A DNA stretch of 64,000 nucleotides, from the IMG/VR virus record IMGVR_UViG_3300021400_000932; one strand, written 5' to 3'. The stretch comes from a virus. Taxonomy: Duplodnaviria > Heunggongvirae > Uroviricota > Caudoviricetes. The notes beneath the pieces were generated by a model. The model saw only the letters and a program-made list of their open reading frames with translations, did not search any database and was not told the origin of the DNA. Positions 1 through 64,000 of the stretch are shown here, piece by piece. A program made the translations under genes and the position numbers. Numbering within the stretch: position 1 is the stretch's first letter; each line of letters begins with the position of its first letter.

Positions 1-174
1 AACTGTTATATGGATTAGAATAGCTGCTGACAGGGTTGCTGTCATACTCTTCTTCAGAAAGCATTTCAGCAAAAGCTGCATCTAATGCATGAATGGTTGT
101 ACCCATATCTCTATTAGAAGATTGCATATCTAAATCATTGATGTCCATTTGTAACCTCATTGTAATTTACAGAT

Positions 175-251
175 TGGCTCCGAGGGTGGGACTCGAACCC
201 ACGACCCCATGATTAACAGTCATGTGCTACTACCAACTGAGCTACCTCGGA
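175..251 (-). tRNA. tRNA-Asn (anticodon GTT)
   Basis: Reverse complement folds as a cloverleaf: acceptor TCCGAGG/CCTCGGA, T-arm GTGGGTTCGAGTCCCAC, anticodon loop CTGTTAA, 3' CCA encoded. Confidence 0.85.
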
Positions 252-506
252 ATAAAAGTTGCAGGGAATAGGCTAACATCACCCTACTATGTGGACTCTA
301 ACCCTCTTATCTCCACTTCGGACAAACACCATTCCATATGCCCTTATGTTCTGGTACTATTCCTTGTCATCGGTTTATAGTTTCCCTCCTCAACGGGCGA
401 GGTGTCCGGCGCTCTCTGCAGGTCGTTGCTCACCTTTTGGGAACTGCACTTCCCTCACTACTTCGTGCAGAAAGTAGATGGCAAAGTACACTTATTTTGT
501 GTACTG

Positions 507-582
507 TGGCGATTCCAGCGGGGTTCGAACCCGCGACCTCTAGCGTGACAGGCTAGCGTTCTAACCAACTGAACTATGGAAC
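507..582 (-). tRNA. tRNA-Asp (anticodon GTC)
   Basis: Reverse complement GGTTCCATAGTTCAGTTGGTTAGAACG...CTGTCAC...GGTTCGAACCCCGC...GCCA; anticodon loop CTGTCAC; closely resembles bacterial tRNA-Asp. Confidence 0.85.
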
Positions 583-588
583 CGTATG

Positions 589-674
589 TGGTGCCGGTGG
601 TGGGACTTGAACCCACATGCTTATTCAGCAACAGATTTTGAGTCTGCCGTGTCTGCCAATTCCACCACACCGAC
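589..674 (-). tRNA. tRNA-Leu (anticodon CAA), type II with long variable arm
   Basis: Reverse complement has acceptor GTCGGTG/CACCGGC, anticodon stem-loop GCAGA-CTCAAAA-TCTGT, long variable arm, T-arm GTGGGTTCAAGTCCCAC, CCA encoded. Confidence 0.8.
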
Positions 675-679
675 ACATA

Positions 680-1381
680 TTATGAATATCTCTTATCCTT
701 GTCTTCTGCACTCCGGAAGATGAACTTCCGGTAATCCTCATAGTCTGAGAACTGAATGTACTCACCGGTGCGAACATCAAAGCAATTTGAATTTCTGCAA
801 AATTCATAGCTGTTTGCACTGACTACGATATAAATATCGCAAGATTCCCTCTGTTTGAAATCCTCAATAATGACATCGAACAAATCAGTTTTGACACTAT
901 CAATATTATCTACAGACAATCCACTATCGAGGGCATCCAGCAGCACCCAAATCTCCTTGCGGTTATTCGCATACTTACGAACAAATGCACCGATTTTCCT
1001 TGCTGTGTTGCCGAGATTCGTTACAATCTGTTCACCCTCAGAACTCTGTATCAATGTCGCAAGAAGACTCCAATCATCATGCCATCCAGCGGAATTCTTT
1101 GCTCTGTCGCCACCCTCACGGAGATTGTCGTAATGAAGAACAGCAACATCGGAATCTTGTTTTAAGATATCCTCTATGAGATTGAGAAATGTTGTCTTTC
1201 CAGAACCATTACACCCAACCAATACTGTGATTCCGCTTTTAATTACTACATCAGATTTCATATAAATCTTTCCGGAATCACCGCATTCATAAGGATTAGT
1301 AGGTATTTTGAATTTGTGCATATGTTCGCCTCCAGTTATGATGCCTAGGGTGTCGGGTATATGTGTGGTATAACCCGACAT
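680..1381 (-). CDS. P-loop NTPase, ABC/AAA_21-like minimal ATPase (likely start at internal Met MHKFKI)
   Basis: Walker A VLVGCNGSGKTTF preceded by an SMC/RecF-like N-terminal strand; Walker B IWVLLDALDSGL; no ABC signature motif; sits between tRNA genes. Confidence 0.6.
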   Translation of the reverse strand: MSGYTTHIPDTLGIITGGEHMHKFKIPTNPYECGDSGKIYMKSDVVIKSGITVLVGCNGSGKTTFLNLIEDILKQDSDVAVLHYDNLREGGDRAKNSAGWHDDWSLLATLIQSSEGEQIVTNLGNTARKIGAFVRKYANNRKEIWVLLDALDSGLSVDNIDSVKTDLFDVIIEDFKQRESCDIYIVVSANSYEFCRNSNCFDVRTGEYIQFSDYEDYRKFIFRSAEDKDKRYS

Positions 1382-1496
1382 TCTATGAATTCAATAACCA
1401 CACCTGAGTATTCATAGATGATGGTTTCAAAAAATTAAGGAGATTCATGAAAACCATTATTGAGTGTAGTGAAAAAAGTGTAAAAACCTACACCCA

Positions 1497-1593
1497 TGGT
1501 GGCGAGGGCAGGATTCGAACCTACGTTACCTGAGCTACATATCGTACTACTGTACTAAGCAATCAGTGTCTTAGACCACTTGACCAACCCGCC
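1497..1593 (-). tRNA. tRNA-like gene (type II-like, 97 nt) with non-canonical anticodon arm; identity undetermined, possibly pseudo-tRNA
   Basis: Reverse complement GGCGGGTTGGTCAAGTGG...GTAGGTTCGAATCCTGC CCTCGCC A CCA has good acceptor, D and T arms and an encoded CCA. No 5-bp anticodon stem with a 7-nt loop and U33/R37 can be drawn in the CTGATTGCTTAGTACAG region. Confidence 0.45.
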
Positions 1594-1710
1594 ATTTATA
1601 AATCAATAGGCTGTTCCTCTAACCCCATTTAACTACAGCACTTTGGACGCCTCGAAGTGTCAAACTTCTTCCATTATGCGATTTTCGTAGCACCCATCAA
1701 TTTTAATTTG

Positions 1711-2016
1711 TTATAAGAAATTCCTGCTCATAAAAAATTTCATAAAGCGTTCTTTAACCCTTCGGAACTTGTAAGAAATTCCCTTTGTAGAAATTACTTC
1801 GATTCCCATATTCCCATCCGGAAGTTTTGTGTTTCGAAATTCAAGAGAATCAATAGCATATCCGTATTCTGGTTCATCTATTGAGGTTTCTCCGGTTATA
1901 TGGAATCTCGATGAACCATCCTCATTAACCTTCGTGAATTCCAGCTCAATGAAGTATTCCTCATAGGAGTTATAAAGCCAGATGATGTCGCCTTGTTTTA
2001 ATTCTGATACTTTCAT
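1711..2016 (-). CDS. hypothetical protein
   Basis: 101-aa ORF in co-directional minus-strand array; no recognisable motif. Confidence 0.45.
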   Translation of the reverse strand: MKVSELKQGDIIWLYNSYEEYFIELEFTKVNEDGSSRFHITGETSIDEPEYGYAIDSLEFRNTKLPDGNMGIEVISTKGISYKFRRVKERFMKFFMSRNFL

Positions 2017-2025
2017 ATTGACCCC

Positions 2026-2241
2026 TTAATTATATTCAGTATCACAAAATTTGCAGATATGTCCATGTAATGGAGCTCCACAATTCTTGCAATTTGTGGG
2101 ATGATGTGGATGTTCATTTTCTATTGTGATTGGAACATCAGCTATTTGAGAATACCCATCTGCATTCCGGAGATATAAACCATCATTGCAACAACAGTAC
2201 AGTTGCGCCGATACAAACGACCAATCATTCATAACTTCCAC
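2026..2241 (-). CDS. zinc-ribbon protein (paralog of C-terminus of 15813..16151)
   Basis: C-terminal CKNCGAPLHGHICKFCDTEYN is nearly identical to CKNCGAPLHSNRCEFCDTEYD in ORF 15813..16151. Confidence 0.6.
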   Translation of the reverse strand: MEVMNDWSFVSAQLYCCCNDGLYLRNADGYSQIADVPITIENEHPHHPTNCKNCGAPLHGHICKFCDTEYN

Positions 2242-2252
2242 CTCACATCAAA

Positions 2253-2528
2253 TCAGGACATATGGTCTTCAACAAAAGATACCAAATCTGCCACTGTTCT
2301 GCATTCGCAAAATTCTGACAAAGCGGGTTCATTAATAGAGAATTTGAACATATCCTCTATATCAATAGCCAAGTCCACAGCATCAAGGGAATCAAGACCG
2401 AGGTCCCCACGAAGTTCGGTATCTAAAATTATCTCAGATTTATCTGTGTCTGATTGCTGAGATACCATGTTTCGTACAATTTCAAATACTTCTGACATTT
2501 GAACCTCCATGGCATATAACGATTTCAT
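2253..2528 (-). CDS. acpP: acyl carrier protein homolog (probable start at internal Met MSEVFEI)
   Basis: Phosphopantetheine-attachment motif LGLDSLDAVDL (DSL serine) in a small acidic ~80-aa protein, matching the bacterial ACP LGADSLD motif. Confidence 0.7.
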   Translation of the reverse strand: MKSLYAMEVQMSEVFEIVRNMVSQQSDTDKSEIILDTELRGDLGLDSLDAVDLAIDIEDMFKFSINEPALSEFCECRTVADLVSFVEDHMS

Positions 2529-2538
2529 TATACATATT

Positions 2539-2615
2539 TGGAGCAGATAAGGGGACTCGAACCCCCACTACCAACTTGGAAGGATGGTGTGCTAACCGTT
2601 GAACACTATATCTGC
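2539..2615 (-). tRNA. tRNA-Gly (anticodon TCC)
   Basis: Reverse complement GCAGATA...CCTTCCAAG anticodon loop (as in bacterial tRNA-Gly UCC), T-loop GGTTCGAGTCC, discriminator U, CCA encoded. Confidence 0.8.
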
Positions 2616-2634
2616 ATATTTGTAACTAAAAAAC

Positions 2635-3039
2635 TTAGTAGTTAAAAATTTGTCCATCTTCCGGTAGACCGGCAAATTCTGGACCCAGTTCATATGGGAA
2701 ACCATCGACATAAATGATATCGGCATCTTCATCATATGGATAAGTCTTGTTCACAGCATCACGAATAGAAGAATTGCTCTTGGCAATTTCCCGCGACCGC
2801 TTTTCAGTTGCGAAACTACGTGCAGCATTGACTAGCGAAAACATATCCGCATTAGAATAATATTTGCATTCGCAGTCCTTTTCATGATACGGAATCTTCT
2901 TCACACCAGAAAATACTAAAGTATTGATTCCACCTAATATATTCTGAATACTTGTTTCATCTGCATCGAATGCATGAAGAATATTATCAGAAAGTGCTAC
3001 GAAGATTGTATCACGCATCAACTTCATCCCTTTCATCAT
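2635..3039 (-). CDS. hypothetical protein
   Basis: 134-aa ORF between tRNA-Gly and tRNA-Leu; no clear motif. Confidence 0.45.
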   Translation of the reverse strand: MMKGMKLMRDTIFVALSDNILHAFDADETSIQNILGGINTLVFSGVKKIPYHEKDCECKYYSNADMFSLVNAARSFATEKRSREIAKSNSSIRDAVNKTYPYDEDADIIYVDGFPYELGPEFAGLPEDGQIFNY

Positions 3040-3189
3040 ATTCCTTCCGAACTAAATCATATCTATCTGCGGCTGACAACCTGTACCAATCATCTTTAAT
3101 ATCCAGAAAAGAAAAAACGGTAAGATTGTGTTCGGACAACAAATCGCAAAATTGTTCTTTATCCATATTTAACCTCAGAAATAAAAGTG

Positions 3190-3270
3190 TGGTGCGCCTG
3201 ACAGGACTCGAACCTGCACCCTTGCGGACTAGAGCCTAAATCTAGCGTGTATGCTTTCCACCACAGGCGC
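3190..3270 (-). tRNA. tRNA-Leu (anticodon TAG), type II
   Basis: Acceptor GCGCCTG/CAGGCGC, anticodon stem-loop CTAGA-TTTAGGC-TCTAG, variable arm, T-arm GCAGGTTCGAGTCCTGT, CCA encoded; D-loop lacks the GG dinucleotide. Confidence 0.7.
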
Positions 3271-3279
3271 ACATCTTAT

Positions 3280-3477
3280 TTATCCAATATCTCTATCATA
3301 AGTAGTTTTATCACAGTTCGGACATTTCATATAAGTGAAAAATTCTACGCACGGCGGAGAAATGTGGAGCTCAGCATCACTTCTATTCGCATACCACTCA
3401 CACCCACAATGTTTGCAAGTAAAATGAAACTCACCGGTCTTAGACTTGGTTACATCCCCCGATTTGACGATATTCAT
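3280..3477 (-). CDS. small zinc-ribbon protein
   Basis: CKHCGC...C...CPNC; two CxxC pairs in 65 aa. Confidence 0.5.
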   Translation of the reverse strand: MNIVKSGDVTKSKTGEFHFTCKHCGCEWYANRSDAELHISPPCVEFFTYMKCPNCDKTTYDRDIG

Positions 3478-3980
3478 AACAACTAACCTCGCTGTTCACC
3501 TAAGCATAAAGTTGTGCCGGATATTCCCCGCTCTATTCTCCGACTCCACCCCAATACACGCATTTGCCCATATCTGTGTCTTTACTGTCGTTTTTGTCGG
3601 ACAGGGTGGTATGTTTGTCAACTCAATACTTAGGATAGTCCCAAATTGCGTAGGCTTTATTGGCTTTGCATATTGGGCAGTATTTCGTACCATTTCACAT
3701 AGCACTTATCAGAGAGATTACTGTAGTTCCTCTCCATAAGATTTCAGCGCAGCACCTGCCCCTCCAGATGCCGAGTTTTATCCGTAACAAAACCAGACCT
3801 ATGTATTGAATTGACATTCTCTATCCACCACGCCGTACGCACATCATATAGCCCTCGGCGTAGCAGTCTGTGACCCCTCAAAGAGACGTGAGGTGCTTTC
3901 TTTGGCGGATTAGCTCGCCCCCGCCGGTCAGACATCGCCCTTTCATGCTTTGCCATCCTATAGTAAACCGACTTAGGTTT

Positions 3981-4056
3981 TGGTGTGCCGAGAGGGATTC
4001 GAACCCACGACCTGCGGATTAAAAGTCCGCTACTCTTCCGGCTGAGTTATCGGCAC
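3981..4056 (-). tRNA. tRNA-Lys (anticodon TTT)
   Basis: Acceptor GTGCCGA/TCGGCAC, anticodon stem-loop GCGGA-CTTTTAA-TCCGC, T-loop GGTTCGAATCC, CCA encoded. Confidence 0.85.
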
Positions 4057-4313
4057 ATAGATGTGAGGTTGGTAGTCATCCTTTTACTGCTGAGGGGGAC
4101 CCCACAACTCCCGTTTTCGAATGGGTCCGCACGGAGATTCCAAAAGGTGCGGATTTCGAAGTAGCTACTCTCCAGCTACAAGAAGAACGGTTTTACCAAA
4201 GGACTCACAACGCGATGTGAAAATCCTACCGACCGATAAGGGGATGATTTCTCGTTTACCATCCTAACGCCATCTTTTCGGCGACTAACCCAGGGCAGGT
4301 ATATGTTTCCCTT

Positions 4314-4400
4314 TGGTGCAAGTGAAGGGAATTGAACCCTTAATCCCAACAGGGCATGGGATTTTAAGTCCCACTTGTATGCCAGTTCCAACACACTTGC
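4314..4400 (-). tRNA. tRNA-Leu (anticodon TAA), type II
   Basis: Acceptor GCAAGTG/CACTTGC, anticodon TGGGA-CTTAAAA-TCCCA, variable arm CCC-TGTT-GGG, T-arm AAGGGTTCAATTCCCTT, CCA encoded. Confidence 0.85.
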
Positions 4401-4414
4401 ATATAATACTCGGG

Positions 4415-4717
4415 TTATCCGAACTGCATTACATCGGTAACCCAAGATGTTGGTATGTTCTTAGAATATCCGAAAGCCTTACATTGAAAGAATTCGTAAC
4501 TATGGTCGAAAGTTTCTTTCACAAACTTCAGTTCGGTTTCCGGAATATCTATTTCGAAGACAACTATATCTTCATGGAAAGTCCTCACTCTAGCGAATTT
4601 AAGCGCATTGTCCATCGAATCCGCAAGATATACTATGCCATCACAACCGGTTCGGATTACTTCATCCTGAACTATCGAAATGGCATTAGTACATCCCGTA
4701 GCATGATAATATTTCAT
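4415..4717 (-). CDS. hypothetical protein
   Basis: 100-aa ORF with AGGTGA ribosome-binding site and AATCGTTAT motif upstream; no confident domain. Confidence 0.5.
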   Translation of the reverse strand: MKYYHATGCTNAISIVQDEVIRTGCDGIVYLADSMDNALKFARVRTFHEDIVVFEIDIPETELKFVKETFDHSYEFFQCKAFGYSKNIPTSWVTDVMQFG

Positions 4718-4793
4718 ATCATATCACCTACTATATAACATAACGATTGTAAAATCAATATTTTTGATGAATTTTTATTTCGATGTGTAGCGA

Positions 4794-5252
4794 TTAAGAT
4801 TTGGCTTTTGAATCATGAGAGAACTGGACAGCCACATTGTCGGGATTATAAACCCAAACTTTGTGGACATGTAATTCAGATTCAACATCAATCACAGCAT
4901 TTCTTACACCGTAACCAAGAGACTTGGAAGAAATTTTATTCTTGAACCACTCAATGATGCGGTCAGCCTCAACTTCGTCCATATCCCTCAGACTTCCGAA
5001 AATACTGACGGTGTAGGAATCAACGCTATTCTTTACCGGATTCACCCAAACACTCATTGTAAGACTTCCCTCGGAACCCATAGGGAGATAGTTTTCTGGA
5101 TGGTTATATGCATCCTCGAAATCCCCATGTTCCCAAGAGCATTCCTTACCGAAACTCTTCTCAAACATTTCTTTTGCTTCTTCGACAGAAACCTGATTGC
5201 GCCGAATATCATCAATACGGGCAATCGCTGCAACTTGTAACCACTGACTCAT
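4794..5252 (-). CDS. hypothetical protein
   Basis: 152-aa ORF in minus-strand array. Confidence 0.5.
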   Translation of the reverse strand: MSQWLQVAAIARIDDIRRNQVSVEEAKEMFEKSFGKECSWEHGDFEDAYNHPENYLPMGSEGSLTMSVWVNPVKNSVDSYTVSIFGSLRDMDEVEADRIIEWFKNKISSKSLGYGVRNAVIDVESELHVHKVWVYNPDNVAVQFSHDSKAKS

Positions 5253-5269
5253 AATATAACCTCCTTGTA

Positions 5270-5665
5270 TTACTCTTGATTGAAAAACGTATCTAACTTG
5301 TCTGCTATCGTCGGCCAGAAGCCTTTGATGTACTGCTTATACCCATCCGAAGTTTCCTTGAACTCGCCTTTACGTATCTTATCAAAATCAGACTTCCACA
5401 TCTCCGGAACATTGAAAAGATATATGCCATATGTGTTATCATCTTCGTAATCATAGGTACTAACGAAATTCGGGTCTTCGTAAAGGACTTCCTCACCGAA
5501 TCCACAATTTCGGTTATTACCGCCGACACGTGTAAAGATAGCGATTTTATCATCCTCAACAAAACAATCGCGGAATCTCGGATATTCTGATTCTCTACGA
5601 CCAAGCAAAGGCATGATAAGTATGCAAGCAGGATTAAACCCATTAACCATATTGTACAGACTCAT
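5270..5665 (-). CDS. hypothetical protein
   Basis: 131-aa ORF; AATCGTTAT motif and GGAAAGGTGG ribosome-binding site upstream. Confidence 0.5.
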   Translation of the reverse strand: MSLYNMVNGFNPACILIMPLLGRRESEYPRFRDCFVEDDKIAIFTRVGGNNRNCGFGEEVLYEDPNFVSTYDYEDDNTYGIYLFNVPEMWKSDFDKIRKGEFKETSDGYKQYIKGFWPTIADKLDTFFNQE

Positions 5666-5780
5666 AGATTGACCACCTTTCCTATCTTTCTAATACACAT
5701 AACGATTCCATCATTAAAAATGTCAACAAAAATAGAACCCCACCGCAAGCGATGAGGTTCTATTGAAATTTTTGTGCAAA

Positions 5781-6407
5781 TTATGCAGAAATTTCGTCTG
5801 CGGTAAGCGGAATTACGCGCGAAATGACGAATGGCACAGAAACTGTCAGGATGGCCCCTCCGGCCTGGTCCCCTGGACCTCTGTTCAAAGCACCAATCCA
5901 AGTACCAGGACAACGGAGACCATGACGCAGATTACCTTGTCCATCATAGCGAAGGAAGTAAACCTGCTTCATATACTCTGTAGGTAATCCCATTCTTTCG
6001 GTTGCAGGGTCATACACCTGACGTCTCCACTCTTCGAGAGCTCCGAGAACATTAGGCTCACAGAAGCAGTTAAGAGTCCAAGTGACATCATCGAAGTTGA
6101 CCTTAGACGGGAATTTGATTAGACCATTACCGTAGTGTACTGTGATGATATCTTCACTCTCTGAGATATCACCGATTTCTGCGGTAGACAGGGTTAATAG
6201 GTCGGAATTTTCTGTCGGGCTGGAACCATCCATGTTGTAGATTCTTACCTCAAAGTTGTTAGTGGTCAGAGGTACATAGTTATCTACACCCAACATATGG
6301 TTTGTACGTTTGTGTTTAGCGGAATTTCGCAAGGATTCCGTTGTTGTAGCTCTCCGGAAACTACCTTTTACCTTTCGATAAAAGACCAGACTATTTGTTA
6401 ATCTCAT
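5781..6407 (-). CDS. hypothetical protein (first gene of a long minus-strand operon)
   Basis: 208-aa ORF starting at the divergent intergenic region 6408-6840. Confidence 0.5.
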   Translation of the reverse strand: MRLTNSLVFYRKVKGSFRRATTTESLRNSAKHKRTNHMLGVDNYVPLTTNNFEVRIYNMDGSSPTENSDLLTLSTAEIGDISESEDIITVHYGNGLIKFPSKVNFDDVTWTLNCFCEPNVLGALEEWRRQVYDPATERMGLPTEYMKQVYFLRYDGQGNLRHGLRCPGTWIGALNRGPGDQAGGAILTVSVPFVISRVIPLTADEISA

Positions 6408-6757
6408 TATATTTTGAGATTGTGGATTTTTCGCTCACCCATTGGCTTGGCAGCTAACTCCCCCTCAAGGGGATAGTCGTTGAACGTATTTCATATTGGA
6501 TATATTACCCAACTTAGAAATTTCGCTGCTAAACGTCCCATTGTTACATCTCTTACTTTTTAATCTATCACGATTACTATTTCTAGTTTCGTTGTAGCAA
6601 AGAGCTCTTAGGAACTTCAAAGCAATTAACACACAGCACATATGTATCACTACATATGTGGGGCATCATCCACCCATGTACAGCGGAGAAAACATATATT
6701 TTATCTCACCTTTCTATAATATTTTTGAGTTTTTGATTGACTCATTGATATTATAGG

Positions 6758-6786
6758 TTGCACTTTTTATGTTTTTATGATATAAT
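6758..6786 (+). promoter_or_regulatory. sigma-A/sigma-70-like promoter (TTGCAC-17nt-TATAAT)
   Basis: TTGCAC at 6758-6763, exactly 17 nt of spacer, TATAAT at 6781-6786; ~50 nt upstream of ATG 6841 with an A/G-rich ribosome-binding site. Confidence 0.55.
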
Positions 6787-7024
6787 TAGTACATAGGCAC
6801 AAATCACTTGAAAGGATTGGTAAGCTACGGAAAAAAGAAAATGTAAATTCTGCGGAAAAGAATTCTTACCCAAGTCTAATTTCCAGAAATACTGCAAAGG
6901 TCCGCATATCCGGATTTGTCCTGTTTGCGGAAAAGAGTACGAGGAAACCAATTCGGATAATCTGAAACGACCACCGCATGCTTGTTCCTATGCTTGCAGA
7001 GCAAAGAAAACCAGACAAACGAGT

Positions 7025-8530
7025 ATGGAAAGATATGGATGTGTTGCCCCTGGAAATAACATAGCAGCTAGAAAGAAAGCGAAAGCTACTATGCAAGAAC
7101 GATTTGGTGTTGACTATGCTATGCAATCGGAAACTGTCAGAAAGAAATCTGTTGCCACCAATATAAAAAAGTATGGTGTCGAAAACCCCCAACAAAATGA
7201 AACAATCAAACAAAAAACCGCAGAAACAAATCAGGAACGGTATGGGGGCACCGGTTTTCAATCAGAAGAGTTGCTAAATAAGTATAAAGATACAATGATT
7301 GATATATATGGTGTTACTTCCCCCATTCAAAACCAACAGATTCGACAGGATATTATGAATACTATGCAAGACAGACATGGCGCTTCATGGTTCTCTCAGA
7401 GTGAAGAATATAAAGATAAATGTCATACTACTTCATTATCTAAATATGGTGCGGAACACTGGATGCAAACAGATGAGTGTAAGCAGAAATGCAAAGATAC
7501 TTGGCTGCGGAATTATGGCGTTGATAATCCATCGAAATCTCCGCTAGTAATCGCCAAGATAAAGCAGACATTTATTGATAAGTATGGGACAGATGGACTA
7601 TTGAATGTAGCTGAAATCCGAGAGAAGATACAGAAGACTTGCATTGAAAGATATGGTGTTCCCTATGGGGTATTGACACCACAAGCACGAAAACACAATG
7701 GTGCTATATCGAAGCAAAACAAACAAGTAATGAAATTATTAGATGATGCCGGTTTGAGCTATCAGTCAGAATTCAATCTTGAAAATAAATCATTTGACAT
7801 CAAAATTTTATATTCCAATATACTTATTGAGATTGACCCATCATACACACATTCAATAGAACTAACTCACTGGAATACCTCTGTTTCAGATACATACCAT
7901 ATAGAAAAGACTATGTTGGCAAACAAACATGGATATCAATGTTACCATATCTTCGATTGGGACGATAGGAAAAAATTTGTCAAATCTCTAACTAAGAAAA
8001 AAGATATAGAAACAGACCAATATTATATATCTGAAGTAGATGAATTGACTGCAACTGAATTTTATTATAAATATTCCATCTATATGCCGGATACCAAGTA
8101 TGCAATCCATATTGGAATATTCAACAAGCGGAATAATGCACTACTGCAAGTATCGTCATTCAGATTCATAGATATTTCTAACTGTCGGTGGCTGCTTTGT
8201 GCTAACAGCATCAAATTCCAAATTAATGTTATAGATGGACTGCATAATATCATAGACCACTTTGTTAAATACTATGACCCTGCTGAAATTGTCGGATTAT
8301 GTGATATAGCAAAATCAAATGGGATGATGTTTGAATCAATAGGGTTCAAAGAACTTTCAGAAGAACCACCACGTTTGATTTGGAGTCGATATCGGTCAGC
8401 AATTTCTAATGACAATGTAAAAAGTCAAACCAAATTGAATGATGAACAAATATACTCTATGATGATAAACAATAAATATCTGCCTGTATATGACTGTGGA
8501 TACAAAGTATATTCATTGAAACTCCGGTAA
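7025..8530 (+). CDS. repeat-containing putative site-specific/homing endonuclease: tandem ~30-aa K..(K/R)YGV.NP.Q repeats plus C-terminal PD-(D/E)xK-like (DUF559/Vsr-type) domain; N-terminal Zn-finger module probably starts at 6841
   Basis: At least eight repeats (QERFGVDYAMQSE, KKYGVENPQQNE, QERYGGTGFQSEE, IDIYGVTSP, SKYGAEHWMQ, RNYGVDNPSKSP, DKYGTDGLLN, ERYGVPYGV). The C-terminal FDIKILYSNILIEIDPSYTH resembles a DUF559 nuclease core. The in-frame upstream sequence 6842-7024 encodes CKFCGKEF...CPVCGKEY and has no start codon. Confidence 0.75.
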   Translation: MERYGCVAPGNNIAARKKAKATMQERFGVDYAMQSETVRKKSVATNIKKYGVENPQQNETIKQKTAETNQERYGGTGFQSEELLNKYKDTMIDIYGVTSPIQNQQIRQDIMNTMQDRHGASWFSQSEEYKDKCHTTSLSKYGAEHWMQTDECKQKCKDTWLRNYGVDNPSKSPLVIAKIKQTFIDKYGTDGLLNVAEIREKIQKTCIERYGVPYGVLTPQARKHNGAISKQNKQVMKLLDDAGLSYQSEFNLENKSFDIKILYSNILIEIDPSYTHSIELTHWNTSVSDTYHIEKTMLANKHGYQCYHIFDWDDRKKFVKSLTKKKDIETDQYYISEVDELTATEFYYKYSIYMPDTKYAIHIGIFNKRNNALLQVSSFRFIDISNCRWLLCANSIKFQINVIDGLHNIIDHFVKYYDPAEIVGLCDIAKSNGMMFESIGFKELSEEPPRLIWSRYRSAISNDNVKSQTKLNDEQIYSMMINNKYLPVYDCGYKVYSLKLR

Positions 8531-8539
8531 ACAAAAATA

Positions 8540-8578
8540 AGGCACACCCAACCAAGCAACAAGGGTGTGCCTTTTTTG
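8540..8578 (+). terminator. rho-independent terminator (GGCACACCC...GGGTGTGCC + T6)
   Basis: 9-bp GC-rich stem with 13-nt loop followed by TTTTTT, immediately after the stop of the plus-strand gene. Confidence 0.7.
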
Positions 8579-8585
8579 TATAGGA

Positions 8586-8831
8586 TTAATTAATGACCAA
8601 GCAAAGCGTTCCAGAACCGTCTTCGGAAGGAGAAAATACCGTATAGGAATAAGGCGTGTAGTCGAATGCATCATAGGTTTCTTTCTTTTCTTTAATCATA
8701 AGCATAGGTTCTATGCCGGAAATACCTTGATAGCCACTTTTCTCCATATCTGACTGATAGCTAATGATGGGAGTATCATCCGGCAAATCTTTAATTGCTT
8801 CTTTTAGATGTCTTACGGTACGTACTATCAT
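8586..8831 (-). CDS. hypothetical protein
   Basis: 81-aa ORF. Confidence 0.4.
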   Translation of the reverse strand: MIVRTVRHLKEAIKDLPDDTPIISYQSDMEKSGYQGISGIEPMLMIKEKKETYDAFDYTPYSYTVFSPSEDGSGTLCLVIN

Positions 8832-8847
8832 AATGGACCCCCTTCAA

Positions 8848-9198
8848 CTAAGGTTTTTCTTTTGCAACTTTTCTTTGTCGCCGGTAATCATAGAGAGCAT
8901 CAATCAGCTTCTTCTGGTCAGCGGTAGGGATATCTTTCTTTGCGATAATACCTCTGTCTGCATAAGTAAGAAGAGTTCTGCGAACAGATTCATACTTAGC
9001 ATAGGCCTCACAGTAAATATCTCTGGCTTCGTTCAGTTTCACAATTAGCTGATTGAGTTCTTCGATTTTCTGCTTTGCATTCTCAGTCGCCTTGCCATTA
9101 TCGGGGCTTACATTAGAAGAACCGCAGTATGGACAAAACTTCGGCTTGTTTGCAAATCGAAATCGCTTATTGCAGTCAGAACAGATAAATTGTTTCAT
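8848..9198 (-). CDS. zinc-ribbon / coiled-coil protein
   Basis: N-terminal CSDCNKRF...CPYCGS; AATCGTTTAT motif and GAGGTGA ribosome-binding site upstream. Confidence 0.55.
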   Translation of the reverse strand: MKQFICSDCNKRFRFANKPKFCPYCGSSNVSPDNGKATENAKQKIEELNQLIVKLNEARDIYCEAYAKYESVRRTLLTYADRGIIAKKDIPTADQKKLIDALYDYRRQRKVAKEKP

Positions 9199-9244
9199 TT
9201 AGTAGTCACCTCTTTTTGTCATTTTCTTATTATAATAAACGATT

Positions 9245-9430
9245 CTATTTTGTATTTTCTGCAACTTCCGAGGAAAGCCAATTAGCAGTAGCTTCTCTAC
9301 AATGGCTTAGGTCTTCCCCACATTGATACTGCCGTTTGTATTTGCAATACTCGCATATATTTGCCCCATCACAAAGGAAATCAAGCATAGCATCAAAATC
9401 AAATGATTTGATTTTATCAAAATTAGTCAT
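9245..9430 (-). CDS. small Cys-rich protein
   Basis: 61 aa with CDGANICEYC...C...C. Confidence 0.4.
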   Translation of the reverse strand: MTNFDKIKSFDFDAMLDFLCDGANICEYCKYKRQYQCGEDLSHCREATANWLSSEVAENTK

Positions 9431-9986
9431 CTGGATACTCCTGTTCTAAATCTTCAACATAGCACCAACTTTGTGGTGGAGATAATAATTGTTTCATACA
9501 AGTATCAAACTGTGGGTCATATGCATTGCACAGACCACAATCGCCTTTATGCTTAATGCAAGGTTTCCTGAACTCTCGTATATCCTTTGGACAATCATAA
9601 ATCTTCAGCCCTGTAATGTTCCACCCATAACCGGTCTTACCATTTCCTAGATAACTTATGATTTCACGGTCGGTCATTTCCGTAAATGGAAATAATGCAT
9701 CCGCTATCGGAGATTTGGGATTACTATATTCTACCTTAATGGGTACAACACGATTACAGAAAAATTCACCGATAACCGCACCTCTGCCGGTGCTGACGTC
9801 ATATTTAGAGGTATCTAAGAAATGAGGAATATACCCAGATGTCTTTGTTTCATAGATATATACCTTGAAGATATCACCATACTTCGGTCGAGTTTTTCTG
9901 ACTTCGATTTTCTTTTTACCACTCTCAATGAGCCGGCACCATCCAGGGTTTATGCTAACCATAACAGATAACATTTTATACCTCAC
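9423..9986 (-). CDS. ASCH (PUA-like) domain protein with Cys-rich C-terminus
   Basis: N-terminal LSVMVSINPGWCRLIESGKKKIEVRKTRPKYGDIFKVYIYE fits the ASCH pattern. Confidence 0.5.
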   Translation of the reverse strand: MRYKMLSVMVSINPGWCRLIESGKKKIEVRKTRPKYGDIFKVYIYETKTSGYIPHFLDTSKYDVSTGRGAVIGEFFCNRVVPIKVEYSNPKSPIADALFPFTEMTDREIISYLGNGKTGYGWNITGLKIYDCPKDIREFRKPCIKHKGDCGLCNAYDPQFDTCMKQLLSPPQSWCYVEDLEQEYPDD

Positions 9987-10342
9987 AGTAAAAATCCAAC
10001 GATATTGTCACCATCATCATTCATTACGGAAGTTATAATCCAAGTTTCTATGCCATCATCTGATTCCAATACTCTGTCATAGCCGTTAGAAACAAGTTTA
10101 ACTCGCCCCACTCGCAATTCAGTATCAGCTTCGCATTCAACATATCCGGCAACCTGAACAGCAGCAAAATCAGAATCCGTGGCAATTACCTTGCCGATAA
10201 ATGTCTCATTCTCCCCAGCCCTGCAAACTGTAGAAGAATCATACATTGTAACAAGGTCGCCAGGGTCAACCATCCCTTCATAGCGAAATGTCAAAACACT
10301 TTCATTGAATCCGGCATAGGATAACTGAAAATCTCTAATCAA
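9983..10342 (-). CDS. hypothetical protein
   Basis: 119-aa ORF overlapping neighbours by 4 nt (ATGA). Confidence 0.45.
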   Translation of the reverse strand: MIRDFQLSYAGFNESVLTFRYEGMVDPGDLVTMYDSSTVCRAGENETFIGKVIATDSDFAAVQVAGYVECEADTELRVGRVKLVSNGYDRVLESDDGIETWIITSVMNDDGDNIVGFLL

Positions 10343-10844
10343 AATAACTCCTCCAATCTAATCTTCGTCCACATGTTCCACAGTAGTTTACATCTTTGCG
10401 GTGTGACACAGGAAGTCCACAACTAGGACAAGTATACTTAAAACATTTCAGTTTTACCTTAGCAGGTATATCTCTATGTAAAGACTCTCTTGCAGCCGCC
10501 AAAGCTGCCTGAGCTCTGCGATTGTCTACCCACTTTGGATTGCAGTCAGAAATCAACAAATTTATTGTTGTTGCTGCATCGTCCGCCGGAATATTATGCT
10601 CATTCTTGTCTTTCATATTAGAATCACCTATCGGAGTTGTGGTTGTGCTTGGGTAATACTTCAAATCTTCCGCAATACCTGTGGAAGTAGATGTAAAAGA
10701 ATGTTTCCAGTTTGTTTCACCATCTACCCATACAGGAAAGCCATTAATATACTCAATGTGGCCATTCATCAATGTATTCCCTCTTTTCCCAATCAAGTCT
10801 TTGTCCGCACTTAGTACAATAATCATATGGAACACAATAATCAT
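10335..10844 (-). CDS. zinc-ribbon protein, CG(Q/R)(R/K)LDW family (true start probably internal Met ~10769)
   Basis: C-terminal CPSCGLPVSHRKDVNYCGTCGRRLDW; the listed N-terminus overlaps the upstream gene. Confidence 0.5.
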   Translation of the reverse strand: MIIVFHMIIVLSADKDLIGKRGNTLMNGHIEYINGFPVWVDGETNWKHSFTSTSTGIAEDLKYYPSTTTTPIGDSNMKDKNEHNIPADDAATTINLLISDCNPKWVDNRRAQAALAAARESLHRDIPAKVKLKCFKYTCPSCGLPVSHRKDVNYCGTCGRRLDWRSYFD

Positions 10845-11055
10845 ACCTTATTTCTTCATCGTCGGCATGACAGCAAGGACAGAAGAAATAAAGACCCTCT
10901 TTGACTACAAGAACAGGTTTCGGTATTTGTTTCTCTATAGCAGCAACAGCTATCTTTTTCGCCTCAGCAATGGCAAAGCTATCACCAAGATACTCCACCT
11001 TTAATTCCTCAATCGCTTGTGGTAGTTCCATCCGATGTATCCTCCTCAAATTCAT
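10753..11055 (-). CDS. zinc-ribbon protein, CG(Q/R)(R/K)LDW family
   Basis: CPCCHADDEE...CTKCGQRLDWEK. Confidence 0.5.
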   Translation of the reverse strand: MNLRRIHRMELPQAIEELKVEYLGDSFAIAEAKKIAVAAIEKQIPKPVLVVKEGLYFFCPCCHADDEEIRYDYCVPYDYCTKCGQRLDWEKREYIDEWPH

Positions 11056-11257
11056 CTGTCACATGGTTCGTATTTTCGCACATAGGACATTTACATTCCT
11101 TGACTGTGCCATTGTAAATTCGCATAAAACCATCAGACTTTATGGTATACTCTCCGTATTCGGCTATATAAACACACCCGCAAGCACAACAAGTAAATTC
11201 AGTAGGAACTAATTTCGGCTTTTTAAGTATTTTCATAGTGCGTCCTCCGTCATACAA
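11009..11257 (-). CDS. small Cys-rich protein
   Basis: CCACGC...C..CPMC. Confidence 0.45.
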   Translation of the reverse strand: MYDGGRTMKILKKPKLVPTEFTCCACGCVYIAEYGEYTIKSDGFMRIYNGTVKECKCPMCENTNHVTDEFEEDTSDGTTTSD

Positions 11258-11628
11258 AGTAATTCATCCTGATACAGACTGCAATATTCTTTAGCTACAC
11301 ACTTTTTACATTCCCCCAACCATATTTCTTCACAATGTAGGCCACAATCATTTACCAAAAATAGCCTATCATCCGGATTTAGCCAATCCAGGCAATAAGA
11401 CTCCCCACTATCATTGTATCTTGAATCGGCGAGTGGAAACCTAGTTGCTTCGAGATGTAGAAAATCTACATCATCAAGAAACCAGAGTGCTTCCGATTTT
11501 GCCTTTCCTCTGGTTGGTGCAAAGGCAACAACACAGTTAAACCCATTCCTCTCACGCACCATCCAAGCCTTCATATGTTCTTCACCTCTACACCTTGTAA
11601 AGTATCCTGCGCATTCGACGCCAACCAC
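11233..11628 (-). CDS. hypothetical Cys-rich protein
   Basis: 131-aa ORF. Confidence 0.45.
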   Translation of the reverse strand: MVGVECAGYFTRCRGEEHMKAWMVRERNGFNCVVAFAPTRGKAKSEALWFLDDVDFLHLEATRFPLADSRYNDSGESYCLDWLNPDDRLFLVNDCGLHCEEIWLGECKKCVAKEYCSLYQDELLCMTEDAL

Positions 11629-11846
11629 TTATACAGTCGAGATTGACAAGTTGCCGGACTGCTGATTTTAATACTTTGACAATCAGTAAAACCATTCCGA
11701 CAATCCTCATAACAAGGACAATGTTCGCAATTAGTCCACCGGTACATAAAATCTGCAAAAACACCGGATGTCAGTTCAGCACCGTTCAAGATTCTAAACA
11801 AATCACCCAATGTTGTATTCTTCATCTTATCGAAATTTGTCATCAT
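11571..11846 (-). CDS. hypothetical protein
   Basis: 91-aa ORF. Confidence 0.4.
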   Translation of the reverse strand: MMTNFDKMKNTTLGDLFRILNGAELTSGVFADFMYRWTNCEHCPCYEDCRNGFTDCQSIKISSPATCQSRLYKWLASNAQDTLQGVEVKNI

Positions 11847-11850
11847 AGCA

Positions 11851-12240
11851 TCAACACATCTTGAAATTATCTATATCCTGTTCATCATCTCGTTCGAAAT
11901 GAACAACTTCCGGAAGTTTATAGTAGCTAAAACTACCTCTTTTATCTCCGAATACTGTACGGATAGCTTGGTACACATCCCAAACTTTGTCGGCATTTTC
12001 AAACTTGCCGATACCATATGAATGACCTCTACCAAACAACTCCGGATAAATATACTTGCGAGCTTCAAGAAGAAGTTCATCAGCTTTCTCTCTGCGCTCC
12101 AAGTATTCATCCGAATTGATGGTAAGACTAAGAAGTTCATATGGAATTTCCGTGAACTGACCCATAAAAACGCGAGCATAAAACTCACAAGCATGTCCAA
12201 GCAATTTGGCTTGTTTATCTGTTAGAGTAATCTGTATCAT
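11851..12240 (-). CDS. hypothetical protein
   Basis: 129-aa ORF. Confidence 0.45.
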   Translation of the reverse strand: MIQITLTDKQAKLLGHACEFYARVFMGQFTEIPYELLSLTINSDEYLERREKADELLLEARKYIYPELFGRGHSYGIGKFENADKVWDVYQAIRTVFGDKRGSFSYYKLPEVVHFERDDEQDIDNFKMC

Positions 12241-12256
12241 AATAGTTTATCCCTTT

Positions 12257-12517
12257 CTAAGTTTCCGCATCTTCCGAATCCCATAAATCAGAATAAGGAG
12301 AAAGCAAGTTGCTCCAGAAATTCCAACCATAGTCAACTTCGCTTTCAAGCCACTTTCTTCTGCAGTCGTCACACATATCCCGTTCACAGTCATCAAAACA
12401 TTGGCAATAGAAAGTTGCTTCCTGGAAACATCCTAGTACGCTACCTTTCTCTACAAATGCGATAAACTTTGCTACCTCATCTGCTGTGAGAGATTGTAAC
12501 ATTTCAAGATTTGTCAT
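12257..12517 (-). CDS. hypothetical Cys-rich protein
   Basis: 86-aa ORF. Confidence 0.4.
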   Translation of the reverse strand: MTNLEMLQSLTADEVAKFIAFVEKGSVLGCFQEATFYCQCFDDCERDMCDDCRRKWLESEVDYGWNFWSNLLSPYSDLWDSEDAET

Positions 12518-12527
12518 ATTATTACCT

Positions 12528-12926
12528 TTAATCCTTGTTCTGTCTGAGAGATTTACCGCAAATAGGACAGTAGTTTATCTTTGACTGCAACCCATTTGAA
12601 CTGCCGCCATGTATATCATATCCATATGCGATAATAACAGGTCCGGTTGGTTCTGTTTCTTGCTTTATGGCGATGCCGACGTCATTAGTCTTTCCGATTA
12701 CCAATGGTTCTGCCCCATCACAGTAGGGGCAAGGCTGGCTATCTGATTCGGAAATCTTTTGTTCTACCCAAGCCATTTCTTTATCATGAATCTCATTAAT
12801 CATCTGCACTCTGACACCTGTGCTCACATTGGCAATCCGCAAAATATTATCTACTGACTCCAAAAGATGATTAAGCAAAGTTTCTATGCCATCGACCATA
12901 CTCTTATTGTTCATCTTTAACCTCAC
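12528..12926 (-). CDS. zinc-finger protein
   Basis: CPYCDG...CPICGK. Confidence 0.45.
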   Translation of the reverse strand: MRLKMNNKSMVDGIETLLNHLLESVDNILRIANVSTGVRVQMINEIHDKEMAWVEQKISESDSQPCPYCDGAEPLVIGKTNDVGIAIKQETEPTGPVIIAYGYDIHGGSSNGLQSKINYCPICGKSLRQNKD

Positions 12927-13134
12927 AACTTCTCATATTCCAAGCATCTACTGCTTCTTCTCTTGTTTTATATGCTTTGGTGGTAACACCACAATCTGTA
13001 CACTCACCCCTATACCCACCATAGACGTGGTGTTCATCAAATGGATTATTTATATACCTTGCTTGTGTCCACCTGCTACCGCAAAATGGACAAGGCTTTA
13101 ATTCAGATGCATCATTCATTTTCGCATGCTGCAT
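12904..13134 (-). CDS. zinc-ribbon protein
   Basis: CPFCGS...CTDCGV. Confidence 0.45.
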   Translation of the reverse strand: MQHAKMNDASELKPCPFCGSRWTQARYINNPFDEHHVYGGYRGECTDCGVTTKAYKTREEAVDAWNMRSCEVKDEQ

Positions 13135-13345
13135 ATTTTAAATATTCCTCCTGAGAAATAGACACAATGTTACTACTGCCTTTAACATACTCAGTGTGAC
13201 ACTCTGGACATCGGATGGTAGAACGCACACCAAGAGTTTTATAATTTATGAATTCAATTTCATCGAAAACAAATATACAACCGCAAGGACAACTTGCTTT
13301 ATAATACTTGTGCGGTTCTTTTTCTCTGTGTTTAATAACTACCAT
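13112..13345 (-). CDS. zinc-ribbon protein
   Basis: CPCGC...CPEC. Confidence 0.45.
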   Translation of the reverse strand: MVVIKHREKEPHKYYKASCPCGCIFVFDEIEFINYKTLGVRSTIRCPECHTEYVKGSSNIVSISQEEYLKYAACENE

Positions 13346-13362
13346 ATTGTAGCCCCCTTAGT

Positions 13363-13554
13363 TTATTTGTTATTTGGTATGTCTGAATCTGGAAGTTCAT
13401 GAATAGGACAATCCTCAAGTCTATCACAACAAAACTGGTCATAGCATTCTCTGTCCAACCGAGAACAAATGCGTCGTGAATAACTGTTTACATAAGAAAA
13501 CTGACATTCGTAGCACTCTTTCGGGACTTCCATATCTTCAATCCACACAGCCAT
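13363..13554 (-). CDS. small Cys-rich protein
   Basis: 63-aa ORF. Confidence 0.35.
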   Translation of the reverse strand: MAVWIEDMEVPKECYECQFSYVNSYSRRICSRLDRECYDQFCCDRLEDCPIHELPDSDIPNNK

Positions 13555-13575
13555 TTATTATCACCAAAGTACCTT

Positions 13576-13992
13576 TCATTGTTCAGTATAATCTTTATCT
13601 AAATATCGCCATCTCATTGGGACTACTGCCTTATCATCATGGAAAAATTCACTTGGCATATATCCAACATGGTCACTAACTTCTTTGATAATTCCATAAA
13701 GTTTTATTGTCGATATATTGAGAATAGAAAATCCGTTAATGTCATAGTTTATCCCAACGCACACACACTCTCCGAATATTAACCCCTTGGGAGAAAGCGG
13801 TCTATCCGATGTAGGATAGTAAAATGAAATATCTCCGACACTATCTTCATTACAATAGAGAAAACATTTAAACGGTGTCTTAATTTCTATCTTATCCGGC
13901 AAAACGATAACATGATATTTTTCGGCGATATCATATTCCGCTACGTCAATGTTGACCATTAGGCATTTCCGGTCAGATTCTTTTACAGCCAT
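13576..13992 (-). CDS. hypothetical protein
   Basis: 138-aa ORF. Confidence 0.45.
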   Translation of the reverse strand: MAVKESDRKCLMVNIDVAEYDIAEKYHVIVLPDKIEIKTPFKCFLYCNEDSVGDISFYYPTSDRPLSPKGLIFGECVCVGINYDINGFSILNISTIKLYGIIKEVSDHVGYMPSEFFHDDKAVVPMRWRYLDKDYTEQ

Positions 13993-14270
13993 TATTCATC
14001 CTCACCCCAATCAAGTTTCTGCCCACAATGACTACAGAATGGGTCATGATGAAAAATCAAACGACCACAAGCCGGACACTGTATATCCCCACAAACCTTG
14101 GTTTTGCGTATAGGCTTTTGAGGACTGTTAGACTGATTTGCATGAATGACTAATTTATCCACCGCACGACGGATTTCTTTTATCATTTCCGAAATCTTTG
14201 TGATAACCAATATGAAACAGATAATCAATACCGACACGGCTATGAATAAAATAAGACCAAGTAATTCCAT
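13992..14270 (-). CDS. membrane-anchored zinc-ribbon protein, CGQKLDW family
   Basis: N-terminal hydrophobic helix LLGLILFIAVSVLIICFILVI; C-terminal CPACGRL...CSHCGQKLDW. Confidence 0.5.
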   Translation of the reverse strand: MELLGLILFIAVSVLIICFILVITKISEMIKEIRRAVDKLVIHANQSNSPQKPIRKTKVCGDIQCPACGRLIFHHDPFCSHCGQKLDWGEDE

Positions 14271-14279
14271 AATTAAACC

Positions 14280-15212
14280 TCACACATAAGATATTTCCAT
14301 AGTGGCTGCAGCATCCGGACATAAAAGAGAATATCCGAAAAATGAATAAATCCCTGTGTTTTCGAACTGCTTGTCAATCAGTCTTTCATAATCCACATGA
14401 ACAGGGCCAAATCTAATCATCTCTAATGCAAACCTGTTGTCCATACCAACAATTACAGGGTATGGCATATTTGGACAAATAATTATCTTGGTATCTCCGC
14501 AATAGTAATTGTTATCTTTGAGTGTGATTGCCGAACCTAAATAATTCTGCAGTGATTCAAGCTCAGAAGATGAACAAATCATAGTTGATAATTTATATCC
14601 GTTTTTAGCATATAGTGATTTTGTAAATTTAGTTATGATACTATGTATATTATGTTTACCGACACATTCACAATCATTAAGCAGTTCCACAGCAGCAACA
14701 AGCTGGCATTTTGAAATATAACAACCAATTTGTTGTAATACCTTAGTTAATGTGGAGATTCTTTGAAATCTCAATGGTTCATATGCTGCATTAAGATTTC
14801 TGCCACATTTTCTTCTTGTGACTAAATCATGGTATGTACGCATACGCAATGATGCTTGTTTGTTATCCGATTCAGTATAAACGGAGCGGTAATCCATTCC
14901 ATTTGCATCAATAGTGTTTGCAACAATGTCCTGCACAACACTATTTTCATCAATGCCGATTTGTACACATCTTCTTACATACTCAGGGAACAGAACCGCT
15001 GAGTTGCTTGTTGCGAAGAATTTCTCTACTGTGTCGCTACTATTGCCACTTACTTTAATGTCAAATCTCTTTAGCTGGCGTGAAAAAGCATCCAAATCCT
15101 GTAAAGTTGTTCCATAGTAATTCTCGGATGGGTCCATGCTTTCTAATACATCGCTAAGGTTTCCGGCTTCATACATACCCTTTTCTAAAGTTATGCTATC
15201 AAAATTACTCAT
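14280..15212 (-). CDS. hypothetical protein
   Basis: 310-aa ORF. Confidence 0.5.
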   Translation of the reverse strand: MSNFDSITLEKGMYEAGNLSDVLESMDPSENYYGTTLQDLDAFSRQLKRFDIKVSGNSSDTVEKFFATSNSAVLFPEYVRRCVQIGIDENSVVQDIVANTIDANGMDYRSVYTESDNKQASLRMRTYHDLVTRRKCGRNLNAAYEPLRFQRISTLTKVLQQIGCYISKCQLVAAVELLNDCECVGKHNIHSIITKFTKSLYAKNGYKLSTMICSSSELESLQNYLGSAITLKDNNYYCGDTKIIICPNMPYPVIVGMDNRFALEMIRFGPVHVDYERLIDKQFENTGIYSFFGYSLLCPDAAATMEISYV

Positions 15213-15215
15213 AAA

Positions 15216-15503
15216 TTACTCCTCCCCAATCATCATAGGTGGAGTATCGTTTTTAAACCACCCTATTGACTGTTCTCCGGTCTCAGTATTCGTAAGAATC
15301 TCTACAGTACAATCTTCATGCCTTTCAACCACATTGAACATATTTGTCATTACGGTCGTGCGGTTATAAAGATATGGACACAAGACATCTTCTCCAAAGT
15401 AATCTGAATACCACTTCCGTCCTTCCTCTATGTCCTTATACATATAACAAACATCTTTATGACTGCAATGTTGACATATTTTCTTATTCATTAGATGTGC
15501 CAT
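15216..15503 (-). CDS. hypothetical protein
   Basis: 95-aa ORF. Confidence 0.4.
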   Translation of the reverse strand: MAHLMNKKICQHCSHKDVCYMYKDIEEGRKWYSDYFGEDVLCPYLYNRTTVMTNMFNVVERHEDCTVEILTNTETGEQSIGWFKNDTPPMMIGEE

Positions 15504-15513
15504 AGTTTATACC

Positions 15514-15804
15514 TCAATCTGTGTCATTTTGGGGTCTGTCATATTTTGATTTTAACCATGCTTGAAACTCTTCACGGTGTTCATCTGCGAACTTCTCGAA
15601 CTCTTCGGGTAGAGGTGTATAGCAAGAGGATGCCGCCATAGCAGACCTCTCCCAAAAGTTAGATTGCTTAGGTTCGCACATTCGCAGGAAAGTTCGCAGC
15701 ACTAAATCCATTGCCCTATCAGACTGTTGTTCTAAAATAGTATGTTGTAATTTCGCAGTTTCATCAGCAGCGTAAACACCACCAGAAGTATCAGAATTAA
15801 ACAT
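15514..15804 (-). CDS. hypothetical protein
   Basis: 96-aa ORF. Confidence 0.4.
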   Translation of the reverse strand: MFNSDTSGGVYAADETAKLQHTILEQQSDRAMDLVLRTFLRMCEPKQSNFWERSAMAASSCYTPLPEEFEKFADEHREEFQAWLKSKYDRPQNDTD

Positions 15805-15812
15805 ATTATCAC

Positions 15813-16151
15813 CTACCTGTCATATTCAGTATCACAGAATTCGCATCGGTTACTGTGTAATGGAGCTCCGCAGTTCTTACAATTTGTGAGTTTCGGAATC
15901 ATATTTTTAGTTGTTGGGACATCTGACACATCCCTCTCTTCTATACAACGATTTAGATAATGAATAAGGAACCCATTACCGCCGAGGTCTTTATAAATTT
16001 TTACATAATCGACTTCAGAATCATCGCAATCTTCTCTTTGCTTTTCTTCGTATTCTTTCGCCTTGAATCCGATGTGCAAATCTACAAAAACCGCAATTAT
16101 TATGATTATCAAAATTATGGACAGCAAAATGCCCCATACTATGTTAGTCAT
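15813..16151 (-). CDS. membrane-anchored zinc-ribbon protein (paralog of 2026..2241)
   Basis: N-terminal transmembrane helix ILLSIILIIIIIAVFV; C-terminal CKNCGAPLHSNRCEFCDTEYD. Confidence 0.55.
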   Translation of the reverse strand: MTNIVWGILLSIILIIIIIAVFVDLHIGFKAKEYEEKQREDCDDSEVDYVKIYKDLGGNGFLIHYLNRCIEERDVSDVPTTKNMIPKLTNCKNCGAPLHSNRCEFCDTEYDR

Positions 16152-16153
16152 AA

Positions 16154-16513
16154 TTACACCGCCACATCATCCGAAAGCAATTTTGTATTGTCATTATGCA
16201 CCTGCTCAAGATACGACAAAACAGACATAACCTTTTTATACATCTGTAAAAGTTCTTTATCATCTTGCACGATATCGCACTCCGCGCAGTTCCTATCACA
16301 TTTAAGTATGCCGGACTGACGCGATACACATTCATACTCATAGCTGAGTAACTTTTTAATACGACCAACATCTGTTCCGAGATTGCAAAGAAACCGATAG
16401 TTTTCCAACCATCGGCGTAACTGACGATGTTCTTCGCCACAAGCAGAACAATCTTCTTTTTCTTTGCAATGCTCGATTGCTTCATCTATCGTCATAAGCA
16501 TATTTTCAGTCAT
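16154..16513 (-). CDS. hypothetical Cys-rich protein
   Basis: 119-aa ORF. Confidence 0.4.
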   Translation of the reverse strand: MTENMLMTIDEAIEHCKEKEDCSACGEEHRQLRRWLENYRFLCNLGTDVGRIKKLLSYEYECVSRQSGILKCDRNCAECDIVQDDKELLQMYKKVMSVLSYLEQVHNDNTKLLSDDVAV

Positions 16514-16522
16514 TGGAAAACC

Positions 16523-16849
16523 TCATTTTTGTAATCTCGGTGTTATGCAAATATTATCGCCGGAGCCGCTGTTTTCACTAACAACAATATACTCAACACC
16601 GTACTCATTATCAGTAAGAACAGAAACCATGTAATATTTAGGATACTCCGGTTCAGACATCGTAAATGATGAATTTGTTGTAGCATCCACCTTACTTACT
16701 GAACAAGCACCAAGGAAGAATGCTAATAAAAACACGGCGACCAACAAGCAGGCGATTAAGACACGGATAAATTTAGGTTTCATTGTACTCCTCCGATAGC
16801 AATTCTGGATTATCATATATGTTCCCAAGAAATTCATAGATGCGACCAC
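16523..16849 (-). CDS. predicted lipoprotein (start likely internal Met MKPKF)
   Basis: Signal peptide with lipobox: MKPKFIRVLIACLLVAVFLLAFFLGAC. Confidence 0.5.
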   Translation of the reverse strand: MVASMNFLGTYMIIQNCYRRSTMKPKFIRVLIACLLVAVFLLAFFLGACSVSKVDATTNSSFTMSEPEYPKYYMVSVLTDNEYGVEYIVVSENSGSGDNICITPRLQK

Positions 16850-17216
16850 TTCCGATAGAACTAAAAGTCACAATATTATTCACATACTCAATTCGCCATT
16901 GGCAATTCTCTGCATTGTAACATATCTTCCCAATAGGCTGATAATAGGAAGTAACTGTTTCCCTTACAATGTCACCACCGAACAACTTTCTACCACTCTT
17001 GTCAACAAGACCGGTGAATGCGGATAGAGTATCTTTGTCGATAAACTCATAATCCCACAGTTCGCTTACACACATCTCACCACCGGACTTGACAATACAG
17101 TGATAAAATTCTTCACTGACAGCATCTTGGACATAGATGTAATGACCCTCAATCCACTCATTATTGTCAAGTCGCTTTGCGCGAAAAAGGATTCCACTCA
17201 TTTTGTATTCCACCAC
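16773..17216 (-). CDS. YopX-like protein
   Basis: N-terminal ILFRAKRLDNNEWIEGHYIY matches the YopX-family N-terminal signature. Confidence 0.5.
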   Translation of the reverse strand: MVEYKMSGILFRAKRLDNNEWIEGHYIYVQDAVSEEFYHCIVKSGGEMCVSELWDYEFIDKDTLSAFTGLVDKSGRKLFGGDIVRETVTSYYQPIGKICYNAENCQWRIEYVNNIVTFSSIGSGRIYEFLGNIYDNPELLSEEYNET

Positions 17217-17497
17217 TGAAAATTAGTTCTTTCATAATGTCTATCGAGATATTCTTGGTCGCATACTGTAAAACAGCCAGGACTATCACGGATGATGTAA
17301 TCATTCTCAAAAACAATGCTTCGAGGTTTAAGGACACACAGTTCTTTCGTCTTAGTGCCATCCTCACTCTGCAATGTAAAAAATCTTATGTATTTTCCGC
17401 AAAAACGCTTCAATTCGTCTTTGTTTTCACCTGTCCACTGTAAGACCTTTACTGCGACTTTGCGCTTCTCTCTATAAAATATTACCATATCAACCAC
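17198..17497 (-). CDS. hypothetical protein
   Basis: 99-aa ORF. Confidence 0.4.
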   Translation of the reverse strand: MVDMVIFYREKRKVAVKVLQWTGENKDELKRFCGKYIRFFTLQSEDGTKTKELCVLKPRSIVFENDYIIRDSPGCFTVCDQEYLDRHYERTNFQWWNTK

Positions 17498-17505
17498 CGC
17501 TTAAT

Positions 17506-17958
17506 TCAGAAAAGCATCTCTTCAAGCCTGCGTGCTTTTTCCTCAGCTTGTTTCAGCCAGGTTTCATATCTATCCAGCCAATAACCTCGTTCCATAGAGA
17601 GCATTTCCAGCAACTCTTCATCGCTTGCATCGGACAAAGGCAAATGTCCGCTACAACGTGCAGACTCAGTAATTGTATCTGAATCAAACCAAACCCAACC
17701 CTCACAAACACCGACCAGGGTAAAGCCGTACTTTCCGAACAAATTTGGATATTTGGTATCCCAACCCAAGGCTGGGCTGCTCTGATTAACTGCATCAAGC
17801 AGTTCTTGTCTTGTCATATATTTCATAGTATTACTCTTCCAACAGACTCCCAATCGAAGCTGCGGTATTCTGAGCAAGTTTGACATCAACTTCACTCGGA
17901 ACCTGAATCCTATCGTCTGCAAGCAGAACAACCGAACCATAAACATCGCCATTTGCAA
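17506..17958 (-). CDS. hypothetical protein
   Basis: 150-aa ORF; its N-terminus overlaps the next gene, so the true start is probably internal. Confidence 0.4.
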   Translation of the reverse strand: MQMAMFMVRLFCLQTIGFRFRVKLMSNLLRIPQLRLGVCWKSNTMKYMTRQELLDAVNQSSPALGWDTKYPNLFGKYGFTLVGVCEGWVWFDSDTITESARCSGHLPLSDASDEELLEMLSMERGYWLDRYETWLKQAEEKARRLEEMLF

Positions 17959-18367
17959 TAATCGGAATCACCAAAGATGCCGGTCGGCAATTAGCATCGA
18001 ATGTCGGACGAACGACATTATCATGACTGTATGTGTATTGTCTTCTGCTTTCGATGACAGTTTCGAGTTCATTTGAGATAGTCTGTTCAATGTATTGTCG
18101 CTTACTTACTCCGGAAACAGCTACTACTGAGTCTCTGTCAGTAATCAAAACAGAGTGCGAACTTAGCGATTCAAGTACATTTGCAAACTTGCCGACAAAA
18201 GATGATAGAGAACTGATTGGATGATACTTCTTGTAAATAATAGCACCATCCTCAACATAGATTTCCAGAGGGTCACCCTCTCTAATCCTTAAAGAACGGC
18301 GTATCTCCTTCGGAATTATAACTCTCCCGAGGTCATCAATTCTACGAACAATTCCGGTTGCTTTCAT
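17831..18367 (-). CDS. spoVT: SpoVT-like transcriptional regulator (AbrB-type N-terminal domain + GAF-like C-terminal domain)
   Basis: 178 aa. N-terminal MKATGIVRRIDDLGRVIIPKEIRRSLRIREGDPLEIYVE closely resembles Bacillus SpoVT (recalled from memory, not database-checked). Length and two-domain layout also match. Confidence 0.75.
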   Translation of the reverse strand: MKATGIVRRIDDLGRVIIPKEIRRSLRIREGDPLEIYVEDGAIIYKKYHPISSLSSFVGKFANVLESLSSHSVLITDRDSVVAVSGVSKRQYIEQTISNELETVIESRRQYTYSHDNVVRPTFDANCRPASLVIPIIANGDVYGSVVLLADDRIQVPSEVDVKLAQNTAASIGSLLEE

Positions 18368-18379
18368 GATATATACTCC

Positions 18380-18709
18380 TTATTCAAAAGTTTCTGTCAA
18401 AGATAGAACATAAGTCAGCAGATTTTCGGCATCAATCAGCTTACACACTATGCCCATATCCTCTGCTGTTGTAACACTATGTCCATACCAAATTTCTGCT
18501 TTTTCTACATAGCGCTTTGCCTTAGCTAAGGAATCTCGGAAATCCTCAATGGTCTTAACTTCATCACATTTCTTGATTAAAATGCCATCCTCAGCAGCAC
18601 AAAATTCAAATTCATCATTTGTCCTAAGACCTAGTGACTTTCGGATATCTTCTGGAATCTGGATTCTTCCTGTAGCATCAATATGCCTTGTTACTGGTGC
18701 ATCTTTCAC
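18380..18709 (-). CDS. AbrB/MazE-family (SpoVT-AbrB swapped-hairpin) DNA-binding protein
   Basis: N-terminal TRHIDATGRIQIPEDIRKSLGLRTNDEFEF. Confidence 0.6.
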   Translation of the reverse strand: MKDAPVTRHIDATGRIQIPEDIRKSLGLRTNDEFEFCAAEDGILIKKCDEVKTIEDFRDSLAKAKRYVEKAEIWYGHSVTTAEDMGIVCKLIDAENLLTYVLSLTETFE

Positions 18710-19056
18710 ATTACTACCACCTTTCCATTAGCATACTGCGTTGCACACATCCCCACACATTGAGGTGTGCTATAGTGCTTATCCCCATATCTCTTTGTAC
18801 ACACATACCGTGTATCGAACCAACCGGTTCTGCTATCCGAGATGACAGAACTTCCGATAACCAAATCCCCCGCATCGAATAACCTACAGTTACCAAAGTT
18901 ACCCTGAGTAGCAACGATGTGTGCAAACATCTCTTCCTTTGTGTTGAATTCCTTTGCTTCACTCATGGATTCGGCTAACCCACCTCTGTGCGGTCTATAG
19001 ATATACATTAAGACACCTACCTCACAGACAACCACCAATGGATTGTAGATAGGCAA
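18706..19056 (-). CDS. hypothetical protein
   Basis: 116-aa ORF. Confidence 0.4.
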   Translation of the reverse strand: MPIYNPLVVVCEVGVLMYIYRPHRGGLAESMSEAKEFNTKEEMFAHIVATQGNFGNCRLFDAGDLVIGSSVISDSRTGWFDTRYVCTKRYGDKHYSTPQCVGMCATQYANGKVVVM

Positions 19057-19282
19057 TTTTACAACCCTCTTGTAATCTTATGGTTGTTCCATCTGGATTT
19101 TTTATGAATACCTTAGTATTATCTAACGATGCTAACTGCGATAATGCTCGTTCTGCATTTCTTACAATCATTTCATTGTGTGCAATAAAAGATAACGGTA
19201 TGGCTGCATCAGAACTTTTCTTGGCGGTATCTGGATTCTCAGCAACATTAAGGTCGTTTAAGATGTTATCTAATCTCGACAT
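19022..19282 (-). CDS. hypothetical protein
   Basis: 86-aa ORF. Confidence 0.35.
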   Translation of the reverse strand: MSRLDNILNDLNVAENPDTAKKSSDAAIPLSFIAHNEMIVRNAERALSQLASLDNTKVFIKNPDGTTIRLQEGCKIAYLQSIGGCL

Positions 19283-19309
19283 TTTACTTCTCCCTCAGTA
19301 TCATCAGCA

Positions 19310-19807
19310 CTATCTAAAGTGATTTCCACCGTTGACAATTTCGTAAATATACTCATCAACATATTCCCCAGAAGGTGCTCTCACAGCTTCATGCAGTTTT
19401 ACAATGTTGCCACCATAATGATGACAAAACTTATCATAGTGCCTTTTTACAGAGTTTCCGGCAATCATATGCCATTCGACACGATGGTGTGATTGCACTA
19501 ATTCTTTCATCTTTTTAAGAATATCTCTACCAACGATAGGATTACCACGGTCGAACGAATACAGACCGAAGTTATGTATAGTATCGCTAAGTGTGCTAAG
19601 CTGGTAAGATAAGTAGCCGATAAGTTGCTGACCATCAGGCTTGCTGCTGTCAATTATGGCATACTGAAATGAGAAATCTTCACACTTTATTTCTGGAATA
19701 TACGCAGACCCATCATACCCAATGTAGTAGAAAAAATCTTGTGTATATAACTGTTCCTTGAATTTACATTCAATATCATCTTTATAAAGAATTGCAGGCC
19801 TGAGCAT
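19310..19807 (-). CDS. hypothetical protein
   Basis: 165-aa ORF; weak GNAT-like RGNPIVGRDILKKM motif only. Confidence 0.45.
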   Translation of the reverse strand: MLRPAILYKDDIECKFKEQLYTQDFFYYIGYDGSAYIPEIKCEDFSFQYAIIDSSKPDGQQLIGYLSYQLSTLSDTIHNFGLYSFDRGNPIVGRDILKKMKELVQSHHRVEWHMIAGNSVKRHYDKFCHHYGGNIVKLHEAVRAPSGEYVDEYIYEIVNGGNHFR

Positions 19808-19833
19808 ACAAAACCTCCTCGCATGAATTATCT

Positions 19834-20133
19834 CTAACCGGAAGATAGAATACGCAAATCCATCTTCATCCCTTGGTCATCGGGGATTCTGATAAATTTT
19901 CCATAGTTATCCACAGATAACTCATCCTTATCTCCATACCAACAACCATAGCATACACCATATGCTTTTTGATATCTGTTCCAAAACACGCGACCAACTG
20001 TAGAAGATGAAATGATTTCTACCATATCGCCTGTTATGATTTCTCTGTTTTGTGAGTCATATATTCCAGTCGGAATTCCGACATTCTCTCGTTTATCTCT
20101 CGGAATCGGTCTATATTTCTTTTTATCCGGCAT
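19834..20133 (-). CDS. hypothetical protein
   Basis: 99-aa ORF. Confidence 0.4.
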   Translation of the reverse strand: MPDKKKYRPIPRDKRENVGIPTGIYDSQNREIITGDMVEIISSSTVGRVFWNRYQKAYGVCYGCWYGDKDELSVDNYGKFIRIPDDQGMKMDLRILSSG

Positions 20134-20144
20134 TCTTTACTCCT

Positions 20145-20342
20145 TCAACTCTTCACACTCGATATTGCCTTTAATGCAGTATGATGATACAAATGACCAT
20201 CAGCACAAAGAATAAATGCGTCTTTATCTTCGATAGAGATATTACATATTTCTTCTTGTCTGTATATCGGACTTTTACCACCGTGTTCAATAATCAGAAC
20301 CTTGTCACCGGCATTCAACTTCTTAATGTCCGAAAACCTCAT
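20145..20342 (-). CDS. hypothetical protein
   Basis: 65-aa ORF. Confidence 0.35.
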   Translation of the reverse strand: MRFSDIKKLNAGDKVLIIEHGGKSPIYRQEEICNISIEDKDAFILCADGHLYHHTALKAISSVKS

Positions 20343-20376
20343 AATCCATCCCTCTGTTTCGATATAAAAGAATACA

Positions 20377-20754
20377 TTAATCTTGTATCCCTCTGGATTC
20401 TTCGTCTAACACCTTTAGAATAAACTTTAATGCATCCATTATAGTGCTAAGTTCGCTATCGCCGCCAAGAACTACTTCGAATCCGTCCTCTCCAACATCC
20501 GTACAGGAATCAATAAGTTGTACTTCAATATCTGTACTTGCGAGGTCATGAATACGAAAATACGTGCGTCCTCCATGTCCCGAATCTCCGCCCATATAAC
20601 CGGTGGTACCAGCCTCTACTTCGAGCATATTGGCACCAAATATTACACGACTATAAGTTGTAATTGCTTTTCCATCCGGCAATGTGCGTACATCTTTTTT
20701 AATTTCATACATTTTAATTCCCCTCCAGTTTATTTGTATTTTCCCAACCATCAA
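20377..20754 (-). CDS. hypothetical protein
   Basis: 125-aa ORF. Confidence 0.4.
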   Translation of the reverse strand: MMVGKIQINWRGIKMYEIKKDVRTLPDGKAITTYSRVIFGANMLEVEAGTTGYMGGDSGHGGRTYFRIHDLASTDIEVQLIDSCTDVGEDGFEVVLGGDSELSTIMDALKFILKVLDEESRGIQD

Positions 20755-21115
20755 AGATATTGCCTATAACTTCGAGGTACTGCGAATTCCATAAAGCATC
20801 TGAATCAGGACAAGGATGTTTGTCCTCTAAGGCATATAAATCCCAGCCTGCAAAATACTGTGAGCTGAGCCACACAACGGAGCAAGCTCTGCCATGCTGA
20901 GTACGAACAACATCACCTTCAAAAATAGGAGTTCCAAACTTATCATTTCGACCGGTATATTCACACACAGATTCCGGAATGATTTCATACGGAGAATCAA
21001 ATTCTTGTGTTTCTGTATCAATGTGGGTAATCTGCTGTTCTTTGGTAAACACACCGCAAGCAGGAAGTCCTTGTATCCACTGCTTATTGTCTTTCCTCTT
21101 TGCCCTGATTGACAC
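20714..21115 (-). CDS. YopX-like protein (second paralog), GTG start abutting the IS right end
   Basis: MSIRAKRKDNKQWIQG parallels the other YopX-like N-terminus; the start codon GTG at 21113-21115 lies ~5 nt from the IS terminal hairpin. Confidence 0.5.
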   Translation of the reverse strand: MSIRAKRKDNKQWIQGLPACGVFTKEQQITHIDTETQEFDSPYEIIPESVCEYTGRNDKFGTPIFEGDVVRTQHGRACSVVWLSSQYFAGWDLYALEDKHPCPDSDALWNSQYLEVIGNIFDGWENTNKLEGN

Positions 21116-21116
21116 T

Positions 21117-21300
21117 CCACACGACTAAAGTCGTGGGATTCTTGCTTCAACGACTACGGCGAGCGTTTTACTCAAAGAGTTCAGCTCGACTTACACAATC
21201 TCCACAAGCTAGATTAAAGAGTTCCCGTGTGCCCCACGGTGCTCTGTGTATTAATAGAGGTTAAGCTATCATAGCCAACCCTTTAGTTAATATATTCATA
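21117..21300 (-). ncRNA. putative TnpB omega/right-end guide RNA (3' end of tnpB plus right end)
   Basis: Structured ~145-nt right-end segment downstream of the tnpB stop, ending in the terminal hairpin; by analogy to characterised IS605 TnpB systems. Confidence 0.4.
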
Positions 21301-22355
21301 GCGGCATTGACATCTCTGTCGTGATACTCTCCGCACTCGGGGCAAGTCCACTTTCGTATAGCTAAATTCTTAACTAATGGATTTTTATATCCGCACTTGT
21401 TACACAACTGACTGCTCGGATAGGTAGTAGGCACTCTCTGTACTGTCCTGCCGTACCAGGCAGCTTTGTATTCAAGCATTGTAAAAAACTTAGACCACGA
21501 AGCGGAGGATATACTTTTAGCCAGCTTGTGATTTTTGAGCATATTTTTGATTTTCAAGTCTTCTACACAGATTACTTGGTTTTCGTTAATCAGTGTAGTT
21601 GAAAGCTTTTGCAAAAAATCATTTCGCTGATTAGATACCTTCTCGTGGACTTTAGCTACTCTTAGTCGTTGCTTATCTCTGTTATGGGAGTCAACCTTCT
21701 TTCTGGAAAGTTTTCTTTGTTCTCTGCGTAATTTTCTTTGTGTTCGTTCTAACCTTTTGTGATTAGGTACAGAATTACCGTTACTGTCGGAATAGAAATC
21801 TTTTATGCCGACATCTATACCAATAACGGAATCTATTCTGTCTAAAGGTTGAGGTTCAAAGTCAATGTTAAGAACAGCAAAATACTTTCCTGTAGGTGTT
21901 CTCTCTACAGTAACATTATTAATATGACCTATATTCATTGACTGTTTGACTTTAATATAGCCAAGCTTTGGTAACTTTAGTTTATTGCCGTCAATGCGAA
22001 TATTATTACCTTGATTAAGAGTTCTGTAACTCTGGCGATGGTTATGTTTACTTTTGAAACAAGGATATCTGCCTAACTTCTTAAAGAAGTTTTGATACGC
22101 TCGGTCTAAATCCCTGAGAGATTGTTGCAGAGCAATACTATCAACTTCCTTAAGAAAGGAAAAGTCATCTTGCATTTTCATAGAGGTGAGCATAGCAGAA
22201 GTAGCGGTATAGTTAGCTTTATTACCTAACTTGTATTGTTCAATTCTGTATGCTAAACCTTTGTTGTAAATGAATCGAACACAACCAAGAGTGCGGTTTA
22301 TTATGTTTTGCTGTTCCCGATTGGGATAGATACGAAACTTTACACCTTTGTTCAT
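21261..22355 (-). CDS. tnpB: TnpB (IS605 OrfB-family RNA-guided nuclease)
   Basis: 364 aa; RuvC-like motifs ([10 protein letters not shown]) and C-terminal zinc finger CNKCG...CPECG. Confidence 0.85.
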
Positions 22356-22364
22356 TACAAACTC

Positions 22365-22781
22365 CTATGGTCTTGTTTTCTGGGTATTTACATACCACTG
22401 TATTGTTTCAGAGCTTACATTACCGGCAGTAGAAACAAAGTAACTTCTAGTCCAAAGACTAGGCATAGCACTGAGTTCGTTAAATTCTTTGCGAAGTATC
22501 ACTGAGGATGCACCTTTAATGTATTGCATGATTTGTGGAATTGATTGTGTAGGTAAAGCACTTACAAAAATATGAACGTGGTCTACATGACATTCTAAAG
22601 CAAGAATTTCAATCTTTTGTTTTTTGCACACCGCTAAGGTTAATTCCTTGAACCGTTCTTCAACTCCTTTAATATTGAAGATTTTTCTACGGTAGCGAGG
22701 GCAAAATACAAAATGATAGTTAATCAATGATACTGTTGTTTTTGTGTGTTTATATATATTCTTCATATATATATTATACAA
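22365..22781 (-). CDS. tnpA: TnpA (IS200-like Y1 HuH transposase)
   Basis: INYHFVFCPRYRRKIF and HVDHVHIFVSALP (HuH) motifs; ~130 aa. Confidence 0.85.
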   Translation of the reverse strand: MYNIYMKNIYKHTKTTVSLINYHFVFCPRYRRKIFNIKGVEERFKELTLAVCKKQKIEILALECHVDHVHIFVSALPTQSIPQIMQYIKGASSVILRKEFNELSAMPSLWTRSYFVSTAGNVSSETIQWYVNTQKTRP

Positions 22782-22797
22782 CTATGAATAGATGTAG

Positions 22798-23217
22798 TCA
22801 AGAAATACATCTACTAATTTTAAGAATATTTGCGGCTATCATCCCACAGCTAAAGCAATAGGTTTTCTCACCGCAAGAAATTATAAGAAAATTCTCTACT
22901 TCTTGATGTTCGTCAAGATATTTTTGAATTTCATCACCCCTGTTTCCGGTAGAAACATATGGGGTTCGACCGAGTATCTTAACACCATCCCAAAGACCGC
23001 CATTGACAAGACAATCCTTGTAGTTATTATCGAATCGCCATGTACTTGTCACAACAATAGCATACCCACATTCCTCGCAGAATTTGGATACCCATTGGAC
23101 AGCTTGGAAGTTATTTACTTTATTATCTCCGGAATGATTAAACCGGCAGTGCTTACCGATATCATCCCACATAGGAGTATTCACAACTCCATCATAGTCT
23201 AAAAACAGGACATTCAT
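22798..23217 (-). CDS. HAD-superfamily phosphatase-like protein (C-terminus possibly remodelled by IS insertion)
   Basis: N-terminal MNVLFLDYDGVVN matches HAD motif I (DxDGV). The last codons SRCIS-stop are encoded by the 5' arm of the IS left-end hairpin. Confidence 0.55.
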   Translation of the reverse strand: MNVLFLDYDGVVNTPMWDDIGKHCRFNHSGDNKVNNFQAVQWVSKFCEECGYAIVVTSTWRFDNNYKDCLVNGGLWDGVKILGRTPYVSTGNRGDEIQKYLDEHQEVENFLIISCGEKTYCFSCGMIAANILKISRCIS

Positions 23218-23354
23218 TCTTTGTTATCCCTTTCCTCTTTCTTAGCTCTTGTAAGCATGAGAAGTACAATAGACAGAATCACTTGAACAATAGTTAAGAT
23301 TGTCTGAAAGAAGTTTACCATCAATATAAGAAAGGAGAAATTTCCTTCGGACAT
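23214..23354 (-). CDS. small hydrophobic membrane peptide (46 aa), not in ORF track
   Basis: Translated by hand: MSEGNFSFLILMVNFFQTILTIVQVILSIVLLMLTRAKKEERDNKE; the TGA stop overlaps the ATG of the downstream gene (ATGA). Confidence 0.45.
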   Translation of the reverse strand: MSEGNFSFLILMVNFFQTILTIVQVILSIVLLMLTRAKKEERDNKE

Positions 23355-23370
23355 CCACTTCGAAATATTA

Positions 23371-23529
23371 TCAAATAAGTTCATCGACGTCTTTACCTTG
23401 TTCTATAGATTTTATGATTGCATTTATGTTATGTACCCTAACAATGCACATTATGGCAACGCCAAAGAAACCGCCTACAAGTAAACCGATTAAACCGCCG
23501 ACAAGAAGTCCGGCCATAAAATCAGGCAT
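23371..23529 (-). CDS. small glycine-zipper membrane peptide (52 aa), not in ORF track
   Basis: Translated by hand: MPDFMAGLLVGGLIGLLVGGFFGVAIMCIVRVHNINAIIKSIEQGKDVDELI. Confidence 0.45.
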   Translation of the reverse strand: MPDFMAGLLVGGLIGLLVGGFFGVAIMCIVRVHNINAIIKSIEQGKDVDELI

Positions 23530-23547
23530 AATATCAACTCCAAACAA

Positions 23548-24069
23548 TCATTCATATGTTATGGTTCCCGATGTGATGGGAAAACCAGTTGATTCCTCGA
23601 TAGACTCACGTGTGTTGTTTATGAGTTCCTGTGTCATAGGCAGACAACCCCTATGCACAGCCGAAACCTTTGCATCATTCGGATGAATACCGAAAGGCAT
23701 TTTGAACTTCTTCGGCAGCACCCAAAGATGATATGTGTCTGTCATATCTACTAAACGATTTTCGGCAGGGAATACCTCTATGGCTACCCTATCCTCACCG
23801 AACAACTCATTCTTGATTTCCTGCTTGATTCTCCACGGAATGTCACCGGCACCGGAGTTGTCAAGAGATTTTGCAATGTCTCTATTTATCCGGATAATAG
23901 TAACATGTTCTACCTTACCGATTTCTGTTCCGATAAGTCTTGAACACACCTGAAAACCATCATTTGAATGCCAGCACCTATCCATCTTAGGCATCCAATC
24001 ACCACGGTATACATGCATTGTATCATTCAATGCTTTAGGAGATATTACATCTCTCCACACTCTCGCCAT
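23548..24069 (-). CDS. hypothetical protein
   Basis: 173-aa ORF. Confidence 0.5.
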   Translation of the reverse strand: MARVWRDVISPKALNDTMHVYRGDWMPKMDRCWHSNDGFQVCSRLIGTEIGKVEHVTIIRINRDIAKSLDNSGAGDIPWRIKQEIKNELFGEDRVAIEVFPAENRLVDMTDTYHLWVLPKKFKMPFGIHPNDAKVSAVHRGCLPMTQELINNTRESIEESTGFPITSGTITYE

Positions 24070-24105
24070 ATAGAAAATCCTCCAATCAATTTACATAAAC
24101 ATGGA

Positions 24106-24702
24106 TTATAAAACGCTCAAGCACTCATCAATATATGCTTTAACCCGCAGACCAAACTCCTTAACTCGTTCGCAATATATAACCATCATCCTTTCGGTGA
24201 TTGTTTTATCTTCGCGTTCTAAGGCTTGCTTGATTAATCCTTGATTTGCAAGCATATTCCGCAATGTTTTATTAGAAATGGTATTCAGACCATCAATGAT
24301 GGCATCCAACAGTTCTCTATCGGACATTGTGATATGAGGATTAAATTTGCGTTTGCCTAATTCAGCAATCCCGTTACGTGTGTCCCAATAAATTGCAATT
24401 TTCGGCATCGACCTAATCCTATACTTATTACCGCAGTAGTTGTCCATCCACTCAGTATATGGCCAATGCTTATTTCTAACATAGATAGTGGAATTGAACA
24501 TCGGACTATCAATTTGCATAATGCTATAAAGTTGGATAAGATATAAATACATATCCAACCTTTTGCGTCGCATATGAATACCATTAGCTAAGTTGGTGTT
24601 TACAATATAACCGGCAATATCCAAAACTGTGTATATTCTGTGCTTAGACCTCACCTTTACCATTTCAGCTCGTTCATCAGCTTGCTTTACAAGATTAAGC
24701 AT
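24106..24702 (-). CDS. hypothetical protein
   Basis: 198-aa ORF. Confidence 0.5.
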   Translation of the reverse strand: MLNLVKQADERAEMVKVRSKHRIYTVLDIAGYIVNTNLANGIHMRRKRLDMYLYLIQLYSIMQIDSPMFNSTIYVRNKHWPYTEWMDNYCGNKYRIRSMPKIAIYWDTRNGIAELGKRKFNPHITMSDRELLDAIIDGLNTISNKTLRNMLANQGLIKQALEREDKTITERMMVIYCERVKEFGLRVKAYIDECLSVL

Positions 24703-24717
24703 ATGCAGAAATCTCCC

Positions 24718-25155
24718 TTATGTTTCAGTAAAATAAAACCCGGTTAATTCTGCACCCTTATCCAGATATGCAACTCTGGCTGCCGGATTATCAATCAAAT
24801 TGTTGTCAAGAGGAAAAGCAATAAAATCCTTTAGGTTGTGAATTTTCTCTTTGTACGAATCAACCATATATTTATACAGTTGTCCAGCCCTTTCTATTGC
24901 ATTGTCTCTGCGTGCAAACAAGCTATCATTTCTCACATCGAAATTATTTTTATCTATGGCAGCAAACGATGCATTGTCATCTTCATCTAGGTCATCCACA
25001 TCAGCAACATATGACCATTCCTGACCAGGCAGAACACAAGTTACTTCCATAGGAACAGGATTCCCAGAAACCACAAGGAAATAAAACTCATCCTGTTCAA
25101 TTATCTCGCCATCGGCAGTATACATTTCTTTATCTAACATAGTAATCCTCCCCAA
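24718..25155 (-). CDS. hypothetical acidic protein
   Basis: 145-aa ORF. Confidence 0.45.
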   Translation of the reverse strand: MGRITMLDKEMYTADGEIIEQDEFYFLVVSGNPVPMEVTCVLPGQEWSYVADVDDLDEDDNASFAAIDKNNFDVRNDSLFARRDNAIERAGQLYKYMVDSYKEKIHNLKDFIAFPLDNNLIDNPAARVAYLDKGAELTGFYFTET

Positions 25156-25158
25156 CTC

Positions 25159-25353
25159 TTAGCATTCATCGCAACAGAGAGTTACACGACCGTCTGATTC
25201 GCAAATATCAGTAACATTCCCACCAGCGGTTGCGTATCCGCAATCGTAAGTGCATAACAATTCGATGATGCTATCTTCATTATAAGTTTTGAGCTTTTCA
25301 ATCAATTCTTTTACTTTCATAATTGCCGCCATCCTATTACTATATTGTATCAC
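25159..25353 (-). CDS. small Cys-rich protein
   Basis: 64-aa ORF; AATCGTTAT motif upstream. Confidence 0.4.
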   Translation of the reverse strand: MIQYSNRMAAIMKVKELIEKLKTYNEDSIIELLCTYDCGYATAGGNVTDICESDGRVTLCCDEC

Positions 25354-25434
25354 ATTGTATATAACGATTATAAAAATAGAATTACCGCCTACAATCCGAA
25401 ATTGGAAAGTAGACGGTATTGAAAATATTTTGTA

Positions 25435-27027
25435 TTATGTATTTGAAATGTCGGATACCTGTGTTGGGATATCTGTAGTAGGAACGTCATTCACATGAAC
25501 CGCTACATTATCACCGCCAAGTGCCTTAGCACCGAACAGACCGACAAGCAGGGACTTGAGGTCAAATCCCATAGATTCGCTCAGACCATCATTAACCTGA
25601 GTCAGTCCGTTGATAATCTGTCCGGTAAACTGACCTGCATCACCACCAAAAATCTTGATGGAATCAACAGAACTGAATCCACCTGCGATAGCCGAAGCAA
25701 TTTCCGGCAGCTTGTCAAAGTAGGCAACTGCCGCATCGAGAACCATCTGTTTCTGTGCAGCTTCGCCATACAGAGCCATAGCCTCAGCCTTTTCTTTCAA
25801 ACCTTCAGCCTCAGCAATCAGCTTAGCCTTTGCGGCCTCAGCCTCTGCATTACCTTTGGCGCGGATAGCATCAGCTTCTGCTAAACCAGCAGCACGAATA
25901 GCCTCTGCATCCTGTTCCTTTGCGAAACGTTCAGCCTCCGCAGATGCCTTTTTAGCCGATGCACTCTGCTGTGCCTCATACATCTGAGCATCTGCATCCT
26001 GCTGGCGCTTGTACTTCTCAGCTTCTGCATTACGCTGTTCTGTGTAAAGTTCAGCATCAGCTTCCTGCTGTGCAGCAAACTTATCAGCTTCTGCTTTCTT
26101 CTTGATTTCGGCTTCAAGTCTACGCTCAGTAATCTTTACCTCACGTTCTTCAAGTTCAATCTGCTTTTCCTGACGAGCAAGGTTCGCATCAGCTTCTGCA
26201 ATTTCCTTGGACTTGCGCTGATTCTCAGCCTCAATGCCCTTGGCCGCCTCTGCCTTTGCAATCTTGATGTCCTGCTGTTCCTTGAGTTCAGCCTGCTTGA
26301 TAGCAAGCGCATTCTCTTTAATAGCAATTTCAGTCTGGGCCGCAATCTCAGCATCATTAGCTTGCTTCTGTGCATCCGCCTGAGCAATAGCTACCTCTGC
26401 CCTTGCGCGTGCTGCAGCAATAGAGGCATCCTTTTTAATCTGTTCAGTATTCTCAATACCGAGATTGTCAATAACCCCATTCTGGTCAGAGAAGTTCTGA
26501 ATATTAAAAGTAGTGAGCTTAAGACCCATATCTCGAAGATTCGGACTGACATTCTCAGTAATCTTCTCAGCAAGTACTTTCTTATCTCCGCGAATTAAAT
26601 CAGTCAGCGGAATCTGAGAAATGATTTCACGAATGTTACCCTCTAAAATCGGGGTAATTTCAACCCGAATTTCTTCTGTAGTACGACCTAGGAATTTAGA
26701 AGCCGCAATCTTCAGAACCTCTGGGTCTTGGTCAATAGACATATTGGCTACAGCATCGACACGAATATTGATTGCATCCTGTGTCGGAATCTCACTCTTA
26801 GAAACAAAGTCAACCTGAATGTTTTCGAGTGACATAAAGTCCACTCTCTGAAAAAATGGGATTACAAATTTCGCCCTACCGATATAAGTCTTTGCACCTC
26901 TCGGACCAGTAACAACCATAGCTCGGTTGGGTGGGCATTTTCGATAGCACACCTTAAAGATAAGGACCAACAGAAAAAGAACTACAATGCCTGCGATAAC
27001 TGGGGTAAGAATTTGCCATGGAACCAT
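25435..27027 (-). CDS. flotillin-like SPFH/band-7 protein (FloT/YqiK-like)
   Basis: N-terminal transmembrane helix, SPFH core (NRAMVVTGPRGAKTYIGRAKFVIPFFQRVDFMSLENIQVDF), long Ala/Glu-rich coiled coil (AEAE repeats), C-terminal domain; 530 aa. Confidence 0.8.
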   Translation of the reverse strand: MVPWQILTPVIAGIVVLFLLVLIFKVCYRKCPPNRAMVVTGPRGAKTYIGRAKFVIPFFQRVDFMSLENIQVDFVSKSEIPTQDAINIRVDAVANMSIDQDPEVLKIAASKFLGRTTEEIRVEITPILEGNIREIISQIPLTDLIRGDKKVLAEKITENVSPNLRDMGLKLTTFNIQNFSDQNGVIDNLGIENTEQIKKDASIAAARARAEVAIAQADAQKQANDAEIAAQTEIAIKENALAIKQAELKEQQDIKIAKAEAAKGIEAENQRKSKEIAEADANLARQEKQIELEEREVKITERRLEAEIKKKAEADKFAAQQEADAELYTEQRNAEAEKYKRQQDADAQMYEAQQSASAKKASAEAERFAKEQDAEAIRAAGLAEADAIRAKGNAEAEAAKAKLIAEAEGLKEKAEAMALYGEAAQKQMVLDAAVAYFDKLPEIASAIAGGFSSVDSIKIFGGDAGQFTGQIINGLTQVNDGLSESMGFDLKSLLVGLFGAKALGGDNVAVHVNDVPTTDIPTQVSDISNT

Positions 27028-27246
27028 AAGTAAATTTCCTCCTTAAATTTTTATATACTTATTTCCTATCTCTTCGCCGTTTGCACTAGAACAAAACACC
27101 GAGGCATTGCATCAAATACCAATACTGACAAGCAAATGCTTTCAGTAACTATCACCACCCTTTCTTTAATATATACAATATAACGATTCATATAAATAAA
27201 AATGCGGTATGGTTTAGCACCTTACCGCAGAATTTTCAGATTTTAT

Positions 27247-27543
27247 TTATTCTTGTTCAAATTTAGATGGGTCGATGTCACACAGAGCTTGCAGAGCTTC
27301 GGATACTTTGTCAGCTTTTTCACCATAACCACCGATAACCGAAGCAACAGCGCACACCCAAGCATCCGCACTCACTTCTTCTTTCCCCAGAGCCTGCCAA
27401 AACTCATCACAAGCGTCAGTAAGTTCTTCGCACTCTTGCTTTAGGTCAGAATTTGTTTTGATGATTGCCTTAGCTTTATCAAGGATTATCTGCTTTAATG
27501 AATTGAAATATGCACTTCTGTACATTTCTGTGAGAGCATCCAT
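27247..27543 (-). CDS. hypothetical protein
   Basis: 98-aa ORF. Confidence 0.4.
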   Translation of the reverse strand: MDALTEMYRSAYFNSLKQIILDKAKAIIKTNSDLKQECEELTDACDEFWQALGKEEVSADAWVCAVASVIGGYGEKADKVSEALQALCDIDPSKFEQE

Positions 27544-27558
27544 AACTTTATTCCTCTT

Positions 27559-28233
27559 TTATTCTACAATAAAAATATATCTGCTGCCTTTTCTTTCATA
27601 GAAAAGACCGTTAAAAGTATAACCTCTTGTTATTGCTTTTACGTCCTGTTCGGTATGACCGCCACCATAATTTGCCTCTTTGTCTGTTTTTGTGTCTATT
27701 TTCGTGATTGTATAATACTGCTCACCATCTATATCATGAGAACCATATACTTTATCTAAAAACTTTTTCTCAAAAGAAGTCATATACTTGAATACATCTG
27801 TCGGTTTCTTGATTTTTCTCATATCAATCTTTTCTTTTACAACTTCAACAGATTCAGACGGAGATTCAAGTTCAACTACCAAAGTATTTGGAGTTTCCAT
27901 ATACACATCAGACAATCCCCACTCAGCACCATCCGGATAGTCGCCATCCATATTAAGAGCTTGAACTAATGAATCCGCAAATTCAACTATATCATCTTTC
28001 GTAAAGAACTGTTCTGGGTCTACATCATATGCACCACCATAGTTAGCTGCATACACTTTGCCATGCTCCAAATAGGAATCTATCATAGACTTTACATGCT
28101 CTTCTGATTCTCCATACTGAACGTGACCTTTATCATCTACAAAGTAACACTTCTGAGGTGGAGTATCTTCCATCCCTATACTGTATCCCTTATATGTACC
28201 TATTTCTGAATTTGCTTTGATTACTCTTTTCAT
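27559..28233 (-). CDS. hypothetical protein with shared N-terminal motif MKRVIKANSEI
   Basis: 224 aa; its N-terminus is shared with the next two genes. Confidence 0.5.
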   Translation of the reverse strand: MKRVIKANSEIGTYKGYSIGMEDTPPQKCYFVDDKGHVQYGESEEHVKSMIDSYLEHGKVYAANYGGAYDVDPEQFFTKDDIVEFADSLVQALNMDGDYPDGAEWGLSDVYMETPNTLVVELESPSESVEVVKEKIDMRKIKKPTDVFKYMTSFEKKFLDKVYGSHDIDGEQYYTITKIDTKTDKEANYGGGHTEQDVKAITRGYTFNGLFYERKGSRYIFIVE

Positions 28234-28234
28234 A

Positions 28235-28789
28235 TCATTGTTCCTCTTTCTCCAACGGCGTCTTAAACACAGCTATCAAAGAATCTATGGTCGCTATAGT
28301 GTTATCAGACAGCAACATATTTTCTTTATTTTTGTTGTACCAGCTATATGCGGTAGACTCTGGGTCCTTTGCGGAAAAGCTATGCCAATCACAAAGCATT
28401 TCATATATAGCCGGTTCAGACATATCAAGAGGTCTGTACTTTGGTTCATCAGTGTCCTGTATTAACACCCAATATTGCCAATGGTGCTCATTGGCATTCT
28501 GGTGATGCACCCAAGCTAAATCAAAGGCATCTTTAGCCTCACCCTCATCCGGATGGTCACCATAGAACCACTCCGCATAAGCATTATATTCTTCTTCATC
28601 TGTTTTGGATGCATCATGAGCTTTCATACGGAAGTCCAATTCCTGTAACTCTTCTTCATCAATTCCCTGCTCAGCTAAGTACGGTCTTAAAATTTCAGAC
28701 CAAGCTCGCTGTACATTGCGGATATGGGAAAAGAGGTATTCGTCGTATTGCTGAAAAATATCGGAACTCGCTTTAATTACTCGCATCAT
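28235..28789 (-). CDS. hypothetical protein with shared N-terminal motif MMRVIKASSDI
   Basis: 184 aa. Confidence 0.5.
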   Translation of the reverse strand: MMRVIKASSDIFQQYDEYLFSHIRNVQRAWSEILRPYLAEQGIDEEELQELDFRMKAHDASKTDEEEYNAYAEWFYGDHPDEGEAKDAFDLAWVHHQNANEHHWQYWVLIQDTDEPKYRPLDMSEPAIYEMLCDWHSFSAKDPESTAYSWYNKNKENMLLSDNTIATIDSLIAVFKTPLEKEEQ

Positions 28790-28792
28790 GCT

Positions 28793-29056
28793 TCAATCTT
28801 CCTTTGGTTCTATTTCATCATATTCCTGAAGGAGCTGATTCAGCAACACAGTATGATTCTTTTCATCGGAAATAATTTCTTCTATTACCGCAAGCTGTTC
28901 ATCAGTCGCACCTACATCCTTCAGACAGGACAAAAGAACCTCATAATTCTTTATGGCGTCCTGTTCGCTCTGATTGTTCTCTGCAATCAATGCAGCAATA
29001 GAATTTTTGGATTTGTCATCATACTGCTTATCAGCGCCAAGAATAAATCTATACAT
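28793..29056 (-). CDS. hypothetical acidic protein
   Basis: 87 aa; starts MYRFILGADK. Confidence 0.4.
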   Translation of the reverse strand: MYRFILGADKQYDDKSKNSIAALIAENNQSEQDAIKNYEVLLSCLKDVGATDEQLAVIEEIISDEKNHTVLLNQLLQEYDEIEPKED

Positions 29057-29071
29057 ACAAAAATTACTCCC

Positions 29072-29530
29072 TTAAAATTCACCTACATAGTATGTGCTGT
29101 CATCGACATAGGTAGCTAGACCATCGGCACACATACCCTCTAAGGCTTTAAGCATCTGGAATGTAGACAAACCAATCTTGTTTGCGGAATAAGTTAATCC
29201 ACCAGGTTGATTTGCTTTTGCTATTGCCTTAGATATCTTCTGACCTTTATAAGTTCTGTATATCAAATCGCCATACTTCTTAGCTTCAACTTCACCGAAC
29301 CCGCGAGAGAAGTAACTATCTATATTCTCATATACCATATCGACAACCTTTTCAATGTCATCGTCGTTAAGACCTGGAATTTCTTTCCAAGCCAGTTCTC
29401 GAATCTCGGCATCAATATTATGTGCTTGTGCATCCTTGTAATTGACGATATTCATAACATCATTGAATATGTTATGAGCATACTTGTCAACATCCTCTAT
29501 GGTCAAACTTGCTTTTACATATCTATACAT
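29072..29530 (-). CDS. hypothetical protein with shared N-terminal motif MYRYVKASLTIED
   Basis: 152 aa. Confidence 0.5.
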   Translation of the reverse strand: MYRYVKASLTIEDVDKYAHNIFNDVMNIVNYKDAQAHNIDAEIRELAWKEIPGLNDDDIEKVVDMVYENIDSYFSRGFGEVEAKKYGDLIYRTYKGQKISKAIAKANQPGGLTYSANKIGLSTFQMLKALEGMCADGLATYVDDSTYYVGEF

Positions 29531-29536
29531 ATAAAA

Positions 29537-30073
29537 TCACACTCCGTAATTGCTATTGATGTAGTCGATAAATTCCTGCTGATACTTCGCAACACCATCC
29601 ACAAGGTCATCATACCTAACCACATTTTCCCAAGTGTCCGGACAAACAACATGACGACCACTTCTTCCGACATAGCCAACATCGGAAACACCATATTCCG
29701 CTTCAAACCTATCAATGAATTCATCAACAATATTCCAGTAAGTTCCATTATCTATATCCGCATCAATCTCCCAAAGGATACGACCGTCGGACAACTCAAG
29801 ATAAGTTTCTCCGCCCTCAGAATAATAATCGACCGGACGAGCCATCGCAAAATCATCATAAATCTGGCGAACATCCGCATCATCAAAATCATATGGTGGA
29901 TAATTATTTAAAACATCATCAATGAATTCATTGTAGTTGTCCCCATCTTCATCATAGTAATCCTCTATTGTTTCCAATATCTCATCAATACTATCATAAT
30001 CATTATACAACCAAGATTCAACATCAAATAACCTATCGCTGCTTAACATATTGAAATAGCACACCCCTTGCAT
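29537..30073 (-). CDS. hypothetical highly acidic protein
   Basis: 178 aa, rich in D/E/Y. Confidence 0.45.
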   Translation of the reverse strand: MQGVCYFNMLSSDRLFDVESWLYNDYDSIDEILETIEDYYDEDGDNYNEFIDDVLNNYPPYDFDDADVRQIYDDFAMARPVDYYSEGGETYLELSDGRILWEIDADIDNGTYWNIVDEFIDRFEAEYGVSDVGYVGRSGRHVVCPDTWENVVRYDDLVDGVAKYQQEFIDYINSNYGV

Positions 30074-30276
30074 AATTTGGAATTTTCATCTAATACAACG
30101 ATACCATTAGTATTATTGTATAGGGATACCGGCACAACATCTGTACCACAAAACATTTCATCGACTGTCCGAATTGCGGCAGAATCTGTATACTGGATAA
30201 AATCAAAGATGTGCTGATTGTGGTATTCATCAAAATATGTAAACCTATACTGCATTTTAATGAAATGAACCGCCAT
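30043..30276 (-). CDS. hypothetical protein
   Basis: 77 aa; extended -10 TGtTATAAT ~25 nt upstream. Confidence 0.4.
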   Translation of the reverse strand: MAVHFIKMQYRFTYFDEYHNQHIFDFIQYTDSAAIRTVDEMFCGTDVVPVSLYNNTNGIVVLDENSKLCKGCAISIC

Positions 30277-30344
30277 ATCTGCACCTCTATGAACATTCGA
30301 TTATAACAATTCCACTAAATATATTATAGGTTAGTTTTGACAAA

Positions 30345-30390
30345 ACAAGTATAACCGCAAGAGTAAAATCTACGCCTGCGGTTATTTTTA
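30345..30390 (-). terminator. probable intrinsic terminator (AACCGCAGGCG...CGCCTGCGGTT hairpin) downstream of 30395..30715
   Basis: 7-bp stem-loop directly after the stop codon, followed on the minus strand by a U-rich tract. Confidence 0.4.
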
Positions 30391-30394
30391 ATTC

Positions 30395-30715
30395 TTATTT
30401 ATTTCCGTCAGCAATCTTAGAGAAAAGAGGATTTCCACAAGCTACCGCTTTCGGTTTATATTCTCCGTGATACACATAGGTAACATAAGTAGATGTATTA
30501 CCATACCGGTCAGTAAACTCATGCGAAACACTTTCAATGTCGTATCTCTTTCGAAGATTAAAGATTATCGCACTGAGTCTTGTTGCACCATACAGCTCAA
30601 TAGCTTCCCAGATGGAAATTGAACCTTTCTCCTTTAAGTGGGCAAGGACTTTTGCTGTCTTTCCTTTCATTCCGACGTTTGCGAACTTTAACATCTCAAC
30701 TGTAGTTGTTTCCAT
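30395..30715 (-). CDS. hypothetical protein (possible winged-helix DNA-binding)
   Basis: 106-aa ORF. Confidence 0.45.
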   Translation of the reverse strand: METTTVEMLKFANVGMKGKTAKVLAHLKEKGSISIWEAIELYGATRLSAIIFNLRKRYDIESVSHEFTDRYGNTSTYVTYVYHGEYKPKAVACGNPLFSKIADGNK

Positions 30716-30732
30716 AAAATACCTCTCAGCAA

Positions 30733-31029
30733 TTAACCGGCACAGGGGTCCGGAATGATATCTGTACCACCGAGTTCTTCATACATGTGCTTGAAATCAT
30801 AATGGGTTTCATCCAGATGTTCTTCTAAGTCTGATACCTCAACATAGAAAGCATACATTCTATCTGCAACATCTTCATCCAATGTGTTATCGAAAGTATT
30901 CTTCAACTCTTCCGTCACCTTTCTGAGCTCTGTGAGGTCATTGACCATTTTTGCCATATCGGTAGAAATTTTCTTTGTCAATCTTCTTGCTTCTGCCAAA
31001 GAAGATGATTTCTTTTTTGTACTACTCAT
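30733..31029 (-). CDS. hypothetical protein
   Basis: 98-aa ORF. Confidence 0.4.
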   Translation of the reverse strand: MSSTKKKSSSLAEARRLTKKISTDMAKMVNDLTELRKVTEELKNTFDNTLDEDVADRMYAFYVEVSDLEEHLDETHYDFKHMYEELGGTDIIPDPCAG

Positions 31030-31053
31030 AAAATAACTTCCTTTCTTTTTATA

Positions 31054-31284
31054 CTACATCGCAAGCGAAAACATTATTAGACCACCAACAAATACCATTA
31101 TCAGTTGAATGATACCCATAATGATTCCAATTACAAATAGAACAAGTAGAATAGTTTTTATCTTATTCATAACATTCACCGAATTTAATCGTTTAGTCCA
31201 ATTTGATAAAATTAGGTATCTATGAAATGTGCCGGTATCTTCATCTTTTCGCCATCCGCATTTACGATTGTCAACTCTTTCCAA
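31054..31284 (-). CDS. small membrane protein
   Basis: C-terminal transmembrane helix ILLVLFVIGIIMGIIQLIMVFVGGLIMF. Confidence 0.4.
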   Translation of the reverse strand: MERVDNRKCGWRKDEDTGTFHRYLILSNWTKRLNSVNVMNKIKTILLVLFVIGIIMGIIQLIMVFVGGLIMFSLAM

Positions 31285-31859
31285 TAGTGACGAGTCACCT
31301 TTTGGTCTTTCAGCGAATCAGGTATCCTGAAAATGTCTTCATGGTCAATCCACACAGCACCGACAATCCAACCTTCGTCACAAAGCACGCACAGCTCCAT
31401 AGCCTGCGTTTTATGCAAACAGAATTCCCGAACCGTAATCGGATTTGGGTCATCAAACAAAACACCTTTATCTGTAAATACACCGTATTTGCCTGTAATC
31501 TCAAATGACTCTGATAGAGGTGTAAAACACAGTTTACCTGTATCTACCGGTCTACCATCTTCGGAAACAGAAATAGTGATATGAGGATGTTTGATGGTCT
31601 GGTATTCGGAAGATAATCTAGCATGAATCAGCGAAACCTCTACGCTTAGTCCTTGATTCTTTCTGTCACAGGCATATCCGGTTACAGTAAAGCATACCGG
31701 CTTGCCGAGCAAACTGGTGTCCACAGAACTCGGTTTAAAAGTAAATGTAACATGAGGATTTTTAATGATATTAGACAATGTTTCTTCTCCGACATACTTA
31801 GCAAATTTCTCGCTAAGTTCAGCAGCATCGAAGAAAACACCGGTATAGATATACTTCAT
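31212..31859 (-). CDS. possible 2H phosphoesterase (LigT-like) protein
   Basis: Two H-x-T/S-x motifs (HVTFTF and HITISV) ~55 aa apart in 215 aa; weak support. Confidence 0.35.
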   Translation of the reverse strand: MKYIYTGVFFDAAELSEKFAKYVGEETLSNIIKNPHVTFTFKPSSVDTSLLGKPVCFTVTGYACDRKNQGLSVEVSLIHARLSSEYQTIKHPHITISVSEDGRPVDTGKLCFTPLSESFEITGKYGVFTDKGVLFDDPNPITVREFCLHKTQAMELCVLCDEGWIVGAVWIDHEDIFRIPDSLKDQKVTRHYWKELTIVNADGEKMKIPAHFIDT

Positions 31860-31861
31860 AT

Positions 31862-32080
31862 TTACAAAACCTCCGTAAAAACATATATGACGAGAATAGG
31901 ACCATAATTAGATTGAATTAATTCAAAATTACGAATTTCACAATTAGCATAATCGCTCAAAATAGCATTGTATGCGCTATCCTTGAAAACAATTTCACAA
32001 TCGACAGACATGTAGTCTCGAATAATTACCTCTTGTCGTTCTGTGTATTTAAGAAAAGAACACAGTTCTAATACCGTCAT
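31862..32080 (-). CDS. hypothetical protein
   Basis: 72 aa; AATCGTTTAG motif and AAAGGTGG ribosome-binding site upstream. Confidence 0.4.
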   Translation of the reverse strand: MTVLELCSFLKYTERQEVIIRDYMSVDCEIVFKDSAYNAILSDYANCEIRNFELIQSNYGPILVIYVFTEVL

Positions 32081-32148
32081 AGTATAACCACCTTTCTAAC
32101 CCACTAAACGATTATGGTTTACAAAATTCCCACCGAATTACACCGCAG

Positions 32149-32604
32149 TCAAACAACAGCCGCACCATATCTTTCGATATTTGTTTTAACAGTTTTCTCT
32201 CGTTTCTTCTTATTTAGACATTCTGTAGAACAATAACCCCTAAACAAGATATTGCCTTTGCTTATCTTACTAGCTACAGCAGCACCGCAACATTCGCAGG
32301 TAGAAAAATGCGTAAAATTACCATCAAAGCCATCGCAATACTTGCGTTTTGACTTCTGATAAAACTGCTTACCGCCACGAATGATAGGATGTTTCGAAAT
32401 AAACGGTCTGCCGCAGTATTCGCATATCTTCATAAACTTCGCATCATCAGAATTTTCAATATCCTGTTTCAGTTTAGCAAATTCATCTATGCATTCTTGA
32501 CATACCGCACCAGATGTATCATTATTCAGTTGTTTTCCGCAGCTTACACATACCATAGTATCACCGAACATAAAAATATGGTGAGCCAGATACTGACCCA
32601 CCAT
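32149..32604 (-). CDS. Zn-finger + single ERYG-repeat protein, paralog of the N-terminal module of the 6841/7025-8530 gene
   Basis: CEYCGRPF...YCDGF...CECCG...ECLNKKKREKTVKTNIERYGAAVV aligns with CKFCGKEF...YCKGP...CPVCG...ACRAKKTRQTSMERYGCVAPG upstream of 7025. Confidence 0.55.
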   Translation of the reverse strand: MVGQYLAHHIFMFGDTMVCVSCGKQLNNDTSGAVCQECIDEFAKLKQDIENSDDAKFMKICEYCGRPFISKHPIIRGGKQFYQKSKRKYCDGFDGNFTHFSTCECCGAAVASKISKGNILFRGYCSTECLNKKKREKTVKTNIERYGAAVV

Positions 32605-32671
32605 ATATAACGATTGTCGATATTAAATTGTAAGGTATTTGTGCAACTTCTACAACAAACTTGCGAACAAA

Positions 32672-35551
32672 TTAGGTATAATTTGTAAGGTCTGTCTGAG
32701 GAGGAAGTGCAATAAGGTCAATGGTAATCTTCTGAATTGTTCCTGCTGGAGTAATGTAGATTTTGCCCACGCAGCTATTGGCCTTGACCGTGCCGATGGC
32801 ATCAAAGTCATTACCAATAACAACCTTGTAATCTCCGATAGCTCCGGCATTCTTCATAGAATCGAGGATAGGAGTTACGCCAACATAGAAGCTAGAGAAA
32901 GCTGCTTGGTTGGTATACTGGAATGTGATGGAGATACCTACCTTGTATACTACATTCTTGATGGCATTGACCAACAGACGAGTCGATAGATTTCTCAGAG
33001 CCTGATAGGTTGCAGGCGGATTCTCATACAGAGTGGAGTCACCCCATACGCTTAAACCGAGGTCGGGAATATTAGCGATAGCATTGACGCCAACACCACC
33101 CTCAGTATCGGGGTCAGGCTGCCACTTATCGAGATACTTCTTAGATACAGTGTAATCCATCTTACCGATTCTTACATTGTTCTTTCTCGAAGTTGGCTGA
33201 ATCCACTCATACTGCAAGCTCTGGTTCAGAACCATAGACCTCTGGATTAACAATGCGAGGAAAGAAGGAGAAGCGATGTTCTGCTTGTTAGTTCCTACAT
33301 AGATGTAGTTACCCCAAGGTCCGAACAGTGCTGCATGGGTAGAACGCAGACCATCCATACCGGAATCATATCTTGCCAATCTCTGAGCATAGCCGGTTTC
33401 AGCAGGCTGCTGAGAAGAATTGGTTACATATACCTTAGAAAGACTTCTCGGAATATCGAGATATGCAGTAGCACAACGAGAACCATAAGCAACATCCATC
33501 AGCTTAGTCTGGAGCGGAGATGGAGTCATCATATTGTGCGGATACTTGTCATCACCTGTTACAAACAAGAAGTCTTGGTCATCCCAACCTGGGCTAATCA
33601 ATCTATTCGGATTGTATGCTAACTTATCTGTCAGCAGACCGTATACAGGCAAGCAGTTAGTGAATAACCACTCTCTATAAAGTAAAGTCTGCGCAGTAGT
33701 AGAATCAATCGGAGAAGATATAACTTTTGTACCGTCCAAGATAGTTTTGTTGTACATGTCACAGAATGTCGATAGATAAGCAGTTTGCGCAAACCAGTCA
33801 GTAACCTTGCACTTTACTTTGTATGTGTATTCCTCAGTTGTTGTAAACTTGGCAACACCAGCAGCAGTAAAGATAATATTAAGTTTATTTTCCGAAATCG
33901 TATAATGCGTATTCTTCTCAAGTCCTGGAGCACTACCAACAGGCTCGCCATCATGAATCGGAGATGAGTCATCAGCATTTATAGCTACACCATTATGTTT
34001 GGAATAGTACTTAATATTTAAAGTTGGCGCGCCCTTGTCATAGTATTTATTCGACTCCCAAGTTGGCGCACTCGCTCCAGAAGGCACAGCCACATAGTTA
34101 CCGCTTAAATCCTTTTCATAGTAACTAGTATAGGTTGTAGCCCAGTCATCAGGTTCAGAAGTAAGCAAAGTATATTTAGTATGAGATTCCAGAATATCCT
34201 TAGAAATCGTAATATTTACGTCATCATCAGACTCTTTCTTCTTTGGATTCTCACCATAACGGCTACCGACATAAGCAATAGTATCTATCAAGCATTTTGC
34301 GATATCGGTTTCAGCAGTTTTGTCTGAACCGCCCGCAAATTCAATCCATGTATTCACATTATCAACATCCGTTTGTCCATTTGCCGCAGCAAAAACGGTA
34401 TCTTCACTAAGACCCTCTGCAACAATATTAACGAACTGAGACTGAACCTCTCCTACATATGGAATGTTGTCAGTCGAATTTGTGATATCAAATGTGAATA
34501 TCATATTTTCAACTGCAAGTCTTACACCAGAAGCATCCTGAATATAGGTGATGAGGTTCCAATACTTCTGACCTCTGCTCTCCATCTTATTGAGAGAACA
34601 ACGAATGTTATTACCGAATGTGCCTGGGTACTTAGCAGTTAAAGTAAGAGAACCTGTTTCTTCAGCCTTACCAGTTTTCGGATTTACTGCGCGAATGTCT
34701 GTAGAATAGGTAATGGTAATAGAATCATCTGCCATAATTCCTACAGATTCCCATGTGGGATAATCGGTTCTGTAGTAAGTGTTTTCAGCGAAAGTAGGTG
34801 CGGAATCACCACTGAGCGGAGTATATGTATCGCCGGACTTGGAATAATATGATTTCCATTTAGTGCTCCAATCCTCCGGTGCTGCTTCAAGAACAATAAA
34901 TGGACGCTTGAACTTAACAACTATTGTTTCTCCAGTTTTGCTGTACTCAAGCCACTTTTTGCTTTCCGCAGTTTGCTTCCCATCCTTATCCAACTTAATC
35001 TCACGATAATTCGAATTGAAATTAGGATTAGTAGATGTACAAATAAAACTATGTTCATCATTCGGTTCTCGATTCAATGCGAATGTTGCAATGCTTACAG
35101 AATCATTTATATTTACGTTTTTCGCATCATCAGAATCTTCGACAACATCACGCTTGATACTATTACTCATATTGCCGACTGCGGCAATACCTGGCGAAAC
35201 TCTACAAACAAGAACATCATAACCAGCAGTAAGCAGCGAAACAGCCATTTGGTAGGAATAATCCTGAGCTAGACGATAGTTAGCGGCCGCACCACGATAG
35301 GTGGACACAAAAGATTCAAGACCCTGAGAATTTGCTTTGAATCTCGTCCATACAATATCTTCGATAGCCTGCTCATCAGCACTTGCTGAAGATACAGTAA
35401 TTTTGCCTGTTTTGCCATCCATCACCTTTTCAGAACCAAGATATGCAGGTCCCCAACTTGCGGTAATCGGCAGAGCAACACAACAGTATGAATTATCGCC
35501 TATGACATACGAATAATTTTGGGATATTTCATTAATTAAAATATCTGCCAT
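32672..35551 (-). CDS. tail sheath protein (959 aa, with insertion domains)
   Basis: N-terminal ILINEIS...VALPITASWGPAYLGSEK matches the sheath N-terminal consensus (compare P2 FI LEINEG...TASDAD). C-terminal SVWGDST...GKIYITPAGTIQKITIDLIAL matches the sheath C-terminal domain (P2 FI RFWGNRT...GKLYIDYDYTPV). Confidence 0.8.
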   Translation of the reverse strand: MADILINEISQNYSYVIGDNSYCCVALPITASWGPAYLGSEKVMDGKTGKITVSSASADEQAIEDIVWTRFKANSQGLESFVSTYRGAAANYRLAQDYSYQMAVSLLTAGYDVLVCRVSPGIAAVGNMSNSIKRDVVEDSDDAKNVNINDSVSIATFALNREPNDEHSFICTSTNPNFNSNYREIKLDKDGKQTAESKKWLEYSKTGETIVVKFKRPFIVLEAAPEDWSTKWKSYYSKSGDTYTPLSGDSAPTFAENTYYRTDYPTWESVGIMADDSITITYSTDIRAVNPKTGKAEETGSLTLTAKYPGTFGNNIRCSLNKMESRGQKYWNLITYIQDASGVRLAVENMIFTFDITNSTDNIPYVGEVQSQFVNIVAEGLSEDTVFAAANGQTDVDNVNTWIEFAGGSDKTAETDIAKCLIDTIAYVGSRYGENPKKKESDDDVNITISKDILESHTKYTLLTSEPDDWATTYTSYYEKDLSGNYVAVPSGASAPTWESNKYYDKGAPTLNIKYYSKHNGVAINADDSSPIHDGEPVGSAPGLEKNTHYTISENKLNIIFTAAGVAKFTTTEEYTYKVKCKVTDWFAQTAYLSTFCDMYNKTILDGTKVISSPIDSTTAQTLLYREWLFTNCLPVYGLLTDKLAYNPNRLISPGWDDQDFLFVTGDDKYPHNMMTPSPLQTKLMDVAYGSRCATAYLDIPRSLSKVYVTNSSQQPAETGYAQRLARYDSGMDGLRSTHAALFGPWGNYIYVGTNKQNIASPSFLALLIQRSMVLNQSLQYEWIQPTSRKNNVRIGKMDYTVSKKYLDKWQPDPDTEGGVGVNAIANIPDLGLSVWGDSTLYENPPATYQALRNLSTRLLVNAIKNVVYKVGISITFQYTNQAAFSSFYVGVTPILDSMKNAGAIGDYKVVIGNDFDAIGTVKANSCVGKIYITPAGTIQKITIDLIALPPQTDLTNYT

Positions 35552-35667
35552 GAGTTCGATACCTCCTATGTATTTTGAACATTGTTAGAATTTTTATACA
35601 AAGGTTTCGTACTTTTCATTCTAAGAATATATAAGGTTATTTTCGGACTGTTAATATATAAGGTTTT

Positions 35668-36000
35668 TTATTCAGCATCGGATGCCGTAGGTTCTTCAAC
35701 CACAGACTCAACAAATTTCGGCTTTCTACCGCGAGTAGTCTTAGGTTTTTCCGTGGATGTTTCCGTGGGTTTTGGGATTTCAGTAGGTTTTGGGGCTTCC
35801 AGCACAGTAGATTTATTCTCTACTGGAAGCACTTTAGGAATTTCAGTTACGGATGGCTTTGCAGGTTCTGGACGAGAACCGCACAGAACAAACCTCTTAT
35901 CTCGAATTACCCCACCGACTTCTTTCTTATCTCCATAATTAAATGTGACGCCATAATATGTCTTTGACATCCTACTATGGCTGATATAGGTATACAGCAT
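35668..36000 (-). CDS. hypothetical Lys/Pro/Thr-rich protein
   Basis: 110-aa ORF with PKPTEIPKPTETSTEKPK low-complexity segment. Confidence 0.4.
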   Translation of the reverse strand: MLYTYISHSRMSKTYYGVTFNYGDKKEVGGVIRDKRFVLCGSRPEPAKPSVTEIPKVLPVENKSTVLEAPKPTEIPKPTETSTEKPKTTRGRKPKFVESVVEEPTASDAE

Positions 36001-36005
36001 AATTC

Positions 36006-36656
36006 TTAGTTTCCTTTCTCTAATCTTGACAAATTTTCTTCCAAAAACTCATGTCGAACCGGAACTACATGGTCGAAACTAATGTGTTTCATTCTTACCG
36101 CCTTATAGGATACCAGTATACAACCCTCACAAGTTAATGGGATTATTGATTGATAAAGTTTACCGCCCTCTAAGTATTCAAATGTTCCGGATGTACTCTG
36201 CACATCGGAATCCGGCGAAATTGTAACTCCGAATCTTATCTTCCTATCAGCTTCATATGGGAGCTTTATAGTGAGATAATACATATTGATATACTTGAAT
36301 AAAAACTCTCTTGTAATCTCGTCTAAGTCAGCAGTATTTGTCGCCAAGATAGTAAGATTGTAATTGAGCTTTATCGGGATTACTCGTTCATAGTACAAGT
36401 AATTGGTTTCTTTGTCCATTACCGCAAGTTGACCTCTGTGCATCTGAGTGAAGTTTGTTCTTGCGGAATCTATGGTAAATGGGTCTTCCCTCGTCAGAAC
36501 TACGAGAGGAAATGTTATTTCATCATTTTGTATCTGCGCAGCTATATTGATTGCCGCCTCTGGATTGACAACTCGTATAGCGGGGGTCTCACCAGGCTCT
36601 ACGTCGAATGAATCTTTAATATCATCGGCGATTGCATCATCATATAAATAAAGCAT
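36006..36656 (-). CDS. hypothetical virion (neck/tail-completion?) protein
   Basis: 216-aa ORF immediately upstream of the sheath gene. Confidence 0.4.
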   Translation of the reverse strand: MLYLYDDAIADDIKDSFDVEPGETPAIRVVNPEAAINIAAQIQNDEITFPLVVLTREDPFTIDSARTNFTQMHRGQLAVMDKETNYLYYERVIPIKLNYNLTILATNTADLDEITREFLFKYINMYYLTIKLPYEADRKIRFGVTISPDSDVQSTSGTFEYLEGGKLYQSIIPLTCEGCILVSYKAVRMKHISFDHVVPVRHEFLEENLSRLEKGN

Positions 36657-36657
36657 A

Positions 36658-37203
36658 CTACACTTCCTTATCTACCTTAGTGGTGTAATAGTCACCTCGG
36701 AAATCTGTATTAGATTTTAAGAAGTGGTTAGATTTGTTAAATGTATTGGCTCTCTCAGTCTTAGTTCTTCCAAGTAACTGTGTCTTATCATATACCGGAA
36801 CAATCTTGCACACAATATGGTCTGGTGCTTGCAAATCATAAGATATTTCCGTTACTCGGAATATCCTTTCCGGTAACTCAGAATACTGACCAGCGATACT
36901 GAATATGGCATCCTTTTGAACCTGCGGTAAATACCAAGAACAGTGTATCAGGAATGGCAAATCCTCATGGTTTTCAACTACCCAACCGAATCGCTTTAAT
37001 GTTTTAGCCTTTGGGTTACTTTCAAAAAATATAAAAGTATCAATCGGGTCGGAATAGCTGTCTACAAGACTTTCACCTTGAGTATTGGTATCCGGAATTA
37101 TGGGAAACTGAAACTTGCATGGTATTCCTCGCATCTCAAGAGCTTCCTCATAACGCTTTCGGAACAATTTAATGTCTGATTGAATTAAATTAGCCATATT
37201 CAA
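36658..37203 (-). CDS. hypothetical virion protein
   Basis: 181-aa ORF, 1-nt spacing to neighbours. Confidence 0.4.
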   Translation of the reverse strand: MNMANLIQSDIKLFRKRYEEALEMRGIPCKFQFPIIPDTNTQGESLVDSYSDPIDTFIFFESNPKAKTLKRFGWVVENHEDLPFLIHCSWYLPQVQKDAIFSIAGQYSELPERIFRVTEISYDLQAPDHIVCKIVPVYDKTQLLGRTKTERANTFNKSNHFLKSNTDFRGDYYTTKVDKEV

Positions 37204-37821
37204 TCACCTGCTGTATTCTTCTATGATGTCAGATATGTTGAGCACATAGTCTCTTAGGAAACTCCAATCGAAATGCTTTTCTTCACTTATTGCAGTAATA
37301 TTGATTGCTGTTCCACCCATCAACGCATTTTGAAATTCATCTGTTCTGGCTCTGTATGTATTGTTAATCCAATCCGGATGGTCCTTTATCTTAAAGGCGG
37401 TAACAAAATACTCTGGGTCTTTCTCAGTATCAAACAAAGTAGGTTCGGAAATAAGCATATATCGTATCTTGTCATAGCCTAACTTATCTAATGTAATGAG
37501 ATATTCTATTACATCTCCTGGCAAAGTGCCGAGAACATCATATGTGATAAGAAAACCGAATCTACGAAGCTCTGACAATATTTCTTCCGGAGTCAATAGA
37601 GGGATTGACGGATTTTCAACATCAACGCCAGTGCCATCTACAAGATATGCGAACAAACAACCATATTTCTTATGAGTAACCCGCACCACCGTACCATGAA
37701 GTCGGTCATCCACAATCTGAATACCAGAAGCTCTTAGGTCTTGGTCATAGTTGGACAGACATCGATTTAATTGCAGCCAAGATGTTATTTTGTATTTTAA
37801 TGTTCTTGACACTTTCAACAC
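37204..37821 (-). CDS. hypothetical virion protein
   Basis: 205-aa ORF. Confidence 0.4.
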   Translation of the reverse strand: MLKVSRTLKYKITSWLQLNRCLSNYDQDLRASGIQIVDDRLHGTVVRVTHKKYGCLFAYLVDGTGVDVENPSIPLLTPEEILSELRRFGFLITYDVLGTLPGDVIEYLITLDKLGYDKIRYMLISEPTLFDTEKDPEYFVTAFKIKDHPDWINNTYRARTDEFQNALMGGTAINITAISEEKHFDWSFLRDYVLNISDIIEEYSR

Positions 37822-37832
37822 CTCAATATTTT

Positions 37833-38156
37833 TTAGATAACAGACTCTGCGAATTCACGAAGTTCATTCTGAAATCCGGTGAGCGTTTCTGTAGAAGATT
37901 CTGGATATTGCGCAAAATACTGACTGATTAAATCCAACTTCAACTCGAAGTATAACTGATTGAGTTCAGAAACGGATAAATCTTCTTTGTGTTTCTCTCG
38001 GAATATGAAATACCTTGTTATGACTGAAGAAAAGGATTTATGTGCTTTTGCATCATCCGCAGACAAGTCAGCAGTAAGCAATGTTTTGAAATTTGTACTA
38101 TTGTATTGTTTCAACTCGCGGAAAAACATATTTTCCAGTTCTTTTGCAGTCTTCAC
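37833..38156 (-). CDS. hypothetical protein
   Basis: 107-aa ORF. Confidence 0.4.
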   Translation of the reverse strand: MKTAKELENMFFRELKQYNSTNFKTLLTADLSADDAKAHKSFSSVITRYFIFREKHKEDLSVSELNQLYFELKLDLISQYFAQYPESSTETLTGFQNELREFAESVI

Positions 38157-38174
38157 AGTTTGAAGCCCTCCCCA

Positions 38175-39689
38175 TTATAGTGTAGTTTCTTCAGTTTCCG
38201 AAGAAACATCCAGAGCTGTATCGGATATAGTTGCACTAGTCTTTGGCATACACTCACCAAGAATCTCTGACAATGCTATCTTAAACACCTCTGGCTTATC
38301 TACTCTAAGACTTTTCAGCAAATCAACAAGTGTGGAAGATTGCGTAATAGCCATATCGCGCTTATCAAACTGCAATGCACTCATTTCAGTAAGAATCGGC
38401 TGCATATGCAATTCGAACTTGTTTTCGTATCGAGAATGACCCTTTGCCACAAAATACTTGTTTAATGCATCAGTCCATCCGGCCATATATGCGGTTTCTA
38501 TTCGTTGCAAGGAGTTTGCATACAAAGCAGACCGCTGCGACATTACAGCACCGGCACCGCCAAGACCTTCAGCAGAAGAGAAGTTCAATGCCTCTTTCGG
38601 AATTCCCAGAACAGACAATTTCTTATCCTGATAGTAATTCAATAACTTATCAGCATTCTCAGAATCATCTTTCATGTTAAGGTCAGTAACAGATACAGCA
38701 TCTTGTCCGTTGACCTTTGGTATGTAAATCAAATTATTTGGCGACTGTGGGTTCAAGAAACTCTGGGTGTCGCCAGTATCTGTATTAAGAGAAAGCTGTT
38801 GCTGTATTGCATCCTTTATTTGTTGTAAGTTATCTCGGATTTCTTCTTCCTCTGTAGTGGTTCCGCAATCGACATTTATAAATCTTACAACTTTTACCAG
38901 AGATGACAAAATTGATGCATCTTCAAGCAGGTTCAGTATTTGTGTAGGTTGCAATGCCGCTTCTAACAATGGGTCTGCAAACTGAATATCATATACTGCG
39001 TCATTTCCATCTTTATCTCTTACAGCTATTTGATAATCACCAAGTAAACCACCGAGAGCAAAGTGAATAATGGACTGTTCAGGATAAATTACAGAACTTG
39101 ATGGCAAATAAGAAGTTTTTCCTTTTTGTTCTTCTGTAGGAGAAAGAATAAATCCTTTTCTTTCTCCTTGTTGCCAAACATGTATTACATCATCAGCAGG
39201 AATTTTTGTAGATGGTATGATATCATAACCATTGTCCGGAACGGTATTTGTATCAAGTGCAACACCAACATTCATATGTCGTGTTGACAAATCCTTATAC
39301 AAATCCGTTGTCGGTAAATACAAATTTCCTGTTGTAGCTAATTCAAGTATGTGGTCTCTTGCATATGCATTAATATTCCATTTACGGAATAATGCGTTTA
39401 TCAGTTCTGCCGCATCTTTCGGACCATCCGGAACCGTAGTAGCCCAAATTATCTGTCCGGATGAATTTGGAATTGTGGCGTCGGTCGCATAATAGGATAA
39501 AGCGGTTGCTACCTGAGAGTCCTTTGCCAAAGCTCGCATCTTATCAATAGTTGTCTTAATATCTGCGAGGTCTGAATCACTTTTTATGTCAGATAGGCGA
39601 TAAAAAGAACCACCAACGACACTTCTTAAAAATGACTGCGGCTTTGGACGCCGAACTACGGTCATAATCTTATCAAAAAATTTTGCCAT
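38175..39689 (-). CDS. putative portal protein
   Basis: 504-aa protein in the terminase-proximal position; CCTTATATAAT motif upstream; no diagnostic motif verified. Confidence 0.4.
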   Translation of the reverse strand: MAKFFDKIMTVVRRPKPQSFLRSVVGGSFYRLSDIKSDSDLADIKTTIDKMRALAKDSQVATALSYYATDATIPNSSGQIIWATTVPDGPKDAAELINALFRKWNINAYARDHILELATTGNLYLPTTDLYKDLSTRHMNVGVALDTNTVPDNGYDIIPSTKIPADDVIHVWQQGERKGFILSPTEEQKGKTSYLPSSSVIYPEQSIIHFALGGLLGDYQIAVRDKDGNDAVYDIQFADPLLEAALQPTQILNLLEDASILSSLVKVVRFINVDCGTTTEEEEIRDNLQQIKDAIQQQLSLNTDTGDTQSFLNPQSPNNLIYIPKVNGQDAVSVTDLNMKDDSENADKLLNYYQDKKLSVLGIPKEALNFSSAEGLGGAGAVMSQRSALYANSLQRIETAYMAGWTDALNKYFVAKGHSRYENKFELHMQPILTEMSALQFDKRDMAITQSSTLVDLLKSLRVDKPEVFKIALSEILGECMPKTSATISDTALDVSSETEETTL

Positions 39690-39705
39690 CTATATCTCCC
39701 CTACA

Positions 39706-41265
39706 TTATATAAGGTGTAACTTCTCAAGGTCATTATCTATCTGAAAACTGCTGAAAAATTCATCTTCTACATAGACAGGGATGTTGTAGCTTTGAGCTA
39801 AGTCGATAATTTGTTTTGGTTCTCCCCTAAAATGACCAACAACCAGACAACTGCAATCTGAAGTTAATTCCAAAGTCACATCGGCACTATAGCTGTTAAG
39901 GATAGAAGTAATTTCTTCCAACGAACCATGTTGGAATTTTCCTGCAATGCAGATTTTCTTGTTAATAAATATGGGGTCACCCTTAAACTTCTTTTGAACT
40001 TCGACAATCTCAATATTTTGATTGTGGATGATGCTATCAAATGTTTCAGCATGTCTTCCATCAGAAAACCAGTCAACAAGATTCTTTGCAAACATAGGAT
40101 TCAGTCTTAGTTCAGAATATGCTTTATCTGGATTATTGATATAATAATGTACCGCAGTTTGTGATTTTGCTTGTCTAACGAACTGAGCTACATTGTCAAT
40201 ATTTCCCATAGTAACAGATACAGGGAGAATACTAAACAACAAGTTGGTGAGCGTGGTCTTAATTCCCCTCTCTGCATACTGAGGAAGATTGAGCACACTT
40301 TGCAGAGAACTAATTTCACCGGAATTTGCGGCTTCGATATATTCTTCATAAGGAAGTTGGTCTAAACCGAAACCAACAAGCATCTTAACAACATTCTTGT
40401 AATTGCGAGATGGACAATCAGAATCAGCGCAGATTGTAGTGCCATCATTAATGGTATACTGCTTACCGCAAATAGGACAAGTGAACACATTCGACAATCT
40501 ACCGTACTCCAGATGCGGAGAAATCGAATACACAACCTCATTATCTTCAAGCATCACATAAGTTCCGACCGAAGCATCATAAGCCACAGCATCGGAATAA
40601 GGTATGATATATTTATCCTCATTTCCAACTATGTTCCAATGCACATATCCAGATTCATCTATAAGCGGACTGGCTGATTTTACCGTATCTGCGACAAGTC
40701 CACGAGATATAAAACTGGTGGATGCCCCAATCGAAACATTGTAACCCACAGCAATCGGCAATGCCTTGTTAGTGGATTGACCTATCGTATCAATGTATGC
40801 ATCCAGTTGAGATGGAACAGAATTAGCCGTAACACTAATACCGCCGATAAAACTAAAACCATAAGACCTTAACTTACTTGCCAACATCAATGTGGCCACA
40901 TTCAAATTATTATAATGTGCTCCACCATAAGCATAAAACTTACACTTAGTCGGCCATTTTGTAATAAATTTGATTATGCTATCGTAATAACACTCCGGAA
41001 CATCACCTGTGCAAGACGAATACCTAAAATCTGGGTCTGTGATAACAATAACACCATCAACCCTGGATATTTTAGATATGGTGGAAATTCTTTGAGAGAT
41101 TACTTTTGCAGAACACAAATCTGTTACTACAGAAAATGGCAATTCCTCATTAGTTGGATTTGCAACTATGCTTGTTACAAATCCTTGTTGGGCATAGTTG
41201 ACAGAACATAAAAGTCCTACAGGAATTGGTTGAACATACTGACCCGATGAAAAAGTTGTTGACAT
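39706..41265 (-). CDS. protein with NAD-ligase-like C-terminal module (C4 Zn-finger + HhH + BRCT) and uncharacterised N-terminal domain
   Basis: CPICGKQYTINDGTTICADSDCPSRN (LigA-type Zn finger), HhH-like VVKMLVGFGLDQLP...ERGIKTTLTNLLFSI, and BRCT-like KKICIAGKFQHGSLEEITSILNSYSADVTLELTSDCSCLVVGHFRGEPKQIIDLAQSYNIPVYVEDEF. No KxDG adenylation motif. Confidence 0.55.
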   Translation of the reverse strand: MSTTFSSGQYVQPIPVGLLCSVNYAQQGFVTSIVANPTNEELPFSVVTDLCSAKVISQRISTISKISRVDGVIVITDPDFRYSSCTGDVPECYYDSIIKFITKWPTKCKFYAYGGAHYNNLNVATLMLASKLRSYGFSFIGGISVTANSVPSQLDAYIDTIGQSTNKALPIAVGYNVSIGASTSFISRGLVADTVKSASPLIDESGYVHWNIVGNEDKYIIPYSDAVAYDASVGTYVMLEDNEVVYSISPHLEYGRLSNVFTCPICGKQYTINDGTTICADSDCPSRNYKNVVKMLVGFGLDQLPYEEYIEAANSGEISSLQSVLNLPQYAERGIKTTLTNLLFSILPVSVTMGNIDNVAQFVRQAKSQTAVHYYINNPDKAYSELRLNPMFAKNLVDWFSDGRHAETFDSIIHNQNIEIVEVQKKFKGDPIFINKKICIAGKFQHGSLEEITSILNSYSADVTLELTSDCSCLVVGHFRGEPKQIIDLAQSYNIPVYVEDEFFSSFQIDNDLEKLHLI

Positions 41266-41303
41266 TGTTAAAATCCTCCCTTAACAGTTTTAAGTGGTAG
41301 TTT

Positions 41304-43625
41304 TTATCTTCTTATATATGGTCCGAACACCGATGGCATTCGGCTTTTTGGTGTTGATGGTCGTCCATTTACACTCGAAATTACACTTGCCATATTGTTG
41401 ATAGATGGCTTAATTTGGTCTTGATGTTGGATATGTGTCCAGCAAGCACCGCAAAGAGCATCAGAAAGGTCCTTTGAACCATTCTGTGGGTGGTCTATGC
41501 GATTATTCAATCTTTGTAATTTGACAAGTTCATCCTCTTGTTTTTGATTCTTAATGAGCTCCAATCTCTGGTCTTGCAATAAATTACGCAAACCAATGTA
41601 TGGGTCTTCCGATACATCGACAGAAATCTTTTCAACTGCAAATCCTTGCTGTGCTAAAGTTTCTCGCACGTAGGATGATTGAAATTGGTCCGTAGATATT
41701 ATGTTTACATTAAATCCGGTTCTACGAAGCCAAATCATAAAGTTGATTACTTTTTGGAATGACATCCTATCACCGGATGGAGCTTCAATACCAACCTGGA
41801 ATACCTGTCGATAGAATGGTAACATCACTCGTCGTTCGGTATCCAAATCAAGTACATTCTTCATACCATCTTGAACTACTCCGCTAATACCTATTCTATC
41901 GGATACCTCAGCAAAGTCTATGTGGATATTCATGGGTAATGATTTAATGTGCTTATCCACTACTTCAGGATGACAATGATTTTCGATAGTATCATTATCC
42001 CGTATGCCGATGACCAATATATCTTCAAAGAATGGATTTTTCCTTGCTGAAGTAACATTGGGTGTGATTGAATCCTGTGTAATGAATCCCATAGCACCGG
42101 TCACAGATATGCCAGCTATATCTCTTAGAGCTATATCATAATCGGCAAGGAAGTTAGTTTTGAAATCTTTGGGAACTGCAAGAACTCGATACCCAGATTT
42201 TCGGTATGCTTCCAAATGCTGTTCATCCTCATTTTCTTTCGGTATGACAAAACCTCGTTTATATCTGTCACCGACAGTAATATAGAACTTTTCCGGACTG
42301 AACATCTCTTTCGGAAGAACTTCCCACTGTGGTTTATCTACAAGATACATATTAGAGTTTCCGGCATTTAACTGAGTTTCAATATGTTCTGATAGATAAT
42401 CGGAATCTGTGTTCTTAGACGATGAAGAAATCAACTTACCATACACTTCACCACCAAGTTTGAATGTACCGGTGATACGAGCATGGACGGTGTTATACAG
42501 ATTTTTCATATGCTGTTTAGCTATATTGATATCCTTAACACCGGAACGACTGAAGTTGACCTCATCCATAAGACAGTTATGTGAAACCAAATTGGAATTA
42601 GCACAAAGTATGAAATTATGATAAGGCTGTACATTTATCACATCATACACCGGAATGGGGATATCATAAATCTTCTTGGACATCGCCACTATGGTAGGAT
42701 TTGCACCGTTAACTGAAAGCAATTCGGCACCAATGGTTAAATTACCAATCGGTCTATACTCGCCATCCGATTTCAACATCAAGTGGTCCGAAGTGCCCTC
42801 TATAATTGAACCATCTGATAAATGTAATTTAATAGTGGATGTAACATATCGAGTACATCTAATTTCAGCCTCTGTAGGTATGCAATCTTCACCAGAATAC
42901 TGATAAATGGTAACTGTGTGATTGGAACAGTATTCCAATGTCTTTACTCCTTCAGAAGTAAGTATCTTTGTATCTCCCACAAGACAGGCCCAAACCTGCA
43001 TTCCGAGTACATGCGCTGAATCGGATGCCGGTATTATATCAATCTTTCCACCCTCTGGTAGATAGACATAATTGCTTGCACTGTTGCTAAATTTACCGTG
43101 GTCATTAAACCAGGGACTTTCCCTCAGAGTTGTTTGAAATTCTCGGAATGCAACACCAGCAGCCAAATCCTTTGTCAAATTCGCAAAGGCGATAGTAAAT
43201 TTGGATACCTCTTTCTTCTTAAAATAAGAATGCGGGTCCTTATATATCATCAGCCGGTACAGCATATATGCCACAATGGAAACCGCAGTAGATGACTTTC
43301 CTATACGAGTTGCACCCGACAATATTATTTCAAAAAACTTGTTTCCATTATTAAATATATCGCTGAGAGTGTGTTTCCAAAATGGATAAACAGACTCACC
43401 TTGATTGTTGGTATTTCCTAAATATCTCGGATTGCATAAAAATTCATCTATAGATACAGGAACTTCCTTGAAATCAGAAAGCCATAATTGTTCCAGTGTC
43501 TGAGAGTATCCCTTATCCACCATCTCTTGAAGAATAATTTTGAGGGTGTTCTGTTCCATCTTAGAACAACTTGCATACACAGTTTGTATCCGATGAAGCA
43601 CATCCTCATAATCAATCTCCTTCAT
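41304..43625 (-). CDS. terminase large subunit containing a mini-intein
   Basis: Walker A ILSGATRIGKSSTAVS. The intein runs CLVGDTKIL ... VSHN, followed by C+1 and LMDEVNF (Walker B region). A C-terminal nuclease region follows. Confidence 0.8.
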   Translation of the reverse strand: MKEIDYEDVLHRIQTVYASCSKMEQNTLKIILQEMVDKGYSQTLEQLWLSDFKEVPVSIDEFLCNPRYLGNTNNQGESVYPFWKHTLSDIFNNGNKFFEIILSGATRIGKSSTAVSIVAYMLYRLMIYKDPHSYFKKKEVSKFTIAFANLTKDLAAGVAFREFQTTLRESPWFNDHGKFSNSASNYVYLPEGGKIDIIPASDSAHVLGMQVWACLVGDTKILTSEGVKTLEYCSNHTVTIYQYSGEDCIPTEAEIRCTRYVTSTIKLHLSDGSIIEGTSDHLMLKSDGEYRPIGNLTIGAELLSVNGANPTIVAMSKKIYDIPIPVYDVINVQPYHNFILCANSNLVSHNCLMDEVNFSRSGVKDINIAKQHMKNLYNTVHARITGTFKLGGEVYGKLISSSSKNTDSDYLSEHIETQLNAGNSNMYLVDKPQWEVLPKEMFSPEKFYITVGDRYKRGFVIPKENEDEQHLEAYRKSGYRVLAVPKDFKTNFLADYDIALRDIAGISVTGAMGFITQDSITPNVTSARKNPFFEDILVIGIRDNDTIENHCHPEVVDKHIKSLPMNIHIDFAEVSDRIGISGVVQDGMKNVLDLDTERRVMLPFYRQVFQVGIEAPSGDRMSFQKVINFMIWLRRTGFNVNIISTDQFQSSYVRETLAQQGFAVEKISVDVSEDPYIGLRNLLQDQRLELIKNQKQEDELVKLQRLNNRIDHPQNGSKDLSDALCGACWTHIQHQDQIKPSINNMASVISSVNGRPSTPKSRMPSVFGPYIRR
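42576..42986 (-). other. mini-intein (137 aa, residues 214-350 of the terminase)
   Basis: Block A CLVGDTKIL, block B GTSDH (TxxH), terminal blocks VYDVINVQPYHNFILCANSNLVSHN followed by Cys+1; no homing-endonuclease domain. Confidence 0.8.
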
Positions 43626-44145
43626 TGGTTTCTTCTCTTTCTTTCAAGGTATCAATAATAAGTTGTGCGTTCTCGCGCAACTTCTTTCTCTCATTTTGGT
43701 CAAGCAGACTATTTCCAAAAGAATCTTCAACCGGTTGTTGCGGAATATATAGCGATATATCCGAATAAGGTTCAAGCAACTTTTGACTGTTCATCATTAT
43801 GCGTTGCAACTGTTCTTGTGCATTTATAAGAACCGTCCAGCTAGTGGTATCAGTTTCATCTAAGCTATCCATAAACCTATCCATAGACTCATAGGTTTTC
43901 TGTTCTATCTTATCCATATACTCAGTAAACTTAATGAGCCTGGATAGCTGGTGAAATATCCGCATAGAAAAAATATTCTGCATAGCGAAAGAGACAGAAG
44001 TAGCATTACTTCTGTCGCAATTTAACAATGCAGAACGCATAGCAGATACATCAGCCTGTTGTTGCATGTTTAAATCAGCGGCTGATTTTGTACCTGTGTC
44101 TAAAGTTGTAACATTAGAAATCTCGACGGTTTCGGGATTTTTCAT
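43612..44145 (-). CDS. hypothetical protein
   Basis: 177-aa ORF upstream of the terminase. Confidence 0.45.
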   Translation of the reverse strand: MKNPETVEISNVTTLDTGTKSAADLNMQQQADVSAMRSALLNCDRSNATSVSFAMQNIFSMRIFHQLSRLIKFTEYMDKIEQKTYESMDRFMDSLDETDTTSWTVLINAQEQLQRIMMNSQKLLEPYSDISLYIPQQPVEDSFGNSLLDQNERKKLRENAQLIIDTLKEREETNEGD

Positions 44146-44162
44146 AAAATTTCGCCTCGGTA

Positions 44163-44405
44163 TTAATCACATAAATCAAGAAGAATTACGCCGAGATTGG
44201 CAATGGATTCTTCTACTTTCGTGCTATCCGGATTCTCTATCGCACACTGGCTCAACAGACTAATAGCACTCTTGATATGTTCACAAGCCTCTGCCTTATT
44301 GTCTACAATAGCACCATCAGCAACAAGGCTCGATGCGGTAACCGCCTTATTAGATTTCTTTATTCTCATTTGGAAAAACCTCCTCAGTCTTTGGTAAGTT
44401 AGCAT
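44163..44405 (-). CDS. hypothetical protein
   Basis: 80-aa ORF. Confidence 0.35.
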   Translation of the reverse strand: MLTYQRLRRFFQMRIKKSNKAVTASSLVADGAIVDNKAEACEHIKSAISLLSQCAIENPDSTKVEESIANLGVILLDLCD

Positions 44406-44682
44406 ATACTGTAATATCGTCAGATTCTATACATGACTGAAATTGCTTTACAGCCTTATCCAAATCTTCATCATCTATATCGGAACGAGAGATGTCTCTG
44501 CATAGAAGATTAAAATACTTCTTTATATCCGATAGATTTGGAAATCTGTTGTGAACAGCAATTTCTAATTCAGCTATATGTTCAACAGTTTCATAAGGCC
44601 AAATATAGTTCCTAAGCTGACGATATAGCCTAATGTATGCATAGGACACATCATGCATATCAATTATTTGATTTTCTGCCAT
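44350..44682 (-). CDS. hypothetical protein
   Basis: 110-aa ORF. Confidence 0.4.
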   Translation of the reverse strand: MAENQIIDMHDVSYAYIRLYRQLRNYIWPYETVEHIAELEIAVHNRFPNLSDIKKYFNLLCRDISRSDIDDEDLDKAVKQFQSCIESDDITVYANLPKTEEVFPNENKEI

Positions 44683-44884
44683 TCAAAATCACCAAATTTC
44701 GACAAGTTTCATTTACAAGCGCACTAAGATTAACAACAGTTATGCGATTCGCACTCAACAAATGTGAGAACTCTCTACTTATGTTGCTATCTTGCACTTT
44801 ATATATGTAGGTTTGATAGAATTTCCAAAACTCCGTAGTATCGTGTTTCTCCGATTCAACTACAGCCTTAATTGTTTCTATCAT
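44660..44884 (-). CDS. hypothetical protein
   Basis: 74-aa ORF. Confidence 0.35.
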   Translation of the reverse strand: MIETIKAVVESEKHDTTEFWKFYQTYIYKVQDSNISREFSHLLSANRITVVNLSALVNETCRNLVILNGRKSNN

Positions 44885-45188
44885 TATAGACCGCCTTTAT
44901 CTTATCCACTAGTTCAGATAATCCATCGGGTATCTCAGATTTAGACTTCTTTATATAGACGTCATAGAAACACTGTAAAGCATCTATTGACTTCGATAAT
45001 TCATCTAATGTGGGAATCCGTATCATTTCGCCGCCGGAATACTTACACAGCTTTATCAAAGATTCATGTCCTACAATAGAAAACAATTCAGGCAACCAAC
45101 TGTATTCAGGAACATCATGAAGCGGTGGCATTAACCCCAGCAGATAATGAAAGTCTAATTCTTCAGTAACTGGGAGTTTCATCGTCAA
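44868..45188 (-). CDS. hypothetical protein
   Basis: 106-aa ORF. Confidence 0.4.
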   Translation of the reverse strand: MTMKLPVTEELDFHYLLGLMPPLHDVPEYSWLPELFSIVGHESLIKLCKYSGGEMIRIPTLDELSKSIDALQCFYDVYIKKSKSEIPDGLSELVDKIKAVYNDRNN

Positions 45189-45436
45189 TAGTCCAATTCC
45201 TCTTCTTTAATAACTTCTTCTGATACAGCTATGCCACCATTGGATTCATTTTTAACAATTCTATAGTACACTACTGGGTTATTGTTATATTCCCCGTATT
45301 CAATGCAATCATTAACATACTTCTCTGCATTGTAAACATTATCAGAGACATCGCTATCATATTCACCATCTGCATACTCAATATCAACATTATAAGAAAT
45401 TACATATGCCGATGCAATAATTCTTTTCACAACCAA
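45185..45436 (-). CDS. hypothetical acidic protein
   Basis: 83-aa ORF. Confidence 0.35.
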   Translation of the reverse strand: MVVKRIIASAYVISYNVDIEYADGEYDSDVSDNVYNAEKYVNDCIEYGEYNNNPVVYYRIVKNESNGGIAVSEEVIKEEELDY

Positions 45437-45455
45437 TACCCCCGCAAATTAAAAA

Positions 45456-46136
45456 TTACGTTAAAAATACAATAGCATTATCGGAACGTGCAAGTCGATT
45501 GAACTCCAAACCATACCCAAGAGTATTCAAGGTTTCAATCGCACTTGCCATTACCTTATTCAGATTGATAGAATCTTCATAATAGACCCAAAGTTCATCA
45601 TCTTTTACTGCGGTTCTACTAACGCCAGCGGTTTCTGCATTATCATTCAAAGCCGCCTTTACAGAATCGGCAATAGACTTCGTATCTTGTATTCCATTAT
45701 CCTCAATACCATTGTCTATGTCGGTAGCGGCTTCCATCTTTGTATCAACAGAACCGGTATCCGTAGGCGCACCCTCTGCAGTTTCAGACGGTTCGTCCTC
45801 AGACATATTTTTCTCAGCCTCTTTGAACTTACTGTGAAGATTGGATGGTTTAGCCGGTGGTGCAGAATGTTCTTTTGGCTCAGCACCAGTTTCCTCAGTT
45901 ACTTCCGATTCCTCGGTTTCCTCTACCTCTGGCTCAGCAGATTCAGTCTGCGCCTGACGCAACTTCTCTTGGTCTTCTTCATCCAAAAGATACTCTGCTT
46001 TCTGATAGGATTTATCTAAAGCAGTAGAAAGTTGCTGCATTAGATTCTGATTTATAGGATTACTTGCTGCGGCCCGAATTTCTGCCTTTCGGCTACTAAC
46101 AGCAAACAACTTTGATGAAAAAATAGGTTCTACCAT
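45456..46136 (-). CDS. hypothetical acidic Glu-rich protein (scaffold-like composition)
   Basis: 226 aa with long E/T/S acidic tract. Confidence 0.45.
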   Translation of the reverse strand: MVEPIFSSKLFAVSSRKAEIRAAASNPINQNLMQQLSTALDKSYQKAEYLLDEEDQEKLRQAQTESAEPEVEETEESEVTEETGAEPKEHSAPPAKPSNLHSKFKEAEKNMSEDEPSETAEGAPTDTGSVDTKMEAATDIDNGIEDNGIQDTKSIADSVKAALNDNAETAGVSRTAVKDDELWVYYEDSINLNKVMASAIETLNTLGYGLEFNRLARSDNAIVFLT

Positions 46137-46139
46137 AGC

Positions 46140-46571
46140 TTAACCCTCATCTTCCTCAGTCTTTGGTGGGTTACCCCTATCCGGCATATACACATAAGGA
46201 GTTTCCGGATTGTCGTCTTGGATTATATATGCGATATACACCGATTCAGAATAACCATTCTCCGGTATAGGTTCAAACACCAATTTATATATGTGCATAC
46301 CGGAAACTAAATCAAGTATGCCGGAATCAATTCTGACCCATGGATGTGGATAATCCTGCATTACAGTATCTGCACTAAATTCAACTTCTTCGTACTTCTG
46401 CTTAGAAACATCTATAATGGACTTTAAAGCCAAAGCACTTACATATGGCGGAAGATTTACCCACACACCGGATGACAAAGCATCTTTGTTAAATATCTTG
46501 GTGTTTATATTAATTTTATCATATTCACAAGCAATAAGCAAGCTATATGGAATCATTCTGCGTCTCTCCAA
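46140..46571 (-). CDS. hypothetical protein
   Basis: 143-aa ORF. Confidence 0.4.
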   Translation of the reverse strand: MERRRMIPYSLLIACEYDKININTKIFNKDALSSGVWVNLPPYVSALALKSIIDVSKQKYEEVEFSADTVMQDYPHPWVRIDSGILDLVSGMHIYKLVFEPIPENGYSESVYIAYIIQDDNPETPYVYMPDRGNPPKTEEDEG

Positions 46572-46849
46572 GAAATTATATGCGGAGCATTGTCAATGGC
46601 ATATGAAGAAGTTGACTTATATTCATATCCCTCTTCTTTCAGTTTCTTAACCATCTTATCGGAGAGCTGTGTTATGCACATAACTTCAGTTCTTCCTGCA
46701 TTAGCCGCATCATTTATCAATCTGGCAACCATCATTTCTTCAACTGTATCTACATAAACTCTGCTTTCTGCCGTAGTTCTCGATTCAACAGCCGAATGCA
46801 AAACAGTATCAAAAGCCACACAAATCACTCCATTTATAAAATCATACAT
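46553..46849 (-). CDS. hypothetical protein
   Basis: 98-aa ORF. Confidence 0.4.
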   Translation of the reverse strand: MYDFINGVICVAFDTVLHSAVESRTTAESRVYVDTVEEMMVARLINDAANAGRTEVMCITQLSDKMVKKLKEEGYEYKSTSSYAIDNAPHIISWRDAE

Positions 46850-46924
46850 AAATATAAAAGGTTATAATTTGTGTGGCTTTTGGTATTGATATTTTTAGTT
46901 GTAATTTTAATTGTTTTGATATGC

Positions 46925-47707
46925 TTATTCTGTATATTTACTTTCAAATAGAAACTTTGCTAATGTTGCATGCGTAGCTATTTTTGTTGCAGATAAATTA
47001 GATATACATTCGATTGCCGCTTGCTTGATATGTTCGGATTTTGTCATAGACACAATATATCTCATTACAAGGTCTATTGGAGTTTCAGACTTATCTGGGT
47101 AATGTCCGAGTGTCCACATCATATTTGATATCGAACCAGAGAATGACAGTATAGAAGATAAAGATTTGAAATACTCTTGTTGTTCGCTTGTGAGATTCAA
47201 TATAGTATTCGCATCTTTAAATGTTCTCGCACAACCCCACAACTTACTTCTTTTTGTGGCTAAATACCTATCAGGATTCAACTGTTCTGCATAAGACAGT
47301 ATATCAGAAACAATAGGAGTTGTGACAGTAGTAACCGAGCATCTACTTATGATGGTGTCAGGAATATTGAGAATGTTTCTACATGTTACAATGACATATG
47401 CTGTAGGTATTGGTTCTTCAAGGAATTTAAGCAATGTATAAGCTGCGGATGCTACACCCAAATCGAGATTTTCTATGCACAGCACCATAGGCGATTTTAA
47501 TGCTATGCAGGAATCAACAGATTGCCTAATGTCAGATACTTTCGGCTGAACAGAAATGAAATCCGAAACATTAAGCATCTTAGCATACTGTTTTGCTAAA
47601 TATGTCTTTCCGCATCCTTCCGGACCCTCAATGATAATGCTGTGTGTATTGTTGTTCGCAAATTGAGTCAATTCATCAACTGCGGATTTTTGATTCTTTA
47701 CTACCAT
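46925..47707 (-). CDS. AAA+ clamp-loader subunit (DNA pol III delta-prime/RFC-like)
   Basis: P-loop IIIEGPEGCGKTYLAKQY, Walker B CIENLDL, SRC-type motif TIISRCS. Confidence 0.6.
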   Translation of the reverse strand: MVVKNQKSAVDELTQFANNNTHSIIIEGPEGCGKTYLAKQYAKMLNVSDFISVQPKVSDIRQSVDSCIALKSPMVLCIENLDLGVASAAYTLLKFLEEPIPTAYVIVTCRNILNIPDTIISRCSVTTVTTPIVSDILSYAEQLNPDRYLATKRSKLWGCARTFKDANTILNLTSEQQEYFKSLSSILSFSGSISNMMWTLGHYPDKSETPIDLVMRYIVSMTKSEHIKQAAIECISNLSATKIATHATLAKFLFESKYTE

Positions 47708-48627
47708 ATGTCCATCTCCCCCACCGATGGGATATTGTTAAACTGCAGTAATCCGGCAAGATATGTCAAACAATTCTGAGGTTCGACAGAAAGCGACCGT
47801 ATCAATGAAAGCTGATTGTATGCTTGCATAAATAAATTATAAATATCCTGCCGTTTCCACAGATTGGCATATTCCGATAGATTAGATTCTACTCTTTTCC
47901 TATCGAATAACTTATCAAGTTCAACCGCAACAGATAAGAAATCATAGATTACTGAGTCATACGATTCTGTGTACTCAGAAATGCACTTATTGACATTTGC
48001 AAACTTTCTCGATGCTATGGCAATCTGCATCTCCTTGTTTCCGGAATCTTCAACATACCCGAACAATGTACAGATATCATCATCAGACATATCATCTATG
48101 ATTGCCGGATTGCAGGCAGACATGCCGACACAAATATTCCTCGCATGTCCATAGTTCCTGCAAATCTTTGTAGCAATAGACAGTAAATGATTACTACAGT
48201 TCGGAAACTCGGATTTAAGATATTTCATAATCATATTGGCCTGTATCGGTTCAATGAATGATGAATTATCCGGCAAATACTTTTCAATCTTGGAAAAATA
48301 CTTTGTTTCATACAAGCAAACAACCGTTCCGGATATTTTCAAATTGATTATTTCCTTTGCTAAGTCAGCAGAAATATTTGAACCGAAATCTTCATCATAT
48401 CGAACAACATACAGAGCCGAACCGAGAGGAATAAGTTGCTTTATCTTTGATGATGCGATAATTTCACTTACAGTATTACATTCTATTTTCTGTCCATAAT
48501 ACTTAGTGAGTTCATCAATGTATCTTGCCTTTATCCCATATTCGGAACCACCAAGCACATAAAAATTGCGAGGTGTATGATTTAGTATCTCCAACCCTAA
48601 CTGTTGTATTGATAACATTTTTGACAC
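47701..48627 (-). CDS. probable clamp-loader delta-like subunit
   Basis: 308-aa ORF between two clamp-loader AAA+ genes; assignment by position. Confidence 0.35.
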   Translation of the reverse strand: MSKMLSIQQLGLEILNHTPRNFYVLGGSEYGIKARYIDELTKYYGQKIECNTVSEIIASSKIKQLIPLGSALYVVRYDEDFGSNISADLAKEIINLKISGTVVCLYETKYFSKIEKYLPDNSSFIEPIQANMIMKYLKSEFPNCSNHLLSIATKICRNYGHARNICVGMSACNPAIIDDMSDDDICTLFGYVEDSGNKEMQIAIASRKFANVNKCISEYTESYDSVIYDFLSVAVELDKLFDRKRVESNLSEYANLWKRQDIYNLFMQAYNQLSLIRSLSVEPQNCLTYLAGLLQFNNIPSVGEMDIW

Positions 48628-48637
48628 CTCGCAATTC

Positions 48638-49198
48638 TCAAATTTGTTTCTTAAATTCAGAAATAGGCATAACTACCACTTTTTCATTATGGAAGTTGTA
48701 CCCAAGACACCCTGCACCCAATTCTTGATATCGCATAAAATCATCCGCCTTTAGAACAAGAGTGGACCGGTCTGTGTTGATGTACTCAACCGGAGAGTGG
48801 GAAACCTGAAACTCTCGCATCATACACCATGTACCAGGAATAGCCTGAGTTCCGTTATCTACGAATAGAACAGGAAATCTCCGCTGTGTCATGGCCTCTT
48901 CACAAATCTTACTCCACTGTGAATATAAAAATCTGATTTCCTTAATCGGCTTAGTGTGCGTTTTACACTCTCCGAGCCATTCTTCTGATTTAATATCCCC
49001 AGGGTGGCAGTCACGAGCTCCACTTGCTGAAACTCGTGTCCATCCAAGATATTTAGCGATTAGTTCTTCCTGCTTATTTGAATAGTCCTTTGTAGCCAAA
49101 TCACTCGTCCTCATTTGTATTTGTATAATATTCTCCGAACACCTCTGTTGCTTCCTTAACCTCGGTGCAGTCATCTTCTTCGGAGTTCTCAACCCCAT
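48638..49198 (-). CDS. Hjc-like Holliday junction resolvase (PD-(D/E)xK); start probably internal
   Basis: LGWTRVSASGARDCHPGDIKSEEWLGECKTHTK fits the archaeal Hjc core motif pattern; the listed N-terminus overlaps the recA-like gene. Confidence 0.45.
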   Translation of the reverse strand: MGLRTPKKMTAPRLRKQQRCSENIIQIQMRTSDLATKDYSNKQEELIAKYLGWTRVSASGARDCHPGDIKSEEWLGECKTHTKPIKEIRFLYSQWSKICEEAMTQRRFPVLFVDNGTQAIPGTWCMMREFQVSHSPVEYINTDRSTLVLKADDFMRYQELGAGCLGYNFHNEKVVVMPISEFKKQI

Positions 49199-50321
49199 TT
49201 ATGTCATCGGAGATATATTTCTTCAACTTTTCATAATATTCTGTATTCTCTTGAAGAAAAGCATATACCTTTGCCATTCCATTGATTTTGAGTTCGGCAC
49301 CAGTACCTGTAGTCAACACTTCTCCGGTATATGGGTCACAGATTGTAAACCATCCACCGCGTTTTCTAATTATACCCTTGCCGACAGCCAACTTAGCAAA
49401 ATCGAAATCCTCTCTTATACCAGAATCATACATTAAGAAATATGTTCCAACTCTGCGGTTGTTCGGTGCGGACTTCTGCTTCACTATCTTAGCATTGATA
49501 ATATATCCGGCAGGACTTTCTGCACTCTTCGGAAGTTCATTGCCGAGGAAGTCAACAGGATTTCCCAACTGGAACAGAATACGCAAAGAAGAATAGAACT
49601 GCGGAGCTTTACCACCAGGAACCTTTATCACATACGGATTATCCATATTATCTCTAATCTGGTTGATGAATAATAGAGTACATTCATATCTTGTAAGCAG
49701 AGGAACAACTTTACGGAAAAACACACAAAGCAAGCCAGCAAGTGCAGCCACAGTACTTTCTCCATAATGCTTATCAAGTTCACGCTTTGTTACAAGAGAT
49801 GGGATTGAATCTAATACTACTAACCCGACTTCTCCAGTACAGATTAGTTCTTGCATAGTTTCAAGAATTTCCTCAGCAGCCAAATTAGGTGGCGTCATAA
49901 TATTGATTTCATCCGGCTTGATGCCCAATGTTTTTGCCCAAGCACCATCAAATGAATTTTCGAGGTCAAGATACAGAACTTTCTTTATACCTCTATCCTC
50001 TAAATCCTCAAGAGCCCCTTGGTACTTCTTCTTGTCCTTGGCGGCTTTTGTCCTCAAATCTTGGAGCTGGGTTTCATATTCTTCCTTAAAAATCTTGTAG
50101 GCATTCTTACAGATATCAATAGCGGTTGTAGATTTACCGCCGGATGGTGCCCCATGAAATTCGGTAATCTTGTTACGCGGAATTCCGCCATAGGTACACC
50201 AGTTCATTAACGGGGATGAGAATGGGAGCTTGTTTCCCCTCGGAGCTGTTGCTCTGTCCATCAATTCAGGACAATCCCACTCTTTGGATTTTTGTTTGAT
50301 TATGTCTGCAAATGAAGCCAT
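49101..50321 (-). CDS. RecA-family recombinase (UvsX/RecA-like)
   Basis: GGIPRNKITEFHGAPSGGKSTTAI (Walker A); VLDSIPSL; LLFINQIRDNM (compare RecA LIFINQIRMKI). Confidence 0.75.
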   Translation of the reverse strand: MASFADIIKQKSKEWDCPELMDRATAPRGNKLPFSSPLMNWCTYGGIPRNKITEFHGAPSGGKSTTAIDICKNAYKIFKEEYETQLQDLRTKAAKDKKKYQGALEDLEDRGIKKVLYLDLENSFDGAWAKTLGIKPDEINIMTPPNLAAEEILETMQELICTGEVGLVVLDSIPSLVTKRELDKHYGESTVAALAGLLCVFFRKVVPLLTRYECTLLFINQIRDNMDNPYVIKVPGGKAPQFYSSLRILFQLGNPVDFLGNELPKSAESPAGYIINAKIVKQKSAPNNRRVGTYFLMYDSGIREDFDFAKLAVGKGIIRKRGGWFTICDPYTGEVLTTGTGAELKINGMAKVYAFLQENTEYYEKLKKYISDDINGVENSEEDDCTEVKEATEVFGEYYTNTNEDE

Positions 50322-50324
50322 ATG

Positions 50325-50897
50325 CTATATCCCCTCTTCTGAAAGTATTGATTTATCATAGTGCTTTGATGCCGAATATTCAGACCTCGGCTGAGATTGT
50401 GTATCAACCGGACCGATTGGAACGGATTGTTCCGCTTTACGCCGACCATCCCAAATCTTCTTAGATGCCATAATGAGTTCCCTTGTATAAGAAACTTCTT
50501 TCTCCACTCGTTCAATTAAAGTTTCATATACAAGTTCTAAAGCACGGTTTCCGATTGTTGCGACATCCGCCTCAGCATTCCGCTGAGTTACAGTAGATGC
50601 TTTTGACTGCTTTACCGCCTCAGTATGTTCTTTCTTGTTGTGAAGTTTAATCACCTCATAGTTCAACTTGATGTCGCTCAGCTTAGAAGCAACCTCAAAT
50701 AAATCCAGAGGCAGATTAGTTAGGACAGATTCGAGTTCTTGGTCAGAAATCGGTTGAGTTTTTGATTTCATGCGGGCAGATAATACCCGAACCTCATTAA
50801 AGTATTCAGCAAACAGTTCAGCATATTTTGAATTCACCCAACTGCAAGCATCATTTATATCTGCCGACACCGACATCTCAACTTCTTTTAGTTCCAT
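50325..50897 (-). CDS. hypothetical coiled-coil protein (possible recombination mediator)
   Basis: 190-aa ORF between recA-like and clamp-loader genes. Confidence 0.4.
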   Translation of the reverse strand: MELKEVEMSVSADINDACSWVNSKYAELFAEYFNEVRVLSARMKSKTQPISDQELESVLTNLPLDLFEVASKLSDIKLNYEVIKLHNKKEHTEAVKQSKASTVTQRNAEADVATIGNRALELVYETLIERVEKEVSYTRELIMASKKIWDGRRKAEQSVPIGPVDTQSQPRSEYSASKHYDKSILSEEGI

Positions 50898-50900
50898 ACA

Positions 50901-51923
50901 TTACTTCCTCTTTGAATTACAGAGGTATGTAATAGCTACCTCTTGCAGATAATTTGTTGTTTTGAGTTCGTGGTTCATCTTAATAAGAACATTAGCCAAA
51001 CGCAAACACAAAGTAGCATGCGCACTACCATACTTAGAAATTTTATCCTGGTAGTATGCCGGTATCATAGTCTTGTTAATATCTTGAAGAAAGATATATT
51101 TTACAATCTGACACACAAATGAATGAAATCCCTCAAACCACCGAACAAAATTTGTTCCCGAATCATATATGTCATTGATAACTCCGATTACCGCTGCATC
51201 ATCTTTCTTTGCGACACCATTCAACAATACGAAGTAATCATCATAGTTAGGCAAATCAAGTGCAACCGAAAGATTCTCTAAGGTGATTTCAGATGAATAT
51301 GCTAAAGCTCTATCCAACAACTGAATGGAAGCTCGCATACCACCTTTACCCAACTTAGCAATATAACGCAGCGCATTTTCATCATAATGAATGTTTTTAC
51401 CCTCTGCTATTTCGCTATCACAGATATATTTCAGTCTGTTAGTAATTCCATCCAAACTAATTTTAGATAATCTGAATGTCTGCACTCTCGACAAAATTGT
51501 TTCCGGTATCTTCTCAGGGTTGGTGGTACAGAAAATAAATACCGATTTAGCCGGACTTTCTTCCAACACCTTTAGCGCAGCCTGCCAAGCCGCCTTGGAA
51601 AGAGCATGTACTTCATCAAGAATAAACACTTTCCATTTTGTTCCGACAGGATATTGTTGAGCCTGCACTACTATGTTTCGCATATCCTCTACACCGCTAT
51701 TCGATGCAGCATCCAGTTCTATCGGTTCACCCTTACCATCATTAAGGATATTACCAATAACACGAGCAATAGTAGTCTTGCCGATACCGGCGGCACCAAC
51801 AAACAAGAAGTTCCTATTTGTCAAAGTAGGCTGACTACAAATGTTTTTAACTATATCTATAACAGCCGCTTGTTCTGTAATATCATCGAAAGATTTTGGT
51901 CGATATTTTGTTGCAAGATTCAT
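50901..51923 (-). CDS. clamp loader ATPase (DnaX gamma/tau N-terminal-like / RFC large-type)
   Basis: FLFVGAAGIGKTTIARVIG, ILDEVHALS, ILSRVQTF sensor motif. Confidence 0.7.
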   Translation of the reverse strand: MNLATKYRPKSFDDITEQAAVIDIVKNICSQPTLTNRNFLFVGAAGIGKTTIARVIGNILNDGKGEPIELDAASNSGVEDMRNIVVQAQQYPVGTKWKVFILDEVHALSKAAWQAALKVLEESPAKSVFIFCTTNPEKIPETILSRVQTFRLSKISLDGITNRLKYICDSEIAEGKNIHYDENALRYIAKLGKGGMRASIQLLDRALAYSSEITLENLSVALDLPNYDDYFVLLNGVAKKDDAAVIGVINDIYDSGTNFVRWFEGFHSFVCQIVKYIFLQDINKTMIPAYYQDKISKYGSAHATLCLRLANVLIKMNHELKTTNYLQEVAITYLCNSKRK

Positions 51924-51968
51924 TTACTCGCACCCCCACACCTTATATAAACGATTCTTGTTGGCAAA

Positions 51969-52793
51969 TTACCACTCTTTACACTTCTTAAAATATGGAC
52001 ATCTTGAAGAACTGCACCACACATCACCGCTCGGTAGTTTTGGCGGAGCGATACAAGCATCAGCTAGTTTCTGAACCTCTGAGAACATATTCCATGTTTC
52101 AATCATCTGCGGGTAAGATACCTCTATCTCAAAACACTTGATATTGCCATACTGTCTATCCTGATATACAAACAATACCTTGTGTACTTTTAGAACAGTA
52201 GCATAACCAATAGCTTGTTCAACATGCTGAGGTTTTGGTTCAGTAAGAGAGTCAAAACTACTGTAATCGGAAGTTTTAATCTCGATTAGATAGTATTCAC
52301 CATTAATTTTAATAAGACCATCGCAAGAAAATCTAATGGGTGGACTAACTATCTCTACCTGCGTCTCAAATTCTGTTTTATTTACTGTGTATTCATAGTC
52401 TGGATTCAATTCAGATAAATAATCCTCAACATCTATCCAATTATCACCGTACATCTCAGATAGATTTGATTGGATTATCTTATGACAAGCTGTTCCTACA
52501 TCTGCAGTAAAATTTAGTGTTAAATCCGGTGCTTCATCTTTGTCCGGTAAAACACCTCTGAGCCTAAACCAAGAGATGCGCCTACAGCGAATGTAGCTCA
52601 TGGCGAAAGTCCTGTGTTTAGGCTCTAGGCTTTTAGCACGTATTTTGTTTGTTACAAAATTATTATAATCAGATAAAAATTTGTAGCTTGTCTGTGAATT
52701 GAATGAAACTATGCGATTTAATCCTGCCGGTCTAAACCCCATAGTCCACCCCTTAGTTGCTAAAGGGTGCCAGCACAACGGACATAGTATCAT
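51969..52793 (-). CDS. PD-(D/E)xK exonuclease with C-terminal Cys cluster (Cas4/RecB-nuclease-like)
   Basis: DGLIKINGEYYLIEIKTSD (D...ExK) and C-terminal CSSSRCPYFKKC plus N-terminal CPLC cysteines. Confidence 0.55.
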   Translation of the reverse strand: MILCPLCWHPLATKGWTMGFRPAGLNRIVSFNSQTSYKFLSDYNNFVTNKIRAKSLEPKHRTFAMSYIRCRRISWFRLRGVLPDKDEAPDLTLNFTADVGTACHKIIQSNLSEMYGDNWIDVEDYLSELNPDYEYTVNKTEFETQVEIVSPPIRFSCDGLIKINGEYYLIEIKTSDYSSFDSLTEPKPQHVEQAIGYATVLKVHKVLFVYQDRQYGNIKCFEIEVSYPQMIETWNMFSEVQKLADACIAPPKLPSGDVWCSSSRCPYFKKCKEW

Positions 52794-53874
52794 CGCTGAA
52801 TACTACTCCATCTACCACCGAACCGGTCTCTTCATCGAACTTCGGAGCAATTCTAACAGATGCATCGAAACGAGAAAGAACCTGCCTTAAATCACCAGAC
52901 TTAAATGTGCAACTCCAAGGTGCATCCACTTCGGTCTCTGTCGGAATTTCCTTCTTACCCTTGTTTTCCTCAATAATGATGCACTTATCGGCAATAGTCA
53001 TAGACACAGGACTATCGGAAGATGCGGCCAAGAGAGAAGTCTGTGACAAGAACTTGCGAAGTTCTGCTGTAGTGACAAGAACACCATCATTGGACGGGGT
53101 AAGTGCATAGAAGATTACCTCATGATGATATTCACCGACACCCTCATCTGCTTCATACTCAGGGGTAAATTCCGTAAGATAGTCATAACCATCGGTTGAT
53201 AAGTGAATAAGATATGAGCTCGGCAACTTGATTAGTTCCGCACCTTCAGGAAGAGCGGCGAACAGATTAACAATAGTCGAAAGCAACAGACAGGTATCTG
53301 CCAATGCACCTTTCTTGGAATGGGTGAAGATACCTTTATCCACGTCACCAACAAGAACATCACCGTCAGCACCAACCCAAACTCGTGTATAGATTGGATG
53401 CTTCAACTCAGTAGCAAGCGCAAATAGCTGGTGGTCTCTTACAAACTTCCAACTCTCCGTATCAATGGCGGTCGAAACATACTGCTGTGTAAAGGTTTTA
53501 GGATTAGCAGGAACGCCGAAAGAAGAATCTGCATCATCAGACATCTGAGCCAGCTTAAATTTCGACTTTCCGGAATGCATAATTACTCCGCCCTGCACAA
53601 ACTCAATGGTGGTGACATCCGCATCGAAAGTGGTTACAAGGTTGCGGAATGTAATGCTGTCCAAGATGACAGATACTGGACCAACCTCATCGCCAGAACC
53701 ATGCAGGGTCAGTTCTGTCACAATTCTCGATGCTTCGATATTGATTTTCAATGCGGATTCAGTTGCGGTCAGCTTTACAACTCGGCTGCGACTTACAAAC
53801 TGAGAGATATTACTTTTGATAATACCTAACTCGATGGCTGTCTTCAAAGGCTTTGTACTACATGTGAATTTCAT
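52753..53874 (-). CDS. dnaN: DNA polymerase sliding clamp (beta-clamp/DnaN-like)
   Basis: 373 aa; N-terminal MKFTCSTKPLKTAIELG resembles the DnaN start; located between clamp loader and polymerase. Confidence 0.6.
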   Translation of the reverse strand: MKFTCSTKPLKTAIELGIIKSNISQFVSRSRVVKLTATESALKINIEASRIVTELTLHGSGDEVGPVSVILDSITFRNLVTTFDADVTTIEFVQGGVIMHSGKSKFKLAQMSDDADSSFGVPANPKTFTQQYVSTAIDTESWKFVRDHQLFALATELKHPIYTRVWVGADGDVLVGDVDKGIFTHSKKGALADTCLLLSTIVNLFAALPEGAELIKLPSSYLIHLSTDGYDYLTEFTPEYEADEGVGEYHHEVIFYALTPSNDGVLVTTAELRKFLSQTSLLAASSDSPVSMTIADKCIIIEENKGKKEIPTETEVDAPWSCTFKSGDLRQVLSRFDASVRIAPKFDEETGSVVDGVVFSDDTMSVVLAPFSN

Positions 53875-53901
53875 TGGTATTTCTCCTTTTGGTATATAAA
53901 T

Positions 53902-56799
53902 TTAATTTTTGTTGTGATTGGATGGTAGCTTAGGCTTAACATATCCACGCTCAACCCTCTGCTGAATGTCAGAAATGAAATCAGATTTCGGTATATTGAA
54001 CCTCACACAATAGTCATCTATGCTATCCGACAATTCTTGTGTCCATATACCATTGACGCCATGGGCAGCATCACCTCTCGGCTTCTCGCCATTTTCATCA
54101 TTAAACAATGGCAACACATATTCCATTTCGCAAATATGTGCTTGCACCCACTTAATATTGTCTTCCGACATATTATCTAACGATTCCGGTTTTTGATGCT
54201 TGTATGCGATAGAATTTACACTCAACCCATACCACCTATAAGTTATCTCCAAGTCGCAGTTGATGGCAAATGGTAAGAAACTACCGGCATTAACCATACA
54301 GTCAGTAAGAACCTTGCCGGCTTCTTCTGCATACTCCGCAGGAACTTCAGCTATCAGCTCGTCATGTACAGGAACAAGGAATCTACCACCAAACCTCTGC
54401 CAATCCTTATTATTGATTAGACTAATAATAGCCATTTTTGTTAGTTCGGATGCACTGCCCTGAATAATTGAGTTAACGCACTCTCGTGAGGCATCATTGA
54501 TTTTAGACCGATTGTCTATAACCTTGATATGTTCTTCATACAATTCATTGTTTCTTCTGTATCGCTGACCGTTGTATTTGAATGAAGCATACTCTTTTGT
54601 CAGAGCATCAACAATCCTTGCAGGAATAACCTCTTTGTTATGAAGAGTAGATGGGTCTAATGGGTCAATATCTGGATTAACATATCCAGCCATAGGTTCA
54701 AAAGCGAATGGGGGTAACATCATATCCGGAATATGGCGACGTCTGCCTAAAATGGTTTCCACATAGCCTTTTTGCTTGGCAGTAGCCTGTGCAGAAATCA
54801 TTAACTGACGAAGATTAGGAAAAGCAGCCATAACGGAATCATATACCTTTTGGGCTTCTTTGGTCTTTTCATCATCAGACATTGTATCGTCACTACCAAA
54901 CAACTGTTCTGCGATTGATGGGATTGAACGACCGTAGCTGACGCCGAGTACGATGCTTTTTGCTTGCGTTCTCCTTGCCTTACCCTCTTTTTGATATTCA
55001 CCCGTCACAGGATGATTCTCCAAGCACTCTTCATAAGGAACATTAAAAGCTATACTTGCGATAGTAGAATAAATGTCCTTACCTTCAGAAAATGCTTTAA
55101 TCATTGCGGGGTCTTTTGCTACAAACCCAAGAATTTTGGGTTCCTGCTGTGAGTAATCACTGCCGATAAGAACATATGGTGGTGTTCTGTGCCGTAAGAC
55201 ATAATGAATATCGGATGACACCTCATCCGCTCCTATGTAAACATAAGCATTGGGTTCATTTATAACTTTTGACTTTACAGGGAAATATCGTATCGGGGCA
55301 TTTGTTTTATTACCCAACCGAATTTCCACCAAGTCACCGCAGACAAGATTCTTTACTTGTTTCTCTTCACCAGATTCAAGATAAACTACTGAAAGGAGAT
55401 TCAATTCAATTCTCAGCATAGTTCCCTCAATAGTACACTCTCCGTCAGTTTCCATCTCAGGTGTTGCCCTAAACATATGTCTTATGTCTGTATGCTTACT
55501 TGGGATATTTTGGAGATTCGGGGATTGGGAACTCATACGACCGGTAGCTGCACCGATGGATTTGAATGATGCGTGAATTCTGTTGTCGCTTGCTACGGAA
55601 TTAGGGAGTTTTTCAGTAAAGGTTCCTATAAGGGTAGACAAACTCCTAACCTTCAGAAGTTGTTTGGCTTCCGGCATATTGATTTCACCGACAACTTCTT
55701 TTCCTGTTGGTTTCTTACCCTTATTCTTACCAACGGTAGGAACAGGGACCTGCATTAAGGTGTATAATAAATATTTAGTGTGTACTACACTGTCCGGATT
55801 GAAGTCTGCACCGGTTTTGAATGGTCTTGCCGAATTGTTTGGTATATCCATCTCGTCAATGAGTTTTTGAACCATATCTCGCATAGTAGCAAGTTCTTTT
55901 TCATAATACTCATTGTATCGCTTTGTAATGTATGAAGCTACATCCTTTTCGATATACATTCCCGTTCTGTGCAGTTCGGCACAGGCTTTAATCATGGGAA
56001 TCTCAATACCCCATACGATATCAGCAATATGTTCAAGATGGTGGCTTATACACTTAGGGTTAGTCTTAGTAACATATGGTAACTGCCACAGAAACAGTTC
56101 ATAAGTAATCCTAGCATCATTGGCCGCATACAGCTTTGCAACATCCGGCTTGCAGTATGGAAAAGTCTTGGCATCAAAAAAGTCAGAGAATTTCTTGGGG
56201 TCACCCTCACCCTTTAACACATACTTGGAATACAGTTGTTTCAATCCATTATGCGGTTCATTTTCTTTGATAACTCTCCAAGCCAAGATTACATCATAAT
56301 AACAAGCAGGGATAAAATCTACTTTGTAATCTTTGTAAAGCATCGCAATATCATAATCCGCATTTGCAAAGATACATTTTACTTTATTATCAACAAGCCG
56401 TTGGAATTCTTCTTGACATTCCGCATAGGATAACTGATTAGACCTGTAGTTTTCCATTATAGGAACCTTGTGGAAGTTTGGAATATAACATTCAACACCG
56501 CCAGGGTAATACAGGGATGAACCAACAATAGTATCTGACACTTTATCCAGACCTGTGGTTTCCGTATCTATTCCGGCATACCCAGCATCTATACATCCGT
56601 CAATATACTCATGTAGCTGTTCCTTGGAAGTGATAAGAATTGCTTCGGAATCCTTAAAGTACTCCCTTACTGTTTCTTCCATAGCGGCTATTTTATCAAC
56701 CGTACTGTTGGAAATGGCTGGTTTTGTTGCTAACTTCTGCTTGCTTTTGGCCGCTACCGCATCTATTGCCGCCATAGAAGCCGAATCAAACAAAGCCAT
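53902..56799 (-). CDS. polA: family A DNA polymerase with 3'-5' exonuclease domain
   Basis: Exo I GIDTETTGLD, Exo II FANADYD; motif A DYSQQEPKIL, motif B RRTQAKSIVLGVSYG, motif C LVPVHDEL. Confidence 0.85.
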   Translation of the reverse strand: MALFDSASMAAIDAVAAKSKQKLATKPAISNSTVDKIAAMEETVREYFKDSEAILITSKEQLHEYIDGCIDAGYAGIDTETTGLDKVSDTIVGSSLYYPGGVECYIPNFHKVPIMENYRSNQLSYAECQEEFQRLVDNKVKCIFANADYDIAMLYKDYKVDFIPACYYDVILAWRVIKENEPHNGLKQLYSKYVLKGEGDPKKFSDFFDAKTFPYCKPDVAKLYAANDARITYELFLWQLPYVTKTNPKCISHHLEHIADIVWGIEIPMIKACAELHRTGMYIEKDVASYITKRYNEYYEKELATMRDMVQKLIDEMDIPNNSARPFKTGADFNPDSVVHTKYLLYTLMQVPVPTVGKNKGKKPTGKEVVGEINMPEAKQLLKVRSLSTLIGTFTEKLPNSVASDNRIHASFKSIGAATGRMSSQSPNLQNIPSKHTDIRHMFRATPEMETDGECTIEGTMLRIELNLLSVVYLESGEEKQVKNLVCGDLVEIRLGNKTNAPIRYFPVKSKVINEPNAYVYIGADEVSSDIHYVLRHRTPPYVLIGSDYSQQEPKILGFVAKDPAMIKAFSEGKDIYSTIASIAFNVPYEECLENHPVTGEYQKEGKARRTQAKSIVLGVSYGRSIPSIAEQLFGSDDTMSDDEKTKEAQKVYDSVMAAFPNLRQLMISAQATAKQKGYVETILGRRRHIPDMMLPPFAFEPMAGYVNPDIDPLDPSTLHNKEVIPARIVDALTKEYASFKYNGQRYRRNNELYEEHIKVIDNRSKINDASRECVNSIIQGSASELTKMAIISLINNKDWQRFGGRFLVPVHDELIAEVPAEYAEEAGKVLTDCMVNAGSFLPFAINCDLEITYRWYGLSVNSIAYKHQKPESLDNMSEDNIKWVQAHICEMEYVLPLFNDENGEKPRGDAAHGVNGIWTQELSDSIDDYCVRFNIPKSDFISDIQQRVERGYVKPKLPSNHNKN

Positions 56800-56825
56800 A
56801 TCTAATAACCACCTTTACAATAGAA

Positions 56826-56868
56826 ATAAAGGGCAAGACTTCTGTTGATAGGAAGACCTTGCCCTTGA
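56826..56868 (-). terminator. probable intrinsic terminator after the SSB gene
   Basis: GGGCAAG...CTTGCCC 7-bp stem followed (minus-strand sense) by a TTTATTTCTATT tract. Confidence 0.45.
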
Positions 56869-56881
56869 TGTTTATGACAGA

Positions 56882-57727
56882 TTAAAACCCAACATTGTCG
56901 GGAATGTCATCCCCTAAACCGAGTGCATCAATGTCCACGTCATCCATACTTGGCAGACCAACCTTACCGGCAGTAGGAACATCCATAACCTCAGCCGAAA
57001 AAGAAGCGGGGACGGGTGCTGCGGGAACTGTTGGAGCAGGTGCAATAGGTGCAACATATTGCGGAGCACTCACAATCGGAACAGCACTCTCAGGCGGAAC
57101 TGCATTCGACTGGTGTACGGTTCTCGGAGTCGCACCGTATGTCTGTCGCGGAGAAGTATTCTGAGAACTCTGCTGTAAGAGGATTCTGCGGAGCTCTGTT
57201 GCCGAATAGTCTTTGCAGATAATATCATAGGACTCCGGAAGAGAAATCTTATACTTGGCCATAATGTCATCATATGGACCAACAAGATTTTCTTCGAGTA
57301 CATTGATTGTATATCTTGTACCACGGTCGTTGGGAACTCCATAACGAGTAATACGGAAAATAAATCCGGACGGGTCGGGATAGTTCTTGAACACATCGTT
57401 CATGAGCTGTGCCTGGAACTTAGTAGACCTATCCCAGAACTGAATCTTCGGTCCCTTGAAATCGGGGTCGGAATGAGAAAGCACCAGCATCGGAATGAAA
57501 AGGTTTGTCTGGACGCGAATACCCTTTTCGCAAGCAGGGCAACCATCTTCCAAACACTGGACATATCCGTTGTACTCCGCCGACTTAACATAGTGGGTGT
57601 CCGCAATCAGAACATCTGCGGTGCTACGATATAGGAAGATTACATCCGCATAGTCCTGGTCATTGACCAGTCTAAAGGAGTTTCCGTATCTCTGTTCGTT
57701 GTATTCTGTCATTTTCTTGAATGCCAT
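56882..57727 (-). CDS. ssDNA-binding protein, T4 gp32-like (zinc-binding) with acidic C-terminal tail
   Basis: H...CLEDGCPAC zinc motif (gp32-type His/Cys3) and C-terminal DIDALGLGDDIPDNVGF acidic tail. Confidence 0.55.
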   Translation of the reverse strand: MAFKKMTEYNEQRYGNSFRLVNDQDYADVIFLYRSTADVLIADTHYVKSAEYNGYVQCLEDGCPACEKGIRVQTNLFIPMLVLSHSDPDFKGPKIQFWDRSTKFQAQLMNDVFKNYPDPSGFIFRITRYGVPNDRGTRYTINVLEENLVGPYDDIMAKYKISLPESYDIICKDYSATELRRILLQQSSQNTSPRQTYGATPRTVHQSNAVPPESAVPIVSAPQYVAPIAPAPTVPAAPVPASFSAEVMDVPTAGKVGLPSMDDVDIDALGLGDDIPDNVGF

Positions 57728-57884
57728 AAATCCACTCTCCTTAAAAATCTTTGTGTTTTGATATGTTTTAGGTGACAGTCGGCATATCTACTCTGTCACA
57801 TATTATATAACGATTGTGTATTTCAGATTGTACACAAAAATGGCGGTTTTGCAAAAATTAGTAATTGGTAATTTTTTCCTTATT

Positions 57885-58241
57885 TTACCAGCTCAGTTCA
57901 TCCATCTTTGCACCGCAATGTGGACAATAGTTTGGTACATCCCCATCGGCTAACAGTTGGTTAGCTTCTGAAGTAGATTCACAACCGGTATAAAAAGAAT
58001 GTCCACATACTGAACAGTCAAGATATTCATATTCGGTAACGAACCAATGACCATGCTTATGACCATCTTCGTCCTTATGATTTTCGATAATCAGTCGGCC
58101 ATCCATTTCCTTGAAAGCCCTATCGGCTTTATCATATTCATCATAGGCACCATAAAACCAAAGTTGCCCCTCAACCAGAGTTGCCACTACGTACTTGTAG
58201 TGATTTGCATACTCAGGAATATTATTGATTTTAACATTCAT
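57885..58241 (-). CDS. zinc-ribbon protein
   Basis: CSVCGH...CPHCG. Confidence 0.45.
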   Translation of the reverse strand: MNVKINNIPEYANHYKYVVATLVEGQLWFYGAYDEYDKADRAFKEMDGRLIIENHKDEDGHKHGHWFVTEYEYLDCSVCGHSFYTGCESTSEANQLLADGDVPNYCPHCGAKMDELSW

Positions 58242-58262
58242 AATTTACCTCCCGCGCTTTTA

Positions 58263-59330
58263 TCAACCTGCTACATAAAAGTAATCGACTTCTTGTGCAT
58301 CTGTTCCGTCATCGACCCAGTGCGCCTTAATGGGCTCACCGGAATTCTTGAGTTTGAACATCATGTCCTTATAGCTATCGGATGTTACAGCAAAAGTTCT
58401 GATAGCATCCTCTACCCGTAACTTAGAAGTCTTGCAGAGATGTGCATAGATTTCTGCACTAATCTTGGGCTTTTTGCGAAGAGGTGCAGGAATGAGGTCT
58501 TCTTCGGTAGCGGGAATGAGGTCGGTGCCAAGAAATACTTCCTTGTATTTCTCTAACTTCACACGAAGGTCTTTGATGATTCTTTCGAAATCTCTGCGAG
58601 ATACGGAAACCGGAAGCAGCGGATTGTCGGGATTCTCATTGATAACCTTATCGCGAGCTTTACCAAGACTTTCGCCATTCAACAGATACTGGATAACCTT
58701 TTCATACTTATGGCACTTCAGAACAGCCTTGCTGTCATCTGTCGGATTTCCGTCCTTATCTTTGGGGATGAACAGCTCTTCGATTTCTGCCCAGAATTCT
58801 TCTTTCTCGGCATCAGCAACCACATCAATCTCTACATTGTGGTTGGTATCAACAACAGAGTCGAATAAATCGAACTCTCCATCGGTTGCATCTGTTGCGA
58901 TGTTGGAAACCTCAAATCTTGGTCTAAGCTGAGCGGACTTGGTGCGACGCAGGCAACTCATAGAGTTCCAAGACACAGAATAGATGTACTTGCTGGTATA
59001 TCTATTCGGATTGTCCTTGATTTTCTCCACATTCTTTTCGAGATACTGAAGAACACACTCGATGCCATCTTCCTCATCTACGCCATCGCCTTTAGCAGAG
59101 TTCCACGCCGCCTTGACATGAGGATAGAAATTAACAAAAAGAGCCGCAGACTTATAAGAGTCAGGAATAGCCATCCATGACTCATAGCTCAGCGACTCAT
59201 TGTCATTATCAATACCGAGGATGTTGGCAAACATTTTCTTAGTAGCAAAAAACTGTGACATAGTAACTCTCCTTTTGGATTCTTGATATGCTTTGGATTT
59301 TGATATGATAATGTCGGATTTCTTTTTCAA
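58263..59330 (-). CDS. hypothetical protein
   Basis: 355-aa ORF. Confidence 0.5.
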   Translation of the reverse strand: MKKKSDIIISKSKAYQESKRRVTMSQFFATKKMFANILGIDNDNESLSYESWMAIPDSYKSAALFVNFYPHVKAAWNSAKGDGVDEEDGIECVLQYLEKNVEKIKDNPNRYTSKYIYSVSWNSMSCLRRTKSAQLRPRFEVSNIATDATDGEFDLFDSVVDTNHNVEIDVVADAEKEEFWAEIEELFIPKDKDGNPTDDSKAVLKCHKYEKVIQYLLNGESLGKARDKVINENPDNPLLPVSVSRRDFERIIKDLRVKLEKYKEVFLGTDLIPATEEDLIPAPLRKKPKISAEIYAHLCKTSKLRVEDAIRTFAVTSDSYKDMMFKLKNSGEPIKAHWVDDGTDAQEVDYFYVAG

Positions 59331-59419
59331 ACCTTCATTATGGTACTATTATAGCGTATCATAAGAAAAAGTCAATAGTTATTGCCATTAGAACGGTAAT
59401 TGTAATAGTTTTGTTACTT

Positions 59420-60640
59420 TTAGCTCGTAAACCTGAGATAGTCGGTATACTCAATTTGGAATTTTCTTGCGATTACTCTTGCGGTGCTGTTGTTCAGCGG
59501 CCGGTTTGAAGCCACAGACAGCGTTAATGGTTTCTTGTTAGTATCAGCAAAGGTAATTACAAAGATTAGTTGGTATCCAACTTCATTGCCCTTAGTGTTC
59601 TCTCGGACATCAAAATCAATGTCAATATCAGCAATCTCCGGAAACATAGAGAAGATAATATTCTTCACTTCGAACATCTTTCTCTGGTTTCTTCGATTTA
59701 ATGCATTCAACCACTCAGAGTTTTCGATACATTGCTTTCTTTCCTTACGAATGAAGTATGACCAAAAATCCCTGTTCGGAATTGCATCATCTTCTTTGAT
59801 GCTTTCGGTCGCAGCCACATAGGTAGCACCTTGCTGAAACATCGACCACAGCTTTGCATATACCCCGCGACCAACATCAAGCTGAGTAGCCTCAAAAATC
59901 GGAGAACTCTCATGTTCCTCAGTGAGATATTCCTGTATAGGCATATGATAGTACTGCTGACCATCTTTTGCCTTATAGAAATAATCTACCTCAGTATTAT
60001 CAGACTCAGGGTCACGGCAGATAGAAATATCGGAAATTCTTCTCGACCGATAGATGCTGGTAACGAAAGTGTAAATGACATCTCTCCAGTTGAATCCAAC
60101 AGAACTGATTCTTACCCACAAGGAGTTAGAACCCTTTACACTATTCAGCTTACCACCAATACGAACTCGGCAGAACTGCTGATTGATAGACCTACGGATT
60201 TTTAGACAAATATCATCAAACTCTTCGATTAAAATTCTGTCGATAAACTCATATAGAGTATCAACATCATTGAAATTATTAGCTGCGATATGAATTTTAA
60301 CTAACTCATCTCCGGTGAGAGGATAAGCAAAATGATACGGAAGTTCATTTGGAAGATTTCTGATAGCATCAATGATATCTTCCTCAGTATCATCATATTT
60401 TACCTTGTCCTCTAAACAAAGAGCAAGCCACGCATCTATCACATACTGAGATAATTGCTTATCAGCAGAATTAGTTTTCAGCAAGAATGCTGCTACCTCT
60501 GCCTCGGAAGATAAGTCCCCATCCCCCATAGCATACAAATGTACCTGCACAGGGAATGCTTTACCATCTTGTCTTAAATGCCATGCATTTGCCACAGTAT
60601 CACCTCTATTAACACTGAGTTCGATTCTCATATAAGGCAT
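59420..60640 (-). CDS. hypothetical protein
   Basis: 406-aa ORF. Confidence 0.5.
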   Translation of the reverse strand: MPYMRIELSVNRGDTVANAWHLRQDGKAFPVQVHLYAMGDGDLSSEAEVAAFLLKTNSADKQLSQYVIDAWLALCLEDKVKYDDTEEDIIDAIRNLPNELPYHFAYPLTGDELVKIHIAANNFNDVDTLYEFIDRILIEEFDDICLKIRRSINQQFCRVRIGGKLNSVKGSNSLWVRISSVGFNWRDVIYTFVTSIYRSRRISDISICRDPESDNTEVDYFYKAKDGQQYYHMPIQEYLTEEHESSPIFEATQLDVGRGVYAKLWSMFQQGATYVAATESIKEDDAIPNRDFWSYFIRKERKQCIENSEWLNALNRRNQRKMFEVKNIIFSMFPEIADIDIDFDVRENTKGNEVGYQLIFVITFADTNKKPLTLSVASNRPLNNSTARVIARKFQIEYTDYLRFTS

Positions 60641-61619
60641 CGAACTCTTCCTTTTCTAAATCATTTACATCTTTGCCATCCGGCACATGAACAGTCCAGA
60701 CTACAGCCACACCTCGCAAAGCCTTTCTGAGCTTGGCAGATGCACGACGTCCGGCATCATCACCATCAAGACAAAGAATAAACTCCCTTGCACCAAGTCT
60801 TTGCAGTTGCTTGATTTGCATTGAGTTTCCTGTACCCATCAAAGCTACGCAATTATAACCCCAACTCGTTGCGGTCAAAGCATTGATGCAACTTTCCATT
60901 ATGCAAACAGAAGATACATTCTTTGGAAGTTCATAAATCCCATATAGTGGTTTTTGTACTCCGGATGGGTAGTGATAAAATTTATGTTCAATCGCCCTAC
61001 GGCAGAAAAACAATGTTCTGCCTTGCGAATCCCTAACAGGAAATGTTATGCAAGCTATCGGTTTCTTTCTTCCTTCAGGTAGAAATTCTGGGTCAAAGCC
61101 GATATCATACTTCGCTATGATTTCATCGGTCAACTTTCGTTCATACATATAATCAACTGTGTATCTATACTTAGCCAACTCTTCCTCAGAAACATACTGG
61201 ATTTTGTTTCGATTAGCCAATTCCGACAGTTGTTTCAATGCTAATGTGTTTTGTGTGTTTATGGATATTCTGATATTGTCAGGAATCAGGTGTTCGGTTG
61301 ATGCATCTGGCGGTGTAAATCCTGGCACATTCTCAACCAACCATTGCATACCATCAGAACTTATACCCCTCTGTTTTAGAATTAAGGTTAAGACTTCCGG
61401 CAATGACTTAGCCAAATGGCAAGTAAAGCAGTGGAACATGCCTTGACTATATTTTTTACCGTTTCGGTAGATGTCATGCAAAAGCACACCGCAAGATGGT
61501 TTTCGTTCTTGACCATCGGAATGAATAGGACAATAGATTTGATAGTAGTCTCCGGAAACTTTGCTTAATCTCACCAAACCATGAGATTGCATTACTTCCA
61601 GTATCTGTTCTACATCCAT
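60609..61619 (-). CDS. dnaG: DnaG-like DNA primase (zinc-finger + TOPRIM)
   Basis: YCPIHSDGQERKPSCGV (CHC2-type Zn finger); TOPRIM ESCINAL...LCLDGDDAGRRA. Confidence 0.7.
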   Translation of the reverse strand: MDVEQILEVMQSHGLVRLSKVSGDYYQIYCPIHSDGQERKPSCGVLLHDIYRNGKKYSQGMFHCFTCHLAKSLPEVLTLILKQRGISSDGMQWLVENVPGFTPPDASTEHLIPDNIRISINTQNTLALKQLSELANRNKIQYVSEEELAKYRYTVDYMYERKLTDEIIAKYDIGFDPEFLPEGRKKPIACITFPVRDSQGRTLFFCRRAIEHKFYHYPSGVQKPLYGIYELPKNVSSVCIMESCINALTATSWGYNCVALMGTGNSMQIKQLQRLGAREFILCLDGDDAGRRASAKLRKALRGVAVVWTVHVPDGKDVNDLEKEEFDALYENRTQC

Positions 61620-61804
61620 CTTATTACTCCATTTCCTAATTTATGGCAGAATGGTCACCACTAAAGAATTTTTCAATGCTGTCGCTACTCTTGCCAGAAA
61701 CTTTTATACCAAATCTTTTGATTCGTTGTTCAAATGTTTCGAAATCACTGAACAGAATTTCCGAATTGTCATCTTCACACTTCATAGAACGATTCTTACT
61801 TTCA

Positions 61805-62146
61805 TTATTCATCTGAATAGTCCCTTTCCCAACCCTCGAATAGACCCATCCTATCCATCACGGCTCGGTCAATGCGTTCCCATAGATAATCAGTATCTTC
61901 ATTCTCATCGAAGAAAATCTGATAATCCGCAATAACATCGAGACACCTTTTCTTGCCGAACCCGTACTTATCATTCAAAACATAGCACAGAACCTTTAGA
62001 AATCTTCGCAAGGTATAAGCTCTTTCCTCTTTTCTGATTTCTTCTGTCCGTTCATCGAGTTCTCTCTGGGCTTCTGCCATCCGGAGAGCAACTTCTTGTT
62101 CGATGCGTTTACGGGTTTCGGCTGATAGCGGAACTCTAGCTTTCAT
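61805..62146 (-). CDS. hypothetical protein
   Basis: 113-aa ORF. Confidence 0.4.
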   Translation of the reverse strand: MKARVPLSAETRKRIEQEVALRMAEAQRELDERTEEIRKEERAYTLRRFLKVLCYVLNDKYGFGKKRCLDVIADYQIFFDENEDTDYLWERIDRAVMDRMGLFEGWERDYSDE

Positions 62147-62176
62147 AAATTTCTCCCTTAGTCAATTTAATATAAA

Positions 62177-62395
62177 TTATCTTGCATACATCTTTACTAC
62201 ACCCTGGAATTTTACCAGTTCAGTAAAGATGTAATATTCATCACCATTCATATCTCTGTGAATATCCCTTGTTTGAAAATGCGGATTACCCATAGTATCG
62301 TTGAATACAAATTTAACTTTGTCTTTATCAACCTCAACTACTCGCATAATCCCATACTGTTGACCTTTTCTGAATTTCTTAGCCACCACATACAC
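62177..62395 (-). CDS. hypothetical protein
   Basis: 72-aa ORF. Confidence 0.35.
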   Translation of the reverse strand: MYVVAKKFRKGQQYGIMRVVEVDKDKVKFVFNDTMGNPHFQTRDIHRDMNGDEYYIFTELVKFQGVVKMYAR

Positions 62396-62396
62396 C

Positions 62397-62684
62397 TCAT
62401 AAGGACAATTTGAATTTACCCGAACCGACTTTCAGCAGATAGTCAAAATACTCTTTTTGTCTGAGAGCTTCTTGCATTGTCGGATATTCCAACCCGAACC
62501 GTTCTCGACTTTCAAAAGTAAACACAAGAAGAAATCCATTACCATTGGTATTTAAGCCATTTGGGGTGATAGACATTCCTGGTGCAAATTCTACCGAAAT
62601 GACTATCCCATCCGGTTTCACAGAGCCCAAGGCTCGAATGGTTTTCAATATGTTATTATCTACCGAATATACTTTATCTGCCAT
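62397..62684 (-). CDS. hypothetical protein
   Basis: 95-aa ORF. Confidence 0.4.
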   Translation of the reverse strand: MADKVYSVDNNILKTIRALGSVKPDGIVISVEFAPGMSITPNGLNTNGNGFLLVFTFESRERFGLEYPTMQEALRQKEYFDYLLKVGSGKFKLSL

Positions 62685-63138
62685 CTTTACCTCCGGATTC
62701 TACAGCCGATATAGCCATCAGGCTGTGATACATCACAAATTTTTCAATATCATGTTGTGCATCTTTTAATGATACATTGGAAAAACAATATCTATTGTTA
62801 CCAAATTTAATAAAGTGACCATAAAGTGCAGAAGACAGACTGTCATTATTCGCTATGTGTGCTACCCTATCGGATGACCTTTTAGAGAATACGACTTGAA
62901 ATCCTCTATCGCAATATTCGGCAGGTGTGAAATTTGAAATCTTTATACCATAGAGGTCGGCAACCATAAGCCACTTCGTAGACAGAAAAAGGTAATTAGT
63001 CAGTTGTTCCTCTTGTTGTTTCCTTTTTAATTCAGCTTTCTCCTTTTTACGAATCTGCAAACTGCTGATTACCCCATAACAAATACACACGAGTGCAACA
63101 ACCGCACCACCAATACATAAAGCAAGTGATAATGGCAT
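62674..63138 (-). CDS. membrane protein
   Basis: N-terminal transmembrane helix LALCIGGAVVALVCICYGVISSL. Confidence 0.4.
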   Translation of the reverse strand: MPLSLALCIGGAVVALVCICYGVISSLQIRKKEKAELKRKQQEEQLTNYLFLSTKWLMVADLYGIKISNFTPAEYCDRGFQVVFSKRSSDRVAHIANNDSLSSALYGHFIKFGNNRYCFSNVSLKDAQHDIEKFVMYHSLMAISAVESGGKDGR

Positions 63139-63156
63139 ACATACTTCCCCCTTTGG

Positions 63157-64000
63157 TCAGAACTCTACATCTTGGTCTTCAAGTTCAAGAGATGCCAAGT
63201 CATCCGCAGGACCTTGAACATCCGTAAGAATATTATCTTGTACAGGCGAAATGGTTGAATTGTTTATCTGAACATCGCCAGGGATATACTGAACATTACC
63301 GGTATTAACATCCCAGCTATAGCTTAGAACAGGTTTTTCATTCTTCGCATTTCTCGACTTTTCAAGTCGTATGTCAAGAACATGTTGGTCGAATATCTGT
63401 CTTACAGTAAATACCTGAGTCGCAACACGAGCCGGTACATCACTACCCTCGATAGAATACAGGTTAGGAAATGGTACACCCTTTTCGTCTACCATATCTT
63501 TCGTATCTCTGTTAGCCTGCATTGTTACTACTACTGCGCATCTATATGTCTTAGACAGCACAAACAGTTCTTCGCTTATATGCTTATACTTCTCATAATC
63601 TCTTGTAGATTTCTGAGAATCAGTCATATAGGACAATCCGTCAATTATCAATAGCTTTATGCCATGCCGCTTTACGAACATAGATAGCTTCTGAACGGTT
63701 ACGCCACCTGGCATATCTTTATCCTCTATGATGAATGCATCCGCCGTTTCATTTTCAAGATTTTTCAGATAATGGCTGTAATCATCTGTATACTTGCCTT
63801 GATACAAGTCGCTGTTCTTAAAATGAGCTCGCCATGAGTCGAATCGAGTTCCGATATACTCAGCCCTCATTTCGGGAGAGTAGTAAGCTACATTATATCC
63901 AGCTTTCTGTGCTGATTCCATCATTTTTGTCATCAGCCAAGATTTACCAGTGTTGGTACGAGCTACCACAAGTATGAAATCTTCGATTGTACTGAAACCA
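63157..64000 (-). CDS. dnaB: DnaB-family replicative helicase, C-terminal RecA-like domain (5'-truncated by window edge)
   Basis: Walker A ARTNTGKSWLMTKM; LLIIDGLSYM (Walker B); the ORF continues past position 64000. Confidence 0.65.
   Translation of the reverse strand, partial: GFSTIEDFILVVARTNTGKSWLMTKMMESAQKAGYNVAYYSPEMRAEYIGTRFDSWRAHFKNSDLYQGKYTDDYSHYLKNLENETADAFIIEDKDMPGGVTVQKLSMFVKRHGIKLLIIDGLSYMTDSQKSTRDYEKYKHISEELFVLSKTYRCAVVVTMQANRDTKDMVDEKGVPFPNLYSIEGSDVPARVATQVFTVRQIFDQHVLDIRLEKSRNAKNEKPVLSYSWDVNTGNVQYIPGDVQINNSTISPVQDNILTDVQGPADDLASLELEDQDVEF

Follow-up and report, generated by a model that had tools for sequence, protein, structure and literature searches.

The cluster of cargo genes analysed here carries a leader that is probably a portable, disordered propeptide, a recognition and cleavage site for the prohead protease that brings unrelated proteins into the prohead core. 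We arrive at this reading from leader and protease sequences and from analogy with characterized phages. The leader is most likely a capsid tag that is then cut off, because in related phages it heads dozens of unrelated proteins and matches the predicted site of their own protease.

A shared start on clustered genes

The window, by which we mean the whole stretch of 64,000 nucleotides that was analysed, contains a cluster of four minus-strand genes spaced 1–15 nt apart. The preliminary description had reported a common N-terminal motif on three adjacent proteins of 224, 184 and 152 aa, and their coordinates, strand, lengths and N-termini were all verified; the proteins begin MKRVIKANS, MMRVIKASS and MYRYVKASL, respectively. 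The fourth gene, said to begin MYRF at 28793, does so in full as MYRFILGADKQ. Its start is best read as a decayed leader copy, because the homologous 88-aa protein of fetched locus L028 (E 1.6e-11) starts MKRYIKASDG. The features are as follows, with boundaries and putative cuts marked ↓.

27559..28233, minus strand: 224-aa cargo gene (ORF), protein starting MKRVIKANSEIG; leader MKRVIKAN↓S, encoded at about 28210-28233
28235..28789, minus strand: 184-aa cargo gene (ORF and Pfam DUF5662), protein starting MMRVIKASSDIF; leader MMRVIKAS↓S, encoded at about 28763-28789
28793..29056, minus strand: 87-aa gene with decayed leader MYRFILGADK, for a ferritin/rubrerythrin-like helical protein (homology to the L028 protein)
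29072..29530, minus strand: 152-aa cargo gene (ORF), protein starting MYRYVKASLTIED; leader MYRYVKAS↓L, encoded at about 29507-29530
45185..45436, minus strand: 83-aa ORF starting MVVKRIIASAY, an uncertain, possibly atypical further leader (sequence only)

The last of these ORFs returned no homologue in a search across all fetched loci. When the 64 kb were scanned in six frames for x-x-R-[VYFIL]-[IVL]-K-A, three of the five matches were the ORF starts listed above, and the remaining two are not starts, one (5385) lying out of frame inside another gene and the other (58275) being internal. By chance, about two matches would be expected across all the frames, and next to none immediately following a start codon. 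Leader scans of the 176 kb Streptococcus phage GXN1 and of 400 kb of loci from the group-2 sister phages introduced below gave 0 matches each, and together with the scan of the window they rule out a chance origin of the shared start. The motif is also kept in orthologues on three further contigs.

Similarity downstream of the motif, which had been described as absent, is indeed undetectable, as every pair of proteins gives BLASTP E > 0.1 when residues 1–12 are left out. Alignment confines the likeness to the N-terminus, and the absent body similarity and differing AlphaFold models rule out ordinary diverged paralogues. Two known kinds of N-terminal extension were also rejected. A Sec, Tat or lipoprotein signal peptide has a basic N-terminus, then a hydrophobic core of at least 10 residues, then a signal-peptidase site; here, polar residues directly follow K-A-S and the folded domain begins at residue 10–11. 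The Firmicute L27/Prp-type extension, found on the capsid and scaffold proteins of staphylococcal phage 80alpha, has the motif ...L-x-L-Q-F-F↓A-S, which is absent from every leader.

The 224-aa protein is laid out as the leader, a small beta domain, a YGGAYD...IDMRKIK domain and a clade-specific C-terminal extension, and its homologues retain the leader and the YGGAYD/IDMRKI core. Its AlphaFold model contains beta-hairpins and an alpha/beta domain, with a mean pLDDT of 35 over leader residues 1–9; at an overall pLDDT of 61, the model was too poor for a fold search. The YGGAYD domain is also found inside large acidic multi-module proteins. The 184-aa protein belongs to DUF5662 (Pfam PF18907; residues 14–172, E 2.5e-30, 105.6 bits, gathering cut-off 27), and its leader lies outside that domain. 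The model of this protein reaches a pLDDT of 93 overall, with a mean of 53 over residues 1–10, ahead of a first helix that begins at residue 11; the DUF5662 fold, beginning at residue 11–14, is all-alpha with an invariant H-D pair. Searched against the PDB, the model shows a weak resemblance to HD-domain hydrolases, all with E > 1. Some DUF5662 homologues carry the leader and others lack it, the leaderless ones starting MNPR..EY.

The L028 homologue of the 87-aa protein matches Pfam Ferritin at 6e-4, and the 87-aa protein itself has a weak Rubrerythrin match (0.049). Orthologues of the 152-aa protein begin VYRYVKASL and MYRYIKASL. Multi-module proteins also contain its C-terminal module (PGGLxYxAN...LEALEGMC...DDSTY), which it shares with L025 +5248 (302 aa) and L007 +8530 (482 aa). 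Leader remnants are present at the internal module junctions of such fused proteins: the junction in the L007 protein reads SSEDIKASMGRYDDYFGQ against a free-gene start of MKRYIKSNRDDEYFGQ, and P0007 has a second, decayed leader copy, SSITANTDICQYK, after an inserted domain. The cargo proteins of the window are single-module each, and the multi-module versions occur only in relatives on other contigs.

The leader across related viral contigs

The window motif is, by its sequence, a diverged form of a canonical leader, M-K-R-Y-I-K-[AS]-[SA], that opens 78 ORFs with a Shine-Dalgarno site on related viral contigs. With their first 12 residues removed, these ORFs fall into 55 BLAST clusters. Position by position, Tyr is found in 68 of the 78, Ile in 69 and Lys in 71, followed by Ala (43) or Ser (30) and then Ser (41) or Ala (19); in IMG/VR, 24 different ORFs begin with exactly MKRYIKA[ST]. 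The leaders of the window deviate from the consensus, with Val for Tyr at P4 in two, Asn at P1' in one and, in another (MYRYVKASL), Leu after Ser. Tagged genes form consecutive arrays of 11 in L025, six in L020 and five each in L022 and L047, with up to 11 tagged genes within 9 kb. Many arrays are far from head genes. Small leader ORFs also lie close upstream of the group-1 protease gene described below, with a conserved ORF of ~115 aa alone between them, a position that resembles the place of core genes 67 and 68 in T4.

Synonymous codons within the leader are used at near-background frequencies (Tyr, TAT 41 and TAC 27; Arg, AGA 45 and CGA 16; Ile, ATT 32, ATA 20 and ATC 17), and upstream of the leader ORFs the Shine-Dalgarno site alone is conserved. 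Because synonymous codons vary, selection acts at the level of the peptide. A DNA- or RNA-level element or a recombination box was rejected, as the start regions align poorly and the synonymous sites vary. On the strength of the alignments and structure models, the leader is a peptide-level, portable add-on, predicted to be disordered and to lie outside the fold of the protein that bears it.

Six variants of the literal motif string found no literature match, and the locus had neither nucleotide nor protein matches among 50,697 phage records. No cultured phage was found to have the type-1 leader, as we call this form, or a group-1 protease; the closest portal among cultured relatives is that of GXN1, itself without a type-1 leader. 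The leader proteins did not match known virion protein families. One leader protein on a related contig consists of the leader joined to an ART-PolyVal ADP-ribosyltransferase domain.

Head proteases, putative cleavage sites and the proposed role of the leader

The contigs with the type-1 leader (group 1) encode a protease-scaffold fusion of the T4 gp21 family (S77) with invariant His and Ser; that of L066 scores 26.0 bits against Pfam Peptidase_S77 (PF03420), slightly below the 27-bit cut-off. Directly after the protease domain, a junction x-[IVL]-[AS]-A-[ST]-[STA]-[DN] is present in 52 of 52 matched non-redundant sequences, in the form x-I-A-A↓S-T-D (putative cut). The basic propeptides of the group-1 Gp23-family capsid proteins contain 116 instances of [IVL]-x-A-[SAGTN], such as SVKA↓S and AIKA↓S, versus 0 of [IVL]-x-E-[SAGTN] in 3,020 residues. 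The group-1 protease appears to cut after Ala or Ser. The sister phages of group 2 have V-x-E↓S at the equivalent alignment column of the protease-scaffold and a capsid protein that starts MAKNLLE↓S...LAE↓S, and their homologous cargo bears a type-2 leader, M-K-I-x-K-L-x-E↓S. These sites support the view that the leader has the form of the predicted cut sites of its cognate prohead protease, at the junction and in the capsid propeptide alike.

It is likewise supported by the sequences that leader type switches together with protease and capsid sites between the two phage lineages. Because the paired contigs are phylogenetically related, the counts that follow are not independent events: 16 type-1 and 0 type-2 leaders near group-1 proteases, and 0 type-1 and 5 type-2 near group-2 proteases; in a second, overlapping set, 26+5 type-1 versus 0 type-2 for group 1 and 0 versus 1 for group 2; 13 contigs on which pairing by contig name joins a type-1 leader locus to a separately fetched group-1 head module; and a further 8 that hold both in one locus. 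No type-1 leader was paired with a group-2 head module among the contigs compared. The homologous YGGAYD cargo bears a type-1 or a type-2 leader according to lineage.

The window contains a T4-like portal (Portal_T4, E 1.1e-13), and S77 protease and Gp23 capsid genes are present in related contigs. Protease and capsid HMMs had no match in the window, L001, L002, L108 and L110, which cover the window and ~26 kb of flanks, and the four genes between the window portal and the sheath, together with six other candidates, had no Pfam or PHROG match. A left-end protein (1711-2016) leads to L110, which reaches 8.3 kb past the left end, and the right end leads to L108, which reaches 7.6 kb past it; head genes are absent from both extensions. 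A second left-end protein (680-1381) found no record for walking leftward. A search of 5.8 billion proteins with an S77 profile yielded 154 proteases, none of them from the 190–193 kb sister contigs of the window phage. The tail-tube-like protein of the window is 83% identical to that of contig 3300028048_000002, which has at least 12 type-1 leaders in its fetched fragments (L019, L020, L030 and L054) and a group-1 head module in L160. From this kinship, we infer that the window phage has the group-1 type of protease.

The preliminary description had read the motif as a candidate capsid-targeting or propeptide signal. That reading gains from the portability of the peptide on unrelated proteins and from the way its form and switching match the protease sites; for the window genome, the leader–protease link is by relatedness only, because its own protease and capsid genes lie outside the window and flanks. 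Under the mechanism that we propose, the cargo would be synthesised with the leader attached, and the leader would dock on the protease-scaffold core during head assembly. The protease would then cut after a small P1 residue (Ala or Ser) in the canonical tag, M-K-R-Y-I-K-[A/S]↓[S/A], removing 7–8 residues and freeing the cargo in the capsid, from which it would exit with the DNA at the next infection. Cleavage, capsid targeting and ejection are each predicted here from motifs and from known phages. As for the suggestion that the leader proteins are injected effectors, the ART-PolyVal fusion offers a hint from one family-level case.

The match between leader and protease site gives no location of cutting, and it is conceivable, if unlikely, that the leader is a substrate of the prohead protease without being a packaging signal, with late cytoplasmic trimming serving for activation, as a timing switch or to create a new N-terminal Ser. 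The many arrays that do not adjoin head genes would suit such a role, as would the action of phage proteases on a cytoplasmic host immune protein reported in a 2026 preprint (PMC12991175). However, a disordered tail of 7–8 residues is unlikely to inhibit 55 unrelated folds, and a peptide of this kind is also present at the N-terminus of both the capsid protein and the protease, as it is on the head-core components of T4 (PMC9026906).

We regard it as quite improbable that the leader is read by a factor outside the head (a chaperone of host or phage, an N-terminal degron system, e.g., ClpXP, or an enzyme that modifies N-termini) or that it boosts translation initiation. M-K-R-Y-I-K is basic and then hydrophobic, loosely like the ClpX N-motifs, and AAA makes up 82% of Lys codons at position 2 and 93% at position 6 versus 64% in gene bodies, A-rich early codons being favourable to initiation. 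Yet a translation effect leaves unexplained why R, Y, I, K and A/S are strictly conserved while synonymous sites are free to vary, why leader type switches with protease and capsid lineage on homologous cargo, and why the protease-scaffold junction and the capsid propeptide show the tetrapeptide form again. A further reading, in which the shared start was left behind by the shuffling of gene cassettes, as a conserved 5' segment that provides recombination homology, or is all that survives of old paralogues, seems very improbable indeed. The genes do sit in hypervariable arrays, and modules are fused and split at leader positions, as the decayed copy in P0007 illustrates; but the starts match poorly at the DNA level and their synonymous sites are scrambled, which leaves recombination little homology to work with. 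The cargo bodies differ in fold with undetectable similarity, and gain or loss of the leader in DUF5662 involved the leader as a discrete unit.

Beyond the capsid-tag reading itself, we tentatively put forward the broader possibility of a large clade of uncultured T4-like phages, with genomes of ~80–250 kb, in which the P1 preference of the gp21-family head protease has shifted from Glu to Ala/Ser, converging on the assemblin site, and in which MKRYIKA↓S is a general label that loads dozens of unrelated proteins per genome into the capsid; the pair of tag and protease would then be a new orthogonal packaging system. If the capsid-tag reading is true, the tag would be for capsid cargo what the signal peptide is for secreted proteins, and raw metagenomic sequence would reveal which of the many genes annotated as 'hypothetical' in large phages of gut and rumen are packaged and probably delivered; anti-defence and host-takeover factors are to be expected in this tagged set. 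It would also mean that the specificity of T4 gp21-family proteases is not fixed on glutamate, and that tags and protease co-evolved, with homologous cargo re-addressed upon a change of protease. The evolution of head-protease specificity, including the herpesvirus parallel, would become directly testable with peptides, and a tag of 7–8 residues, paired with the protease that fits it, could serve as a compact means of packaging foreign proteins.

Comparison with known systems

The T4 capsid-targeting sequence, to which the preliminary description had pointed as precedent, is the closest known system (PMC9026906). Internal proteins of T4 have a common N-terminal targeting peptide of 10–19 residues that is removed by gp21, and the packaged T4 protein Alt is an ADP-ribosyltransferase (PMC9026906). 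As on IPI, IPII and IPIII, the leader is a short N-terminal peptide on unrelated proteins that ends in the motif of the protease (predicted here), and it is accompanied by a Peptidase_S77 protease, a Gp23-family capsid protein and a T4-like portal, the first two from related contigs. ADP-ribosyltransferase cargo is a further likeness, with Alt in T4 and one ART leader protein here. The systems differ in that P1 is Glu in T4 and predicted to be Ala/Ser here, that far more families are tagged here (55 clusters in our sample) and that function is demonstrated in T4 and inferred here. The peptides are unrelated in sequence, MKRYIKA↓S here versus MKTYQEFIAE in T4.

The giant phages phiKZ and SPN3US use a diverged gp21 homologue, acting at a short motif, to process many proteins inside the head (PMC9026906, PMC5694885); unlike the enzyme predicted here, these proteases cleave after Glu, and the propeptides, which tend to be long, are not a common 8-residue N-terminal tag. 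Injection is predicted for the ART-PolyVal domain, and both packaging and injection are predicted for the polyvalent proteins that phages and conjugative elements encode (Iyer et al. 2017, PMC5512222). Similarly, large acidic proteins contain relatives of the 224-aa and 152-aa proteins as modules alongside methyltransferase and other modules, and one leader protein bears an ART-PolyVal domain. The window proteins themselves are not polyvalent proteins, which combine at least two disparate effector domains in one polypeptide, as the window genes are single modules with a leader each, and no zincin-like MPTase processing domain was seen. A further difference is that here the head protease is proposed to do the processing, at leader-like junctions.

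A parallel of another kind is offered by herpesvirus assemblin (S21): as in herpesviruses, the phage protease is fused to a scaffold, here a coiled-coil one, with its putative site at the protease-scaffold junction. The release site of HCMV assemblin is YVKA↓S, and the general rule is (V/L/I)-x-A↓S. The leader fits the release pattern of Tyr at P4, a branched aliphatic residue at P3, Lys or Gln at P2, Ala at P1 and Ser or Thr at P1', although two of the three window leaders depart from it with V at P4. No herpesvirus is known to place its release site at the N-terminus of many cargo proteins as a tag. The assemblin sites of pseudorabies virus are YLQA-T and VQA-S (PMC4498786). The similar specificity is a prediction based on motifs, and the phage enzyme is of the gp21 family (S77) rather than S21. 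Because its proteases are of the Peptidase_S77 type, the phage system would work like the assemblin class rather than being a member of it.

The flagged genes and their surroundings

The window belongs to a large myovirus genome and has nearly all of its genes on the minus strand. A large terminase, a family A DNA polymerase and a RecA-like protein are encoded within it, together with the features listed here.

Selected features of the window
175-4400, minus: eight tRNAs (Asn, Asp, three Leu, two Lys, Gly), with small ORFs scattered among them, at the window's left end
14280-15212, minus: 310-aa PHROG 'major head protein' (PHROG 3922, E 1.8e-41)
21261-22355, minus: TnpB/OrfB with a Cas12f-like TNB domain
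22365-22781, minus: Y1 transposase TnpA (E 6e-37)
28233..27559, minus: cargo gene, 224 aa, N-terminus MKRVIKANSEIG
28789..28235, minus: cargo gene, 184 aa, N-terminus MMRVIKASSDIF
29056..28793, minus: 87-aa gene, N-terminus MYRFILGADKQ
29530..29072, minus: cargo gene, 152 aa, N-terminus MYRYVKASLTIED
32672-35551: sheath
38175-39689: T4-type portal (Portal_T4 E 1.1e-13)

The preliminary description, which reported an N-terminal motif shared by otherwise unrelated proteins, is accurate in the coordinates, strand, lengths and N-termini of the flagged genes, which lie 1-15 nt apart. Over all six frames of the window the pattern x-x-R-[VYFIL]-[IVL]-K-A occurs five times, three of them at the flagged starts; the other two are out-of-frame (5385) and internal (58275). 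The description's claim that similarity is restricted to the N-terminus also holds: once the first 12 residues are trimmed no pair aligns (BLASTP E > 0.1), and the DUF5662 domain of the 184-aa protein starts at residue 14, so the resemblance is confined to the N-terminus and lies far beyond chance. The 87-aa protein is homologous to an 88-aa protein starting MKRYIKASDG..., which indicates that its gene carries a decayed leader.

Downstream of the last leader gene, at a distance of ~530 nt, lies the gene for a 530-aa SPFH/Band 7 flotillin-like membrane protein (25435-27027, minus); a 98-aa gene (27247-27543) separates the two. The flotillin-like gene is present in loci L002 and L003 and not in L001. 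The two transposon genes form an IS200/IS605 pair inside the phage genome (21261-22781, minus). Two adjoining AbrB/MazE-fold regulators (17831-18709, minus), one with a SpoVT C-terminal GAF-like domain (E 1.5e-29), suggest a spore-forming Firmicute host.

A widespread, portable leader

Judged by sequence, the window motif is a divergent local version of a leader that occurs widely and has the consensus M-K-R-Y-I-K-[A/S]-[S/A] followed by polar residues (type 1). The three window N-termini are kept in orthologues on ENA and Logan contigs (112 and 190 kb); distant homologues of the 224-aa protein open with MKRILRNS, MKRVIRGS, MKVIKES or MKKYIKSS, and unrelated ORFs in related IMG/VR loci with MKRYIKAS, MKRYIRAS, MKKYVKAS or MKRIIKNS. 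Scanning IMG/VR with the degenerate DNA pattern ATG-AAR-MGN-TAY-ATH-AAR-GCN-WS gave 43 matches: 24 open different ORFs that have a Shine-Dalgarno sequence, on contigs mostly of 77-253 kb, 18 fall inside members of a single conserved family, and one is a 23-codon ORF. Across all fetched loci, 78 leader ORFs fall into 55 BLAST clusters, and the longest consecutive arrays hold 11 leader genes (L025), six (L020) and five (L022 and L047 each). The window leaders are off-consensus, with Val at P4 in two, Asn at P1' in one and Leu after Ser in the third, which may reflect drift or a slightly different protease. Six paralogues around the head module of locus L071 (+6465, +7055, +14372, +14629, +17554, +18042), a module of group 1 as defined below, have a longer common N-terminus, MKRYI[KR]SAIxxIxDED, which suggests leader sub-families with an extended conserved part.

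The signal resides in the peptide and is portable. Synonymous positions of the leader vary, with codon usage close to background, and upstream of leader ORFs nothing is conserved except the ribosome-binding site. In AlphaFold models, residues 1-9 of the 224-aa protein have a pLDDT of 35, and a confident DUF5662 model (mean pLDDT 93) averages 53 over residues 1-10, with its first helix starting at residue 11. About half of 49 DUF5662 homologues have the leader and the others begin at the domain itself (MNPR..EY); some are arranged leader-linker-MNPR, which argues that the leader is a discrete N-terminal addition. Multi-module relatives contain leader remnants at internal junctions, as in L017 (TSLKRIVKEDS) and L007 (SSEDIKASMGRYDDYFGQ versus the free-gene start MKRYIKSNRDDEYFGQ). 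Several multi-module proteins with the YGGAYD...IDMRKI domain, the core of the 224-aa protein, have a common conserved basic motif, KWVNKGKEGTHGEFKTKKEADAQRKAMFANGF (L004, L006, P0016); recurrent modules in such proteins are (F)GF..E..EYS.V....EVGAEVDYDG and a C-terminal ...SC/HITLVYHITG.

Large proteins of other contigs with this domain open with MKINKLLES, MKIRKLHED, MSIKKLNES or MAKINLRES (type 2). The type-2 scan pattern, M-[KR]-[ILV]-x-[KR]-L-x-E-[SDN], also matches the starts of four small ORFs in a cultured phage, Streptococcus phage vB_SagM-GXN1 (MRLVRLTED, MRLVKLTES, MRLIRLNED, MRLVKLNES), whose portal is the closest cultured one to the window's and in which the type-1 leader was not found. 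These ORFs are unannotated in PQ819873.1 (L062 +48803; L063 +32585, +32841, +34401), and all four share the Glu-type leader MRL[VI][KR]L[TN]E[SD]; three of them lie directly downstream of the major capsid gene.

Head proteases, capsids and leader type

In GXN1 and L004 a fusion of a protease with a coiled-coil scaffold is encoded beside a Gp23-family capsid gene, and the contig of L018, which has a type-1 leader, also encodes a homologue of this protease. Profile-guided scans yielded 43 protease loci and 79 capsid loci. In the protease alignment His and Ser are invariant and the sequences split into two groups. Both groups belong to the T4 gp21 family: database homologues carry a precomputed PF03420 Peptidase_S77 domain, although the group-1 example from L066, at 26.0 bits, stays just under the cut-off of 27 bits.

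In group 1 the protease domain is immediately followed by a junction x-[IVL]-[AS]-A-[ST]-[STA]-[DN] (for example FTEIAASTD), which is present in 52/52 non-redundant sequences matched. Group 1 itself often has ...[IV]-K-[AS]-... at its N-termini (for example MKKSSVKAAD and MKNVKASS), and the propeptides of its capsid proteins are basic and Glu-poor (for example MAIKKTTRRVTPSSITASS...SINAGTSITAAG...SAITAATNTSNI), with 116 [IVL]-x-A-[SAGTN] against no [IVL]-x-E-[SAGTN] in 3,020 residues; the instances include the putative sites SVKA↓S and AIKA↓S. In group 2, V-x-E-S occupies the alignment column of that junction and capsid N-termini read MAKNLLE↓SY..LAE↓SV, with 20 h-x-E to five h-x-A, which is the classical gp21 rule of cleavage after Glu (PMC9026906). 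Several group-1 protease genes have small leader ORFs (62-108 aa) a short way upstream, and one conserved ~115-aa ORF separates the two; this is roughly the placement of T4 core genes 67 and 68.

Leader type follows the protease group: the counts take in related contigs and so do not amount to independent events, but no exception was seen. Near group-1 proteases the census has 16 type-1 leaders and no type-2; near group-2 proteases it has no type-1 and five type-2 matches, three of which are ~590-aa homologues of the window's portal, so the expression may match portal starts by chance and not a cargo leader. The capsid-centred set, which overlaps the protease set, gives 26 type-1 leaders, five further leaders in an extended form, M(K)R(K)FTKYPSNY[VI]xA↓[SA], and no type-2 for group 1, and no type-1 and one type-2 for group 2. 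Cross-referencing of contig names pairs a type-1 locus with a separately fetched group-1 head module on 13 contigs; eight further contigs hold both within one locus, and type 1 with group 2 occurs on none of the cross-referenced contigs. Type 2 goes with group 2 in L004, L013/L102 and GXN1.

A Gp23-type capsid is expected in the window phage, and neither an S77 protease nor a Gp23 capsid gene was found in the window, though the portal is present. Group-2 relatives have their head genes between the portal and homologues of window 36658-37203 and 36006-36656, an interval that in L088, L091, L095, L102 and L107 comprises the protease-scaffold, the Gp23 capsid and ~4 kb more. The window's corresponding interval (within 36006-39689) contains just two genes, of 107 and 205 aa, and this points to a head module moved elsewhere in the ~193 kb genome; in group-1 loci, likewise, the portal is not beside the protease. 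Exact-protein look-ups over ~8 kb beyond each window end (flanks L108 and L110) found no head genes. The window is linked to group 1 by relatedness. Its tail-tube-like protein (5781-6407) is 78% identical to that of L045 and 83% identical to that of contig 3300028048_000002, which carries a group-1 head module (L160) as well as at least 12 type-1 leaders. In addition, a 158-aa protein ~6 kb past the right end (L108 1675-2148) starts MFIKKTNRQTSIMSAETIAGTS, resembling group-1 capsid propeptides (MAIKKTTR...), and its L032 homologue opens with the canonical-type leader MKIYIRST. The 310-aa PHROG 3922 protein is not Gp23-like, and its gene, with small genes around it, is far from that of the portal; part of its N-terminal region recurs in a 58-aa ORF (61636-61812, minus; RIKRFGIKVSGKSSDSIEKFF versus QLKRFDIKVSGNSSDTVEKFF).

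A proposed targeting propeptide and its precedents

We read the window motif as a targeting propeptide matched to the head protease, based on the likeness of leader and protease sites, the fit to the assemblin pattern, the T4 precedent and one ADP-ribosyltransferase-type cargo. The leader reads P7-P1' = M-K-R-Y-I-K-A↓S around the putative cut, and the form [IV]-polar-[A/S]↓[S/A/T/G] is common to the leader and, in the co-resident head module, the protease-scaffold junction and the capsid propeptide. The leader also agrees with the release-site pattern of herpesvirus assemblin, for which the general rule is (V/L/I)-x-A↓S and the HCMV site is YVKA↓S. Pseudorabies virus assemblin sites are YLQA-T and VQA-S (PMC4498786), and homology links that herpesvirus enzyme to phage prohead proteases, gp21 among them (PMC9026906). 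The cargo in question, a 161-aa protein of L052, consists of the leader and, from residue 11, an ART-PolyVal domain (38.7 bits, cut-off 31.2), which derives from proteins for which packaging and injection are predicted (PMC5512222); the packaged Alt protein of T4 is an ADP-ribosyltransferase (PMC9026906). On motif statistics the protease would cut after Ala/Ser, and by analogy the leader would target its cargo to the capsid and the cargo would be injected.

It is unlikely that the leader proteins are processed without being packaged. Somewhat less probable still is recognition of the leader by a different factor, or an action on translation, either of which would leave the co-variation with the head module unexplained. 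A cassette boundary or a remnant of paralogy is very improbable, as synonymous sites are scrambled and the cargo folds are unrelated.

The concept of a targeting propeptide is already known from the T4 capsid-targeting sequence, a direct precedent for the window leader. T4 internal proteins are targeted to the prohead core by N-terminal propeptides of 10-19 residues that gp21 removes, gp21 has a cleavage-type motif near its own N-terminus, and by such propeptides T4-like phages may load a variety of proteins into their capsids (PMC9026906). The leader motif strings did not occur in the literature searched, and the leader-protease system was found in no cultured phage among the phage records searched. 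This tag and its scale appear to be new, as do its second, Glu-type counterpart on homologous cargo and, within the gp21 family, the implied change of specificity from Glu to Ala/Ser.

Follow-up and report, generated by a model that had tools for sequence, protein, structure and literature searches.

The 64-kb stretch of phage DNA analysed here (the window, part of about 193 kb) comes from a myovirus with a T4-like portal. Along one strand it carries genes for DnaB, a primase, a family-A DNA polymerase (PolA), a beta-clamp-like protein (52753..53874), clamp-loader subunits and UvsX and, further on, for a putative TerS, the large terminase (TerL), the 519-aa protein studied here, the portal, four to five small proteins and the tail sheath. 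TerS is named from its position, overlapping the start of TerL, and has no family match. The replication module (PolA, the beta-clamp-like protein, three clamp-loader-like proteins and UvsX) lies only a few kilobases upstream of the gene for the 519-aa protein; about ten small ORFs, TerS and TerL intervene. We refer to the protein as pseudo-LigA, after the NAD+-dependent DNA ligase LigA, and list its gene, its domains and its immediate neighbours in the direction of transcription.

41304..43625, minus strand: large terminase TerL, 773 aa, the upstream neighbour, with a 137-aa mini-intein (PHROG 17415 match; alignment with intein-less orthologues)
41275..41280, minus strand: strong Shine-Dalgarno sequence GGGAGG, 9 nt 5' of the pseudo-LigA ATG (read from the sequence)
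39706..41265, minus strand: pseudo-LigA coding sequence, 519 aa plus stop (ORF; global hhalign alignment with LigA 98-671, E 2.6e-24; AF2 model with pLDDT 92.4)
40699..41265, minus strand: domain with the NTase (adenylation) fold, aa 1-189, all catalytic motifs lost, with [V/I]14-P15-x-G17 instead of K-x-D-G
40510..40698, minus strand: compact OB-fold domain, aa 190-252 (secondary structure of the model and hhalign alignments)
40402..40509, minus strand: C4 zinc finger, aa 253-288, with C263, C266, C279 and C284 (invariant in 96/96 members)
40021..40401, minus strand: helical domain homologous to the LigA HhH domain, aa 289-415, without the four G-h-G hairpin glycines (hhalign)
39748..39975, minus strand: BRCT domain, aa 431-506, among the best-conserved parts of the family
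39709..39747, minus strand: conserved C-terminal tail, aa 507-519 (Y/F-x-I-D-x-D-L...), a possible protein-interaction peptide (conservation)
38175..39689, minus strand: portal of the T4 gp20 type, the downstream neighbour (Pfam Portal_T4, E 1.1e-13; PHROG 213)

The gene lies between terminase and portal, where an earlier note on this DNA had placed it. It is separated from TerL by 38 nt and from the portal by 16 nt, and no terminator-like site was seen in either gap. The reading frame stays open for just 5 codons 5' of the ATG and then meets a stop, which rules out a missed N-terminal extension.

Searches with the single sequence (Pfam, PHROGs, NCBIfam and PDB phmmer) detected the C-terminal half alone, and phmmer against PDB sequences returned no match. 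The Pfam BRCT model matched aa 431-506 with a score above its gathering score (E 3.3e-6) and was found in 11 of 12 close homologues. PHROG 3869, 'NAD-dependent DNA ligase', aligned aa 260-508 with positions 392-654 of its 656 (E 5.4e-10), and the LigA model TIGR00575 also matched the 519-aa protein (E 5e-9). A profile of the family matched the PDB LigA chains 1dgs (E 1e-6) and 2owo (E 8e-6) at the zinc finger and the BRCT domain. The C-terminal similarity to LigA that had been noticed earlier is therefore real and above chance.

The LigA likeness extends to the N terminus. We compared the family with a reference alignment of seven sequences, E. coli LigA and six phage LigAs (alignment A3). Local hhalign paired aa 17-508 with LigA 118-670 (probability 98.9%, E 1.7e-17), and global hhalign paired aa 1-509 with LigA 98-671 (probability 99.7%, E 2.6e-24). 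The N-terminal 255 aa taken alone matched LigA 118-384 with an E of 8e-5, and the NTase region alone matched LigA with an E of 2e-5. An AF2 model built from a 12-sequence alignment was poor (pLDDT 63); the model built from 96 sequences (alignment A2) was confident (pLDDT 92.4, pTM 0.79), and its order of secondary-structure elements agrees with the LigA alignment, giving an NTase domain at aa 1-189 and a compact OB fold at aa 190-252. In a structural search, the best matches of the N-terminal half were LigA adenylation domains, followed by ATP-dependent DNA ligases, RNA ligases and capping enzymes, which together make up the covalent nucleotidyltransferase superfamily. Sequence and model thus give the 519-aa protein a predicted NTase-OB-Zn-HhH-BRCT architecture that is collinear with LigA. 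The N terminus, once described as having no recognisable fold, has two, and the LigA-homologous segment, which had been set to begin at about residue 270, starts at residue 1 in the alignment to LigA.

Relative to LigA, the protein lacks domain Ia and begins about 30 residues into the NTase domain: no Pfam Nlig-Ia match to this NAD+-binding domain was found in the 519-aa protein, and the global alignment begins at LigA residue 98. The NTase and OB domains are also more compact, spanning 252 aa as against about 335 aa in LigA. The OB fold is present, with G206 (LigA G335) conserved in 96/96 members, and the zinc cysteines C263, C266, C279 and C284 correspond to LigA C408, C411, C426 and C432.

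We next scored residues with known roles in E. coli LigA, as listed from the LigA mutational literature, across the 96 family representatives of A2, on which all conservation counts rest. K115, D117, G118, R136, E173, R200, D285, K314, G335, G455, T606, G607 and K648 were invariant in A3; K290, R333, T334, R379, the zinc cysteines and G489/G521/G553 varied among the phage LigAs of that alignment. The position of the motif I lysine (K115) is occupied by V in 69 representatives, I in 17, A in 4, L in 4, S in 1 and M in 1, and by K in 0/96, which bears out the observation that KxDG is absent. D117 is replaced by V, I or L, and the motif I glycine alone is kept (G17). The equivalents of G118, G335 and G607, all structural glycines, are present in 96/96. 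E173 is replaced by V in 82/96, the positions of R136 and K290 are variable, R200 has become E or D, D285 has become S, A or T, and the equivalent of K314 falls within a deletion. We considered 'SRVDG' at aa 67-71 ('SKVDG' in member P0005) as a shifted motif I and rejected it: this segment aligns with motif III (EVRGE), and a lysine occurs there in just 4/96 members. The polar residues of aa 1-260 that are conserved in at least 60% of the family are K32, R129, D203, an acidic residue (D/E) at 225 and at 240, and a basic one (K/R) at 2; K32, conserved in 72%, is Ser in the window protein.

Because the residues for adenylyl transfer are all lost and most of the nick-gripping residues are absent, pseudo-LigA is, as judged from sequence and model, almost certainly unable to ligate DNA, and we infer that it is inactive. 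The earlier note had reasoned that a complete, divergent nucleotidyltransferase domain at the N terminus would make this an ordinary DNA ligase. The domain is indeed there, but the nucleophile and the other catalytic residues are not, and by its residues the protein does not qualify as an ordinary ligase. Across 11 close relatives, identity in the NTase-like domain is 81%, the same as in the BRCT domain and above that of the OB, zinc-finger and HhH parts. A domain as well conserved as BRCT is not decaying, and on this measure pseudo-LigA is kept under purifying selection.

The residues with which LigA contacts DNA have fared similarly. The OB-domain positions that match R333, T334 and R379 show no conservation in the family. 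None of the four HhH hairpin glycines (G455, G489, G521 and G553) is retained, although the helical domain is still homologous and collinear, and the equivalent of K648 in the BRCT domain is not retained. Median net charge is negative or zero in all domains but the zinc finger and reaches -6 in the HhH-like domain. The BRCT T-G motif is present in most members (T in 87/96, G in 96/96), with basic residues nearby (R434 in 89/96, K436 in 69/96); the sub-clade of the window protein departs from the family here, with A441 for T and I434 for R. Conservation is highest in the BRCT domain and in the acidic C-terminal tail (I509 in 94/96, D510 in 91/96, D512 in 96/96). The proposal of a DNA-end-binding role finds no support in this pattern, in which R333, T334, R379 and the four HhH glycines are lost.

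Pseudo-LigA belongs to a large family. A word-indexed search gave 13 relatives, 12 of them at 76% identity or more (one a 293-aa fragment) and one at 31%. With an alignment of those relatives, HMMER over 1.84 billion cluster representatives gave 331 matches, 235 of them at E<1e-30; counted as clusters at 50% identity, the family therefore has at least 235 members. Among the 150 of these 235 that were listed, 148 are about 500-550 aa long and match end to end. Many full-length matches of uniform size in an exhaustive search argue for a large, coherent family. In GenBank phages we found no relative by tblastn, either with the window protein (E<=1e-5) or with a typical member, P0030 (E<=1e-3), and megablast of the 10 kb around the gene gave no match; within the GenBank phage collection, the family is metagenome-only. 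The metagenome sources annotate its members as 'hypothetical protein' and place them on contigs of up to about 193 kb, the size of those with cluster members P0165 and P0171. Foldseek against BFVD identified two UniProt members, A0A8S5UC97 ('BRCT domain-containing protein', from Siphoviridae sp. ctgN495, TM 0.75) and A0A8S5UEV8 ('DNA ligase', from ctX5W26). Pseudo-LigA is among the core genes of a large clade, made up of uncultured myoviruses of about 190 kb.

The position of the gene is shared across this diversity. The window shares the order TerL, pseudo-LigA, portal with loci L002, L004, L011 and L012, and in L013 pseudo-LigA adjoins the portal; the family members in these five loci are just about 25-31% identical. 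We note that gene order is conserved across 10 kb on either side in all loci examined, so the conserved adjacency to TerL and portal is weak evidence of function. The nearest cultured phages by portal share 23-25% identity and include Bacillus phage HSE3, in which TerL lies directly beside the portal, suggesting that pseudo-LigA is a clade-specific acquisition between the two genes. The clade probably has a Firmicutes host, given that the best matches of the polymerase are to phages of Clostridium, Streptococcus and Bacillus and that the ribosome-binding sites are strong.

We also searched for a canonical ligase and for domain Ia encoded apart. HMMs for LigA domain Ia, NTase and full-length LigA, run on six-frame ORFs, found neither a canonical ligase nor an Nlig-Ia protein in the 64-kb window. 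Pfam found no canonical ligase among 20 of the larger ORFs of the window, and none was found in about 7 kb past the window end (L016). The family member A0A8S5UC97 has different company: its genome, ctgN495, also encodes a canonical 638-aa 'DNA ligase (NAD(+))' (A0A8S5UCE9), and the presence of both is consistent with a paralogue that has taken on another function. L004 has a gene for a solo Nlig-Ia protein (PF22745, E 1.5e-25), 7.6 kb downstream of its pseudo-LigA gene. Neither the window nor any locus other than L004 has solo Nlig-Ia, which is therefore not a conserved partner. We rejected the supply of domain Ia in trans on this ground, and the catalytic residues are missing in any case.

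We favour the interpretation that pseudo-LigA is an exapted pseudo-enzyme, a catalytically dead paralogue of LigA that probably works as a scaffold or adaptor, most likely in packaging or head assembly. A copy of a phage or bacterial NAD+-dependent ligase without domain Ia would have kept the NTase-OB-Zn finger-HhH-BRCT scaffold and shed catalysis, and the invariant zinc finger, the BRCT domain and the C-terminal tail would be its interaction surfaces. Conservation of the BRCT domain and the tail suggests protein-protein adaptor activity. TerL, pseudo-LigA and portal form a tight block, which suggests that they are expressed together late in infection and that pseudo-LigA would act then, in DNA packaging or head assembly; for this part of the proposal it is only the position of the gene that speaks. 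It is possible but doubtful that the dead ligase physically belongs to the packaging machinery itself (the terminase-portal complex or the prohead), as a component or a cofactor; in such a case, it might be an adaptor that couples the packaging motor to DNA structure or to the machinery of replication and repair.

Two other non-catalytic roles deserve consideration. Pseudo-LigA could be a replisome or clamp adaptor, a phage counterpart of the poxvirus protein A20 that would tether proteins of replication or repair by, for example, binding of its tail to the beta-clamp, with adjacency to TerL incidental. The A20 precedent and the structural matches to poxvirus processivity factors argue for this role, as do the genes for PolA, the beta-clamp-like protein, three clamp-loader-like proteins, UvsX, DnaB and primase just upstream on the same strand; the conserved tail also resembles peptides through which clamp-binding proteins attach. 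We nevertheless consider it unlikely, as the replication genes are set apart by about ten small ORFs, TerS and TerL, whereas pseudo-LigA is embedded between TerL and portal with gaps of 16-38 nt, and a phage that already encodes a clamp and a clamp loader has no obvious need of an A20-like factor. Distinctly unlikely, in our estimate, is a dead sensor or protector of DNA, in essence the DNA-end-binding factor of the earlier note, which would encircle nicks or attach to 5'-phosphate ends and mark or shield them while DNA is packaged or ejected, or else bring in the true ligase. Such a protein would account for the retention of all LigA DNA-binding domains as folds, for the mostly conserved BRCT T-G motif with R434 (89/96) and K436 (69/96) close by, and for the terminase next door. 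It is harder to reconcile with the loss of the LigA DNA contacts R333, T334, R379, G455, G489, G521, G553 and K648, with median charges that are negative or zero outside the zinc finger (-6 in the HhH-like domain), and with the change of T441 to Ala and of R434 to Ile in the sub-clade of the window protein.

An active ligase of an unconventional kind, using a non-canonical nucleophile or completed by a separate Ia domain or another subunit in the manner of the T5/PR1-type split ligases, is very improbable. Split phage LigAs are known (PDB 9hu3 and 'subunit A/B' annotations), and the solo Nlig-Ia protein (PF22745) of L004 lies 7.6 kb from a family member. But no such protein accompanies the family in the window or in the other loci, one relative has a canonical LigA as well, and the motif I lysine is found in 0/96 members, with six further LigA-invariant catalytic residues lost; the N-terminal polar residues conserved at 60% or more that might substitute are few, mainly K32, R129 and D203. 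Barely credible is the novel domain fusion proposed in the earlier note, in which the C-terminal half of LigA would be joined to an unrelated, novel or structural, N-terminal domain. It would explain why single-sequence searches see the C-terminal half only, but we excluded it because the N-terminal half matches LigA NTase-OB collinearly and with significance of its own, and has LigA adenylation domains as its best structural matches; NTase-OB-Zn-HhH-BRCT is a near-whole LigA in one chain.

If pseudo-LigA is the exapted scaffold or adaptor that we favour, it bears on several questions. Proteins of this family are entered in UniProt as 'DNA ligase' or 'BRCT domain-containing protein' and in metagenomes as 'hypothetical', and these annotations should be changed to a protein that is almost certainly non-ligating. 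The family would be a clean and widespread bacteriophage example of enzyme-to-scaffold exaptation, which has so far been documented mainly in poxviruses, where A20 is the one derived from LigA, and a family that has kept the LigA folds while shedding catalytic and canonical DNA-contact residues is a good system for studying the reuse of a ligase scaffold. The fixed spot between terminase and portal yields a testable hypothesis on accessory factors of DNA packaging, and the gene is usable as a marker for the uncultured clade of about 190-kb phages. Were the protein a component of the packaging machinery, it would be the first case in phages in which the scaffold of a DNA-repair enzyme has been exapted for virion assembly, and its gene would be a core gene that defines a major clade of uncultured phages. 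We found nothing in the literature on a phage pseudo-ligase or on a BRCT protein between terminase and portal. An inactivated LigA scaffold is known from A20; what is new is its occurrence in phages, the full-length architecture and the position between terminase and portal.

Among known systems, the closest is LigA itself (EC 6.5.1.2; E. coli, PDB 2owo/4glx; phage, PHROG 3869), with which the phage protein shares the order and folds of the domains from NTase through BRCT, the C4 zinc finger and the glycines G118, G335 and G607. Unlike LigA, it is without domain Ia, the opening ~30 residues of NTase, K115, D117, R136, E173, R200, D285 and K314, as well as the DNA-contact arginines of the OB domain and the hairpin glycines of the HhH domain, and its gene is part of a terminase-portal block. 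The split ligases of T5/PR1-like phages (subunits A and B, PDB 9hu3) are likewise a phage-specific rearrangement of LigA. They are annotated as DNA ligase (NAD+), one has been solved on nicked DNA, and the matches to T5-like subunit A cover E. coli LigA residues 16-388, motif I region included. Pseudo-LigA differs in having both halves in one chain and the catalytic motifs gone. Nor does it correspond to a split-LigA subunit B, which would consist of Zn-HhH-BRCT only and have a subunit A nearby: no LigA NTase gene was found in the window or in related loci. Phages also encode solo Nlig-Ia proteins, described by Iyer et al. 2022 (PMC9503650). These too are a LigA module living apart, but the module is the exact domain that pseudo-LigA is missing.

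The nearest precedent comes from poxviruses, in which A20 is an inactivated derivative of an NAD-dependent ligase that has been reused as a replisome scaffold (bioRxiv 10.1101/2022.11.22.517515). A20 (OPG148; MPXV A22, PDB 8wpf_B) and pseudo-LigA both have NTase and OB domains from an NAD-dependent ligase and belong to large dsDNA viruses, and pseudo-LigA would, like A20, be catalytically dead and serve as a non-catalytic scaffold. Poxvirus processivity factors are among the structural matches of the phage protein, at rank 8 in the structural search and at ranks 29-35 in Foldseek against BFVD, with an identity of about 9%. The A20 entries in BFVD are shorter, at 426-435 aa, apart from one of 609. 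A20 is not known to carry a Zn-HhH-BRCT module and has D4- and E9-binding ends instead. Pseudo-LigA, by contrast, keeps the C-terminal domains of LigA and adjoins packaging genes. The low identity (about 9%) and the different architectures point to independent inactivation events, and it is more likely that A20 and the phage pseudo-LigA arose independently, each from an NAD-dependent ligase.

Other LigA-related genes occur in addition to the pseudo-ligase, the paralogue of LigA lacking catalytic residues that is encoded between the large terminase (TerL) and the portal, in relatives of the window phage. A related metagenome locus, L004, encodes domain Ia of LigA, which binds NAD+, as a protein of its own:

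L004 19209..19742 (+), stand-alone Nlig-Ia protein of 177 aa (PF22745, E 1.5e-25)

The pseudo-ligase gene of this locus lies 7.6 kb upstream of the solo Nlig-Ia gene; neither the window nor the other loci examined yielded a solo Nlig-Ia. A single assembled virus, Siphoviridae sp. ctgN495, has both a pseudo-ligase family member (A0A8S5UC97) and a canonical NAD-dependent ligase of 638 aa (A0A8S5UCE9; both BFVD entries). The UniProt name 'DNA ligase' given to another family member, A0A8S5UEV8, is probably a mis-annotation.

TerL itself (41304..43625, minus strand) is interrupted:

42576..42986 (-), 137-aa insertion within TerL (aa 214-350)

The insertion begins with CLVGDTKIL and closes with LVSHN, followed by Cys; it lies just ahead of a conserved MDE motif that we take to be the Walker B motif. 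Three TerL orthologues do not have the insertion, which is a mini-intein. In the 1,186-aa TerL orthologue of L011, another related locus, a TerL site is occupied by a larger intein that includes an HNH domain.

Elsewhere in the window, eight tRNA genes (Asn, Asp, three Leu, two Lys and Gly) are clustered at 175..4400 (minus strand). Sizeable plus-strand open reading frames are few; one (7025..8530) encodes a DUF7487 protein (E 4e-41), whose homologues in L011 and in the related locus L012 are encoded downstream of the sheath gene, that of L011 with a weak Mom-like match. The phage genome also contains a gene for a TnpB/IS605 OrfB-type protein (21261..22355, minus strand) with HTH_OrfB_IS605, OrfB_IS605 and Cas12f1-like TNB domains. 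A 530-aa SPFH/Band-7 and flotillin-like protein (25435..27027, minus strand) is unusual cargo for a phage; it has a hydrophobic segment at the N-terminus and a long coiled region rich in Ala, Glu and Lys.

Replication genes include a family-A polymerase alongside the following:

46925..48627 and 50901..53874 (-), three AAA+ genes resembling clamp loaders, and one gene with weak similarity to a beta-clamp

The beta-clamp-like gene (52753..53874, minus strand) matches DNA_pol3_beta_3 at E 0.009. The replisome of the window phage, which has a T4-type portal, is of the bacterial type and not of the T4 type.

Follow-up and report, generated by a model that had tools for sequence, protein, structure and literature searches.

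At one site in the DNA of an uncultured tailed phage, the gene for a large terminase (TerL) is interrupted in frame by 137 codons. The locus raises the question of what this insertion is, whether the terminase could work without its removal, and how it is gained and lost among related phages. The gene lies in the window, a stretch of 64,000 nucleotides from an IMG/VR record of the Caudoviricetes (IMGVR_UViG_3300021400_000932). The reading favored here, with a probability of roughly 0.88, is that the insertion is a canonical class 1 mini-intein made up of a single HINT domain, residing in the Walker B strand of TerL, whose splicing is needed for packaging and which is a selfish element most likely spread by recombination. 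Coordinates of the gene, the intein and the neighboring features are collected in Table 1.

Table 1. Features of the interrupted terminase gene and of its surroundings (positions in the window)
Feature	Position	Strand	Basis or remark
TerL precursor gene including intein, 773 aa	41304..43625	-	ORF, tblastn, PHROG, gene context
N-extein, aa 1-213, ending VLGMQVWA	42987..43625	-	99-100% identical to N-terminal part of intein-free P0010-P0018
C-extein, aa 351-773 plus stop: rest of ATPase domain and RNase H-like nuclease domain	41304..42575	-
Walker A (P-loop) GATRIGKS, aa 104-111	43293..43316	-	alignment with distant annotated TerLs
Predicted Walker B, C-extein part CLMDE	42561..42575	-	with VWA (42987..42995) forms strand VWACLMDE
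Class 1 mini-intein, 137 aa, CLVGDTKIL ... NLVSHN	42576..42986	-	sequence, profile, model, empty sites
Cys1 codon TGT, nucleophile of first splicing step	42984..42986	-	read from sequence
Block B T-S-D-H, intein residues 65-68	42783..42794	-	read from sequence
Penultimate His136 and terminal Asn137, CAT AAC	42576..42581	-	read from sequence
Cys+1 codon TGT, first C-extein residue	42573..42575	-	read from sequence
TGTCTT (Cys-Leu), 6-nt direct repeat	42981..42986 and 42570..42575	-
T4-type portal gene	38175..39689
UvsX-like recombinase	49101..50321
Free-standing homing endonuclease, 501 aa	7025..8530	+
Group I intron	6366..6681		Rfam match

A terminase gene interrupted within its ATPase domain

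Several lines of evidence identify the interrupted gene as terL. In tblastn searches the gene product matched many annotated large terminases, sharing 25-34% identity across 70-90% of the length; among them are those of Bacillus phages SP-15 and HSE3 and of Listeria phage LIS04, together with terminases of Rhizobium, Maribacter and Vibrio phages. The precursor also matches PHROG 17415 (terminase large subunit) with an E-value of 7e-7, in the Walker A region only. The T4-type portal gene is found two genes downstream of terL, and the same terL-portal order occurs in LIS04, HSE3, SP-15 and the Rhizobium phage. Scans of the precursor and of the spliced terminase with Pfam-A and NCBIfam gave no terminase family, the precomputed family label being PF27249, and a search of PDB sequences with a profile of intein-free homologues yielded zero matches. 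The AlphaFold model of the spliced terminase is of low confidence (pLDDT 56.8 overall, below 50 around Walker B, 70-89 in the nuclease region) and was used solely for nuclease-domain matches. All eight of its top Foldseek matches are large terminases, and its nuclease-domain part matches the terminase nucleases of G20c, P74-26 and SPP1 (TMt about 0.6).

The nucleotide-binding motifs were located by alignment. Residues G104 and K110 of Walker A are invariant, distant annotated TerLs included, and the motif aligns with QLGKT of T4 gp17 in a weak hhalign alignment (the gp17 sequence was confirmed as PDB 3ezk/3cpe). The strand VWACLMDE is the predicted Walker B motif, on the grounds of its hhhhDE pattern, of a Glu that is invariant and an Asp that is nearly so across the family and the distant TerLs, and of collinearity with AMIYIDE (D255/E256) of gp17, which hhalign reports at a statistically insignificant E-value of 0.095. 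The insertion falls within this beta-strand (VWA|CLMDE), three residues ahead of the Asp. An initial annotation of the locus had placed it in the ATPase domain of a large terminase just before Walker B; the domain and the motif are as proposed, but the insertion sits inside the predicted Walker B strand and not ahead of it.

The phage itself is uncultured and myovirus-like, and its genome measures about 190 kb. The identical terminase protein is present on three contigs, the longest being a scaffold of 193,432 bp, and the insertion is therefore not an assembly artefact. Megablast of the 24 kb around terL against cultured phages returned zero matches. The phage lacks close relatives in culture. 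Crass-like phages are known for intein-rich terminases, but a crAss-like identity was ruled out by the tail sheath and the T4-type portal encoded in the window. A UvsX-like recombinase is also encoded there, and a search of the six-frame translation of the window with a family-specific intein HMM revealed no second intein.

Anatomy and predicted splicing of the mini-intein

The open reading frame and the codons of the minus strand bear out a 137-residue in-frame insertion with exactly the boundaries first proposed, corresponding to precursor residues 214-350. It opens with TGT CTT GTG GGA GAT ACA (CLVGDT) and closes with TCA CAT AAC (SHN), followed directly by TGT CTT ATG GAT GAG (CLMDE). Both junctions thus carry the hexamer TGTCTT, and deletion between the two copies would restore the exact intein-free reading frame. 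The empty-site DNA reads GGTTTGGGCGTGCCTCATGGATGAG, and the predicted ligated junction peptide of the spliced terminase is ...QVWACLMDEVNF... Calculated masses are 87.6 kDa for the precursor, 72.5 kDa for the spliced terminase (636 aa) and 15.0 kDa for the intein, in agreement with the earlier estimates of about 87, 72 and 15 kDa.

Assignment to the inteins draws on profiles, structure prediction and catalytic residues. The insertion scores 26.9 bits against TIGR01445 (intein_Nterm), for which the curated cutoff is 24.5, and phmmer against the PDB matches DnaE mini-inteins (E 1.9e-5); its matches to Pfam intein models all fall short of the respective cutoffs. Its AlphaFold model (pLDDT 97.6) is all-beta along the full length and forms one continuous HINT domain, which Foldseek aligns with solved inteins at TM 0.80-0.85 and E-values of 1e-8 to 2e-9, including the Npu DnaE intein (TM 0.85), a Clostridium thermocellum bacterial intein-like (BIL) domain (0.83) and the Ssp DnaB and Mtu RecA mini-inteins. 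Related HINT domains are abundant, with 2,290 found at E-values up to 1e-10 in a representative-library search; two of the six best of these proteins, when scanned with Pfam, are multi-intein family A DNA polymerases. Against cultured phages, tblastn with the intein alone gave five weak matches only, all at no more than 34% identity over more than half its length.

The features of class 1 are present together: Cys1, the TxxH motif of block B, the Asp and His of block F, the terminal His-Asn, Cys+1 and the predicted HINT fold. The window intein has every splicing residue and neither a Cys1 nor a terminal Asn substitution, the changes named at the outset as grounds for rejecting an intein. Class 3 inteins lack the N-terminal nucleophile and carry a WCT (Trp-Cys-Thr) triplet with a nucleophilic Cys in block F. 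That class was rejected here, as Cys1 is present and the block F residue Asp115 (in VYDV) is invariant, the block having no Cys that is conserved. No endonuclease was matched within the intein by Pfam, PHROG or NCBIfam, and the single-HINT model leaves no room for one, which upholds the description as a mini-intein without an endonuclease domain. An endonuclease hidden in an antisense or out-of-frame ORF was also considered and rejected. Such open stretches do not exceed the lengths expected by chance, as 19% of synonymous recodings contain one at least as long as the 77-codon antisense stretch.

Conservation was assessed in the best 120 of 914 homologues, comprising 84 intein-bearing and 36 intein-free alleles. 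Within this sample all 84 inteins at the Walker B site are minis of 135-159 aa, with a median pairwise identity of about 39-43%. Despite this divergence C1, T65, H68, D115, H123, F125, H136 and C+1 are invariant (84/84) and N137 is conserved in all but one (83 of 84), with D115 and H123 belonging to block F (VYDV...HNF). The +1 position is Cys in every intein-bearing sequence; it is Ala, Ile, Leu or Phe in 10 of the 36 intein-free alleles. Compared with the related locus L007, the intein has a dN/dS of 0.13, and it is under purifying selection.

If the intein follows the class 1 route, translation of the 87.6-kDa precursor would be followed by an N-S acyl shift at Cys1, and Cys+1 would then attack the resulting thioester (trans-thioesterification). 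Cyclization of Asn137, assisted by His136, would release the 15-kDa intein, and an S-N shift would complete the 72.5-kDa terminase, in which the VWACLMDE strand is uninterrupted. That the intein splices is inferred from its invariant catalytic residues, its low dN/dS and the essential motif that it interrupts. Unspliced terminase should be unable to hydrolyze ATP, because 137 residues interrupt the strand predicted to bear the catalytic Asp-Glu pair, and packaging would therefore depend on splicing. The proposal that splicing is obligatory for packaging is very probably correct, judging from the insertion position, the catalytic invariance among the 84 relatives and the dN/dS of 0.13.

A degenerate, non-splicing HINT domain of the BIL type, which would either stay in the mature protein or cleave without ligation, is a highly improbable explanation. 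It finds some encouragement in the searches, as the best Foldseek match of the intein model is the bacterial intein-like domain 2lwy and the top Pfam match, below cutoff, is PT-HINT. BIL domains typically occur in variable regions of non-conserved proteins, commonly lack the +1 nucleophile and cleave rather than splice. Here the full class 1 residue set is present and invariant, the +1 nucleophile included, and the insertion interrupts the best conserved strand in an essential ATPase and not a variable region. Orthologues lack the insertion exactly, and a cleaved terminase would be dead.

Empty sites, replacement and turnover at the predicted Walker B site

Mini-inteins are usually regarded as immobile remnants, and the initial annotation had called this one non-mobile for want of an endonuclease domain. 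The intein indeed has neither an endonuclease of its own nor a hidden ORF for one, but empty sites, three intein lineages at the same position and incongruence between inteins and exteins argue against immobility at the level of the population. The exteins of 13 empty-site cluster representatives (P0010-P0022) are 96.5-100% identical in amino acid sequence to those of the window, most at 99% or more. The empty alleles P0010-P0029 read VLGMQVWA|CLMDEVNFS, the same as the predicted spliced product, and the DNA of one intein-free locus (L006) lacks exactly the 411 bp of the intein.

Replacement is as evident as presence and absence. Exteins 92-95% identical to those of the window hold inteins just 41-47% identical to its intein, and when exteins are clustered at about 90% identity, one cluster includes the empty site as well as three intein lineages that are less than 50% identical to one another. 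Other members of the family have inteins 94% identical to each other in exteins that are 75% identical. Synonymous divergence displays the same incongruence in both directions: between P0008 and P0033 the intein dS is 0.53 with saturated extein synonymous sites (pS 0.76-0.89), and between P0001 and P0002 the extein dS is 0.38-0.42 with an intein dS above 2. It follows from these synonymous divergences that inteins move between diverged terminases. At both intein junctions the change in similarity takes place within 30 nt, and at the 70% identity level the 84 sequences comprise at least 50 intein lineages. The intein is thus a unit of exchange at the population level, gained, lost and replaced at one site. 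For the window allele itself, intein and extein have diverged from L007 to a similar degree (intein dS 1.0, extein dS 0.8-1.4), and it may reflect either vertical inheritance with precise loss in intein-free sister lineages or a recent gain.

The initial annotation had further suggested that packaging is coupled to the redox state of the intein. In its full form, this proposal holds that a fixed, immobile mini-intein is kept as a redox-sensitive switch, with a disulfide (Cys1/Cys+1 or another) that blocks splicing and so ties terminase maturation and virion production to the redox state of the host cytoplasm. The junction nucleophiles are both invariant cysteines, and with the intein in a catalytic motif splicing would gate activity. 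Conditional splicing in response to redox or reactive species is known for other inteins (review PMC10663303; DnaB intein PMC8557812), and a possible regulatory role for TerL inteins was raised by Kelley et al. (PMC5050341). Nevertheless, the intein is not fixed, since the 13 closest extein representatives are without it, and because these closest exteins are intein-free the phage lineage evidently does well in its absence. Three divergent lineages at one site in near-identical terminases also favor a selfish element over a tuned regulator. Among the 84 inteins no non-catalytic cysteine is conserved: of the other four in the window intein, Cys20 is shared by 45 of 84 and Cys44 by 7 of 84, and at positions 35 and 128 Cys does not rank among the five most frequent residues. 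Redox motifs, CPGC-like or other, were not observed. A redox switch is accordingly considered improbable, and a selfish rather than domesticated intein fits the data better.

How a selfish intein without an endonuclease could spread is a separate matter. One route would be collaborative homing, in which a stand-alone homing endonuclease, with its gene at a different genomic location, would mobilize the inteins in trans by cutting the empty Walker B site. The sharp breakpoints at the junctions and the frequent presence/absence polymorphism resemble homing, the window does encode a free-standing homing endonuclease, and in LIS04 an ORF annotated as an endonuclease lies between the pieces of a terminase gene interrupted at the same site. 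No endonuclease gene adjoins terL, however, either in the window or at loci L005, L006, L007, L012, L013 and L014, and the intein-bearing ones among them share their gene order with the intein-free locus. The window endonuclease is 35 kb from terL and adjoins a group I intron. It more probably belongs to the intron. Cleavage of empty sites would also fail to explain how one intein comes to replace another where the site is already filled, and collaborative homing is regarded as improbable here. Exchange of the selfish intein most likely proceeds through homologous recombination between co-infecting relatives within the highly conserved flanks.

A more speculative proposal, unlikely though somewhat less so than the redox and homing explanations, is that the Walker B site is a hot spot at which mini-inteins turn over too quickly for passive recombination alone. 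If so, it would imply a new route of mini-intein mobility, by a trans-acting nuclease or site-stimulated recombination; alternatively, selection would keep the polymorphism, for example if terminase alleles with and without an intein were incompatible in mixed infections. The alleles described here form a natural data set in which the spread and loss of mini-inteins at one site can be tested directly, and the panel of small (135-159 aa), diverse Cys1/Cys+1 inteins might serve protein engineering. For annotation, the gene product is best recorded as a 636-aa terminase plus a 137-aa intein, as gene callers and profile searches that ignore the intein will mis-size or miss the protein.

Relationship to known terminase inteins

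TerL is the commonest intein host among phage proteins (PMC5050341). Kelley et al. (2016, PMC5050341) described the TerL1-e intein of mycobacteriophage Gaia gp2, which is situated in Walker B and undergoes efficient splicing as part of a reporter in E. coli. Compared at the level of motifs it resembles the window intein, both being class 1 inteins of a large terminase, placed at Walker B in Gaia and at the predicted Walker B strand here. The Gaia terminase is a member of the Terminase_1 family, whereas the window terminase has no Pfam match and bears only the label PF27249, and no close sequence relationship between the two inteins was detected. A 134-aa TerL mini-intein has been described from the cluster EN phage C3PO in a survey of actinobacteriophages that found nine mini-inteins and local dissemination among related phages (bioRxiv 10.1101/2025.01.02.630785). 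Mini-inteins of the C3PO type are likewise endonuclease-free, of class 1, about 135 aa long and located in TerL. That survey, of a different host range, found few minis, whereas all 84 inteins at the present site among the best 120 homologues are minis.

The nearest cultured relatives of the terminase, at about 33% identity, are those of HSE3 (vB_BceM-HSE3) and LIS04, relatives of the Thornevirus SP-15. Equivalent junctions are found in HSE3 (...DVF|CLTGSTKIM... and ...VVVHN|CAMLDEIEF) and in LIS04 (...VVVHN|CGLLDEVEF), with inteins just 27.5% identical to that of the window. In these phages the coding region of the intein is divided among several ORFs (with a 90-aa ORF intervening in HSE3 and the endonuclease ORF in LIS04), and their inteins look split or fractured, whereas the window intein is contiguous. 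Outside the phages, the DnaE inteins of Npu and Ssp (PDB 4kl5, 2keq and 1zde) and the engineered Ssp DnaB and Mtu RecA inteins share the predicted fold, the size and the Cys1, TxxH, HN and Cys+1 residues; the DnaE inteins differ in being naturally split and polymerase-resident, with about 24% identity to the window intein. Terminase inteins, Walker B and mini forms included, have already been described, and an intein in the ATPase motif of a phage terminase is in itself ordinary. Less expected is the finding that in related phages this very site is either empty or occupied by a quite different intein.

The terminase insertion and its identification as an intein

The large terminase precursor carries a 137-residue insertion whose computed position coincides exactly with the segment 42576-42986 proposed in the initial annotation (see table). 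By direct reading the insertion opens with TGT CTT GTG GGA GAT ACA (CLVGDT); it closes with TCA CAT AAC (S-H-N), followed by TGT CTT ATG GAT GAG (CLMDE). The computed masses of the precursor (87.6 kDa), ligated exteins (72.5 kDa) and intein (15.0 kDa) agree with the ~87, ~72 and ~15 kDa expected earlier. The insertion and the exteins have similar GC contents (37.5% and 38.8%, respectively). Three contigs encode the identical protein, a metagenomic scaffold of 193,432 bp being the longest of them, and an assembly artefact is therefore ruled out.

The strongest evidence for the predicted intein is comparative. A large protein collection yielded 914 terminase homologues, and the state of the site was scored in the best 120. 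Insertions of 135-159 aa occupy the site in 84 of these, and in 35 it is empty; one further homologue, P0069, has a 179-aa insertion that was missed by the motif parser and falls outside the 84. The intein-free cluster representatives P0010-P0022 are 96.5-100% identical to the window's exteins, most of them at least 99%, and their junction, VLGMQVWA/CLMDEVNFS, is exactly the predicted spliced product. At the DNA level, the intein-free locus L006 is 92-96% identical on both flanks and lacks exactly 411 bp. Across the alignment of 84 inteins Cys1, Thr65 and His68 (block B), Asp115, His123 and Phe125 (block F), His136 and Cys+1 are invariant, and Asn137 is found in 83, so that the first Cys and terminal Asn on which the initial annotation relied are present in the window and conserved. 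The remaining member, P0009, ends in His-Asp (NTILISHD/C) and may represent a splicing-impaired variant, an Asp-cyclising variant, or a sequencing error. Median pairwise identity among the 84 is only ~39-43%, and intein dN/dS is 0.13 between the window and L007, its nearest intein-bearing relative (inteins 80% identical). The intein is therefore under selection for retention of its splicing residues, and splicing activity itself is predicted.

Profile and structural comparisons point the same way. The NCBIfam model of the intein N-terminal splicing region (TIGR01445) matches at 26.9 bits (curated cutoff 24.5); the Pfam models PT-HINT and Intein_splicing match below their cutoffs only. Searches of PDB sequences with phmmer returned a halophilic DnaE intein (7qil, E = 1.9e-5), an intein-like domain of Clostridium thermocellum (2lwy, E = 2.1e-5) and, more weakly, the Npu and Ssp DnaE inteins, in alignments spanning block A to block F/G. 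An AlphaFold model built from an alignment of 34 inteins of the window's intein family is all-beta across its full length (mean pLDDT 97.6), and its top Foldseek matches in the PDB are HINT domains only, including the Npu DnaE intein (TM 0.85), 2lwy (TM 0.83), and the Ssp DnaB, Mtu RecA, gp41-1 and NrdJ-1 inteins. All 137 residues are taken up by the HINT fold, which leaves no endonuclease or linker domain, as first proposed. The TIGR01445 match, HINT fold, exact empty sites and invariant splicing residues uphold the mini-intein assigned to the terminase ATPase domain, and by every sequence-level criterion it is a class 1 intein. A class 3 intein is ruled out by the presence of Cys1 and absence of the WCT pattern, and a BIL domain by the invariant +1 nucleophile, location in a conserved motif and exact absence from orthologues.

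The host terminase and predicted splicing

Neither precursor nor spliced form is matched by Pfam-A or NCBIfam, and a profile of intein-free homologues found no match among PDB sequences. The host protein is identified as a large terminase by tblastn (25-34% identity over 70-90% of length to annotated large subunits of Bacillus phages SP-15 and HSE3, Listeria phage LIS04, and Rhizobium, Maribacter and Vibrio phages), by PHROG 17415 (terminase large subunit; E = 7e-7, Walker A region) and by gene order, with a T4-type portal gene two genes downstream of terL, a tail sheath gene beyond, and the same terminase-portal order in cultured relatives. The spliced terminase was modelled with AlphaFold at low confidence (pLDDT 56.8), and the best eight Foldseek matches of this model are all large terminases (PhiV-1, HK97, and the nuclease domains of G20c, P74-26 and SPP1).

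Gly104 and Lys110 of Walker A and the Glu of VWACLMDE are invariant even in distant annotated terminases. A profile comparison with T4 gp17 (sequence in agreement with PDB 3ezk/3cpe) is collinear and statistically not significant (E = 0.095); in it RIGKS lies opposite QLGKT, ASDSAHVLGMQVWACLMDE opposite ASSPDAVRGNSFAMIYIDE, and the Asp-Glu falls on gp17 D255/E256. On this reading the intein would interrupt the Walker B strand after the first of its hydrophobic residues and ahead of the second, three residues short of the Asp; the earlier placement at Walker B of the ATPase domain would stand, with the site moved from just before the motif to inside it. Among the 84 intein-bearing relatives Cys+1 precedes the Asp by three residues in 50, four in 33 and six in one.

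The standard class 1 pathway most likely applies. An N-S acyl shift at Ala213-Cys1 would be followed by trans-thioesterification onto Cys+1, cyclisation of Asn137 with the help of His136, and an S-N shift restoring the peptide bond. The precursor is not expected to hydrolyse ATP, since 137 residues interrupt the strand that bears the catalytic Asp-Glu; in addition, Kelley et al. considered terminase pentamers unlikely to assemble while an intein is present (PMC5050341). On these two grounds we infer, soundly, that splicing would be obligatory before packaging. The suggested coupling to redox state finds no support: the only cysteines conserved among the 84 inteins are the two catalytic ones, with Cys20 in 45, Cys44 in seven, and Cys outside the five commonest residues at positions 35 and 128. 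Chemically, a disulfide between Cys1 and Cys+1 could be imagined, and other inteins are known to splice conditionally (PMC10663303, PMC8557812); the intein-free alleles of the closest relatives speak against an indispensable regulatory role.

Separate histories of intein and terminase

The intein was initially described as non-mobile, a view at odds with its distribution. Among the 120 best homologues of 914, no intein is present in any of the 13 cluster representatives whose exteins are nearest to the window's. P0002-P0009 have exteins 92-95% identical to the window's with inteins only 41-47% identical; P0001 alone in the series P0001-P0009 has a related intein (80%). Clustering exteins at ~90% identity places four site states in the window's cluster: empty (20 representatives), intein type 24 (window and P0001), type 29 and type 34. 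In the reverse case, inteins 94% identical lie within exteins 73-75% identical (P0008/P0033; P0053/P0058). Synonymous divergence confirms that this incongruence is more than a difference in constraint: for P0008 vs P0033 intein dS is 0.53 and extein dS saturated (pS 0.76-0.89), and for P0001 vs P0002 intein dS is above 2 and extein dS 0.38-0.42. Nucleotide identity changes within 30 nt of both junctions and protein identity inside one 25-residue window, so the intein itself is the unit of exchange. Intein and host gene thus have different histories.

The exchange is explained most economically by homologous recombination between co-infecting phages, acting through the highly conserved flanks; the window has a UvsX-like recombinase gene. 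Mobilisation of mini-inteins by a trans-acting endonuclease is possible, but no endonuclease gene adjoins terL in any locus examined, and the window's sole free-standing homing endonuclease lies beside a group I intron and is probably the intron's. A hidden ORF inside the intein was not found, the longest antisense open stretch (77 codons) being reached or exceeded in 19% of random synonymous recodings.

The +1 residue is Cys in 84/84 intein-bearing alleles and Ala, Ile, Leu or Phe in 10/36 intein-free ones. The terminase therefore does not need this Cys, and its presence in close intein-free alleles marks former hosts or invadable sites. In the window TGTCTT (Cys-Leu) opens both intein and C-extein, and a deletion from one of these 6-nt repeats to the other would excise the intein precisely. 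Intein dS (1.0) and extein dS (0.8-1.4) are similar between the window and L007, and the intein-free L006 is much closer (extein dS 0.33). Old residence with exact loss in sister lineages and acquisition from an unsampled donor fit equally well.

Other features were observed in the window and its relatives. P0053, P0085 and P0068 carry a second intein, in the nuclease domain, after the residue equivalent to window precursor aa 713; the three sizes (139, 230 and 455 aa) are suggestive of a mini-intein, a decaying one and a full-length one, and the window lacks this intein. The homing endonuclease gene, ~350 nt from the group I intron, is the sole large plus-strand ORF, and the intron may interrupt a structural gene, whose 3' exon would be the ORF immediately downstream. 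In the 519-aa gene, similarity to NAD-dependent DNA ligase (PHROG 3869, residues 260-508) is confined to the C-terminal half, with a weak BRCT match on record and no match for the N-terminal 260 residues. It is kept in the intein-bearing loci reaching that far (L005, L007, L012); the L006 contig (7,083 bp) stops partway into its equivalent. The 83-aa ORF lies within ~250 bp missing from L006, a small accessory-gene indel.

Coordinates of features in the window and in related loci
Feature	Position	Strand	Remarks
tRNA cluster	175..4400	-	8 genes (Asn, Asp, 3 Leu, 2 Lys, Gly); window start
ORF downstream of intron	5781..6407	-	
Group I intron	6366..6681	-	Rfam, 64.1 bits (gathering score 50)
Free-standing homing endonuclease	7025..8530	+	501 aa; PHROG 3339, 12131, 559
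IS605/OrfB (TnpB-like) transposase	21261..22355	-	PHROG 506, E = 6e-134; within phage genome
519-aa gene	39706..41265	-	between terminase and portal
Terminase precursor ORF	41304..43625	-	773 aa
Equivalent of second intein site	~41484..41489		
Insertion, 137 aa	42986..42576	-	precursor residues 214-350; direct reading and computed positions
T-S-D-H in insertion	42783..42794	-	direct reading
Walker A	aa 104-111		GATRIGKS
83-aa ORF	45185..45436	-	1.6 kb upstream of terL
UvsX-like recombinase	49101..50321		
Interrupted terminase region, LIS04	L001 1429..5103		
Interrupted terminase region, HSE3	L002 1372..4385		
HSE3 'dCTP deaminase' ORF	L002 912..1430		
OrfB_IS605/Cas12f-like gene	L007 554..1714		elsewhere in L007

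Comparison with known terminase inteins

The terminases of Bacillus phage vB_BceM-HSE3 (L002) and Listeria phage LIS04 (L001), the nearest cultured relatives, are likewise interrupted at the equivalent position (junctions ...VVVHN/CAMLDEIEF and ...VVVHN/CGLLDEVEF, respectively), with the intein region split over several ORFs. In HSE3 the N-extein and ~100 aa of N-intein run to a stop, followed by a 90-aa ORF and a third ORF opening with ~44 aa of C-intein, an arrangement suggestive of a fractured gene or a natural split intein. The terminase pieces of LIS04 are separated by an 'endonuclease' ORF, and in both phages the pieces are annotated as independent genes in the database. The 'dCTP deaminase' ORF of HSE3 contains an intein-like segment (...KCLEANTEIY ... 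IYAHNCC), probably a second intein of that phage. When the window's intein alone is compared with cultured phages, every match that covers more than half of it is at most 34% identical. Its family profile retrieves 2,290 representatives from a metagenomic library (E up to 1e-10); in a Pfam scan of the best six, two proved to be family A DNA polymerases with several inteins, one of them 3,009 aa long with ~6.

Phage inteins are found most often in the terminase large subunit, and in mycobacteriophages ~40% of inteins lie there, spread over seven insertion sites that all belong to the ATPase domain (PMC5050341). An actinophage survey placed 293/784 inteins in terminases and reported a 134-aa mini-intein in phage C3PO as well as local dissemination (bioRxiv 10.1101/2025.01.02.630785). 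Terminase inteins occur in crAss-like gut phages too (PMC7886860); the tail sheath and T4-type portal rule out a crAss-like identity for the window's phage. Of the seven mycobacteriophage sites one, that of TerL1-e (Gaia gp2), lies in Walker B, and its intein splices in E. coli (PMC5050341). The window's intein belongs to a well-known kind, the class 1 intein of the terminase ATPase domain, and it goes beyond the routine in one respect: at a single site, near-identical terminases show turnover of mini-inteins that lack an endonuclease.
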